Shown: positions 1 through 32,000 of the stretch, piece by piece
How the letters are laid out: the number at the start of each line of letters is the position of its first letter
Position numbering within the stretch: position 1 is the first letter of the stretch
Notes under the pieces: model-generated
Databases searched by the model: none
The model's input: only the letters and a program-made list of their open reading frames with translations
Told to the model about the DNA's origin: nothing
Source: Candidatus Saccharimonadota bacterium
Lineage (GTDB): Bacteria; Bacillota_I; Bacilli_A; Mycoplasmatales; Hepatoplasmataceae
Assembly (NCBI RefSeq): GCF_000582535.1
Contig: NZ_CP006932.1
Location: 240,001 to 272,000, forward strand
Direction of reading: 5' to 3'
DNA: 32,000 nt
Made by a program: the position numbers and the translations under genes

Positions 1-1826
1 ATGGACAACTTGGAACATCTAGTTATGCAGGTAGTCGTAAAGGACCAAGAAAACTTACAAAAACCTTTGATAGAAATGATTTTTCTAGTTATTATAAATA
101 TAATTTTATGCAAATTGAAACAGGATCTAATTCTACAGGAATTTTAGTTGATACTGATCTTGATGGATATGGTGATACATTATATATGTCAGGAGCAAAT
201 GTAAATTCTGATTTCGGTAATAGTATTATTTCTTCTGGAGATTATAAAACTCCTATTGCTACAAATTCAACTTATGATTTTTTAATTCAGGATTTGTATT
301 TTGATTTTGATGGAGTTTTGTTATCAATAGATTTAAAATTAAATGATTATCAAAATATTTTTAATGAAGAAGCATTACCCACTAATGTTTTACTAATAGA
401 TAATAATAATATCAGTCATCAAACAATTTTTGAAGAAGATTTATCAAATATTACAGATGATCAATATCATTATAAAGTTGAAGATATTGAAGGTGTTCAA
501 ACTTATATATTTAAAAATATATCGATAAATGATAATATTTTTAATTTAAATGATGAGCAATTTTCTACTGATTATTTAATATCAGATTACCAAATTTCTA
601 ATATTTCAGAACAATCAGCGACAATTAATTTAAATTTTGAGAATAATAGTGAAGAATTTGATTTATTAAATTACACTTCTTCTGAACGAAAAATTAAAGT
701 AAATTATACTGATTTGGATCAAAATATCTCTAATTCACAAGAATTTGTAATTGATGATTCCTATGAAATTACACTAACAAATTTAAATGCTGAATCAAAT
801 TATCAAATAGATTCAATTCAATATTTTTATCAAGATGAAAATTATAAACATACTATAGATCAAGAAGAAAAACAATTTCAAACATCTTCTGCTATACCTT
901 TAATAGAATCTGATAGTATAAAATCTATCGATAATTCAATTACAACAAATTCTTTTCAATATACAATTTTAATTGATAATTTAAAATTAAATCAAGCAAA
1001 AGATAATTTTACACAATATGATATAAATAATGGTATTTGATTAATCGATGAAAATAGTGAAAATTATAATTCCACTTATATTAATGCAAAAATAATTAAT
1101 TCAGGTTCAATAAATGGAACAGGAAAATATCAATTAACATTTAAGCAAGATCAATTAATTGAAAATACAACATATAATTTTATTGGTATAAGTTTTGATG
1201 AACCTTCAAGTTCTAGTGATCCTAATATAGTATTTTTTTCTAATGTTTTTTCAGTAACAACAGTTTCTGCTAATAAAGAAATTATTCCTTCTACTTTTTC
1301 AATAATTGAAGATTCAATTACAAAAACTTCATTTCAATATACAATTGAAATAGATAATCTGTTTTTGATAGAAGATTCTTTATTAATTAAAAATAATCTT
1401 GAAGCAGAAGTAAATTTTAGTAATTTTAATCTTGATGAAGGAATTTATTTAATAGATGATAATGGAAATATATATAATTCTTTTTATGTAAATGATAGTT
1501 CGCTTTATCTTGGAGAAGGAAAAGATGAAGGAACTTCAAATTATCAATTTACATTTGAACAAAATAATCTTGAAGCAGGTAGAACATATAATTTTGTCGG
1601 AATTGGCTTTACCGATTTAGAAGAAGATTTTATTAATTTTGACTCTTCAATAACAATTAATACTGTTCCTAATAATACACAAATGATAGTAATTATTATC
1701 ATTATCATTATTTTAATCATTATTTTGCTACTTATTTTTATCTTATTATTTGTTGATTTAAAAATGAAAAAAAATACAAAAAAAATGAATAATAAACTTA
1801 ATAATCCTAATGGTTTGGAAGATTAA
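1..1826 (+). CDS. Beta-propeller surface protein paralog A, 3' portion (5' end outside window): last RCC1-like blades, beta-sandwich stalk domains, C-terminal TM anchor
   Basis: Frame 3 is open from nt 3 to TAA 1824-1826 once TGA 1038-1040 is read as Trp, joining track ORFs 108..1040 and 1365..1826. It starts mid-blade (GQLGTSSYAG). It is co-linear with and near-identical to 3865..5690. The C-terminus is MIVIIIIIIILIIILLLIFILLFV followed by a basic tail KMKKNTKK. Confidence 0.85.
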
Positions 1827-1974
1827 GATTTATTTTTAATTTATTTGTTTTAGTGGTATTTTTTTTATAGCATATTAAAAAAAACAATAATTCTAATTTT
1901 TAATTAAATCGAAAAATAATATCAAATTTTAATAGTACATCAGAATTGACTATAATTTAAAATTATTTATTTAG

Positions 1975-2653
1975 CATTTGATGAAGCTTTAAAAATTAAT
2001 AAAAAAATGTCTAAATTAGATTTATTTTTTGCAGAAGCAATTTCGCATAAAATTATATAGAGATTAATTTAAAAAATGCAATTGATAATAAATTTTAAAA
2101 AAGAAAATTAAGAAAATATTTAATACTTTAATTTCACAATCATAGCCAATCTTAATGATTCTGTTTTTAAAAATTTAACAAAACAAATTGGAGGATATTT
2201 TATTCAAAAGAAAGATCAGAAAAATTAGCAAAATCTAATGGATGAAAATTTATAGAATATTTTGTAAGAATTTATTGAAAAATTGTTTCTTTTCTTAAAT
2301 CAATTACGTTAATGTTAAAACTATTTAATTAAAAAAATTTAGATAATAGATAAAGATTATACTGCTGAAAAAATGTCTGAAAGGATGAAATCGATTTATT
2401 TGTAATAGTAACTGTAGTAGATGGAATTTATTTAGATTATAATATACCAAACCAAAGAATTCTTTCTAATCCAAAAATAAAGGATTTAAAAAAACTTCTT
2501 AATTAAAAAATATTTTCTTCTGGTTCTATAGGTCCTAAAGTGGAAACAGATATTAAATTTGTCAATTCAGAATTAAATAGAAAATCAATTATTACTTAGC
2601 TTCATAAATTAAAAAAATCTTTAGAAGGAAATAAATAAGGAACTCATATTTAA
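1975..2653 (+). pseudogene. arcC: Carbamate kinase remnant with multiple in-frame stops and frameshifts
   Basis: The frame from 2414 reads VVDGIYLDYNIPNQRILSNPKIKDLKKLLN*KIFSSGSIGPKVETDIKFVNSELNRKSIIT*LHKLKKSLEGNK*GTHI*. This matches the conserved carbamate kinase C-terminus (V.D.vy.nyg.p.q..l..v....l......g.FaaGSMgPKveAai.Fv......aiIt.l.....al.g..GT.i). Upstream fragments DKDYTAEKMSE and LDLFFAEAISHKII fit earlier CK motifs in shifted frames. The left boundary is approximate. Confidence 0.6.
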
Positions 2654-2717
2654 AAATAATTATTAAATTAATTAATATATGATTTTTATTTATAATTTTT
2701 TATGAAAGGTTTTCTTG

Positions 2718-5690
2718 ATGAAAAAAAATTTTATATTTTCAATATTATTAATATTAATTACATCTTTTTCTTTTAAATCATTTGATTTAATTTTTGATAA
2801 CAAAAATATAATTGAATCTTTAGATCAAAATTCAAAAGTTTTAGATTATGAAATGTCTGGTTCCACTGTTGGTGTTCTTGTTGATACAGATGATGATTAT
2901 TTGGGAGATACGCTTTATATGTGAGGGTTAAATGATCGTGGCGAAATTGGTGATGGAACAACTACAAATGTTACTACTCCAAAAATTATAACTCCAACTG
3001 ATCAAACAGATTGAGGTGGCAATTTAATTCAATTTGAATCATCTTTTTCTAATTCAGGTGTAACGGTAGATACTGATTATGATGGATATGCAGATACAGT
3101 TTATATTTGAGGAGATAATCAACATAATCAAATATTAAATGAGGAAATTGAAAGTAACACTGTTTTATTTCCTACTCTTGTTTTACCTTCTAGTGGATCT
3201 TGAAATGGAAATATTATTGATTTTTTTCTTGGAGATGAATATGTTGGTATTTTATTAGATACTGACTATGATGAATTTGGGGATGATTTATATACTTGAG
3301 GTATTAATAATAGCGGAAATCTTGGAGATGGAACAACTCAAACATCTTATGAACCTTTAGAAATATTTCCACCTGAACAAACTTCTTGGAATGGTAATAT
3401 AACTGATATTTATGGAGCTAATTCTACTTTTCTTTTATTAGATACTGACTATGATGGATATGCAGATACTGGATATTCTTGAGGTAGTAATAATAATTAT
3501 AAATTAGGTGTTAATAGTACATCATCAAGAGTTACTACTCCAACAGAAATGGTTTCAAATGAAGGAACTTGAAATGGTAATATTATTGATGTTTCTTCAA
3601 ATGCTAATAATTCTATGCTTTTACTTGATACAAATTTTGATGGATATGGAGATGAAGTTTATTTATCAGGGACTAATGATCAATATCAACTTGGAATTGG
3701 TGGCAACAATGATACAAAGAACTCTGTTTTTTATCCTGCTAATCATACTTGAGGTGATGGTTATATTATTGATGTTTCAATGGGTGCAAATTGATCAGGA
3801 ATTATTGTAGATACTGATTTAGATGGATATGCAGATGCTTTTTATGGTGATGGTTTTAATAGTAATGGACAACTTGGAACATCTGATTATGGAGGTAATC
3901 TTAATGGACCAAGAGTTCTTACAAAAACTTTTGATAGAAATGATTTTTCTAGTTATTATAAATATAATTTTATGCAAATTGAAACAGGAACTAGGTCTAC
4001 AGGAATTTTAATTGATACTGATCTTGATGGATATGGTGATACATTATATATGACAGGATCAAATTATACTAATGATTTCGGTAACGATAATATTCCTTCT
4101 GGTGATTATAAAACTCCTATTGCTACAAATTCAACTTATGACTTTTTAATTCAGGATTTGTATTTTGATTTTGATGGAGTTTCATTATCAATAGATTTAA
4201 AATTAAATGATTATCAAAATATTTTTAATGAAGAAGCTTTACCTACTAATTTTTTATTAATTGATGATAATAATATAAATTACCAAACAATTTTTGAAGA
4301 AGATTTATCAAATATTACAGATGATCAATATCATTATAAAATTGAAGATATTGAAAGCTCCCAAACTTACATATTTAAAAATATATCGATAAATGATAAT
4401 ATTTTTAATTTAAATGATGAGCAATTTTCTACTGATTATTTAATATTAGGTTATCAAATTTCTAATATTTCAGAACAATCAGCGACAATTAATTTAAATT
4501 TTGAGAATAATAGTGAAGAATTTGATTTATTAAATTACACTTCTTCTGAACGAGAAATTAAAGTAAATTATACTGATTTAGATCAAAATATCTCTAATTC
4601 ACAAGAATTTGTAGTTGATGATTCCTATGAAATTACACTAACAAATTTAAATGCTGAATCAAATTATCAAATAGATTCAATTCAATATTTTTATCAAGAT
4701 GAAAATTATAAATATACTATAGATCAAGAAGAAACACAATTTCAAACATCTTCTGCTATACCTTTAATAGAATCTGATAGTATAAAATCTATCGATAATT
4801 CAATTACAACAAATTCTTTTCAATATACAATTTCAATTGATAATTTAAAATTAAATCAATCAAAAGACAATTTTACACAATATGATATAAATAATGGTAT
4901 TTGATTAATCGATGAAAATAATGAAAATTATAATTCAACTTATATTGATGCGAGAATAATTAATTCAGGTTCAATAAATGGAACAGGAAAATATCAATTA
5001 ACATTTAAGCAAGATCAATTAATTGAAAATACAACATATAATTTTATTGGTATAAATTTTGATGAGCCTTCAAGTTCTAGTGATCCTAATATAGTATTTT
5101 TTTCTAATGTTTTTTCAATAACAACAGTTTCTGCTAATAAAGAAATTATTCCTTCTACTTTTTCAATAATTGAAGATTCAATTATTGAAACTTCATTTCA
5201 ATATACAATTGAAATAGATAATTTGTTTTTGATAGATAATTCTTCATTAATTAAAAATAATCTTGAAGCAGAAATAAATTTTAGTAATTTTAATCTTGAT
5301 GAAGGAATTTATTTAATAGATGATAATGGAAATATATATAATTCTTTTTATGTAAATGATAGTTCACTTTATCTTGGAGAAGGAAAAGATGAAGGTACTT
5401 CAAATTATCAATTTATATTTGAACAAAATAATCTTGAAGCAGGCACAACATATAATTTTGTCGGAATAGGATTTACCGATTTAGAAGAAGATTTTATTAA
5501 TTTTGACTCTTCAATAACAATTAACACTATTCCTAATAATACACAAATGATAATAATTATTATCATTATCATTATCTTGATTATTATTTTGCTACTTATT
5601 TTTATCTTATTATTTGTTGATTTAAAAATGAAAAAAAATACAAAAAAAATGAATAATAAAATTAATAATCCTAATAGTTTTGAAGATTAA
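2718..5690 (+). CDS. Beta-propeller surface protein paralog B (990 aa): N-terminal signal/anchor, 7 RCC1-like blades each with a DTDxDGYxD loop, about 4 beta-sandwich (FN3-like) stalk domains, C-terminal TM anchor and basic tail
   Basis: Frame 3 is continuous from ATG 2718 (alternative TTG 2715) to TAA 5688-5690 with about 11 in-frame TGA, joining track ORFs 2715..2924, 3972..4904 and 5223..5690. GAAAGG sits 8 nt upstream of the ATG. Blades read e.g. VGVLVDTDDDYLGDTLYM-W-GLNDRGEIGDGTT. The stalk shows LT.LNAESNYQIDSIQYFY type motifs. The TM segment is MIIIIIIIIILIIILLLIFILLFV. Confidence 0.9.
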
Positions 5691-5706
5691 GATTTATTTT
5701 TAATTT
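3865..5706. repeat. Tandem gene-scale duplication: 3865..5706 is co-linear with 1..1842 (constant offset 3864, no indels seen)
   Basis: ORF landmarks align at 108/3972 and 1826/5690. Protein differences are scattered substitutions only. Identity ends about 17 nt after the stop codons. Confidence 0.85.
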
Positions 5707-5740
5707 AAAAATTAATAGAGCGCAAAACTAAAATAATAGT

Positions 5741-5787
5741 AAATATCAGTAGTTAATATATTTAAATTAACTACTGATATTTTTTTA
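5741..5787. terminator. Bidirectional rho-independent terminator between convergent genes
   Basis: A perfect 16-bp stem pairs aaatatcagtagttaa (5741-5756) with ttaactactgatattt (5767-5782) around a 10-nt loop. A T-run follows on the + strand and an A-rich stretch precedes it. It lies between the stops at 5690 (+) and 5884 (-). Confidence 0.7.
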
Positions 5788-5883
5788 AGATTTTTTAACA
5801 AAGTAAATAAATTTTCTTATTAAATATTTATATTTTTTGCTAAAAATTTTATTTCTTTAGTTATCTAAATTCTTGTTAGATAT

Positions 5884-7278
5884 TTAATAATATGTTGAAA
5901 ATATTATTTTTGGTGTTGTAATATGATTGTAAATTTCTCCAATTCCTAATTGTCCATTTGCATTAGATCCTCACATATAAATAGTGTCTCCTAATCCATT
6001 ATTATTTTGATCTAAGAGTAACATTGTATCATTACTTCCAATTGTTGCTTTTAAAATATTTCCATTTCAAGAATCTTGTTCTTGTGGTGTTATTTTAACT
6101 GGATTTAAAATATTACCTTCATTATATGTTCCATTACCAATTTGACCATGATCATTTGCTCCAGATAAATAAATTTCATCACCATATCCATCATTATTGG
6201 AATCAATTGTTATAATGCTATTTTTACCATTTATTTCTAAATTAATAATATTTTTTTCCATTGTTATTTTATTATCACTAGGATAATCAATTCTTTCTTC
6301 TTCGTTTCCAGTTCCTAATTCTCCGTAATTATTTTCCCCTCATAAATAAATTTCATCACCATATCCATCATTATTGGAATCATTAATTACTCCATTATTT
6401 TTATCATTAAAAGAAATATTTATTAAATTTCCTCAATACTCTTTTTGATATACATTATAATTATTTGGAAAAATTTCTGTTGGATAAATAACACTAGAAT
6501 GACCATAAATAGAAAAAATACTCATTCCTCACATGTATAATTGATCTTTTCCTGTATATTTATTATTAATAATAATTCCTGAAGTATCAGATCCTAAATC
6601 AAATTTTTCAATATTTCCATTTCATTTTTGATTTTCTGGTGTAATTATAATTGGATATAATATATTTTTTGTTCCGCTTTCGCCATTTCCAATTTGACCA
6701 AAAATATTGTATCCTCACATATATAATGTATCAGCTAATCCATCATAATTATTATCAATTATTACACCAGAATAATTTTCTCCTAATTGTAGATCAATAA
6801 TATTTCCATTTCAATTATCTTGTCCTTGTGGTGTTATTTTTGTAATTGGAGTATTTAGAGTACCAGATTCTCCATTTCCAATCTGTCCATATTGATTATT
6901 TCCTCACATATATAATGTATCAGCATAACCATCATAATCAGTATCAATAGTAACTGCACTTGTTCCTGTGTTTATTTCTAGATCAATAATATTTCCATTT
7001 CAATCATTATTTATTAATTTTGGTTTATAAATAATCGTATTTTGTTCTTGATTTGGAATTTGTCCAAGAAGATTACTTCCTCACATATATAAAGAATCTC
7101 CAAATCCATCTAAATCATTATCAATAACCATTCCTGAAGTATATTGATTTGTTGTGATATCAATAATTATTCCTTTTTCTGTTTTAACTTTTTTGTCTTG
7201 TAAATTTATTTTTATTTGATTATTAAGAGAAAAAACTCCTAATAAAGGAATTAAAAATAATATATAATGTTTTTTCAT
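5884..7278 (-). CDS. Beta-propeller-only paralog C (464 aa): N-terminal signal/anchor plus 7 RCC1-like/DxDxDG blades, with no stalk and no C-terminal anchor
   Basis: I translated codon by codon from ATG 7278-7276 to TAA 5886-5884. The frame is open with in-frame TGA at the WG and WNGN positions, joining track ORFs 7081..7278 and 6067..6261. The N-terminus is MKKHYILFLIPLLGVFSL. Blades read e.g. AVTIDTDYDGYADTLYMWGNNQYGQIGNGESG. Confidence 0.85.
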
Positions 7279-7284
7279 TTATTT

Positions 7285-7572
7285 TTAATTACTTATTTTT
7301 TCCTTGTTTTGATTATTTTTTTGATCGATGAATAATATTCTTTTGATTATAATATCTATAATAAAAGCAGCTCCAGCATATATAAAAGGCATCAAAAATA
7401 TTTCTATTCAATATCAAGCTGTATTTATTAGATTAAATCCTGCAGCATTATTTATATCATTTGCATCGGCAACATTCATTGAACCAACAATTATAGATGC
7501 TAAGCATCCAGCAATTGCTGCTAGAATAAAAAAAAGATCAATTATTTTTTTTATTTGATATTCATTCTTCAT
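7285..7572 (-). CDS. Small two-TM membrane protein (95 aa), immediately upstream of and co-oriented with paralog C
   Basis: ATG 7572-7570 is preceded by AGAAGG. The product is MKNEYQIKKIIDLFFILAAIAGCLASIIVGSMNVADANDINNAAGFNLINTAWYWIEIFLMPFIYAGAAFIIDIIIKRILFIDQKNNQNKEKISN, ending at TAA 7287-7285. Two in-frame TGA codons hide it from the standard-code track. It has two hydrophobic helices. Confidence 0.55.
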
Positions 7573-7596
7573 TTTAACCTTCTATTATTTTATTTT

Positions 7597-8358
7597 TTAA
7601 AAAATATCATATCATTTATTTTTTAGTTTAAATTTGTTTGTAAAAGGATTTACAATTCCAATAGTTTTATCACTTAGATAAAGTTCATAAGTATAATAAG
7701 CTAATTCTTCTGCTTTTTTTCTTCCTTTTTTTGCTTTTCTTTCTGTTTCTTTTCTTTCCGCTTCTTCAATATTTGATTTTTTAAAAGCTCTATCTAAAAA
7801 TTCTGATTCAGTACCAGCAGGTGCCAGAATTTTTATTTTAAGTTTTGCATCTTTTCTTTTTAATAATTTTGCAATTCCTTCTGTAAAAGTTGAAACATAA
7901 AATTTTGTAGCAGAATATGGTATTCCTGATGATCATATAAAATAACCAACAGCAGAAGACACATTTATAATTTGTGTTTCTTTATTAATATTATCTTTTA
8001 TAAATAAAAGAGTAAGATCTGTGAGTGTTTTTATATTTAGATCAATCATTTTATTTATTTTTGTAAGATCGGCTTTTCAAGGTTCATTTATATCGCCAAA
8101 TCCAGCATTATTTATTAAAACTTCTAATTCATAATTTTTGATTTTATCATAAAATTTGTAAACATTTTCTGTAATACTAAGATCATAAATATAAACTAAT
8201 ACCTTTATTTTATATAATTCTTCTAATTCTTTTTTTAAATTATCAAGTAATTCTTTTCTTCTTGCTACAATAATTATATTGTGTCCTTTTGAAGCAAAGT
8301 AAGTAGCAATAGCTTTTCCTATTCCTGAACTTGCTCCAGTAATTACGGTATATTTCAT
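7597..8358 (-). CDS. Short-chain dehydrogenase/reductase (classical SDR), paralog 1 (253 aa)
   Basis: The N-terminus MKYTVITGASSGIGK carries the TGxxxGIG Rossmann motif, with NNAGFG downstream. Catalytic YSATK (YxxxK) appears in my translation. The frame continues through TGA 8077-8079 and others to TAA 7599-7597. Confidence 0.9.
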
Positions 8359-8380
8359 TTTAATCTCTCTTTCTAAAATA

Positions 8381-8386
8381 ATTATA
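8381..8386 (-). promoter_or_regulatory. Putative -10 box (TATAAT) of SDR paralog 1
   Basis: TATAAT lies on the minus strand 23 nt upstream of the ATG. The same box at the same spacing, plus the GAAAGAGAGATTA SD block, recurs upstream of all four SDR paralogs. Confidence 0.4.
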
Positions 8387-8807
8387 TTATTTAATTTAAT
8401 AAAATTAGATTATCATATCAAAATTGTATATTTTAATCGATTATTATTTCAAGAAACAGCAATCATAGATTCAACTTTATTTAATTAATTTGTAATCATT
8501 TGATTTTTTTATTTATGGAATAATTTTTAATGAAAAAAATTATTAATTTTAATAAATGAAAATCTTTTATAGGAAATACTTCTATTTTTAATGAAGAGGA
8601 ATTAAAATATCAACATTATAAAAATAACAGAAAAATTATAATTAAATTTTTACATATTTTTTTGTGGTGAATGGAAAAATATAAATTATCAAAATTTACA
8701 AAATTATAAATTACTACAAGAATTAGAATATCATTTTACTTATTCTTTACAAAGTAAAAAGATAATTATAAATATAATGCGAAAGAAATTAGGTTTATTT
8801 AGTTTTA

Positions 8808-9182
8808 ATGAAAATTTTAATGTCAATTCATCAGCAACATCTTGAAAATATAAAAAATAATATAAAGAAATATGAATTTAGAAAAGTAGAAGCAAAAAAA
8901 TTAAATGAAAAAGAAATTCTTTTATATGTTACTTTTCCAATATCTAAAATTGTTGGTTTAATTAAAATAAAAAATATTTATATAGATACTCCTGAAAATA
9001 TTTGAAAATTAACAAAAAAATATGCAGGAATTAATAAAGAATTTTATTATAACTACTATAAAAATAAAGCAAAAGCAATTGCATATGAAATAGAAGAATT
9101 TATAGAATTTAAAAAACCTAAAGAATTATCGGAATATAAATTAAAATTCCCTCCACAATTATTTGTTTATATAGATGATTAA
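8808..9182 (+). CDS. ASCH-domain (PUA-like fold) protein, 124 aa
   Basis: The frame is open from ATG 8808 (alternative ATG 8820) through TGA 9003-9005 to TAA 9180-9182. The pattern MSIHQQHLENIKNNIKKYEFRK...LLYVTFPISKIVGLIKIKNIYIDTPENIWKLTKKYAGINKEFYYNYYKNKAKAIAYEIEEFIEFKKPKELSEY...PPQLFVYI matches my recollection of COG4933/ASCH proteins. Confidence 0.65.
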
Positions 9183-9386
9183 AATTTTACATTTAGATCA
9201 TAACCAGAAATTTATAAATTTTTAAAAATTTATCCTGATTAAGCAGTTATTTATCTAAATCAATAATCCCTAAATTTTTTTATTATGATGAATTAAAAGA
9301 ACAAAAATTTATAAATTTTTTCAATGAATATAATTATCAAAAATTCAGAAAAAAAATTAAAGAATCAAAAAAATTAATTTCTATTA

Positions 9387-10148
9387 TTAAAGATCATCAA
9401 AGTATTGATCTTCTAAATATAATATATTTTTTGTTGCATCTACAATACCAATATTTTTATCGCTTTTATATAACTCATAAATATATTTAGCTACTAGTTT
9501 TGGTTCTTTTTGATAATCTTTTCGTTTAATTTCACTTTCTTTTAATAATTTGGGATCAACTTTAGATTTTATAATTGATCTTTCGACAAATTCTGTTTTA
9601 GTAGATGAAGGAGCTAATACTTTCATTTTAAGTTTTGCTTTTTGATTTTTTAAAAGTTTTGCTGTTCCTTCACTAAACACAGAAACATAAAATTTACTAG
9701 CTGAATAAATAACTCCTCCTTTTCAAATTTTATAACCAGCAGTAGATGATATATTGATAATTTGTGAATCTTTATTTATATTATCTTTTATAAATAAAAT
9801 TGATAGATAAGTAAGTGAAGTAATATTTAAATCTATCATCATTTTAATTTTATGAAGATCTGAATCTCAAGGATCATTGCGATCACCAAATCCGGCATTA
9901 TTAATTAATATCTCCAATTGATGATCTTTTATTTTTTGATAAAATTTTAAAACATTATTAATATTAGTAAGATCATAAATATAAATTAACACTTTTACTT
10001 TATATTTATTTTCAATTTCTTTTTTTAAATTATTTAATAGTTCTTTTCTTCTTGCTACAATAATTATATTGTGTCCTTTTGAAGCAAAATAGATTGCAGT
10101 TTCTTTTCCTATTCCTGAACTTGCTCCTGTAATTACGGTATATTTCAT
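9387..10148 (-). CDS. Short-chain dehydrogenase/reductase, paralog 2 (253 aa)
   Basis: The N-terminus is MKYTVITGASSGIGK, with NNAGFG and YSASK downstream. Track ORFs 9867..10148 and 9387..9680 are in the same frame (468 nt apart) and join across in-frame TGA codons. Confidence 0.9.
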
Positions 10149-10170
10149 TTCTAATCTCTCGTTTTAAGTT

Positions 10171-10176
10171 ATTATA
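10171..10176 (-). promoter_or_regulatory. Putative -10 box of SDR paralog 2
   Basis: Minus-strand TATAAT lies 23 nt upstream of ATG 10148, conserved in position with the other SDR paralogs. Confidence 0.4.
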
Positions 10177-10341
10177 TTATCTTAATATAAAAAAGAAACA
10201 TTTGTTTCTCTTTTATTATTATTTTTTATTTATTGATTTATCTTTATTTTTACAATTACAATCTTTTTTATCTTGATATTTCACTTTATAATTACCTTTC
10301 TATTGAGTTTTTTATCTTATAAAATATTATATTAAATTTAA

Positions 10342-11106
10342 TTAATCAATTCAAAAAATATCATAATATCCATCCGACAGTTCTAATTTATTATTTTTAA
10401 TTATTCCAACGATTTTATCACTTTTATATAATTTATAGGTTTCATCTGCAAGATTTTCAGAAGTTAAAATTGCTTTACTTTTTCAATTTTTATATTTTTC
10501 AATTTGTTCTTTTTTAAGTTTTGTTTTTAATAAGGCTTGATTACTAAATTCACTTTTAGTAACTCCTGGAGCTAGAACTTTTACTTTTATTTTTTTATTT
10601 AATTTTCTTAATTGTTTTGCTACACTTTCTGTTCAAGCAGAAACAAATACTTTTGATGCTGAGTAATTTATAGATCATGCAAAAATATTATAACCAGCCC
10701 CTGAAGACACATTTATTAATTGAACATCATTATCTAAATTATCTCTTATAAACATAATTGAAAGTGTAGTAAGAGTTTTAATATTTAAATCAAGCATTTT
10801 TTTGATTTTATCAAGATCTGAATCTCATGCTAAATTTAAATCACCAAATCCGGCATTATTTATAAATAATTCAATATCATATTTTTTTACATCATTATAA
10901 AATTTTTCTACTTCTTGTTCTTTTGATAGATCAACTGTAAAGACAACAACATCTATTTTATATCTATTTTCTAATTCTTTTTTAATTTCATTCAATAAAT
11001 TTGTTCTTCTTGCTGCAATTATAAGATTATGTCTTTTGCTCGCAAATTTTTCAGCAAGTCCTTTTCCTATTCCTGAACTCGCTCCTGTAATTAATGTATA
11101 TTTCAT
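10342..11106 (-). CDS. Short-chain dehydrogenase/reductase, paralog 3 (254 aa)
   Basis: The N-terminus is MKYTLITGASSGIGK, with NNAGFG downstream. The frame continues through TGA 10825-10827. The C-terminus reads ...YKLYKSDKIVGIIKNNKLELSDGYYDIFWID, ending at TAA 10344-10342. Confidence 0.9.
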
Positions 11107-11129
11107 TCTAATCTCTCTTTCTTAATGTA

Positions 11130-11135
11130 ATTATA
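11130..11135 (-). promoter_or_regulatory. Putative -10 box of SDR paralog 3
   Basis: Minus-strand TATAAT lies 24 nt upstream of ATG 11106, between the upstream hairpin and the conserved SD block. Confidence 0.4.
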
Positions 11136-11142
11136 ATATTTA

Positions 11143-11182
11143 AATTTAAAAGAGAAAGATTTAAATCCTTCTCTTTTAAATT
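11143..11182 (-). terminator. Hairpin terminator downstream of SDR paralog 4
   Basis: An inverted repeat pairs aatttaaaagagaa (11143-11156) with ttctcttttaaatt (11169-11182) around a 12-nt loop. It starts 16 nt after the stop at 11198, and a T-rich tail follows on the minus strand. Confidence 0.5.
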
Positions 11183-11197
11183 AATTATTTTGTTTAC

Positions 11198-11962
11198 TTA
11201 AACTCAAAAAATATTATAACTTCCATCTGAAAGTTCTAATTTATTATCATTATTTATAATTCCTAATATCTTATCACTTTCATATAATTTATAAGCCTTA
11301 TTTGCAAGTTCTTCTGCTGTTATTGATATTTTTTGTGCTCAATCCTTAAATTCTTCGATTTTTTCATCTTTAAGTTTTGTTTTTGCAAGAGCTCTATTAC
11401 CAAATTCACTTTCTGTTGCTCCTGGAGCTAAAACTTTTACTTTTATTTTTTTGTTTAATTTTTTTAATTGTTTTGCTACACCTTCTGTTCAAGAAGCAAC
11501 AAAGATTTTTGAAGCTGAATAACTTATTGCTCCTGAAAAAACACCATATCCTGCAACTGAAGATACATTTATTAATTGAACATCTTTATCTAAATTATCT
11601 CTTATAAACATAATTGAAAGTGTAGTAAGAGTTTTAATATTTAAATCAAGCATTTTTTTGATTTTATCAAGATCTGAATCTCAAGGTAAATTCATATCAC
11701 CAAATCCAGCATTATTTATAAATAATTCAATATCATATTTTTTTACATCATTATAAAATTTTTCTACTTCTTGCTCTTTTGATAGATCAACTGTAAAGAC
11801 AACAACATCTATTTTATATCTATTTTCTAAGTTTTTTTTAATTTCATTTAACAAATTTGTTCTTCTTGCTACAATTATAAGATTATGACCTTTGTTTGCA
11901 AATTTTTCAGCAAGAGATTTTCCTATTCCTGAACTTGCTCCTGTAATTAATGTATATTTCAT
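11198..11962 (-). CDS. Short-chain dehydrogenase/reductase, paralog 4 (254 aa)
   Basis: The N-terminus is MKYTLITGASSGIGK, with NNAGFG downstream. It is very close to paralog 3. The frame continues through TGA 11681-11683 to TAA 11200-11198. Confidence 0.9.
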
Positions 11963-11985
11963 TCTAATCTCTCTTTCTTGAAATA

Positions 11986-11991
11986 ATTATA
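11986..11991 (-). promoter_or_regulatory. Putative -10 box of SDR paralog 4
   Basis: Minus-strand TATAAT lies 24 nt upstream of ATG 11962. Confidence 0.4.
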
Positions 11992-12014
11992 ATTAAATTT
12001 AATAAAATTATTGT

Positions 12015-12222
12015 TTATGATATTATTATATCTTCTATTTTTGTAACTATATTTTTATCATCATAAATTTCAATTGTATATGTTCCAATAATTAAATCAG
12101 CAAAATTCAATCCAATATTATCACCTTCATTTAAATTAATTTGTTGTATCTCTCACATGATTAAGAATAGCAGTTTCTTTTCCGTTGAAAGCAGGAATAT
12201 TTACATCAAATGTAATAGATTT
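12015..12222 (-). pseudogene. Promoterless, start-less, frameshifted relic of one SprB/Ig-like repeat domain
   Basis: The minus strand reads SITFDVNIPAFNGKETAILNH, then after a frameshift INLNEGDNIGLNFADLIIGTYTIEIYDDKNIVTKIEDIIIS*. This is homologous to the 94-aa units of 24513..27332. A TAA lies directly upstream and there is no start codon. Confidence 0.6.
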
Positions 12223-14065
12223 TTATCCTTTGATATATCAATTTGCAATATCTATATTTTAAATAAATATGGATATATTTTTTTTATTATATTAATTTTG
12301 GATTTTATTAAATATTACAAATTGCTTTATTTTTTCTATTGATATATTTTTTAGTATTCTAGTAAATAATTAAAATAGATATTAAACGATCCTCATATCT
12401 AACATTGATTAATAAAATCACAAAATTTAAATAATTCTTATTATTTGTTTAGTCATAATTAATTACAATATTTAAAATATTAAATGCGAAATTTAAATTA
12501 CTAAATAACCTTTAGATAACCTTTTAAAATAAAATTTATAATATAATTTTTTTAATTGATGTAATAATAATTTCTGCACTTAACGCAGCATCAATTATAT
12601 TAATTGTTTTATCAACATTAAAAGAGAAATAGCAAGCCCCAATTCCAACAAAATCATATCTTGTAGTCCCATCATATACAATATCTTTTGCATACATTAA
12701 TTGAGTATTACCAATATCTGCATAAGTACAATTAATCAATAAGAAATCTGCGTTACTATAATCATCCATATTTATTATTGTACCGCTTACTTGTGCATTT
12801 AAATCTATTGGTGCAGGAATTCCATTTACTCCTCACATTGTTGCTAAAAAATCACTCTCTCTTGCTTTTGTTACTGTACCGTTCAAAGTATCTGTGAAAG
12901 TTAATTCTCCAGAATAAGATACATTACTTCCGTGTTGTTTTTGTAATCAAGTATTAGTTACAATTAAATCACTTATTTCTCTGATAGGATAACCATATTG
13001 TGGTTTTACTGCTGTACCAGCACTTGTGTTAAAGTATCATTTAGAAATTATTAAATCATAATTAGTATAGTCTTCGTTTAACACAAATTTATCACCATAA
13101 CCAAATGCCCCGTTTTCTAAAATTTTAGTAATAGTAATATTATCAATTGCTTTAATTCAATTTAAACCTTTAACTGAATTACTTACACTTTCTCTTGTTG
13201 TGTCAAAAGTATTATCACTTGTTCTTTTTATAGCAACATAACATTCATCTCCTTGTGGATCGTTAGGGTTAAATGAATTTAAACAACCAGTAGTTCATTC
13301 GTTTAAATTAAAATCTGATCCAACAATAAATAAGTTTTGATAACATTGAATATTGTTTTCTGGTATTAAATTTCCCTTTGTAATCATTAATATATGATTA
13401 AAATCTTCTCCATCATTAACTGGAATATCATTACTGTTTGGGGGAATTAAAGAACCATCATCAGGTGTCACAATATCAATTATTTCTTCATCTCCACCAC
13501 CATCTTCAGATGAATCATAATCATTAATTATAAATGATGTATTATCAATCAATTCAGTATCACAATAAACTTCTATATTATAATATCCGGGAGGTAAATC
13601 AGTAAATGTTAATCCTGTATTTATTCCCTCGGATAAAGTAATTGGTTCTGTTCCACTTGCTGGATTTAATACAGCAATTGATGTTCCATTACAATCTGAT
13701 AAATAAACATCAAAGGAAACTGTACCATTTCCATCTTCAGTAGTTGGATCAGTAGGAACAATATTATCAATTATTGCTGATGGGAATGGATCTATTGAAC
13801 AATCTTTACAAGTAGATAAAGAATCAAGACTTGCTTTAATATCACCAATAGCATTATTTATAATATCACCTAAGTTATTTACTGCTGTATTTAAACCATC
13901 AATTTGATCTTGCAAACCATCAGTTAATCCAAGAAGTGTATTATCTCGAACAACTGTATCATTAGTACTTTCTCCATATAATTTTTCATCTGCTTGTGTA
14001 AAATCTCCAAAAGCTTCAGTAGATGTATTTCCCAAAACTGTATAAGTTACATGATCAGTATCAAC
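12197..14065. repeat. Segmental duplication copy A (about 1.87 kb, ~99% identical to 18636..20502)
   Basis: The two copies are offset by a constant 6437 nt, with one 2-nt poly-T length difference near 12270. I found about ten substitutions by eye. Identity drops sharply outside both ends. Confidence 0.85.
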
Positions 14066-14566
14066 CATATTATTATTAATTAAATCATCAATCGCTTCTT
14101 TATTAGTTTCATTTACTTCTTTTTGTGTTTTTTCACCTTCGGAATTATAATTTATTGTATTTATAGATAATATATCAATATTTCCTCCATTGCAGCCATC
14201 AATCATAATTACAATTAAATCAAGGCAATTAATTTATTGATTTGATTTATTTCTTTTTGTGTTGAATCGCCTTATAATATAGAATCCATTATACTAAAAG
14301 AAGGAGTATTTATTTTCCCATTAAGATAATTAATTTTCTTATTCATATTAATAATTCAGAACTAATTTCAGTAATATTTATTTTATTTTTCTTATTGACT
14401 TCTTTCTGCGTTTTATCATTTTTTAAAGTAGAATTAATTGTATTAATTAATAATGTAAAGTTTTTATTGACATATTTTCATTTACTTCTTATTGAAATTC
14501 TCATATTTCTATTGTTGGATTTATAGTTACTATATGTGCAAGATTAACATATCCTACTTGACTTTT
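12536..14566 (-). pseudogene. Decayed, internally deleted fibre-family paralog P1: ruined 5' part, intact 556-codon 3' ORF (12536..14206) with no family promoter or SD; candidate silent cassette
   Basis: 14207..14566 holds recognisable but stop-riddled family sequence, e.g. LAHIVTINPTIEIWEFQ*EVNENMSIKTL against SAHVQTVNPVAEGGGFQQEVNENITQSINSI, and TINSTLKNDKTQKEVNKKNK. The ORF from ATG 14206 continues through TGA 13295-13297 to TAA 12536. It is nearly identical to the 3' half of 18973..22818. The conserved ~150-nt leader seen upstream of the other paralogs is absent. Confidence 0.6.
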
Positions 14567-14632
14567 ATATTTGATTAAGTTTTATTTTCCTCTTTAAAAC
14601 TTAATTTTATTTTATTAATCTATAAAAAATAT

Positions 14633-17600
14633 TTATAATTTTATTCCTCATAATTTCATAGTAAAACTAAAATTTTTGGTATAACTTCCATCAGGATTAA
14701 ATATAAAATAGCTTGAATCTGCTACAGAAGAAATATAATATCTTGTTATTCCATCTGCAATTATATTTTTAGCATAAATAAATAAACCACCTCAATAATT
14801 CTTTGATCTATCTGAAACAAATAATAATGAATAATCAGAAGTTATGAATTTAGTATTTGTTAATTCTTCAAAATTTTCTCAATTCATACCTCAAATCATA
14901 TTAAAAGCAAGTTTAGTATAACCATTATCTGCTTTAATATTAAGAGTAGTTCCACTAATTGTACATCATGATTCAAAAGAAGCATAAGCGAGAACAATTT
15001 CATTGTTATCAATATCTCCTGTTTTTACTGCAATATATTGTATATGTTCATCACTATCACCAAGATTTGCAGTTGATTTAGCAATTATAAAATCATAATT
15101 ATATAAATCTTCTTTTATTGATATACTATTTCCACTTTTAATACTTACTTCATTATCCAATAATTGTGTGATTGGTTGTTTAAGTCCCTTGATAAAATCT
15201 AAACCATCAATAACACCCCCAAGATTTCTTAATGTAAATGTATTATTTGATGTTACTTTTAATAATAAATTACTATCATCACTAGTAACATAAGTTAAAT
15301 AAATATTATATTCTGGACCATTTAATTCTAAATTAGTTCCAATCATCAATGAATTTCCTATTCCTTTTCCATCACTTAATGTTGTATTAGTAAATAATAA
15401 ATTATAGTCGTTTAAATTACCATTTGTTGTTCCGCCTTCTTTATCGGGTGTATCAAAATCTATTAAATCATCAAAACCATCATCTGTAATAATTGGTTCA
15501 GAAATTATAAATGATGTATCATCAATCAATTCAGTATCACAATAAACTTCTATATTATAATATCCGGGAGGTAAATTTGTAAACGTTAATCCTGTATTTA
15601 TTCCCTCGGATAAAGTAATTGGTTCTGTTCCACTTGCTGGATTTAATACAGCAGTTGATGTTCCATTACAATCTGATAAATCAACATCAAAGGAAACTGT
15701 ACCATTTCCATCTTCAGTAGTTGGATCAGTAGGAACAATATTATCAATTATTGCTGATGGGAATGGATCTATTGAACAATCTGTACAAGTAGATAAAGAA
15801 TCAAGACTTGCTTTAATATCACCAATAGCATTATTTATAATATCACCTAAGTTATTTACTGCTGTATTTAAACCATCAATTTGATCTTGCAGACCATCAG
15901 TTAATCCAAGAAGTGTATTATCTCGAACAACTGTATCATTAGTACTTTCTCCATATAATTTTTCATCTGCTTGTGTAAAATCTCCAAAAGCTTCAGTAGA
16001 TGTATTTCCCAAAACTGTATAAGTTACATGATCAGTATCAAGTACATCACTATTAATTAAATCATCAATTGCTTGCGTATTTGCATCAATTGCTTCTTTA
16101 TTAGCTTCATTTACTTCTTGTTGTGTTGTTCCACCTTCAGCAGTTGCATCAACTGTAGCAACATCTGAAGTATTTGGATCACTTAAATTATCAAGCTGAT
16201 CATTAATATCATCAATCGCTTCTTTATTAGCTTCATTTACTTCTTTTTGTGTAGATCCACCTTCAGTACTAGGACTATTAGTATTAATAACAGCGGTATC
16301 ACCTTCTACTGGAACACCATTATTAATAAGATCATCTACTTCATCATTTAAATTATCAATCGCTTCTTTATTAGCTTCATTTACTTCTTTTTGTGTAGAT
16401 CCACCTTCAGCAGCAGGATCTGCAGTGGGAACATCAGAAGTATCTCCATCAATTATATTATCTACTTCATTATTTAAATTATCAATCGCTATTTTATTAT
16501 TTTTATTTACAATTTCTTGTGTTGCTCCACCTTCAGCAGCAGAATTTGAAGTGGGAACATCAGAAGTATCTCCATTACGAATATCATCAACTTCATCATT
16601 TAAATTATCAATTGCTTCTTTATTAGCTTCATTTACTTCTTTTTGTGTAGAACCACCTTCAGTAGTAGGATTATTAGTATCAATAGTAGAAGTATCACCT
16701 GGTGTAACTCCATTATCAATAATATTTTCTATTTCTGTATTTAAAGTATCAACTTCATCATTTAAATTATCAATCGCTTCTTTATTATTTTTATTTACAA
16801 TTTCTTGTGTTGATCCACCTTCAGCACTAGAATCTTTAGTATCAATAGTAGAAGTATCATCTGATGGAACACCATTATTAATAAGATCATCTACTTCATC
16901 ATTTAAAATATTTATTTCTTTATTTAAAGTATCAAATTCATCATTTAAATTATCAATCGCTTCTTTATTATTTTTATTTACAATTTCTTGTGTTGATCCA
17001 CCTTCAGCACTAGAATCTTTAGTATCAATAGTAGAAGTATCATCTGATGGAACACCATTATTAATAAGATCATCTACTTCATCATTTAAAATATTTATTT
17101 CTTTATTTAAAGTATCAAATTCATCATTTAAATTATCAATCGCTTCTTTATTATTTTTATTTACAATTTCTTGTGTTGATCCACCTTCATTTGTGGAATC
17201 AGCAGTATTAATAGTTGAAGTTGTAATATCATCGCAATCGCAACCAGAAGAATCACAACCACATTCCATACAATCAATCTTTTCATTAATATCAGAAATT
17301 TCAGAATTAACTTTAATAATTTCAGAATCTAAAGTAATAATACTTTTTTTATTAGCTTCATTTACTTCTTTTTGATTTGGCCCACCTTCAAAAAAACTAT
17401 CAACAGTAGATACATTTTCTGTATTGGTTTTTAAATCATTATCATCAATCTTAGAACTAATATCATTAATTAAAGTATTTATATTATCAATGTCTTTTTT
17501 ATTAACTTGATTTATTTCTTTTTGATTTATTCCACCTTCTAAAGTAGTATCGACCGCTTTAATAGAATAAGTAGTATTAGCTTCTCCAAAAGATTCCATT

Positions 17601-18202
17601 TTATCATTAATATCAGAAATATCTGAATTTAGTGAATCAAAATTAACTTTATTTTTTACATTAATTTCTTGTTGTGTTGTTCCATTTTCTAAAGAAGAAT
17701 TAGTTGCAATAATTTTTGAAGTATTTATATCAAAATCTAAATTATCAATTTTATCATCAATTATAATAATTGAATCATTTAAATCATCTATGTTTTGTTT
17801 ATTTTTTTCATTTACTTGCTTTTGTGTTGTTCCACCTTCAGAAGTAGAATTAACTGTTTCGATAGAAGAAGTAATAGTTTGTATTAAAGTATTGCCATTA
17901 ACAATATCATTAAATCCATCATTTAAATTATCAATATTTTGTTTATTTTTTTCATTTACTTGTTGTTGTGTTGTTCCACCTTCAGAAGTAGAATTAATAG
18001 TATTAATAGATGATGTAATAGTTTTTACTTTAGTACCACCACTTACAATAGAATTAATACTTTGTGTAATATTTTCATTTACTTCTTGTTGAAATCCTCC
18101 ACCTTCGGTAACAGGATTTACTGTTTGTACATGTGCAGAATCAGTAATTGATGCTGTAACTTTTTTTTCCGCAAAATTACTTTTATTATATTTATTTTCC
18201 AT
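14633..18202 (-). CDS. Fibre-family protein P2 (1189 aa): acidic N-terminus without signal peptide, 14 EGG-TQ-EVN-NK-AID units, Cys cluster, coiled-coil segment, CxxC hinge, one SprB/Ig-like domain, unique C-terminal module
   Basis: Track ORF 14966..18202 continues through TGA 14966-14968 and four more TGA codons. I translated it codon by codon to TAA 14635-14633, ending ...FSFTMKLWGIKL*. The N-terminus is MENKYNKSNFAEKKVTASITDSAHVQTVNPVTEGGG. Confidence 0.85.
16801..17166. repeat. Intragenic tandem duplication, 2 x 183 bp (61-aa unit AEGGSTQEIVNKNNKEAIDNLNDEFDTLNKEINILNDEVDDLINNGVPSDDTSTIDTKDSS)
   Basis: The anchor tttcttgtgttgatccacc occurs at 16801, 16984 and 17167, a period of 183 nt. 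The two full copies look identical by eye. Confidence 0.85.
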
Positions 18203-18360
18203 AATTTAATTTACCCCATATATTATTTTATTTAAATTTAATAATTTTTTACAATAAAATAAAACATTTCTTCTTATTTTTAAATTAACTCTAAAATAGA
18301 TAATTATTTATCATATCTTGATATATAAATAATCTATTATCTTAATTATAATTATATTAA
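18203..18360 (-). promoter_or_regulatory. Conserved upstream leader and promoter block of P2 (-10 at 18351-18356; inverted repeat TATCA-N5-TGATA at 18309-18323)
   Basis: This block aligns with the regions upstream of P3 and P4. Shared elements are CATAATTTAATTTAcC, TAATTATTTATCA..TTGATAT, TTATCTTAATT and ATTATA(A/T)T followed by an A-run. Confidence 0.45.
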
Positions 18361-18424
18361 AAAAATAAAACAATTTTTTTATTTTTTTAATATATACATA
18401 TATAGAAATTAATATTCAATATTT

Positions 18425-18661
18425 TTATTTATTTTTTAATAAAATTACTGGTTCTGATATTATGATATCTTCTCTTTTTGTGATTAAATTTTTATCATCA
18501 TAAATCTCAATTTTATATGGTCCAACCATTAGATTATCAAATACTAATTCAATATTATCCTCTTCATTTAAATCAATTGGTAATTTATTTCCTGCAGGAT
18601 TAAAAACAGCAGTTCCTTTTCCTTTGAAAGCAGAAATATTTACATCAAATGTAATAGATTT
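18425..18661 (-). pseudogene. Start-less relic of one SprB/Ig-like repeat domain (78 codons, open frame)
   Basis: The minus strand reads SITFDVNISAFKGKGTAVFNPAGNKLPIDLNEEDNIELVFDNLMVGPYKIEIYDDKNLITKREDIIISEPVILLKNK*. TAA 18664-18662 lies directly upstream and there is no start codon or SD. It is homologous to 12015..12222 and to the 282-bp units. Confidence 0.6.
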
Positions 18662-20502
18662 TTATCCTTTGATATATCAATTTGCAATATCTATATTTTA
18701 AATAAATATGGATATATTTTTTATTATATTAATTTTGGATTTTATTAAATATTACAAATTGCTTTATTTTTTCTATTGATATATTTTTTAGTATTCTAGT
18801 AAATAATTAAAATAGATATTAAATGATCCTCATATCTAACATTAATTAATAAAATCACAAAATTTAAATAATTCTTATTATTTGTTTAGTCATAATTAAT
18901 TACAATATTTAAAATATTAAATGCGAAATTTAAATTACTAAATAACCTTTAGATAACCTTTTAAAATAAAATTTATAATATAATTTTTTTAATTGATGTA
19001 ATAATAATTTCTGCACTTAACGCAGCATCAATTATATTAATTGTTTTATCAACATTAAAAGAGAAATAGCAAGCCCCAATTCCAACAAAATCATATCTTG
19101 TAGTCCCATCATATACAATATCTTTTGCATACATTAATTGAGTATTACCAATATCTGCATAAGTACAATTAATCAATAAGAAATCTGCGTTACTGTAATC
19201 ATCCATATTTATTATTGTACCGCTTACTTGTGCATTTAAATCTATTGGTGCAGGAATTCCATTTACTCCTCATATTGTTGCTAAAAAATCACTCGCTCTT
19301 GCTTTTGTTACTGTACCGTTCAAAGTATCTGTGAAAGTTAATTCTCCAGAATAAGATACATTACTTCCGTGTTGTTTTTGTAATCAAGTATTAGTTACAA
19401 TTAAATCACTTATTTCTCTGATAGGATAACCATATTGTGGTTTTACTGCTGTACCAGCACTTGTGTTAAAGTATCATTTAGAAATTATTAAATCATAATT
19501 AGTATAGTCTTCGTTTAACACAAATTTATCACCATAACCAAATGCCCCGTTTTCTAAAATTTTAGTAATAGTAATATTATCAATTGCTTTAATTCAATTT
19601 AAACCTTTAACTGAATTACTTACACTTTCTCTTGTTGTGTCAAAAGTATTATCACTTGTTCTTTTTATAGCAACATAACATTCATCTCCTTGTGGATCGT
19701 TAGGGTTAAATGAATTTAAACAACCAGTAGTTCATTCGTTTAAATTAAAATCTGATCCAACAATAAATAAGTTTTGATAACATTGAATATTGTTTTCTGG
19801 TATTAAATTTCCCTTTGTAATCATTAATATATGATTAAAATCTTCTCCATCATTAACTGGAATATCATTACTGTTTGGGGGAATTAAAGAACCATCATCA
19901 GGTGTCACAATATCAATTATTTCTTCATCTCCACCACCATCTTCAGATGAATCATAATCATTAATTATAAATGATGTATTATCAATCAATTCAGTATCAC
20001 AATAAACTTCTATATTATAATATCCGGGAGGTAAATCAGTAAATGTTAATCCTGTATTTATTCCCTCGGATAAAGTAATTGGTTCTGTTCCACTTGCTGG
20101 ATTTAATACAGCAGTTGATGTTCCATTACAATCTGATAAATCAACATCAAAGGAAACTGTACCATTTCCATCTTCAGTAGTTGGATCAGTAGGAACAATA
20201 TTATCAATTATTGCTGATGGGAATGGATCTATTGAACAATCTGTACAAGTAGATAAAGAATCAAGACTTGCTTTAATATCACCAATAGCATTATTTATAA
20301 TATCACCTAAGTTATTTACTGCTGTATTTAAACCATCAATTTGATCTTGCAGACCATCAGTTAATCCAAGAAGTGTATTATCTCGAACAACTGTATCATT
20401 AGTACTTTCTCCATATAATTTTTCATCTGCTTGTGTAAAATCTCCAAAAGCTTCAGTAGATGTATTTCCCAAAACTGTATAAGTTACATGATCAGTATCA
20501 AG
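18636..20502. repeat. Segmental duplication copy B (partner of 12197..14065)
   Basis: See copy A. It covers the relic's 5' edge, about 310 nt of non-coding DNA and the 3' ~1.5 kb of P3. Confidence 0.85.
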
Positions 20503-22818
20503 TACATCACTATTAATTAAATCATCAATTGCTTGCGTATTTGCATCAATTGCTTCTTTATTAGCTTCATTTACTTCTTGTTGTGTTGTTCCACCTTCAG
20601 CAGTTGCATCAACTGTAGCAACATCTGAAGTATTTGGATCACTTAAATTATCAAGCTGATCATTAATATCATCAATCGCTTCTTTATTAGCTTCATTTAC
20701 TTCTTTTTGTGTAGATCCACCTTCAGTACTAGGACTATTAGTATTAATAACAGCGGTATCACCTTCTACTGGAACACCATTATTAATAAGATCATCTACT
20801 TCATCATTTAAATTATCAATCGCTTCTTTATTAGCTTCATTTACTTCTTTTTGTGTAGATCCACCTTCAGTACTAGGACTATTAGTATTAATAACAGCGG
20901 TATCACCTTCTACTGGAACACCATTATTAATAAGATCATCTACTTCATCATTTAAATTATCAATTGCTTCTTTATTAGCTTCATTTACTTCTTTTTGTGT
21001 AGATCCACCTTCAGTAGCAGGATCTGCAGTGGGAACATCAGAAGTATCTCCATTACGAATATCATCAACTTCATCATTTAAATTATCAATCGCTATTTTA
21101 TTATTTTTATTTACAATTTCTTGTGTTGCTCCACCTTCAGCAGCAGAATTTGAAGTGGGAACATCAGAAGTATCTCCATTATGAATATCATCAATTTCAT
21201 CATTTAAATTATCAATTGCTTCTTTATTAGCTTCATTTACTTCTTTTTGTGTAGATCCACCTTCAGTAGTAGGATTATTAGTATCAATAGTAGAAGTATC
21301 ACCTGGTGTAACTCCATTATCAATAATATTTTCTATTTCTGTATTTAAAGTATCAACTTCATCATTTAAATTATCAATTGCTTCTTTATTATTTTTATTT
21401 ACAATTTCTTGTGTTGATCCACCTTCAGCAGTAGGACTATTAGTATCAATAGTAGAAGTATCACCTAGTGTAACTCCATTATCAATAATATTTTCTATTT
21501 CTGTATTTAAAGTATCAACTTCATCATTTAAATTATCAATCGCTTCTTTATTATTTTTATTTACAATTTCTTGTGTTGATCCACCTTCAGCACTAGAATC
21601 TTTAGTATCAATAGTAGAAGTATCACCTGATGGAACACCATTATTAATAAGATCATCTACTTCATCATTTAAAATATTTATTTCTGTATTTAAAGTATCA
21701 AATTCATCATTTAAAGTATCAATCGCTTCTTTATTATTTTTATTTACAATTTCTTGTGTTGATCCACCTTCATTTGTAGAATCAGCAGTATTAATAGTTG
21801 CAGTTGTAATATCATCGCAATCGCAACCAGAAGAGTCACAACCACATTCCATACAATCAATCTTTTCATTAATATCAGAAATTTCAGAATTAACTTTAAT
21901 AATTTCTGAATCTAAGGTAATAATACTTTTTTTATTAGCTTCATTTACTTCTTTTTGATTTGGCCCACCTTCAAAAAAACTATCAACAGTAGATACATTT
22001 TCTGTATTGGTTTTTAAATCATTATCATCAATCTTAGAACTAATATCATTAATTAAAGTATTTATATTATCGATATCTTTTTTATTAACTTGATTTATTT
22101 CTTTTTGATTTATTCCACCTTCTAAAGTAGTATCGACCGCTTTAATAGAATAAGTAGTATTAGCTTCACCAAAAGATTCCATTTTATCATTAATATCAGA
22201 AATATCTGAATTTAGTGAATCAAAATTAACTTTATTTTTTACATTAATTTCTTGTTGTGTTGATCCATTCTCTAAAGAAGAATTATTTGCACTAACTTTT
22301 GAAGTATTTATATCAAAATCTAAATTATCAATTTTATCATCAATTATAATAATTGAATCATTTAAATCATCTATGTTTTGTTTATTTTTTTCATTTACTT
22401 GCTTTTGTGTTGTTCCGCCTTCAGAAGTAGAATTAACTGTTTCAATAGAAGAAGTAATAGTTTGTATTAAAGTATTACCATTAATAATATCACTAAATTC
22501 ATCATTTAAATTATCAATGTTTTGTTTATTTTTTTCATTTACTTGTTGTTGTGTTGTTCCACCTTCAGAAGTAGAATTGATAGTATTAATAGATGATGTA
22601 ATAGTTTTTATTTTAGTACTACCACTTACAATAGAATTAATACTTTGTGTAATATTTTCATTTACTTCTTGTTGAAATCCTCCACCTTCAGCAACAGGAT
22701 TTACTGTTTGTACATGAGCAGAATCAGTAATTGATGCTGTAACTTTTTCTTCTTGTTCTACAAAATCACTATTATCAGATTCTTTATCTTGAAAATTTAA
22801 TTCATTTTCCTTTATCAT
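18973..22818 (-). CDS. Fibre-family protein P3 (1281 aa): same layout as P2 with 15 EGG units and a different C-terminal module
   Basis: Track ORFs 19732..22818 and 18973..19206 are in frame (528 nt between codon tops). I translated the intervening stretch with TGA=Trp and found it open (WTTGCLNSFNPNDPQGDECYVAIKR...TMWGVNGIPAPIDLNAQVSGTIINMDDYSNADF...). The N-terminus is MIKENELNFQDKESDNSDFVEQEEKVTASITDSAHV. Confidence 0.85.
20701..20988. repeat. Intragenic tandem duplication, 2 x 144 bp (48-aa unit TEGGSTQKEVNEANKEAIDNLNDEVDDLINNGVPVEGDTAVINTNSPS)
   Basis: The anchor ttctttttgtgtagatccacc occurs at 20701 and 20845. P2 carries this unit only once. Confidence 0.8.
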
Positions 22819-22970
22819 AATTTAATTTACCCTATATTATTTATTTACATTTTTTTAAAAACAAAAAAAGCACTTCTGCTATTTCTAATTTAATTCTAAA
22901 TATAGGTAATTATTTATCAAATTTTGATATTCTAATAACCCATTATCTTAATTTTAATTATAATAAAAAA
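22819..22970 (-). promoter_or_regulatory. Conserved upstream leader and promoter block of P3 (-10 at 22957-22962; palindrome TATCAAATTTTGATA at 22915-22929)
   Basis: This block aligns with the P2 and P4 upstream regions. The TATAAT lies about 139 nt upstream of the ATG. Confidence 0.45.
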
Positions 22971-23133
22971 ATAAAATAAAAATATATATTTTTATTTTAT
23001 TAATTATTTTTTTGATAATAGTATTTTTTAGAATAACTAATATTTTTAAATTTTCAAAAGTAAGATTATTAATAGCGAGAAATTAAATTAATTTAATTTT
23101 AGAATTTTGTTAAATTATGAAACACAAATGAAA

Positions 23134-23167
23134 TAATTTTTGATATTGATATCAATATCAAAAATTA
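23134..23167. repeat. Perfect 34-nt palindrome (17-bp arms, no spacer)
   Basis: I checked taatttttgatattgat|atcaatatcaaaaatta base by base. It lies in the 815-nt non-coding spacer between P4 and P3. Confidence 0.8.
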
Positions 23168-23223
23168 AAAGATTATTTATAGTTTATCAATTATTTTTGT
23201 AAAATCAAAAATTAAAAAAAATA

Positions 23224-23258
23224 ATATCAATAAAAATTTTATTAATTTTTATTGATAT
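23224..23258. repeat. Perfect 15-bp inverted repeat with a 5-nt loop
   Basis: The arms are atatcaataaaaatt (23224-23238) and aatttttattgatat (23244-23258), separated by ttatt. It shares the ATATCAA/TTGATAT core with the 34-nt palindrome. Confidence 0.75.
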
Positions 23259-23633
23259 CTTAAAATTTATCATTTTAATTTAAAAGTTACTATAATTTTT
23301 GTATTTAAATTATTAAATTAAAGGAATCTGAATTAAAAAAAAGATTATATAAATTTGGTAATACAACATTTATGTAATTTATTAAATATTTATATTATTT
23401 TTTTTGATAATAATACTAAATAATTGAATTATTCAGTAAAAAATAATATATTTTGATAGTTTGAAAAACTACTTTTATTATTCAAAAATTATTAAAATAC
23501 CAATGCAAAATTTCAATTATTTAATAATCTTTTGATTTATTTTTTACTTAAATTATAAATATTATCTTCTTCTTTATTAAAAAAAAGCAAATATGTGATC
23601 TAATTGTAATAAATATCAATTTTCATTCTCTTT

Positions 23634-26600
23634 TTAAATTATAATTCCTTTCACTCCTAATAGTTCAAGATGTCCTAAACCGCCACCACTAGTTCAAGTT
23701 AAAACATTTCCAGTAATTGTAAAGTGTTCTTGCTGGTAATTAGAATAAGAATGATTTGTTATACCATCAGCAACAATATCACTAACTTTAATAACTCAAT
23801 CACCAACAGCAAAATTGCTTCCTTCAATTTTAAATAATAATAAATCATAAGAAGTGTAATCATTTAAAGTGAAAGTATCAGAAGTTTGAGATATCACAAG
23901 ATTATCTATTGATGTAAAGTTAAAACCATAAATCATTGTTATGTAACTACCTTCACCTATTCCTGTTGAAACTTCTTGGTTTGAAAATCTTCAACCATTA
24001 AGAGCAGTATCAGCAGCATTTTTGGCAACATAAATATAGTTTTGCTCTGGATCTGTTGTTTGTTCTCATAAAGTATAACTAAAATTATTTCTTGTATTAT
24101 CTCATCATTTTTGAACAATCATATTAAATTGTGTAATGTCTTCTAATCAAGTAAAATTATCATTATTTTCATAAATACCTTCTGTAATTAAAGGTGTTAG
24201 CCCAACATTAATTCCTTTTAAATAATATATTCCAGTAAAATCACCTATAATATCTAAATTAAAATTAGTAGGATCAGTAAATATTAATTTTTGAATCTCA
24301 TTATTACTTGTAATTCCGCTTTGATTTGAATCATTAATATCTATTTCTTTACCAATAAACAAACCATTTCCCACATAATTAGGATGTTGATTTTTACTCA
24401 AAATAATATCATAATTTAAATAACTATCTAATATTTCTCCACTTGTTTTACTATTAGCATCATCATCCTCAGGTGTTAATGGAATAAAATCATTACCACC
24501 AATATTAGGTTCAGAAACAACTATATCTGCCTCTGAACTAATTAATTCCTCTCCATCATAAATTTCAATTACATATGTTCCAGCAATTAAATTATCAAAG
24601 ATCAATCCTGTATTTGCTCCATCAACTAAGCTAATTGGACTTGTTCCAGTAGCAGGATTTAAAACTGCAGTTGCTAAATCAACAAAGTTAGCAATTGTAA
24701 CATCAAATCCAATTGAACCATCACTACCACCATTTATAGTTACATCAGTTGGAATAACATTTGAAACTGTTGCCTCTGGATCTGGGAGAGGTTCATTAAT
24801 CACTATATCTGCCTCTGAACTAATTAAAGTTTCTCCATCATAAATTTCAATTACATATGTTCCAGCAATTAAATTATCAAAACTCAAATCAGCATTTACT
24901 CCATCAACTAAGTTAATTGGACTTGTTCCAGTAGCAGGATTTAAAATAGCAGTTGCTAAATCAACAAAGTTAGCAATTGTAACATCAAATCCAATTGAAC
25001 CATCACTACCACCATTTATAGTTACATCAGTTGGAATAACATTTGAAACTGTTGCCTCTGGATCTGGGAGAGGTTCATTAATCACTATATCTGCCTCTGA
25101 ACTAATTAAAGTTTCTCCATCATAAATTTCAATTGTATATGTTCCAGCAATTAAATTATCAAAACTTAAATCAGCATTTGCTCCATCAACTAAGCTAATT
25201 GGACTTGTTCCAGTAGCAGGATTTAAAACTGCAGTTGCTAAATCAACAAAGTTAGCAATTGTAACATCAAATCCAATTGAACCATCACTACCACCATTTA
25301 TAGTTACATCAGTTGGAATAACATTTGAAACTGTTGCCTCTGGATCTGGGAGAGGTTCAGAAACAACAATATCTGCCTCTGAACTAATTAAAGTTTCTCC
25401 ATCATAAATTTCAATTGTATATGTTCCAGCAATTAAATTATCAAAACTTAAATCAGCATTTGCTCCATCAACTAAGCTAATTGGACTTGTTCCAGTAGCA
25501 GGATTTAAAATAGCAGTTGCTAAATCAACAAAGTTAGCAATTGTAACATCAAATCCAATTGAACCATCACTACCACCATTTATAGTTACATCAGTTGGAA
25601 TAACATTTGAAACTGTTGCCTCTGGATCTGGGAGAGGTTCAGAAACAACAATATCTGCCTCTGAACTAATTAAAGTTTCTCCATCATAAATTTCAATTGT
25701 ATATGTTCCAGCAATTAAATTATCAAAACTTAAATCAGCATTTGCTCCATCAACTAAGCTAATTGGACTTGTTCCAGTAGCAGGATTTAAAACTGCAGTT
25801 GCTAAATCAACAAAGTTAGCAATTGTAACATCAAATCCAATTGAACCATCACTACCACCATTTACAGTTACATCAGTTGGAATAACATTTGAAACTGTTG
25901 CCTCTGGATCTGGAAGAGGTTCATTAATCACTATATCTGCCTCTGAACTAATTAAAGTTTCTCCATCATAAATTTCAATTGTATATGTTCCAGCAATTAA
26001 ATTATCAAAACTTAAATCAGCATTTGCTCCATCAACTAAGCTAATTGGACTTGTTCCAGTAGCAGGATTTAAAATAGCAGTTGCTAAATCAACAAAGTTA
26101 GCAATTGTAACATCAAATCCAATTGAACCATCACTACCACCATTTACAGTTACATCAGTTGGAATAACATTTGAAACTGTTGCCTCTGGATCTGGAAGAG
26201 GTTCATTAATCACTATATCTGCCTCTGAACTAATTAAAGTTTCTCCATCATAAATTTCAATTGTATATGTTCCAGCAATTAAATTATCAAAACTTAAATC
26301 AGCATTTGCTCCATCAACTAAGCTAATTGGACTTGTTCCAGTAGCAGGATTTAAAATAGCAGTTGCTAAATCAACAAAGTTAGCAATTGTAACATCAAAT
26401 CCAATTGAACCATCACTACCACCATTTACAGTTACATCAATTGGAACTACATTTGAAACTGTTGCCTCTGGATCTGGGAGAGGTTCATTAATCACTATAT
26501 CTGCCTCTGAACTAATTAAAGTTTCTCCATCATAAATTTCAATTACATATGTTCCAGCAATTAAATTATCAAAACTCAAATCAGCATTTACTCCATCAAC

Positions 26601-29441
26601 TAAGTTAATTGGACTTGTTCCAGTAGCAGGATTTAAAATAGCAGTTGCTAAATCAACAAAGTTAGCAATTGTAACATCAAATCCAATTGAACCATCACTA
26701 CCACCATTTATAGTTACATCAGTTGGAATAACATTTGAAACTGTTGCCTCTGGATCTGGGAGAGGTTCATTAATCACTATATCTGCCTCTGAACTAATTA
26801 AAGTTTCTCCATCATAAATTTCAATTACATATGTTCCAGCAATTAAATTATCAAAACTCAAATCAGCATTTACTCCATCAACTAAGTTAATTGGACTTGT
26901 TCCAGCAGCAGGATTTAAAATAGCAGTTGCTGAATCAACAAAGTTAGCAATTGTAACATCAAATCCAATTGAACCATCACTACCACCATTTACAGTTACA
27001 TCAATTGGAATAACATTTGAAACTGTTGCCTCTGGATCTGGGAGAGGTTCAGAAACAACAATATCTGCCTCTGAACTAATTAAAGTTTCTCCATCATAAA
27101 TTTCAATTGTATATGTTCCAGCAATTAAATTATCAAAACTCAAACCAGCATTTTCTCCATCAACTAAAGTAATTTCATCTATTATTGCTGTAGGATTTAA
27201 TCCTATTACATCTGAATTTGAATTTAAAACTGCTTTTGCTGTATTCATAAAGTTAGCAATTGTAACATCAAATACAATTGAACCATCATTACCACCATTT
27301 ACAGTTACATCAGTTGTAATAACATTTGAAAATATTACTTCTTGATCTGGAGTTAAAGGGCATCCAGTACAAATAGATATTGAATTAAGGCTTAATAAAA
27401 TATTAGAAACAATTTTATTTAAATCATCTATTGCTTGGGTATTAGTACCAATTGCTTGTGTATTAGCATTAATCGCAATTTTATTAGCTTCATTTACTTC
27501 TTGTTGTGTTGCCCCACCTTCAGTATTAGAATCAACTGTAGCAATATCTGAAGTAACTGGATTATTTAAATCATCAATTGCTTGCGTATTTGCATCAATT
27601 GCTTGCGTATTTGCATCAATTGCAATTTTATTAGCTCATTTACTTCTTGTATGTGTTGCTCCCCCTTCAGTATTAGAATCAACTGTAGTAATATCTGAAG
27701 TAACTGGATCACTTAAATCATCAATTGCTTGCGTATTTGCATCAATTGCTTGCGTATTTGCATCAATTGCAATTTTATTAGTTTCATTTACTTCTTGTTG
27801 TGTTGCTCCCCCTTCAGTATTAGAATCAACTGTAGTAATATCTGAAGTAACTGGATCACTTAAATCATCAATTGCTTGCGTATTTGCATCAATTGCTTGC
27901 GTATTTGCATCAATTGCAATTTTATTAGTTTCATTTACTTCTTGTTGTGTTGCTCCCCCTTCAGTATTAGAATCAACTGTAGTAATATCTGAAGTAACTG
28001 GATCACTTAAATTATCTATTGCTTGGGTATTAGCATCAATTGCTTGAGTATTAGCATCAATTGCTTTTTTATTAGCTTCATTTACTTCTTTTTGTGTAGA
28101 ACCACCTTCAGTAATTGAATTAGTAGTAGTAATAGTTGAAGTATTTCCTCCTGGCACACCATTATTTATAATATCACTAATTTCATCACTTAAATTATCA
28201 ATTGCTACTTTATTACTTTTATTTACAATTTCTTGTGTTGTTCCACCTTCAGTCGTAGAATTTACAGTATTAATAGTTGAAGTTGTAATATCATCGCAAT
28301 CGCAACCAGAAGAATCACAACCACATTCCATACAATCAATCTTTTCATTAATATCAGAAATTTCAGAATTAACTTTAATAATTTCAGAATCTAAAGTAAT
28401 AATACTTTTTTTATTAGCTTCATTTACTTCTTTTTGATTTGGCCCACCTTCAAAAAAACTATCAACAGTAGATACATTTCCTGTATTGGTTTTTAAATCA
28501 TTATCATCAATCTTAGAACTAATGTCACTAATTAAGGTATTTATACTATCAATATCTTTTTTATTAACTTGATTTATTTCTTTTTGATTTATTCCGCCTT
28601 CTAAAGTAGTATCGACCGCTTTAATAGAATAAGTGGTATTAGCTTCTCCAAAAGATTCCATTTTATCATTAATATCAGAAATATCTGAATTTAGTGAATC
28701 AAAATTAACTTTATTTTTTATATTAATATCTTTTTGCGTTGATCCACCTTCTAAAGAAGAACTAGTTGCATTAACTTTTGAAGTATTTATATCAAAATCT
28801 AAATTATCAATTTTATCATCAATTACAACAATTGAATTATTTAAATTATCAATGTTTTGTTTATTTTTTTCATTTACTTGCTTTTGTGTTGTTCCGCCTT
28901 CAGAAGTAGAATTAATTGTTTCAATAGAAGAAGTAACAGTTTGTATTAAAGTATTACCATTAACAATATCATTAAATTCATCATTTAAATTATCAATGTT
29001 TTGTTTATTTTTTTCATTTACTTGCTTTTGTGTTGTTCCGCCTTCAGAAGTAGAATTAATTGTTTCAATAGAAGAAGTAACAGTTTGTATTAAAGTATTA
29101 CCATTAACAATATTATTAAATTCATCATTTAAATTATCAATCGCTTCTTTATTTTTTTGATTTACTTGTTGTTGTGTTGTTCCACCTTCAGAAGCAGAGT
29201 TAATAGTATTAATATATGATGTAATAGTTTTTATTTCAGTATTACCACTTAAAATAGAATTAATACTTTGTGTAATATTTTCGTTTACTTCTTGTTGAAA
29301 TCCCCCACCTTCAGCAACAGGATTTACTGTTTGTACATGAGCAGAGTCAGTAATTGATGCTGTAATTTTTTCTTTTTCTTCTGAAAAATTACTTTTATCA
29401 GATTCATTTTCTTGAAAATTTAATTCATTTCCCTTTTCCAT
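23634..29441 (-). CDS. Fibre-family protein P4 (1935 aa): 13 EGG units, Cys cluster, CxxC hinge, 10 tandem SprB/Ig-like domains, third type of C-terminal module
   Basis: Track ORFs 27636..29441 and 24147..27248 are in the same frame (2193 nt apart). I translated 27635..27249 and 24146..23634 codon by codon and both are open with TGA=Trp, ending at TAA 23636-23634 (...LTWTSGGGLGHLELLGVKGIII*). The N-terminus is MEKGNELNFQENESDKSNFSEEKEKITASITDSAHV. Confidence 0.8.
24513..27332. repeat. Coding tandem array, 10 x 282 bp (94-aa SprB/Ig-like domain units); nine near-identical copies and one diverged
   Basis: The anchor gcctctgaac recurs at 24811, 25093 and onward with an exact 282-nt period. The unit is EPLPDPEATVSNVIPTDVT(V/I)NGGSDGSIGFDVTIANFVDLATA(I/V)LNPATGTSPI(N/S)LVDG(V/A)NADLSFDNLIAGTY(V/T)IEIYDGETLISSEADIV(IN/VS). 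Confidence 0.9.
27480..28075. repeat. Coding tandem array, about 4 x 147 bp (49-aa unit with an internal 21-bp/7-aa ANTQAID doublet)
   Basis: The anchor cccccttcag occurs at 27661, 27808 and 27955, with a variant at 27514. The unit is KIAIDANTQAIDANTQAIDDLSDPVTSDITTVDSNTEGGATQQEVNETN. Confidence 0.85.
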
Positions 29442-29610
29442 AATTTAATTTATCCTATATATTATTTTTATTTAAATTTGATTAAAATTTTTTTATATTA
29501 AAACAAAGCATTTCTGCTATTTCTAATTTAACTCTAAATATGGGTAATTATTTATCAAATTTTGATATTTTAAAAACCCCTTATCTTAATTTTCATTATA
29601 ATAAAAAATA
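29442..29610 (-). promoter_or_regulatory. Conserved upstream leader and promoter block of P4 (-10 at 29595-29600; palindrome TATCAAATTTTGATA at 29553-29567)
   Basis: This block aligns with the P2 and P3 upstream regions. The TATAAT lies about 154 nt upstream of the ATG. Confidence 0.45.
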
Positions 29611-29831
29611 AAATAAAAATATCTATTTTTATTTTTTTATAATTTGTAAATTTAATTCAAATATATTTTTATTTAAAAGATCATATTAATTTAAATTATT
29701 TTTATTTTTTGATATTTAACAAAAATTAAAATATTTTTTCTTATTATTTTATAAATAAAATAAAATTTTAAATTTATTAAATATAATGTTAGAAAAATAA
29801 TTTATAGATATTTTATTTTTTAAATATTTTA

Positions 29832-29857
29832 TTTTTTTTTTTAAAAGTTGATATAAT
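29832..29857 (+). promoter_or_regulatory. Putative extended -10 promoter (TGaTATAAT, 29849-29857) preceded by a T11 homopolymer (29832-29842) for beta-propeller paralog D
   Basis: The sequence is ttttttttttt-aaaag-TTGATATAAT, located 46 nt upstream of ATG 29903. AGGGG lies just upstream of the start codon. Confidence 0.4.
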
Positions 29858-29902
29858 TTTAGAAAAATGGGAATGTGAATTAAATTAATTATTTTAGGGG
29901 TT

Positions 29903-32000
29903 ATGAAAAAATTCTTTATTACACTTATTATTTTTCCGATATTAATTATATTTGGATCAATAAATAGTAGTTCTAAATTTTTAGAAACAAAAAACTATTC
30001 AGATTTAGAAATTGAATCAATCGTAGATTTAGAATTTTCGGCAGATGGTAATACAAATGGAGCAATTGTCGATACTAATGGTGATCAAAATGGTGACGCT
30101 ATTTATATGTGAGGACAAAATAATAATTATCAAATTGGTGATGGAACAACTACAGATAAATTTTCACCTGTAGAAATTACACCACAAGGTGAAAGCGATT
30201 GAGGGGGAGATATAATTAATTTGGAAATCGCTCAATTATTTAGTGGTGCTACCGTTGACACTAATTATGATGGTTATGCCGATACACTTTATTTATGAGG
30301 TAGTAATTATCGTGGTGAAATTGGAAATGGAGAAACAAGTGGATCAATTTCAACTCCTCAAATTATTACACCACAAGGTGAAACAAATTGAGATGGTAAT
30401 ATCATAGATTTTTCATTGATGTATGCAAATACAGCTGTTTTAATTGATACTGATTATGATGGATATGGTGATTTAATTTATGGTTGAGGTGAAAATATTA
30501 ATTATGAAATATCACCTAAAGATGATAATACAATTTTATATCCTGAAATAATTGCTCCAGAAGATAATGATTGAGGCGGAAATATTATTGATTTAAAATT
30601 AGGTTCTCGATTTGGTGGAGTAACTGTTGATAGTAATTATGATGGTCTTGCAGATATGCTTTATATGTGAGGAGATAATAGTTATGGAGAACTTGGAATA
30701 GGTGCATCACCTCAATATTCTCAATATCCTACAATAATTAACCCAGGATCTGGTAGTTGAGGTGGTGATATTATAGATTTTACACTTGGATTTTTTAATT
30801 CAGGTTTATTAATAGATACCAATTCAGATGGAATAGGAGATTTAATTTATAGTTGAGGACAAAATAATTATGGTCAACTTGGTGATGGTACAAAAGTAAT
30901 TAAATATTCTCCAAAAGTAATTACTCCTAGTTCAGGTGATTGAGGCGGAAATATTCTTCAATTTGAAAAAGGAAGTTATACTTCTAGTGTAATAATAGAT
31001 TCTGATTTAAATGGATCAGGAGATCTACTTTATATGTGAGGACAAAATGGTAATGGTCAATTAGGAGCAGGAACAACAAGCGATATTTCTGTTCCAACAA
31101 TTGTTTACCCTGAAGGTCAATCATCTTGACCCGGACCTATTTATTCATTATCAAATGGATTTAGTAGTACCGGTGTAATTACCGATAATAATAATGATGA
31201 TCTTATTGATAGTTTTTATGCATGTGGAAATGATAACTACGGACAATTAGGAAATGGAAATAGTGATAGCAATATTGATCAATTATATTTTATAGTTATT
31301 TATTCTACAGATTCTGCTTCTATTGCTAGTTTAGATTTTATTTATGATGATAATCAATTATTTATTGATTTAAAATTATATGATTATAGTAATGTAATAA
31401 ATAGTGATCCTACTGTTTTATTAATAGATAATGGAGATACTAATTATACAACAACTTTTATTTCTTCAAATTCAGATATTTCTAATGATCAATATTATTA
31501 TCAGGTGAATGGAATTGAACGAGGAACACACTATTATTTTAATGAAATAATAATTAATGATGTTGCTTCTGCTATTTCAGAAGATATAATAACCGACTAT
31601 ATCATTCCTGATTATTCTATAAAATCAGTAACTGAGCAAACAGCTACAATTGATTTAAATTTGAGCGAAAATAATAATGTAGATTTTAGTGATTATACAA
31701 ATGAAGAATTAAAAGTAAAAGTAAATTATACTGATCTTGACCAAAATGATTCTTATAATCAAGAATTTACACTTAATAGTTTAATATCTAATCAAGATCT
31801 TACAATTAGTAGTTCAGCAGAAGTTGAATTAACTAATTTAAAAGCAGAAACAAATTATCAAATAGATTCAATTCAGTATTTCTATCAAAATGGAAGTTAT
31901 ATATATCAAATTAATCAATCTGCTACAAGATTTCAAACTCAATCTGTTCAACCAGAAATTCAAGGTGCAACAAGTTTAGTAATAGATGAAACAATAACTT
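29903..32000 (+). CDS. Beta-propeller surface protein paralog D, 5' portion (3' end outside window): signal/anchor, 7 RCC1-like/DxDxDG blades, start of the beta-sandwich stalk
   Basis: Frame 2 is open from ATG 29903 to the window end with TGA read as Trp. The N-terminus is MKKFFITLIIFPILIIFGS. Blades read e.g. GAIVDTNGDQNGDAIYM-W-GQNNNYQIGDGTT. The stalk shows VELTNLKAETNYQIDSIQYFY as in paralogs A and B. Confidence 0.9.

What the first reader, a model, noticed from the sequence alone, without database searches (positions are those of the whole stretch)
12197..14065. Silent 3' cassette: decayed paralog P1 keeps a ~99% identical copy of the P3 tip despite a ruined 5' end
12197..14065 matches 18636..20502 at a constant 6437-nt offset. 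I found about ten substitutions and one 2-nt poly-T difference by eye. The aa changes are only D/Y, T/I and T/K. The match covers the Ig-like domain, the whole C-terminal module and ~310 nt of 3' non-coding DNA. In contrast, the P1 5' portion (14207..14566) is stop-riddled and internally deleted and lacks the family promoter and leader. Old decay sitting next to near-identity argues for recent gene conversion rather than one recent duplication. Mycoplasmas vary surface antigens this way, using promoterless donor cassettes that recombine into expression sites.
Basis: partly seen in the sequence, partly recalled or inferred. Interest (0 to 1): 0.75.

Follow-up and report, generated by a model that had tools for sequence, protein, structure and literature searches.

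The report
Gene-converted pseudogene in phage-fibre-like array
A broken, promoterless gene copy in a woodlouse-gut mollicute has had its last 1.9 kb freshly overwritten from a working neighbour by gene conversion; this looks like routine homogenisation in a tandem gene family, not a proven antigen-switching cassette, but the family shares swappable 'tip' modules with an undescribed phage-like element.

Summary
Window 12196-14064 (P1) equals 18635-20501 (P3) except for 9 substitutions and one 2-nt T-run indel (99.4%). The homologous flanks are only 76-82% identical (Fisher p=3e-38). The P1 5' remnant is 58.5% identical to P3 and full of stops.

Two sharp boundaries, plus identity at synonymous and non-coding sites, mean recent gene conversion. 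This is neither a simple duplication nor an effect of selection.

The 'silent donor cassette for antigenic variation' reading is not supported:
- P1 differs from P3 by only 5 residues, so it stores no diversity.
- All 5 replacements are derived in P1, so P1 is decaying and P3 is conserved.
- P2 and P3 share their own 99.6% tract, so homogenisation runs across the whole array.
- P1-P4 have no signal peptide, lipobox or transmembrane segment.

The window is code-4 'Candidatus Hepatoplasma crinochetorum'. The tandem giant-ORF cluster is already published (PMC10928387) as putative adhesins.

New here: the P3-type and P4-type tips, the Ig-like repeats and the EGG-repeat shaft also occur in structural modules of ~22-24-kb code-4 phage-like contigs. 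Those contigs carry Sak or RecT, an exonuclease and an FtsK-like ATPase. Their tip is added by a -1 frameshift and is swapped between variants of the same element. Tip exchange is therefore real at the family level. P1 is most likely a by-product of it.

The parts
12196..14064 (-). P1 copy of the homogenised tract: neck module (13778-14062), Ig-like domain (13523-13777), C-terminal tip (12539-13522), stop codon (12536-12538) and 340 nt of 3' non-coding DNA (12196-12535)
   Evidence: 9 substitutions plus one 2-nt indel versus P3; 99.41% identity; module coordinates
18635..20501 (-). P3 copy of the same tract, inside the intact P3 gene and its 3' flank
12536..14206 (-). Residual P1 ORF (556 codons under table 4): one EGG repeat, neck, Ig-like domain and tip. 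It has no Shine-Dalgarno-like G-run upstream, unlike P2-P4
   Evidence: The same 556-aa product was called in an ENA metagenome (P0001)
14207..14632 (-). Decayed 5' remnant of P1. Family N-terminal motifs and about 3 EGG units are still recognisable, but there are at least 8 stops per frame and a large internal deletion (about 4 units against 14-15 in P2/P3). It abuts the P2 stop codon, so no upstream block is left
   Evidence: 58.5% identity to P3 codons 1-154
11998..12195 (-). Diverged 3' flank of P1 (81.6% identical to 18435-18634). It encodes a frameshifted relic of a P4-like Ig-like domain (relic spans 12018-12219). The tract boundary lies 24 nt inside the relic
18428..18658 (-). Relic Ig-like domain downstream of P3 (77 codons, no start codon, about 50% aa identity to P4 Ig repeats). 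It is the counterpart of the P1 relic
14633..18205 (-). P2 (1189 aa): same N-terminus, EGG repeats, neck and Ig-like domain as P3, but an unrelated-looking (28% aa) tip. Homology to P1/P3 stops exactly at the Ig/tip junction (15503)
18973..22821 (-). P3 (1281 aa): intact paralog and probable source of the P1 tract
23634..29444 (-). P4 (1935 aa): EGG repeats, ten 282-nt Ig-like repeats and a third tip type
   Evidence: coordinates match the public annotation 263634:269441
15503..16410 (-). Second recent homogenised tract, P2 versus P3 (= 19963-20870): 908 nt, 4 mismatches (99.56%), set in ~97% sequence
   Evidence: three-way comparison
22893..22920 (-). Promoter-like TTGATA-N16-TAGAAT inside the conserved upstream block of P3. 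Equivalents: P4 29531-29558; P2 18288-18314 with a mutated -35 (ATGATA) and a 15-nt spacer. P1 has none
   Evidence: consensus match only, function not shown

Best explanation
P1 is a 5'-truncated, promoterless relic of a tandem family of fibre-like modular proteins in 'Ca. Hepatoplasma crinochetorum'. Each full member has an N-terminal domain, a shaft of 14-15 EGG repeats, a neck, one or more Ig-like domains and a ~300-aa C-terminal tip.

Shown: an old duplication produced two copies of the unit 'neck + Ig + tip + downstream Ig relic'. The P1 copy then lost its 5' end. Much later, a 1.87-kb stretch running from the shaft/neck junction to 340 nt past the stop codon was homogenised between P1 and P3 by non-reciprocal homologous recombination (gene conversion).

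Inferred: the direction was P3 to P1. P1 has since drifted neutrally, and the event is one instance of ongoing concerted evolution across the array rather than a dedicated switching system.

Shown at family level: tips are exchangeable cassettes. P2 and P3 differ only by their tips. The same P3-type and P4-type tips sit at the end of a frameshift-extended structural protein of a ~23-kb phage-like element, where they are swapped at the last Ig-like repeat. The conserved neck and Ig sequences provide the homology for these exchanges.
For: - Two-sided boundaries. The tract is 99.41% identical, against 81.6% and 75.9% in the homologous flanks (p=3e-38).
- Divergence is equal at coding (0.46%) and non-coding (0.59%) sites, so the identity is not due to selection.
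- The 5' remnant is 58.5% identical to P3 and riddled with stops, and it lacks the upstream block.
- Both copies carry a diverged Ig relic downstream, so the duplicated unit is old.
- Polarity. In the neck/Ig block all 4 differences are private to P1 (P3 = P2). In the tip, the two replacements are derived in P1 relative to the L002 homolog. Six of the 7 coding P1 alleles are A/T where P3 has G/C.
- pN/pS is 0.68, not significant.
- An independent P2/P3 tract is 99.56% identical.
- Tip modularity. P2/P3 homology ends at 15503/19963. L002 and L006 are 92-94% identical on both sides of a swapped tip, P3-type versus P4-type. The junction lies at the conserved GTYTI(Q/E)V motif.
- The tips are distant homologs of one another.
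- The tip family is restricted to about 6 proteins among 1.84 billion representatives.
Against: - The direction of conversion rests on parsimony and on 7 sites (6 of 7 derived in P1, binomial p=0.125). A P1-to-P3 event followed by a P3-to-P2 event is not excluded.
- No population or multi-strain data for this locus could be obtained. The window's own genome appears masked in the collections.
- P1 retains an open 556-codon frame. No terminator-like site separates it from P2, so read-through expression, and hence some function, cannot be excluded.
- RecA or other recombination genes of this organism were not examined, because they lie outside the window.
Confidence: 0.62

Rival explanations
1. 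P1 is a maintained, silent, promoterless donor cassette. It recombines into the P3 (or P2/P4) expression site to vary a surface antigen, as in Mycoplasma synoviae vlhA pseudogenes or M. genitalium MgPar.
For: - P1 is promoterless, 5'-truncated and tandem to promoter-bearing paralogs. This resembles the vlhA layout, in which pseudogene sequence is recruited to one promoter (PMC2825196).
- A recent conversion event did occur.
- Tips are exchanged in this family.
- The P1 frame is still open for 556 codons.
Against: - There is only one cassette and it is 99.4% identical to P3, a 5-aa difference. Real donors are 78-94% identical and numerous (PMC2169797).
- All replacements are derived in P1, consistent with neutral drift.
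- P1-P4 have no signal peptide, lipobox or TM segment, so surface exposure is unproven.
- The open frame is expected anyway after only 0.5% divergence.
- The mosaic contig L001 is explained by short-read assembly.
- Woodlice lack the antibody-based adaptive immunity that drives classical antigenic variation (own knowledge).
Confidence: 0.13
2. A single recent segmental duplication copied the 3' part of P3 next to an unrelated older pseudogene fragment. No conversion between pre-existing homologs occurred.
For: The tract is one continuous block at an almost constant offset. Tandem arrays do expand by unequal exchange.
Against: - Homology continues beyond both ends at 76-82% identity.
- The continuing homology includes a shared downstream Ig relic in the same position in both copies.
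- It also includes an in-register EGG unit upstream.
- A fresh insertion would have non-homologous flanks, and unequal crossover would give one junction, not two.
Confidence: 0.1
3. The near-identity is exaggerated by assembly or polishing. Reads from P3 were mapped onto P1, or the reverse, and homogenised a more divergent copy.
For: - The source is probably a metagenome-assembled genome (PMC10928387).
- The independent short-read contig L001 shows that assemblers cannot phase these copies.
Against: - Nine substitutions and an indel survive.
- The boundaries are sharp and coincide with a module junction at the 5' end.
- L001 contains both P1-specific and P3-specific alleles and both kinds of flank, with no other differences. 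So both copies exist with these sequences in a second assembly.
Confidence: 0.05

Closest known systems
Concerted evolution by gene conversion between tandem paralogs, including conversion of a pseudogene by its functional neighbour
   Same: A tract of near-identity bounded on both sides by diverged homologous sequence. Identity at synonymous and non-coding sites. Several independent tracts in one array.
   Different: Nothing essential. This is an ordinary instance in a new organism with a very reduced genome.
Mycoplasma silent-cassette antigenic variation (M. synoviae vlhA pseudogene array, PMC2825196; M. genitalium MgPar/mgpB-mgpC, PMC2169797)
   Same: A promoterless, 5'-truncated copy near promoter-bearing genes. 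Homologous recombination moves 3' sequence between copies. The organism is a mollicute.
   Different: - There is one cassette rather than 9 to more than 60.
- It is 99.4% identical to the target rather than 78-94%.
- There are three promoter-bearing genes rather than one expression site.
- The products lack any export or anchor signal.
- No variants were observed.
Modular exchange of receptor-binding tips among phage tail fibres, and between phages and chromosomal (defective-prophage) fibre genes, promoted by Rad52-like annealases (De Paepe et al. 2014, PMC3945230)
   Same: - A conserved N-terminal part with interchangeable C-terminal tips, joined at conserved sequence.
- The same tips occur in chromosome and mobile element at 76-85% nt identity.
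- The element encodes Sak or RecT plus an exonuclease.
   Different: - No recognisable tail-fibre domain, capsid, portal or terminase by Pfam, PHROGs or PDB.
- The chromosomal array is not inside a prophage.
- Binding function is untested.
Ig-like domains appended to phage structural proteins by programmed frameshifting (Fraser et al. 2006; own knowledge, not retrieved here)
   Same: On L002, L006 and L005 the Ig-repeat-plus-tip part is in the -1 frame after a canonical slippery heptamer that interrupts an Ig-like domain (A_AAA_AAG or G_GGT_TTT).
   Different: This concerns the related elements, not the window. In the window the fibres are free-standing genes with their own starts.
Published 'large repetitive ORFs in tandem clusters' of Hepatoplasmataceae (PMC10928387, Fig. 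5)
   Same: This is the same gene cluster. That paper reports tandem arrays of Ig-like folds for the Ca. H. crinochetorum ORF HCTKY_2320, most likely P4 by architecture, and proposes an adhesin role.
   Different: In the sections read and the term search, the paper mentions none of the truncated P1 copy, the conversion tracts, the tip modularity, the lack of export signals, or any link to a mobile element.

Membership tests
Gene conversion / concerted evolution between paralogs | High-identity tract flanked on both sides by homologous but clearly more diverged sequence | tested here: met
   99.41% inside the tract versus 81.6% and 75.9% outside; Fisher p=3e-38; 0 of 2000 permutations
Gene conversion / concerted evolution between paralogs | Identity extends equally to synonymous and non-coding sites, so it is not explained by purifying selection | tested here: met
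   0.46% coding versus 0.59% non-coding divergence; only 2 synonymous differences in 1524 nt
Mycoplasma-type silent-cassette antigenic variation (vlhA, MgPar) | Promoterless partial copies alongside a promoter-bearing expression site | tested here: met
   P1 lacks the upstream block shared by P2-P4. However, there are three promoter-bearing genes, not one
Mycoplasma-type silent-cassette antigenic variation (vlhA, MgPar) | Donor cassettes carry sequence diversity relative to the expressed gene | tested here: not met
   P1 differs from P3 by 5 residues in 508, versus 78-94% identity for MgPar (PMC2169797)
Mycoplasma-type silent-cassette antigenic variation (vlhA, MgPar) | The product is a surface-exposed lipoprotein, adhesin or membrane protein | tested here: not met
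   No hydrophobic segment in P1-P4: the maximum 19-residue Kyte-Doolittle mean is <=1.48 versus 4.26 for the control. The N-termini are acidic and polar
Mycoplasma-type silent-cassette antigenic variation (vlhA, MgPar) | Chimeric expression-site variants exist within populations or strains | not testable with these tools
   Only assembled contigs are available. The L001 mosaic is uninformative
Phage tail-fibre / receptor-binding-protein-like modular proteins | Homologs encoded in the structural gene module of a phage genome | tested here: inconclusive
   Homologs lie after runs of large co-oriented genes on 22-24-kb code-4 contigs that carry Sak or RecT, an exonuclease and an FtsK-like ATPase. 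No capsid, portal, terminase or tail gene could be recognised
Phage tail-fibre / receptor-binding-protein-like modular proteins | Conserved proximal part with interchangeable distal tips | tested here: met
   P2 versus P3; L002 versus L006/L005; three tip types 19-28% identical
Phage tail-fibre / receptor-binding-protein-like modular proteins | Recognised tail-fibre sequence domains or fold | tested here: not met
   No Pfam, PHROGs, NCBIfam or PDB match. AlphaFold2 models were unusable (pLDDT 38 and 29), so the fold remains unknown

The most novel reading that the evidence does not exclude
The P1-P4 array is a chromosomal depot of phage-type fibre genes that shares one pool of tip cassettes with a family of ~23-kb Hepatoplasma phages. 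Tips move in both directions by annealase-assisted recombination at the conserved neck and Ig sequences. Promoterless copies such as P1 would serve as stored cassettes for the host genes or for infecting phages. The host might use phage-type fibres as adhesins or as receptor-masking decoys, or the phage might draw host-range variants from its host's chromosome.
Probability: 0.2. Interest if true: 0.8.

Novelty: new member of a known kind. Interest (0 to 1): 0.5.

Why it matters
On its own terms the finding is a clean textbook example of gene conversion rescuing the 3' end of a pseudogene. It should not be reported as an antigenic-variation system.

Following it up does change how the published 'giant adhesin' cluster of Hepatoplasmataceae should be read:
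- The proteins have no export signal.
- They are built like fibres with exchangeable tips.
- They share tips, Ig repeats and shaft repeats with mobile, phage-like elements that have not been described for this symbiont lineage. The Av genome paper reported no detectable phage (PMC3942034).

If confirmed, this would give the first handle on phages of isopod-gut mollicutes. It would also provide a tractable case of tip-cassette traffic between a minimal bacterial genome and its mobile elements.

Tried and rejected
- Table-11 ORF calling splits every gene. It was replaced by table 4.
- The tip search in genome contigs found nothing, and IMG/VR and JGI metagenome scans found no relatives. The window's own genome seems masked or absent. 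A search with the family N-terminus returned nothing.
- Pfam, PHROGs, NCBIfam and PDB sequence searches of P3, the tips and the element's large proteins gave no significant hits. tblastn against GenBank phages gave no match.
- Two AlphaFold2 jobs failed: the tip with 5 sequences (pLDDT 38) and the N-domain of the frameshift-extended element protein with 2 sequences (pLDDT 29). No fold search was run because the models are meaningless.
- L001 first looked like an in vivo P1/P3 chimera. It was rejected because it has no private SNPs and alternates alleles in the way a k=141 assembly would.
- The promoter and terminator scan is uninformative in 20-30% GC DNA: 180 promoter-like sites found against 158 expected.
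- No tRNA gene in the window could mark an integration site.
- Accession numbers of the source runs and 'Hepatoplasma phage' are not in the searchable literature.
Full report
ORGANISM AND READING FRAME. The window is 18-33% G+C. Its long genes are open only under translation table 4. TGA occurs 5-14 times per large gene and TGG 0-1 times, and TGA sits at the conserved tryptophan of the YMWG motifs in the RCC1-like neighbours. A database hit named 'Y_Y_Y domain protein 263634:269441 Reverse [Candidatus Hepatoplasma crinochetorum]' matches the P4 coordinates plus 240,000. The orthologous region of strain Ps is 85-89% identical. The window is therefore from a 'Ca. H. crinochetorum' chromosome, a mollicute from the midgut glands of woodlice.

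GENE MAP. Four tandem minus-strand paralogs lie between four short-chain-dehydrogenase (SDR) paralogs and RCC1-like membrane proteins:
- P1: 12536-14233
- P2: 14633-18205
- P3: 18973-22821
- P4: 23634-29444

THE OBSERVATION. An exact alignment shows that 12196-14064 and 18635-20501 differ by 9 substitutions and one 2-nt indel in a T run, which is 99.41% identity over 1869 columns. Homology continues on both sides but drops abruptly, to 81.6% in 11998-12195 and 75.9% in 14065-14122. This heterogeneity is far beyond chance (Fisher p=3.4e-38; 0 of 2000 permutations).

The tract covers these modules:
- neck, 13778-14062
- the single Ig-like domain, 13523-13777
- the ~330-aa tip, 12539-13522
- 340 nt of non-coding DNA

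Its 5' boundary falls exactly at the shaft/neck junction. Its 3' boundary lies 24 nt inside a relic Ig-like domain that sits downstream of both P1 (12018-12219, frameshifted) and P3 (18428-18658).

Upstream of the P1 ORF, 14212-14622 aligns to the first 154 codons of P3 at only 58.5% identity, with 98 gap columns and at least 8 stops in every frame. P1 keeps one intact EGG unit plus about three decayed ones, against 14-15 in P2/P3. It has no counterpart of the ~200-nt upstream block, ending in GGGGTAAATTAAATTATG, that P2, P3 and P4 share. Three details need fixing: there are five amino-acid differences in the tract (K/T, Y/D, I/T, E/A, M/I), not three; the non-coding part is 340 nt; and the homology extends beyond the stated ends.

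WHAT PRODUCED IT. Divergence is the same at coding (0.46%) and non-coding (0.59%) positions, so purifying selection does not explain the identity. Two junctions with homologous, older flanks exclude both a fresh insertion and a single unequal crossover. Both copies carry the same diverged relic downstream, so the duplicated unit is old. The simplest history has three steps: an old duplication, then decay of the P1 5' end, then recent gene conversion of the core.

The event is not unique to P1. P2 and P3 share a separate 908-nt tract with 4 mismatches (15503-16410 = 19963-20870, 99.56%), set in ~97% sequence. Concerted evolution is therefore running across the array.

DIRECTION AND STATE OF P1. 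In the neck/Ig block, where P2 serves as an outgroup, all four P1/P3 differences are private to P1. In the tip, with the 76%-identical L002 homolog as outgroup, both replacements are derived in P1 and one synonymous site is ambiguous. So all five replacements arose on the P1 side. Six of the seven coding P1 alleles are A/T where P3 has G/C, as expected for new mutations in an AT-biased genome. pN/pS is 0.68 and cannot be distinguished from 1 (p=0.65).

P3 is continuous with P2-like sequence upstream. A P3-to-P1 event therefore needs fewer steps than the reverse. These are small numbers (6 of 7, p=0.125), so the direction is an inference and not a result. The open 556-codon frame of P1 needs no selective explanation after 0.5% divergence.

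WHY NOT A MYCOPLASMA-STYLE DONOR CASSETTE.
- In M. genitalium, nine dispersed truncated MgPar copies are 78-94% identical to the expression site, and that difference is what generates variation (PMC2169797).
- Here there is one cassette, virtually identical to one of three promoter-bearing genes.
- P1-P4 have no hydrophobic stretch. The maximum 19-residue Kyte-Doolittle mean is 1.48, against 4.26 for the neighbouring RCC1 membrane anchor. Their N-termini are acidic, so they are not lipoproteins or anchored antigens.
- The one apparent chimera, ENA contig L001, joins the P1 5' flank to the P3 3' flank. It has no private SNP and alternates P1|P3|P1|P3 alleles, which is what a k=141 assembler does with two near-identical repeats.
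- No terminator-like site separates P2 from P1, so 'silent' is also unproven.

WHAT THE FAMILY IS. P3, its tip and the other tips match nothing in Pfam, PHROGs, NCBIfam or the PDB. A profile of the tips searched against 1.84 billion representative proteins finds only about six proteins. Their genomic contexts are informative.

L002/L003 and L009. L002/L003 (Logan, 23.8-kb contig) and L009 (22.3 kb) are code-4, 25-27% G+C contigs. They are syntenic, with 69-87% amino-acid identity across all large genes. Their gene order is as follows:
- a run of large co-oriented genes;
- the tip-bearing ORF;
- many small ORFs, including a Sak-like annealase (L002: PHROG 659, 2e-16) or RecT in its place (L009), an adjacent exonuclease (1.6e-7) and an FtsK/SpoIIIE-like ATPase (1e-13).

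The tip-bearing ORF starts in the middle of an Ig-like domain. The first half of that domain ends the preceding 520-aa ORF at AAT AAA AAA AAG TAG. A -1 shift on the canonical heptamer A_AAA_AAG joins the two ORFs. L006 has the same site, and L005 has G_GGT_TTT at the equivalent place.

L006. L006 is 92-94% identical to L002 upstream of the tip and again from about 6-9 nt past the stop codon. Between these points it carries a P4-type tip (85% nt identity to window 23631-24770), whereas L002 carries a P3-type tip (76% to window 12527-13487). The junction is at the conserved GTYTI(Q/E)V motif of the last Ig repeat.

L008. L008 encodes a 713-aa protein with EGG repeats, an Ig-like domain and a P4-type tip. 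It lies directly after a 27%-identical homolog of an L002 structural-size protein.

Strain Ps. Strain Ps has, besides the orthologous array (L007), a solitary 729-aa member next to AAA_15/AAA_21 and helicase genes (L004).

Taken together, every module of the chromosomal P proteins also occurs in mobile, phage-like elements, and tip swapping happens there as well. I call the elements 'phage-like' rather than phages for three reasons. No capsid, portal, terminase or tail protein could be recognised by sequence. Both structure predictions failed (pLDDT 38 and 29). No paper in the library describes a Hepatoplasma phage. Exchange between phages and chromosomal fibre genes via Rad52-like annealases is a known process (PMC3945230). 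It would fit the 76-85% identities seen here.

MECHANISM, WITH STATUS.
- Shown: a 1.87-kb conversion tract between P1 and P3; a second tract between P2 and P3; decay and promoter loss of P1; modular tips in the array and on the elements.
- Inferred: the direction was P3 to P1; P1 is non-functional and drifting; the conserved neck and Ig sequences are the recombination substrates; the elements infect Hepatoplasma.
- Unknown: where the P proteins go without an export signal, and what the tips bind.

VERDICT. The gene-conversion inference is supported. The antigenic-variation cassette interpretation is not supported. The feature is a new member of a known kind, within a gene cluster that is already published. 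The link to phage-like elements with frameshift-appended, swappable tips is the part worth following up.

Noticed in passing
L002 9930-10010; L006 750-830; L005 5570-5620: On the phage-like contigs the Ig-repeat-plus-tip ORF is in the -1 frame after a canonical slippery heptamer (A_AAA_AAG in L002 and L006, G_GGT_TTT in L005) that interrupts an Ig-like domain. This looks like a programmed -1 frameshift that appends the fibre to an upstream 389-520-aa protein.
   Followed up: partly
L002 (21.8 kb of a 23.8-kb contig), L009 (20.2 kb of 22.3 kb), L005, L006, L008: An undescribed family of code-4, 23-27% G+C phage-like elements in Logan assemblies. L002 and L009 are syntenic, with Sak replaced by RecT. 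They carry an exonuclease and an FtsK-like ATPase, and almost all other genes are orphans. No Hepatoplasma phage is reported in the searchable literature.
   Followed up: partly
window 18428-18658 and 12018-12219: Relic Ig-like domains lie about 320 nt downstream of the P3 and P1 stop codons. They are closest to P4-type repeats (~50% aa), and the P1 copy is frameshifted. They suggest an older 3' end displaced when the present neck-Ig-tip unit was installed.
   Followed up: partly
window 15503-16410 vs 19963-20870: P2 and P3 share a 908-nt tract with only 4 mismatches, all within 82 nt of the Ig/tip junction. This is a second recent conversion event, independent of the P1/P3 one.
   Followed up: yes
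window 27611-27671: One EGG repeat of P4 reads HTRSKWA where its sister units read QQEVNET. A +1 insertion is followed 20 nt later by a -1 deletion, giving a compensated frameshift that reads through a TGA codon. This is either real or a sequencing error.
   Followed up: partly
window 18288-18314 vs 22893-22920 and 29531-29558: The promoter-like element in the conserved upstream block is TTGATA-N16-TAGAAT/TAGAGT for P3 and P4, but ATGATA-N15-TAGAGT for P2. P2 may therefore be expressed differently. T-run lengths just upstream also differ (7, 7, 6).
   Followed up: no
window 1-1843 vs 3865-5707: Two adjacent RCC1-like/Ig-like membrane protein genes share 1.84 kb at 95.1% identity. This is another recent duplication or conversion in the same neighbourhood. 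Three further RCC1-like genes flank the P array.
   Followed up: partly
window 7597-8409, 9387-10163, 10342-11121, 11198-11986: Four tandem short-chain dehydrogenase paralogs. The last two are 91.5% identical over 505 nt (11501-12002 vs 10645-11149). This is unusual redundancy for a ~0.6-Mb genome.
   Followed up: no
L001 (ENA ERZ27262795, 4.6 kb): A metagenome contig joins the P2 3' end and the P1 remnant to the region downstream of P3, through the shared tract. It has no private SNPs and alternates P1/P3 alleles, so it is most likely an assembly chimera of the same strain.
   Followed up: yes
L004 10001-12190 (strain Ps, CWGI01000001.1 357635-359824): A solitary 729-aa family member (5 EGG units, 2 Ig-like domains, P4-type tip) lies outside the main array. 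It sits next to AAA_15/AAA_21 ATPase and large helicase genes that look like a defence island.
   Followed up: no
window 24507-27344: P4 contains ten 282-nt Ig-like repeats that are 91-95% identical to one another. This internal homogenisation parallels that between the paralogs.
   Followed up: no

What the first reader, a model, noticed from the sequence alone, without database searches (positions are those of the whole stretch)
12536..29441. Array of giant, signal-peptide-less fibre-like proteins with a shared head and rod but swapped tips (candidate undescribed system)
Four co-oriented minus-strand paralogs make up the array: P4 (1935 aa), P3 (1281 aa), P2 (1189 aa) and decayed P1. They share an acidic, non-hydrophobic N-terminus (M..NELNFQ..ESD.S.F..E.K-TASITDSAHVQTVNPVAEGGGFQQEVNEN). 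They also share 13-15 copies of a 45-61 aa unit built on (S/T)xEGGxTQxEVNxxNKxAIDxLN, a CMECGCDSSGCDCDD cluster, a CxxC hinge, and 1 or 10 Ig-like domains. Each then ends in a different ~290-330 aa C-terminal module. I find no signal peptide, lipobox or TM segment anywhere in them. That is odd for proteins that look like extracellular fibres in a wall-less TGA=Trp organism. I cannot assign the EGG-TQ unit to any named family. The layout is a conserved attachment end, a repetitive rod, a variable distal tip and a silent spare tip. This is how phage tail fibres/receptor-binding proteins and variable adhesins are organised. A cytoskeletal (terminal-organelle-like) role is the alternative. No phage, secretion or recombinase genes are visible in this window.
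Basis: partly seen in the sequence, partly recalled or inferred. Interest (0 to 1): 0.85.

Follow-up and report, generated by a model that had tools for sequence, protein, structure and literature searches.

The report
Phage-fibre-like giant proteins in Hepatoplasma
A gut symbiont of woodlice keeps a chromosomal row of giant fibre proteins with no export signal, and their rod, spacer and tip parts are also found in the tail fibres and capsid extensions of previously unrecognised phages, which suggests the bacterium's presumed "adhesins" share ancestry with viral fibres.

Summary
The array is real: three intact paralogs (1935, 1281 and 1189 aa) and one decayed paralog, readable only with TGA=Trp, most likely from Ca. 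Hepatoplasma crinochetorum. Two details are wrong. There are three tip types, not four, because P1 is a decaying copy of P3's 3' end. The three types are also distant homologs rather than unrelated modules. The cluster was already reported in 2024 as "large repetitive ORFs with Ig-like folds, possibly adhesins".

New here: an exhaustive search finds only 18 relatives. Several lie on phage contigs carrying a protein-primed DNA polymerase, a terminase plus major head protein, or a Sak recombinase. There the same rod units, stalk, Ig domains and all three tip types form tail fibres, or capsid-gene extensions made by -1 frameshifting. A tip model (pLDDT 73) matches only phage receptor-binding and tail-fibre proteins. 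The rod has a coiled-coil register with Asn-rich core positions, as in trimeric fibres.

No other phage gene is in the window, and the conserved N-terminal head occurs only in chromosomal copies. Best reading: co-opted phage-type trimeric adhesive fibres released without Sec (function inferred). Main rival: anti-phage decoys.

The parts
23634..29441 (-). P4, 1935 aa: head, 13 rod units, Cys cluster, CxxC, 10 Ig-like domains, P4-type tip
   Evidence: Table-4 ORF; units; 10 YxIE(I/V)Y motifs 94 aa apart; 282-nt tandem array
18973..22818 (-). P3, 1281 aa: head, 15 rod units, Cys cluster, stalk, CxxC, 1 Ig, P3-type tip
14633..18202 (-). P2, 1189 aa: head, 14 rod units, Cys cluster, stalk, CxxC, 1 Ig, P2-type tip
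12536..14233 (-). P1 remnant: one degenerate unit, stalk, CxxC, Ig and a P3-type tip. Its first ATG is at 14204-14206, and the same 556-aa ORF is called in another assembly (P0005)
   Evidence: 97.7% nt identity to the P3 3' part; 3 synonymous and 13 non-synonymous differences; P0005
14234..14632 (-). Decayed, stop-ridden remnants of P1's head and rod units
   Evidence: Read directly: 'TVNPTIEIWEFQ*EVNEN', 'DKTQKEVNKKNK', 'GDSTQKEINQINK'
29274..29441 (-). P4 head: variable acidic N-terminus (MEKxNELNFQ...) followed by the invariant first unit TDSAHVQTVNPVAEGGGFQQEVNENI. Equivalent regions are 22651-22818 in P3 and 18068-18202 in P2
   Evidence: Invariant columns across P4, P3, P2 and H. scabrum P0001; also present in HPPSJP_2240; among the 18 relatives, only the chromosomal P0001 matches this region
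27399..29351 (-). P4 rod: segmented coiled coil of EGG-TQ units. Rods of P3 and P2 are at 20476-22728 and 16016-18145
   Evidence: Unit profile; heptad register with position a 62% hydrophobic plus 28% Asn and position d 51% hydrophobic plus 26% Asn
28290..28334 (-). Cys cluster CMECGCDSSGCDCDD in P4 (also 21811-21855 in P3 and 17228-17272 in P2), at the end of a long helical segment
   Evidence: expanded to CLDCGCGCDDGCGCDDGCDDGCG in H. scabrum
27360..27371 (-). CxxC at the rod/Ig junction in P4 (also 20236-20247 in P3, 15776-15787 in P2 and 13799-13810 in P1)
   Evidence: equivalent CC or CxxC in the phage fibres P0003 and P0013 and in chromosomal P0002
20248..20493 (-). Stalk segment of P3 (DHVTYTVLGN...LYGESTNDTVVRDNTLL...). 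Also 15788-16033 in P2 and 13811-14056 in P1
   Evidence: 48-49% identical to the fibres P0013 and P0015 on phage-type contigs
24513..27359 (-). P4 Ig-like array (10 domains)
   Evidence: 45-53% identical to Ig domains on phage capsid-type proteins P0014, P0016, P0019 and P0021
23637..24512 (-). P4-type tip (292 aa)
   Evidence: P0003, on phage-like contig L004, is 55% identical to P4 over a 363-aa alignment spanning the last Ig domain and this tip; the whole of P0007 is 68% identical to P4's C-terminal 605 aa; the P0004 tip is 87% identical
18976..19962 (-). P3-type tip (329 aa). The P1 copy is at 12539-13525
   Evidence: P0006, on phage contig L010, is 60% identical to P3 over 407 aa covering the Ig domain and this tip; AlphaFold model pLDDT 72.6, pTM 0.78; Foldseek matches phage receptor-binding and tail-fibre proteins
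14636..15499 (-). P2-type tip (288 aa)
   Evidence: 30% identical over 293 aa, to the very C-terminus, to P0013, the fibre on DNA-polymerase phage contig L009
29442..29660 (-). Conserved promoter/leader upstream of P4 (also 22819-23037 for P3 and 18203-18421 for P2), with a TATAAT box and the palindrome TATCAAAATTTGATA
   Evidence: 84% mean column identity among the three

Best explanation
These genes encode a chromosomal family of phage-type fibre proteins. Shown: each protein has a short head found only in chromosomal copies, then a rod of 13-15 units. Each unit has a short beta/loop stretch ending in EGG and a helix of 23-49 residues with a heptad register. The rod carries Cys knots, followed by one or ten Ig-like spacer domains and a C-terminal all-beta tip. 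The rod unit, stalk, Ig domain and all three tip types are homologous to parts of tail fibres and frameshift-made capsid extensions of phages with the same genetic code and base composition. The tip model has the fold of phage receptor-binding distal domains. Inferred: the proteins assemble as parallel homotrimers, as phage fibres and Asn-core coiled coils do. Like phage fibres they fold in the cytoplasm without Sec export. Hepatoplasma has co-opted them, adding its own promoter and head, as long adhesive fibres that bind glycans on the isopod hepatopancreas surface or on neighbouring cells. They would reach the outside through lysis or permeabilisation of some cells and then re-bind, as shown for the phage-fibre adhesins PblA/PblB of Streptococcus mitis, or by an unknown route that uses the conserved head.
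For: IDENTITY. An exhaustive HMMER search found only 18 relatives among 1.84 billion representatives. P0013 (rod-type units, P2/P3 stalk, P2-type tip) aligns to P2 at 32% over 332 aa and 30% over 293 aa. It lies on a 19-kb co-directional contig with DNA_pol_B_2, methylases, a Walker ATPase and a second fibre gene. P0006 (three Ig domains plus a P3-type tip, 60% over 407 aa) lies on a 23.8-kb, 36-gene co-directional contig with SSAP_Sak. P0003 (rod units, Ig, P4-type tip, 55% over 363 aa) lies in an 11.4-kb block of 13 packed ORFs with a second fibre, a TM-rich small ORF and a Walker ATPase. The Ig family also sits on P0014, which matches a PHROG major head protein and shares its contig with a Terminase_6N gene. 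The tip model (pLDDT 72.6, pTM 0.78) matches with confidence only phage K gp144, phi812 baseplate chains and tail-fibre, short-tail-fibre and tail-collar proteins. gp144 is a GlcNAc/teichoic-acid-binding receptor protein (PMC12860735). TRIMER. The heptad register has Ile/Leu plus 26-28% Asn at core positions a and d. Polar core residues that point inward are a feature of trimeric and tetrameric coiled coils, trimeric autotransporter stalks and the P22 tail needle (PMC13580157). CO-OPTION. No other phage gene is in the window or in the strain-Ps loci, and the genome was reported free of prophage (PMC3942034). Each gene has its own conserved leader. The head occurs only in chromosomal copies and is near-invariant between species. 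The array is syntenic next to the same RCC1 gene in strain Ps and has counterparts in H. scabrum. ADHESION. Two phages display the same Ig and tip modules on capsid-type proteins through -1 frameshifting. Ig-bearing phage proteins mediate epithelial adhesion (PMC13370021). The organism lives attached to the hepatopancreas epithelium (PMC4536667). For the PblB precedent see PMC4508584.
Against: No localisation, expression or binding data exist. There is no export signal, holin or lysin at the locus, while the neighbouring RCC1 surface proteins do carry classical signals. The trimer is inferred from sequence only, because the structure tool models monomers. The Foldseek matches have high probability but low TM-scores (0.25-0.52) and come from a model built on 12 sequences. 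Ligand specificity is unknown. H. scabrum paralogs have no tip. The short paralog P0002 in strain Ps, whose tip is about 90% identical to a phage fibre tip (79% over 370 aa including the Ig domain; 84.5% at DNA level), sits next to defence genes, which fits an anti-phage role at least as well. The phage identity of L004 and the capsid identity of the frameshifted genes rest on layout and weak similarity.
Confidence: 0.5

Rival explanations
1. Anti-phage decoy fibres. The chromosomal proteins stay in the cytoplasm and share Ig and tip parts with the fibres of infecting phages. They co-trimerise with phage fibre subunits through the homologous C-terminal parts. Because they lack the phage's virion-attachment N-terminus, the mixed trimers poison virion assembly. 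Alternatively, fibres released from lysed cells mask the phage receptor on sister cells. An array with several tip types would cover several phage types.
For: No export signal. Every tip type has a phage counterpart. P0002 in strain Ps has a tip about 90% identical to phage fibre P0003 (79% over 370 aa including the Ig domain; 84.5% nt over 1081 nt, ending exactly at both stop codons). It lies directly beside a PDC-S37/Hhe-like helicase (E = 1e-116 and 3e-64) and an AriA/PtuA-like ATPase. Phage fibres carry a different N-terminal motif, TDNEYIVxYNINNIxYLY, that is absent from chromosomal copies.
Against: H. scabrum paralogs of up to 2107 aa have no tip. Thirteen to 40 rod units and up to 10 Ig domains are far more than a decoy needs. 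Window tips are only 30-68% identical to the phage tips sampled so far. The window array is flanked by RCC1 and SDR genes, not defence genes. Defence islands are also general hotspots for acquired DNA. No known defence system works this way.
Confidence: 0.18
2. Leftover or selfish phage DNA. Fibre genes were deposited in the chromosome by past phage recombination and persist without a cellular function, perhaps as a reservoir with which incoming phages exchange tips.
For: Only fibre modules are shared with phages. P1 is decaying. Decayed Ig remnants follow P3 and P1, and a tip remnant follows P0002. There is recent host-phage exchange.
Against: Three ORFs of 1189-1935 aa remain intact in a genome of about 0.6 Mb (contig lengths), where the roughly 17-kb array is a sizeable share. 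Each has a conserved leader. The chromosome-specific head is near-invariant across species. The array is syntenic in strain Ps and has counterparts in H. scabrum, and recent repeat expansions are kept in frame.
Confidence: 0.12
3. Cytoskeletal proteins of the stalk that this 'stalk-forming' mollicute makes, comparable to the signal-less coiled-coil proteins of the Mycoplasma pneumoniae terminal organelle.
For: No export signal; long coiled-coil rods; the organism forms stalks (PMC4536667).
Against: Every module has a homolog on the outside of virions. The tip has a receptor-binding fold. Ig arrays with near-identical repeats and variable tips are typical of exposed binding proteins. There is no similarity to known cytoskeletal families.
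Confidence: 0.07
4. Ordinary Sec-exported adhesins whose signal peptide was missed because the start codon was misplaced or the sequence has an error.
For: Ig arrays and variable tips are typical of adhesins; this was the literature's suggestion (PMC10928387).
Against: A stop codon lies one codon upstream of each ATG. The hydrophilic N-terminus is conserved in seven paralogs or orthologs from three genomes. No hydrophobic segment exists anywhere in the proteins.
Confidence: 0.03

Closest known systems
Giant repetitive ORF clusters of Hepatoplasmataceae (Kawato et al. 2024, PMC10928387)
   Same: [quoted passage not shown]
   Different: That paper modelled only the Ig units. In the sections read it does not describe the EGG-TQ coiled-coil unit, the head, the Cys knots, the tips, the missing export signal or any phage relationship.
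Phage tail fibres and receptor-binding proteins, e.g. phage K gp144 / phi812 RBPs (PDB 5m9f, 9euf) and T7 gp17
   Same: Fibrous shaft with a distal C-terminal all-beta binding domain. The tip model matches them with Foldseek probability 0.99-1.00. True sequence homologs of the window proteins are fibre genes on phage contigs.
   Different: The window genes sit in no phage module, have their own head and leader, and are several times longer. There is no detectable sequence similarity to gp144, and TM-scores are low (0.25-0.38).
PblA/PblB of Streptococcus mitis phage SM1
   Same: A phage tail-fibre homolog that doubles as a bacterial adhesin. It is released when cells are permeabilised and then binds to other viable bacteria (PMC4508584).
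   Different: PblB is encoded in an inducible prophage and is needed for tail morphogenesis. Here no prophage, holin or lysin is nearby, and there is no sequence relationship.
Trimeric autotransporter adhesin stalks (YadA/BadA type)
   Same: Segmented coiled-coil rods with many Asn residues in core positions, interrupted by short non-helical connectors.
   Different: No signal peptide and no C-terminal beta-barrel anchor; the organism has no outer membrane; no Pfam or PDB sequence match.
Ig-like decoration domains of phage structural proteins, often added by programmed frameshifting (T4 Hoc type; Listeria phages A118/A500)
   Same: The same Ig family is appended to capsid-type proteins, in two phages through -1 slippery sites placed immediately before the stop codon (PMC5009743).
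   Different: In the window the Ig domains are in-frame spacers within a chromosomal fibre, and the phage extensions here also carry a full receptor-binding-type tip.

Membership tests
Phage tail fibre / receptor-binding protein | Distal C-terminal domain with the fold of known phage receptor-binding domains | tested here: met
   AlphaFold model of the P3-type tip, pLDDT 72.6 and pTM 0.78. The only confident PDB hits are phage K gp144 and phi812 baseplate chains. BFVD hits are tail-fibre, short-tail-fibre and tail-collar proteins, best E = 2.6e-7 at TM 0.52.
Phage tail fibre / receptor-binding protein | Sequence homologs encoded as fibre genes in phage genomes | tested here: met
   P0013 on the DNA_pol_B_2 contig L009, P0006 on the Sak contig L010, and P0003 on phage-like L004.
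Phage tail fibre / receptor-binding protein | Gene lies in a phage or prophage structural module and has an N-terminal virion-attachment domain | tested here: not met
   No other phage gene in the window. The head occurs only in chromosomal copies. The phage fibres' N-terminal motif is absent.
Phage tail fibre / receptor-binding protein | Parallel homotrimeric assembly | tested here: inconclusive
   A heptad register with Asn-rich a and d positions favours a trimer, but only monomer prediction was available.
Trimeric autotransporter adhesin | N-terminal signal peptide and C-terminal 12-stranded beta-barrel anchor in an outer membrane | tested here: not met
   No hydrophobic N-terminus; no YadA-type anchor or any TAA domain in Pfam; the host is a mollicute and so has no outer membrane (established knowledge).
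Sec-dependent mollicute surface protein or lipoprotein | Signal peptide, lipobox Cys or TM anchor | tested here: not met
   Maximum KD19 of 1.48 against 4.26 in the RCC1 neighbour; the first Cys lies beyond residue 300.
Prophage or tailocin locus | Adjacent capsid, portal, terminase, sheath, tube, integrase or lysis genes | tested here: not met
   Neighbours are RCC1-repeat, SDR and ASCH genes. tblastn of 56 phage-contig ORFs finds only fibre parts. The genome was reported free of prophage.
PblA/PblB-type lysis-released phage-fibre adhesin | Release by phage-driven permeabilisation, re-binding to cells, and adhesion to host ligands | not testable with these tools
   This needs localisation and binding experiments. 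Only the phage-fibre ancestry is shown here.
Ig-like (E-set) domain | Beta-sandwich fold of about 94 aa | tested here: inconclusive
   Pfam gives only summed sub-threshold hits to fn3_3, Y_Y_Y and DUF7862. The fold was predicted by ColabFold in PMC10928387. The database lists faint PF28532 (DUF8428) hits.

The most novel reading that the evidence does not exclude
The array is a new kind of anti-phage defence. The host encodes cytoplasmic decoy fibres that share Ig and tip parts with the fibres of its phages. These co-trimerise with phage fibre subunits and act as dominant-negative poisons of virion assembly, or they mask receptors after cell lysis. The several tip types in the array would track the tip repertoire of the local phage population.
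Probability: 0.15. Interest if true: 0.9.

Novelty: new variant of a known kind. Interest (0 to 1): 0.6.

Why it matters
Hepatoplasma is uncultured, and how it holds on to the isopod gut epithelium is unknown. These giant ORFs are the main adhesin candidates in the literature. If they are phage-fibre kin without export signals, the question changes. Either a reduced symbiont has domesticated viral fibres and delivers them by a non-Sec route, or the genes serve the conflict with its phages. The work also brings to light what appear to be the first phage genomes linked to Hepatoplasmataceae. They include small protein-primed-polymerase types and have no match in INPHARED, IMG/VR or PHROGs. They give concrete reagents: tips to test for glycan or cell binding, and two predicted frameshift sites to test.

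Tried and rejected
- Pfam, PHROGs and PDB sequence searches of the whole proteins, the tips and a 38-row rod-unit profile gave nothing significant. The best unit hit was a non-significant 'GKTQQEINDSQKQKL' stretch in an Acinetobacter phage tailspike (E = 0.3).
- The first tip model, built on 5 sequences, was too weak (pLDDT 51) and its fold search was meaningless. A 12-sequence alignment fixed this.
- IMG/VR scans with the head, tip and capsid-like queries found nothing.
- tblastn against INPHARED with the L004 ATPase and the capsid-like P0021 found nothing.
- PHROGs and Pfam on the L004 and L010 ORFs found nothing. The ATPases of L004 and L009 are not detectably similar. L004's phage identity therefore rests on layout, fibre homology and a weak match between the 349-aa and 350-aa genes (E = 2e-4).
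- P0021 has only one homolog, so no capsid model was attempted.
- My recollection that P0015 and P0011 end in a Pfam 'tail collar' domain was not supported, although BFVD lists a tail-collar fibre among the tip matches.
- The window's ASCH-like ORF is not meaningfully similar to the ASCH gene on phage contig L007.
- The promoter scan is uninformative at 24% GC: 178 sites against 154 expected. Rfam found nothing.
- An upstream start that might hide a signal peptide is excluded by in-frame stops.

Full report
SOURCE AND CODE. The window is 24% G+C and gives long ORFs only with TGA read as Trp. All 23 Trp codons in the four genes are TGA. The closest database proteins are from Candidatus Hepatoplasma. 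One hit's NCBI name carries '263634:269441 Reverse', a 5808-nt span equal to P4 with its stop codon. I infer from this that the window is bases 240001-272000 of the H. crinochetorum Av genome. The window's own proteins were not returned by the protein database.

THE OBSERVATION. Four co-oriented minus-strand genes are present: P4 (1935 aa), P3 (1281 aa), P2 (1189 aa) and a truncated P1.
- They share a hydrophilic N-terminus and have 13, 15 and 14 copies of a unit with consensus T-S-x-(I/V)-x-T-x-(N/D)-(S/P)-x-x-E-G-G-x-T-Q-x-E-V-N-x-x-N-K-x-A-I-D-x-L-N, with a period of 41-67 aa.
- They also share the CMECGCDSSGCDCDD cluster, a CxxC, ten (P4) or one Ig-like domain, and a tip of 288-329 aa.
- No 19-residue window exceeds a Kyte-Doolittle mean of 1.48, against 4.26 for the membrane anchor of the neighbouring RCC1 protein. 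The proteins carry net charges of -149 to -247.

First, P1's DNA is 97.7% identical to the last 1.6 kb of P3, so the array has three tip types and the 'spare' is a copy of P3's tip. The spacer upstream of P1 holds stop-ridden remnants of a head and rod units. P1 differs from P3 by 3 synonymous and 13 non-synonymous codons. Second, the three tip types align collinearly at 21-25% identity, so they are diverged versions of one module.

WHAT WAS ALREADY KNOWN. Kawato et al. [quoted passage not shown] They report little similarity outside the family and Ig-like folds in ColabFold models, and they suggest a role in adhesion. The first genome paper reported no phage or other mobile-element genes (PMC3942034). 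The organism is an extracellular, stalk-forming symbiont on the hepatopancreas epithelium (PMC4536667).

RELATIVES IN OTHER HEPATOPLASMA GENOMES.
- In strain Ps the ortholog of P4 sits next to the same RCC1 gene and runs off a contig end.
- In Ca. H. scabrum the paralogs (740 aa and 2107 aa, the latter with about 40 units and an expanded Cys cluster) have the same head, rod, CxxC and Ig array, but they stop after the Ig domains with no tip.
- The first unit, TDSAHVQT(V/I)NPVxEGGGFQQEVNENI, is almost invariant between species, whereas the overall N-terminal identity is 53-54%.

THE PHAGE CONNECTION. An exhaustive HMMER search with P2 residues 1-1078 found 18 proteins among 1.84 billion representatives. 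Their genomic contexts are as follows.
- P0013 has rod-type units in a variant form ('ESFSGNATTQQEVNMEVVNELNELQEEIDNI'), the P2/P3 stalk segment and a P2-type tip. It aligns to P2 at 32% over 332 aa and at 30% over 293 aa, up to the last residue. It lies on a 19-kb contig with all genes on one strand. That contig carries a protein-primed type-B DNA polymerase (PF03175), two methylases, a Walker-A/B ATPase, a capsid-like gene, a pair of genes of about 350 and 190 aa, and a second fibre gene.
- P0006 has three Ig domains and a P3-type tip (60% identity over 407 aa). It lies on a 23.8-kb, 36-gene one-strand contig with a Sak single-strand-annealing protein and the same pair of roughly 360-aa and 190-aa genes followed by a fibre.
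- P0003 has rod units, one Ig domain and a P4-type tip (55% over 363 aa). It lies in an 11.4-kb block of 13 tightly packed ORFs. Among them are a second fibre-like gene that shares P0003's N-terminal motif, a small TM-rich ORF and a Walker ATPase.
- P0014 pairs a domain matching a PHROG major head protein (E = 2.6e-5) with two Ig domains of this family. A Terminase_6N gene lies on the same contig.
- These contigs have 24-28% G+C and need TGA=Trp.
- They match nothing in INPHARED, IMG/VR or PHROGs, so they appear to be an unsampled phage group.

EXCHANGE BETWEEN HOST AND PHAGE. The chromosomal 729-aa paralog P0002 of strain Ps is 84.5% identical at DNA level to the phage fibre P0003 over 1081 nt, and the similarity ends exactly at both stop codons. 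In contrast, of 56 ORFs from four phage contigs, only the fibre, Ig and tip parts have any counterpart in the window or in the strain-Ps loci. The array is therefore not a prophage.

FRAMESHIFTED CAPSID EXTENSIONS. In two of the phage contigs the ORF carrying the Ig array and tip starts in the middle of an Ig domain. The preceding structural gene ends in the first part of that same domain. At both junctions a canonical -1 slippery heptamer lies immediately before the stop codon: G_GGT_TTT TAG in L005 and A_AAA_AAG TAG in L010. In each case the -1 frame restores the Ig domain. This fits the known habit of phages of adding Ig-like extensions to structural proteins by frameshifting (PMC5009743). 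That the upstream genes encode capsid proteins is inferred from their position after small coiled-coil ORFs and from the architecture of P0014 and P0021. No profile confirms it.

STRUCTURE.
- A first tip model built on five sequences was poor.
- A 12-sequence alignment covering all three tip types gave a model of the P3-type tip, whose sequence is identical to the window's, with pLDDT 72.6 and pTM 0.78. The fold is all-beta.
- Its only confident PDB matches are the two C-terminal domains of phage K gp144 and two baseplate chains of phage phi812 (probability 0.99-1.00, E = 3e-4 to 9e-3). The T7 gp17 tip follows more weakly.
- In the viral structure library the confident matches are tail-fibre, short-tail-fibre and tail-collar-fibre proteins, with a best E of 2.6e-7 at TM 0.52.
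- gp144 binds GlcNAc on wall teichoic acid (PMC12860735), and the phi812 receptor-binding proteins are trimers (PMC13433997).
- For the rod, anchoring the register on the conserved Ile gives position a as 62% hydrophobic plus 28% Asn and position d as 51% hydrophobic plus 26% Asn, while positions b, e and f are 10-14% hydrophobic.
- Asn-rich cores whose side chains point inward are described for trimeric and tetrameric coiled coils, trimeric autotransporter stalks and the P22 tail needle (PMC13580157).
- From my own knowledge, Cys pairs at the ends of extracellular trimeric or pentameric coiled coils (matrilin, thrombospondin/COMP) form interchain disulfide rings. The CxxC here sits in that position. 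This is a lead, not a test.

HOW IT MOST LIKELY WORKS. Shown: the window proteins are built from the same parts as the virion fibres of these phages, and they have a receptor-binding-type tip. Inferred: they form parallel trimers in the cytoplasm, need no Sec signal for the same reason phage fibres need none, and have been taken over by the bacterium. Four observations support the takeover.
- Each gene has its own leader, 84% conserved among the three.
- The head occurs only in chromosomal copies.
- The array is syntenic in strain Ps and has counterparts in H. scabrum.
- The long ORFs remain intact in a genome of about 0.6 Mb.

I favour an adhesive role at the host epithelium or between cells, for three reasons. 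Phages display the same Ig and tip modules on capsid-type proteins, where they cannot drive DNA injection. Ig-bearing phage proteins mediate epithelial adhesion (PMC13370021). The tip-less H. scabrum proteins still end in Ig arrays. Delivery could follow the PblA/PblB precedent, in which fibres are released from permeabilised cells and bind to intact ones (PMC4508584). It could instead use the conserved head in an unknown way.

RIVALS.
- The main rival is an anti-phage decoy. It is favoured by the missing export signal and by P0002, whose tip is about 90% identical to a phage fibre tip and which sits beside a PDC-S37/Hhe-like helicase and an AriA/PtuA-like ATPase. It is weakened by the tip-less paralogs, by the extravagant length of the proteins and by the lack of defence genes next to the window array.
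- Inert phage remnants, a cytoskeletal role and a missed signal peptide are less likely, for the reasons given under each rival.

VERDICT. The phage-fibre reading is supported by homology and by fold. The claim of an undescribed system is only partly right. The thing is a new variant of a known kind, namely phage-fibre-derived bacterial fibres, and its cellular function is unresolved.

Noticed in passing
L005 5560-5640; L010 9930-10003: Two phage contigs have canonical -1 slippery heptamers (G_GGT_TTT and A_AAA_AAG) immediately before the stop codon of a capsid-like gene. The -1 frame completes a split Ig domain and continues into three Ig domains and a tip. This looks like programmed frameshifting that makes a long capsid-fibre fusion.
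   Followed up: partly
L004, L005, L006, L009, L010 (Logan contigs): These look like a previously unsampled group of small phages using TGA=Trp at 24-28% G+C. Hallmarks are a protein-primed DNA polymerase or a Sak recombinase, depending on the contig. They have no match in INPHARED, IMG/VR or PHROGs and are probably the first phages linked to Hepatoplasmataceae.
   Followed up: partly
window 29442-29660, 22819-23037, 18203-18421: A conserved leader of about 200 nt precedes each intact paralog. It has a TATAAT box, a perfect 15-nt palindrome TATCAAAATTTGATA (degenerate before P2) and a shared ribosome-binding region. It may be an operator or a 5'UTR element.
   Followed up: partly
window 27600-27670 (P4 aa 592-610): One rod unit reads 'EGGATHTRSKWANK' instead of 'EGGATQQEVNETNK'. 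This is a local +1/-1 double frameshift, tolerated only because the resulting TGA is read as Trp.
   Followed up: no
window 18432-18662 and 11995-12225: Decayed Ig-domain remnants ('...GPYKIEIYDDKNLITKREDIIISEP') lie downstream of both P3 and P1, inside a duplicated flank of about 550 nt. This shows the P3 to P1 duplication extended beyond the gene.
   Followed up: partly
window 22819-23633 (P4-P3 spacer): A long perfect palindrome, TTTTTGATATTGATATCAATATCAAAAA, lies in the spacer. Its function is unknown.
   Followed up: no
window 3-1823, 2676-5687, 5887-7278, 29801-31999: Four RCC1-repeat beta-propeller proteins flank the array. Where their ends are in the window they have signal peptides, and two have a C-terminal poly-Ile TM anchor. 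Two of them share long, highly similar C-terminal regions. The same gene is the array's neighbour in strain Ps.
   Followed up: partly
window 7600-11986 and 8793-9179: There are four tandem short-chain dehydrogenase paralogs, with a small ASCH-like ORF on the opposite strand among them. An ASCH gene also occurs on phage contig L007, but the two are not meaningfully similar.
   Followed up: partly
L001 2735-12190 (strain Ps chromosome): The short paralog P0002 lies beside a 1351-aa helicase (PADLOC PDC-S37 1e-116, Hhe 3e-64), a 584-aa AriA/PtuA-like ATPase and a pentapeptide-repeat protein, which together look like a defence island. A 50-aa remnant of a P3-type tip follows P0002 at 12360-12509.
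   Followed up: partly
P0011 (4617 aa): This giant relative combines 23 EGG-type units with a second repeat, 'DDSxxNPTxGINPWKTQIDxN...IIDGT'. It ends in a motif shared with the fibre P0015 ('LPIxxIxISxxSPxYGxW'). Its context was not examined.
   Followed up: no
The large protein database did not return the window's own P2, P3 or P4, although close relatives and a P1-like ORF from another assembly (P0005) were found.
   Followed up: no

What the first reader, a model, noticed from the sequence alone, without database searches (positions are those of the whole stretch)
14633..15503. Three different C-terminal tip modules joined at the same breakpoint after the last Ig-like domain
P2 and P3 are co-linear down to ...YCDTELID(D/N)TSFII and then diverge abruptly, at P2 nt 15503/15504 and P3 nt 19963/19964. 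P2 continues SEPIITDDGFDDLIDFDTPDKEGG... (~290 aa, 14633..15503). P3 continues NDYDSSEDGGGDEEIIDIV... (~330 aa, 18973..19963). P4 continues after its tenth domain with EPNIGGNDFIPLTPEDDD... (~292 aa, 23634..24512). The three tips share only faint landmarks: an acidic linker, NYD(L/F/I)I, and (A/Y)DG(I/T)T(R/N). This suggests one fold under strong diversification, as expected for a ligand- or receptor-binding end.
Basis: partly seen in the sequence, partly recalled or inferred. Interest (0 to 1): 0.7.

Follow-up and report, generated by a model that had tools for sequence, protein, structure and literature searches.

The report
Swappable heads on Hepatoplasma fibre proteins
Four neighbouring genes of a woodlouse-gut, mycoplasma-like bacterium encode long fibre proteins with near-identical trunks but three very different versions of one ~300-residue end domain; a small phage-like contig carries the same domain on its tail-fibre gene, so it is probably an exchangeable binding head.

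Summary
The window uses genetic code 4 (TGA=Trp) and belongs to the 'Candidatus Hepatoplasma crinochetorum' group. P2 and P3 are ~100% identical in DNA down to 15503/19963, then fall to background. P4 carries a third tip after its tenth Ig-like domain. A 5'-truncated fourth copy, P1, carries the P3 tip again.

The three tips are not unrelated. They are 22-27% identical, with alignment z-scores of 10-13.5 and hhalign E about 1e-5. They form one all-beta domain family with no Pfam, PHROG, NCBIfam or PDB sequence relative.

More family members confirm the boundary:
- The T4-type tip sits on at least five or six different trunks.
- One of these trunks is the tail-appendage-position gene of a phi29-like phage contig.
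- Three H. scabrum paralogues lack a tip. Two of them stop exactly at this boundary.
- A decayed T3-like tip lies just downstream of a T4-type tip in strain Ps.

Within the T4 type, selection is purifying (dN/dS 0.09-0.29). The diversity therefore consists of discrete exchangeable types, not ongoing hypervariation.

A binding function is inferred, not shown. The fold is only weakly matched (BFVD TM 0.43). P1-P4 have no signal peptide. The gene cluster itself was published in 2024 as candidate adhesins. The tip modularity and the phage link appear to be new.

The parts
14636..15502 (-). Tip T2: the 289-aa C-terminal head of P2 (stop codon at 14633-14635). This is the module named in the finding.
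   Evidence: Code-4 translation. DNA identity to P3 collapses at 15503/15502. Homologous to T3 and T4. No Pfam, PHROG, NCBIfam or PDB sequence hit.
15503..15769 (-). Single Ig-like domain of P2 ('YCD' type). It ends ...YCDTELIDDTSFII and is preceded by a C-x-x-C motif.
   Evidence: Sub-threshold Y_Y_Y hit. The AF2 fragment model shows 7 strands at pLDDT about 57-66. Ig-like folds are reported for orthologues in PMC10928387.
15770..18202 (-). P2 trunk: conserved N-terminus, about 14 stalk repeats (T..EGGxTQxEVNxxNKxxID), a Cys cluster (17234-17272) and a unique neck (15770-16039).
   Evidence: The stalk gives only coiled-coil-type sub-threshold PDB hits.
18976..19962 (-). Tip T3: the 329-aa head of P3 (P3 CDS 18973-22818).
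19963..20229 (-). Ig-like domain of P3. It is 97-100% identical in DNA to that of P2 in 60-nt windows.
23637..24512 (-). Tip T4: the 292-aa head of P4 (P4 CDS 23634-29441).
   Evidence: Relatives at about 87-88% and about 61% identity sit on other trunks. An AF2 model of the type was obtained.
24513..27350 (-). Ten tandem Ig-like domains of P4 ('YDGE' type, 94 aa / 282 nt period).
   Evidence: Sub-threshold Y_Y_Y, fn3_3 and SdrD_B hits.
12536..14206 (-). P1: a 5'-truncated paralogue with a degenerate stalk repeat, neck, Ig domain (13526-13792) and a second copy of tip T3 (12539-13525). It lacks the conserved upstream region of P2-P4.
   Evidence: 11998-14140 matches 18435-20598 at 96%. There are 6 differences in 1287 nt, 5 of them nonsynonymous. 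Stop codons lie upstream.
12015..12158 (-). Relic of an Ig-like domain (...GTYTIEIYDDKNIVTKIEDIIIS) downstream of the P1 tip. A duplicate relic lies at 18425-18529 downstream of the P3 tip.
   Evidence: BLASTP to Ig domains of L001/L002 proteins.
14310..14504 (-). Relic of a stalk repeat (..NDKTQKEVNKKNKINI..) between the P2 stop and the P1 start.

Best explanation
Segment 14633-15503 encodes the distal head domain of P2. P2 is one of four tandem, phage-tail-fibre-like proteins in a 'Candidatus Hepatoplasma crinochetorum'-group chromosome (genetic code 4).

Architecture: a short conserved N-terminus, then 13-15 stalk repeats with a Cys cluster, a neck, a CxxC motif, 1 or 10 Ig-like domains, a short acidic linker, and a head of about 290-330 aa.

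The three heads (T2, T3, T4) are deeply diverged members of one previously undescribed all-beta domain family. The head is an autonomous, exchangeable module. It is always joined, or the protein simply ends, at the C-terminal edge of the last Ig-like domain.

The most likely mechanism is homologous recombination or gene conversion seeded in the conserved trunk. The trunk keeps P2, P3 and P1 about 100% identical right up to that edge, and the head is replaced as a cassette. The same head family and trunk elements are shared with small phage-like elements of the same host lineage.

The most likely function is the ligand- or receptor-binding end of a fibre, with head type determining what is bound.

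Shown here: the breakpoint, the homology of the heads, the shared boundary, heads on different trunks, purifying selection within a type, and a phi29-like ATPase on the contig that carries a family member.

Inferred: binding function, identity of the ligand, how a protein without a signal peptide reaches the outside, and the exact recombination mechanism.
For: Breakpoint and code 4.

Homology of the heads: 22-27% identity, z 10-13.5 against shuffles, hhalign E 5e-5 and 1.7e-5.

The head as a module:
- T4-type heads follow ten YDGE-type Ig domains in P4.
- They follow a different ~390-aa N-terminal domain plus 4 Ig domains on circular contig L001 (P0001).
- They follow yet another N-terminal region on L003 (P0002).
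- They follow a stalk plus one YCD-type Ig domain in P0003 on L002.
- They follow a stalk plus two Ig domains in chromosomal P0007 of strain Ps.

Tipless members: two H. scabrum paralogues stop just after the last Ig domain (...IINEPLLLY*...VEPPLIS*). A third stops before the Ig domain.

Separate histories of head and trunk: for L002 versus L004, head dS is 0.30 and dN 0.09, against Ig dS 0.81 and dN 0.56. P4 versus L001/L003 behaves likewise.

Displaced head: a stop-riddled T3-like head fragment (37% identity over 78 aa, E 1e-8) lies directly downstream of the T4-type head of P0007.

Phage link: L002 is 11.4 kb with all genes on one strand. Its 381-aa protein aligns with the phi29 gp16 encapsidation ATPase (5hd9_A, E 0.009) across Walker A, Walker B and the NPYFLFFN region. 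P0003 lies where phi29 has its appendage gene and shares an N-terminal segment with the neighbouring fibre-like ORF.

Structure: the T4-type head model is all-beta with pTM 0.66. The best structural neighbours are caudoviral proteins (DUF7483 protein, E 6e-4, TM 0.43) and several tail-fibre entries.

Purifying selection within the type: dN/dS 0.09-0.29, so the heads are functional.
Against: - P1-P4 have no signal peptide, lipobox or transmembrane segment (maximum KD19 1.5; sequences). They also lack the N-terminal segment that phage P0003 shares with its neighbour. How they reach a surface or a particle is unexplained.
- No phage structural gene is in the window. The flanks are SDR paralogues and RCC1-like surface proteins.
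- No significant fold match was found in the PDB (best E 0.06). The BFVD matches are weak. The model is only moderately confident, and the T2 model failed.
- The phage assignment of L002 rests on one borderline sequence match plus gene order. PHROGs, Pfam and INPHARED gave nothing.
- T2 and T3 types have no intact relative anywhere outside the window; the only trace is the decayed T3-like fragment in strain Ps. Modularity is therefore demonstrated mainly for T4.
- No shared sequence lies immediately downstream of the three heads, so the 3' crossover site is undefined.
Confidence: 0.6

Rival explanations
1. [quoted passage not shown] The heads would bind different structures on the isopod hepatopancreas epithelium, and the phage-like elements merely borrowed host modules. 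This differs from the best explanation in who uses the fibre and for what, not in the modular anatomy.
For: - Tandem clusters of such ORFs exist in all Hepatoplasmataceae genomes and were interpreted as adhesins (PMC10928387).
- The locus is syntenic with strain Ps at 85% nt identity, and H. scabrum has a cluster at a similar genome position.
- A 0.6-Mb genome with 94% coding density keeps about 17 kb of intact ORFs (PMC3942034).
- The flanks encode surface proteins with signal peptides and C-terminal anchors.
- The symbiont is extracellular and attaches to the epithelium (PMC4536667).
Against: - No signal peptide, lipoprotein box or membrane anchor in P1-P4.
- Three H. scabrum members lack any head.
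- The whole architecture (stalk repeat, CxxC, Ig domain, head) recurs in a gene at the tail-appendage position of a phi29-like contig.
Confidence: 0.25
2. The chromosomal fibres are anti-phage decoys or receptor-masking proteins. By carrying the same head types as the phages' fibres, they would occupy or compete for the phage receptor.
For: The head of chromosomal P0007 is close to the head of phage-contig protein P0003 (tip dN 0.09; 0.73-1.00 identity in most 15-aa windows), while the adjoining Ig domains are only about half identical. P0007 lies next to defence-island-type genes: an AAA_15/AAA_21 ATPase and a large helicase.
Against: There is no export signal and no PADLOC-type evidence was sought or found. 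The window cluster is not in a defence context. This reading is speculative.
Confidence: 0.06
3. The system is a polymorphic-toxin-like one. A conserved delivery trunk would carry variable C-terminal toxin domains, with P1 as an 'orphan' C-terminal cassette.
For: A sharp breakpoint between an identical trunk and a divergent C-terminus, plus a 5'-truncated extra copy carrying a C-terminal module and its downstream DNA. This resembles CdiA, Rhs or MafB loci (known from the literature, recalled from memory).
Against: - The C-termini are homologous to one another, all-beta and carried by a phage tail-fibre-position gene.
- No small ORF that could be an immunity gene follows any of them. The intergenic DNA holds only domain relics.
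- No toxin family is hit in Pfam or NCBIfam.
- There is no demarcation motif of the known systems.
Confidence: 0.03
4. The proteins are intracellular cytoskeletal components of the stalk of this stalk-forming mollicute, comparable to the large acidic repeat proteins of Mycoplasma terminal organelles (recalled from memory). The heads would be interaction domains inside the cell.
For: No export signal, large acidic repeat proteins, and coiled-coil-like stalk hits. The organism forms stalks.
Against: A homologue sits in a phage structural gene block. Ig-like domains of the same family sit at the C-terminus of the protein in the capsid or head-fibre position of L002. Discrete head types and cassette displacement are hard to explain for a housekeeping cytoskeleton.
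Confidence: 0.05

Closest known systems
Large repetitive tandem ORFs with Ig-like folds of Hepatoplasmataceae (HCTKY_2320, HPPSJP_2240; Kawato et al. 2024, PMC10928387)
   Same: These are the same gene family and almost certainly the orthologous cluster. P0006 = HPPSJP_2250 and its 2107-aa neighbour share the N-terminus, stalk repeats and Ig-like domains with P2-P4. The paper describes 3-4 tandem giant ORFs with Ig-like beta-sandwich repeats and proposes adhesion.
   Different: In the sections read and the terms searched (phage, tail fibre), the paper does not describe C-terminal head modules, their three types, the common junction, tipless variants, or any relation to phages. The H. scabrum members examined here have no head at all.
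Modular phage receptor-binding proteins and tail fibres with exchangeable C-terminal heads. Examples recalled from memory: lactococcal phage RBPs with swapped head domains, T-even gp37/gp38 tips, phi29 gp12 appendages.
   Same: A conserved fibrous trunk with a sharply delimited, highly divergent C-terminal domain, exchange at a domain boundary, and a homologue (P0003) at the appendage position of a phi29-like gene order. The best structural neighbours of the head are caudoviral proteins.
   Different: P1-P4 are chromosomal, in a syntenic non-prophage locus, and lack the N-terminal segment of the phage copy. No sequence or significant structural similarity to any solved RBP head was found. There was no PHROG hit.
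Polymorphic toxin loci with orphan C-terminal cassettes (CdiA-CT, Rhs-CT; from memory)
   Same: An abrupt switch from conserved to variable sequence near the C-terminus, and a truncated extra copy carrying a C-terminal module.
   Different: The variable parts are mutually homologous. There are no immunity ORFs and no toxin domains.
DUF7483-containing proteins of uncultured Caudovirales (BFVD A0A6J5QL19)
   Same: This is the best structural neighbour of the T4-type head model: Foldseek E 6e-4, probability 1.0, TMq 0.43 over 328 columns.
   Different: TM is below 0.5, sequence identity is 13%, and there is no Pfam hit of any head even at E 10. The function of DUF7483 is unknown and no paper mentions it.

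Membership tests
Phage tail fibre / receptor-binding protein | Encoded within a phage structural gene block | tested here: not met
   In the window, no phage genes flank P1-P4; the neighbours are SDR paralogues and RCC1-like surface proteins. The feature is met only for relative P0003 on L002, which has a phi29 gp16-like ATPase and phi29-like gene order.
Phage tail fibre / receptor-binding protein | N-terminal domain that anchors the fibre to the virion | tested here: not met
   P0003 has a ~100-aa N-terminal segment (..TDNEYIVYYNINN..) shared with the adjacent fibre-like ORF of L002. P2-P4 start directly with the conserved ..TDSAHVQTVNPV.EGGGFQQEVNEN.. segment instead.
Phage tail fibre / receptor-binding protein | C-terminal receptor-binding domain with a fold seen in known RBPs | tested here: inconclusive
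Phage tail fibre / receptor-binding protein | Trimeric fibrous assembly | not testable with these tools
   Only monomer AF2 is available. The stalk gives coiled-coil-type sub-threshold hits only.
Ig-fold bacterial surface adhesins | Tandem Ig-like beta-sandwich domains | tested here: met
   Ten 94-aa repeats in P4 and one each in P1-P3. Sub-threshold Y_Y_Y, fn3_3 and SdrD_B hits. A 7-strand AF2 segment. ColabFold Ig-like folds are reported for orthologues.
Ig-fold bacterial surface adhesins | Export signal and surface anchoring (signal peptide, lipobox, or transmembrane or wall anchor) | tested here: not met
   The N-termini are hydrophilic and acidic. The maximum 19-residue Kyte-Doolittle mean is 1.0-1.5, so there is no TM segment.
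Polymorphic toxin systems (CdiA, Rhs, MafB type) | Unrelated C-terminal toxin domains, each followed by a cognate immunity gene | tested here: not met
   The C-termini are homologous to each other. No ORF of 25 aa or more other than domain relics lies downstream. There are no toxin family hits.
Mollicute phase- or antigen-variable surface protein systems (vsa, vsp, vlhA type; from memory) | Lipoprotein signal plus site-specific inversion or a pseudogene reservoir for gene conversion | tested here: inconclusive
   There is no lipoprotein signal. All four genes are on one strand, so inversion is unlikely. P1 is a promoter-less truncated copy that could act as a donor, and the trunk shows gene-conversion-like identity. 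No recombinase is in the window.
Pfam Y_Y_Y (PF07495), the public annotation apparently attached to P4 | Score at or above the Pfam gathering threshold | tested here: not met
   18.3 and 24.4 bits against a cut-off of 26.6. The match covers about 20 residues of an Ig-like domain and lies outside the tip.

The most novel reading that the evidence does not exclude
A streamlined gut symbiont and its previously unknown small phages draw on one common pool of exchangeable head domains. On this reading, either both use the heads to stick to the same isopod epithelial surface (a phage 'adherence to host mucosa' strategy built from the bacterium's own adhesin parts), or the bacterium deploys phage-type heads to mask its receptors. 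L001 and L002 would be the first Hepatoplasma phages, in a genus reported to have no mobile elements.
Probability: 0.2. Interest if true: 0.8.

Novelty: new variant of a known kind. Interest (0 to 1): 0.55.

Why it matters
Hepatoplasma is an uncultured, genome-reduced symbiont. How it attaches to its host and what its phages are remain unknown. Its genome paper reported no detectable phage.

This finding turns the published 'giant repetitive ORFs' into a defined modular system, with a trunk, an Ig spacer and one of several interchangeable heads. It identifies a new all-beta head domain family with almost no relatives among about 15 billion proteins. It also links the family to phi29-like phage contigs.

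That gives concrete reagents and hypotheses: recombinant heads for binding assays, and the contigs as candidate phages. These could show what determines host or phage specificity in isopod-mollicute symbiosis.

Tried and rejected
1. Reading the region under table 11. The ORFs stop at TGA inside every tip. Table 4 was used instead.
2. Family libraries on tips and trunk (Pfam, PHROGs, NCBIfam). Nothing reached threshold.
3. PDB sequence search with the tip profile gave 0 hits at E 10.
4. Locus scans with an Ig+tip alignment in IMG/VR, GTDB representative genomes and JGI metagenomes. None was confirmed. A second GTDB scan with the N-terminal alignment found only strain Ps and H. scabrum.
5. INPHARED tblastn with P0003 and the L002 ATPase gave no match.
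6. An internal triplication of the tip, suggested by the recurring DYxNYDLLI motif. It was not significant in pairwise segment tests or in hhalign self-alignment (E 0.009, probability 4.5%). It remains a hint only.
7. Handing window tips to the structure and representative-search tools. The workaround was to use P0001-P0003 and TGA-free window fragments.
8. AF2 of the TGA-free part of P2 (Ig domain plus 178 aa of T2). pLDDT was 38, so the tip part is unusable.
10. Annotation of L001/L002 genes by PHROGs, Pfam and PDB. Only the gp16-like ATPase of L002 emerged. The idea that the L001 390-aa N-terminal domain is a capsid protein is unsupported.
11. Immunity-gene-like ORFs and conserved 3' recombination sites downstream of the tips. 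None was found.
12. The promoter/terminator scan was uninformative in this AT-rich DNA.
13. A search for further copies of the L002 ATPase found only itself.
Full report
**1. What the sequence is**

The window has 17-34% G+C in 1-kb windows, mostly 18-31%. Under table 4 (TGA=Trp) they are continuous:
- P1: 12536-14206
- P2: 14633-18202
- P3: 18973-22818
- P4: 23634-29441

All are on the minus strand. Every Trp codon in the tips, in the four SDR paralogues and in the RCC1-like gene is TGA, and none is TGG.

A full-length P2 search returned proteins named 'Candidatus Hepatoplasma scabrum' HPPSJP_2250 (P0006) and 'Ca. H. crinochetorum' (P0007). The start of contig CWGI01000001.1 (strain Ps) is collinear with window 28551-32000 at 85% nucleotide identity. 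The window is therefore a H. crinochetorum-group chromosome, but not strain Ps.

The source name attached to P0007 contains '263634:269441 Reverse, Y_Y_Y domain protein'. That range equals the P4 CDS plus 240,000. I infer that the window is positions 240,001-272,000 of a published genome in which P4 carries that label.

**2. The observation**

In a three-way DNA alignment, P2 and P3 are 97-100% identical in every 60-nt window from about 16300/20760 down to 15503/19963. From there to the end of the genes and beyond, identity falls to 0.32-0.63, which is background for this composition. The self-BLAST HSP ends exactly at 15503/19963. The last common codons are TCA TTT ATA ATT (SFII). P2 continues TCT GAA CCA (SEP...) and P3 continues AAT GAT TAT (NDY...).

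The tips are 289, 329 and 292 aa long. P4 has ten Ig-like domains.

One element was missed. P1 is a 5'-truncated duplicate of the last 2.1 kb of P3:
- It includes the neck, the Ig domain, the same T3 tip and about 540 nt downstream (11998-14140 versus 18435-20598, 96% identity).
- There are 6 differences in 1287 nt across the tip and Ig region.
- It lacks the ~190-nt upstream region shared by P2, P3 and P4.

**3. Are the tips related?**

Yes.
- Pairwise BLASTP gives 22-26% identity over 183-230 residues.
- A global alignment has conserved landmarks: TP(D/E), I(W/Y)G.N, DY(S/T)..LL and D.(I/V).DG.T.
- Smith-Waterman scores are 10.0-13.5 SD above 500 composition-preserving shuffles, and no shuffle approaches them.
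- A profile of five T4-type tips aligns to T2 (E 5e-5, 219 columns) and to T3 (E 1.7e-5, 168 columns).

A motif of the form DY-x-NYD-hydrophobic3 recurs two or three times per tip at a spacing of about 100 residues, and it repeatedly misled MAFFT on fragments. Segment-by-segment tests and hhalign self-alignment do not support a true internal triplication.

**4. How rare the family is**

A profile of the three tips found one protein among 5.8 billion clusters (P0001). An exhaustive phmmer search of 1.84 billion representatives with a T4-type tip found P0002, P0003, a 46-aa fragment and one spurious hit. No hit came from Pfam, PHROGs, NCBIfam or PDB sequences. Nothing was found in IMG/VR, GTDB representatives or JGI metagenomes using the Ig+tip patterns. 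T2 and T3 have no intact relatives outside the window.

**5. The junction in other family members**

Trunks that carry a T4-type tip:
- Ten YDGE-type Ig domains in P4.
- A different ~390-aa N-terminal domain plus four Ig domains on L001.
- Another, unrelated N-terminal region on L003.
- Stalk repeats plus one YCD-type Ig domain in P0003 on L002.
- A stalk plus two Ig domains in chromosomal P0007 of strain Ps.

In every case similarity rises within a few residues after the last beta-strand of the Ig domain (...SFII / ...DIVV / ...SFTI). For P0003 versus P0007, identity in 15-aa windows is 0.13-0.67 before the junction, 0.33 across the junction window itself, and 0.73-1.00 in most windows after it, with one window at 0.47.

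Nei-Gojobori estimates confirm that tip and Ig domain have different histories:

| Comparison | Tip dS | Tip dN | Ig dS | Ig dN |
|---|---|---|---|---|
| L002 vs L004 | 0.30 | 0.09 | 0.81 | 0.56 |
| P4 vs L001 / L003 | 0.38-0.41 | – | 0.58-0.78 | – |

Three tandem H. scabrum paralogues have no tip. Two end 4-7 residues after the last Ig domain, and one ends at the CxxC motif before it.

In strain Ps, a decayed T3-like tip fragment (37% identity over 78 aa, E 1e-8, interrupted by stop codons) lies immediately downstream of the intact T4-type tip of P0007. This is what a displaced cassette would look like. The refutation condition 'the breakpoint is not shared once more members are aligned' is not met.

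**6. Selection**

Close T4-type pairs give dN/dS of 0.09 (L001 vs L003), 0.16-0.19 (P4 vs L001/L003) and 0.29 (L002 vs L004). In each case this is lower than in the adjacent Ig domain (0.36-0.69). The heads are constrained, functional domains. The diversity lies between types. The five nonsynonymous and one synonymous differences between P1 and P3 are too few to interpret.

**7. The phage link**

L002 (11.4 kb, 23.6% G+C, code 4) has all its genes on one strand. Its last large ORF aligns with the N-terminal ATPase domain of the phi29 gp16 encapsidation protein. This was the only PDB hit (E 0.009, residues 48-221 versus 16-184). It includes Walker A (GEYDDGKS / GARGIGKS), Walker B (MVYDEA / IVFDEF) and the ...NPYFLFFN... 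region.

The gene order parallels phi29 (phi29 order recalled from memory):
- an ORF ending in an Ig-like domain
- a 349-aa ORF
- a 194-aa ORF
- a 463-aa fibre-like ORF
- P0003
- small membrane proteins
- an 810-aa ORF
- the ATPase

P0003 shares its first ~60 residues with the preceding fibre-like ORF.

L001 is a circular 10.2-kb element with a 30-bp terminal overlap. It shares only the Ig+tip part with L002. Its nature is unresolved. PHROGs, Pfam and INPHARED gave no support for either contig. The phage assignment of L002 is therefore reasonable but not proven.

**8. Structure**

The tools refuse window proteins containing TGA-encoded Trp. I therefore modelled the T4-type tip of P0002, using an alignment of three database tips plus TGA-free window fragments. 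The result was pLDDT 64 and pTM 0.66, with about 17 strands and essentially no helices.

Foldseek against the PDB gave nothing significant (best E 0.06). Six of the top 15 hits are phage baseplate, fibre or RBP chains. Against BFVD, the best hits are a DUF7483 protein of an uncultured caudovirus (E 6e-4, TMq 0.43) and A0A516L318 (E 3e-3, TMq 0.41), followed by several tail-fibre entries at E 0.02-0.06.

The single-sequence model of P2 'Ig + first 178 aa of T2' failed for the tip (pLDDT about 30) and gave a 7-strand sandwich for the Ig domain. The lectin, jelly-roll and tail-fibre-tip question therefore remains open.

**9. Context and published knowledge**

Kawato et al. [quoted passage not shown] They propose host adhesion and do not discuss C-terminal heads or phages. 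Leclercq et al. 2014 found no phage or other mobile element in strain Av but did find a CRISPR array.

P1-P4 have no signal peptide or membrane segment. This sits uneasily with a classical adhesin and is unexplained by any hypothesis here. The intergenic DNA contains relics of family domains:
- Ig-like relics at 12015-12158 and 18425-18529
- a stalk-repeat relic at 14310-14504

It contains no candidate immunity gene.

**10. Conclusion**

The finding is real. Its core interpretation, one domain family at a fixed junction that probably acts as a binding end, is the best available. Two corrections apply: the heads are discrete, conserved, exchangeable types rather than continuously diversifying sequences, and their binding role is inferred. 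The gene cluster is already published. The head family, its modular exchange and its sharing with phi29-like contigs are new details.

Noticed in passing
whole window (e.g. 14636-15790, 5884-7278, 7597-11986): Genetic code 4. All Trp codons examined are TGA and none is TGG. Table-11 tools truncate every gene here, and several session tools refuse the true protein sequences.
   Followed up: yes
window 11998-14206: P1 is a 5'-truncated, promoter-less duplicate of the 3' 2.1 kb of P3, covering neck, Ig domain, T3 tip and 540 nt downstream. It has 6 differences in 1287 nt, 5 of them nonsynonymous. It could be a pseudogene or a silent donor cassette.
   Followed up: partly
window 12015-12158, 18425-18529, 14310-14504 (all minus strand): Decayed fragments of family domains lie in the 'intergenic' DNA. 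There are two copies of an Ig-like domain remnant downstream of the T3 tips and one stalk-repeat remnant upstream of P1. These are traces of earlier rearrangements.
   Followed up: partly
window 17234-17272 (P2), 21817-21855 (P3), 28296-28334 (P4): A Cys cluster (CMECGCDSSGCDC) sits in the middle of the stalk. It is conserved in all three full-length paralogues and expanded in H. scabrum (..CLDCGCGCDDGCGCDDGCDDGCG..). A second CxxC lies just before the Ig domain. These may be metal or disulfide nodes of a fibre.
   Followed up: no
window 27615-27665 (P4): One stalk repeat reads GGATHTRSKWANK instead of GGATQQEVNETNK. The cause is a +1 insertion and a compensating -1 deletion about 20 nt apart, that is, a compensated frameshift or a sequencing error.
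   Followed up: partly
window 1-1843 and 3865-5707; 5884-7278; 29801-32000: The flanks encode several RCC1-like beta-propeller surface proteins with signal peptides and C-terminal membrane anchors. Two of them share a 95% identical 1.8-kb 3' part. This is the same family discussed as RCC1-like in PMC10928387.
   Followed up: no
window 7597-11986: Four tandem short-chain dehydrogenase paralogues (70-86% nucleotide identity) lie next to the fibre cluster. This is unusual redundancy for a 0.6-Mb genome.
   Followed up: no
L004 12282-12509 (strain Ps, CWGI01000001.1): A stop-riddled T3-like tip fragment lies directly after the intact T4-type tip of P0007. P0007 also sits beside an AAA_15/AAA_21 ATPase and a large helicase, a defence-island-like setting.
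   Followed up: partly
L001 5575-5590; L003 ~760-775: In both contigs the tip-bearing gene is split by a frameshift at a homopolymer (T5 in L001, A8 in L003) inside the first Ig-like domain. This could be phase variation, programmed frameshifting or assembly error.
   Followed up: partly
L001 (whole contig, 10,249 bp): A 30-bp direct terminal overlap shows a circular ~10.2-kb element (23% G+C, code 4). Apart from the Ig+tip module it shares no detectable protein with L002. It may be a second, unrelated phage or a plasmid of the same host lineage.
   Followed up: partly
L002 2-616 and L001 4409-5587: The protein in the capsid or head-fibre position of the phi29-like contig ends in an Ig-like domain of the same family as the fibre Ig domains, reminiscent of the Ig-like domain on the phi29 capsid protein (from memory).
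   Followed up: no
window 16023-17570(+), 20483-22153(+), 27100-28632(+): Long stop-free antisense frames (510-556 codons) lie opposite the repeat regions. They mirror the repeats and look like composition artefacts, not genes.
   Followed up: no
tips: T2 aa 29, 132, 223; T3 aa 41, 152, 255; T4 aa 32, 217 (from tip start): A recurring DY-x-(N)YD-hydrophobic3 motif at about 100-residue spacing hints at an ancient internal repeat in the head. It was not statistically supported.
   Followed up: yes
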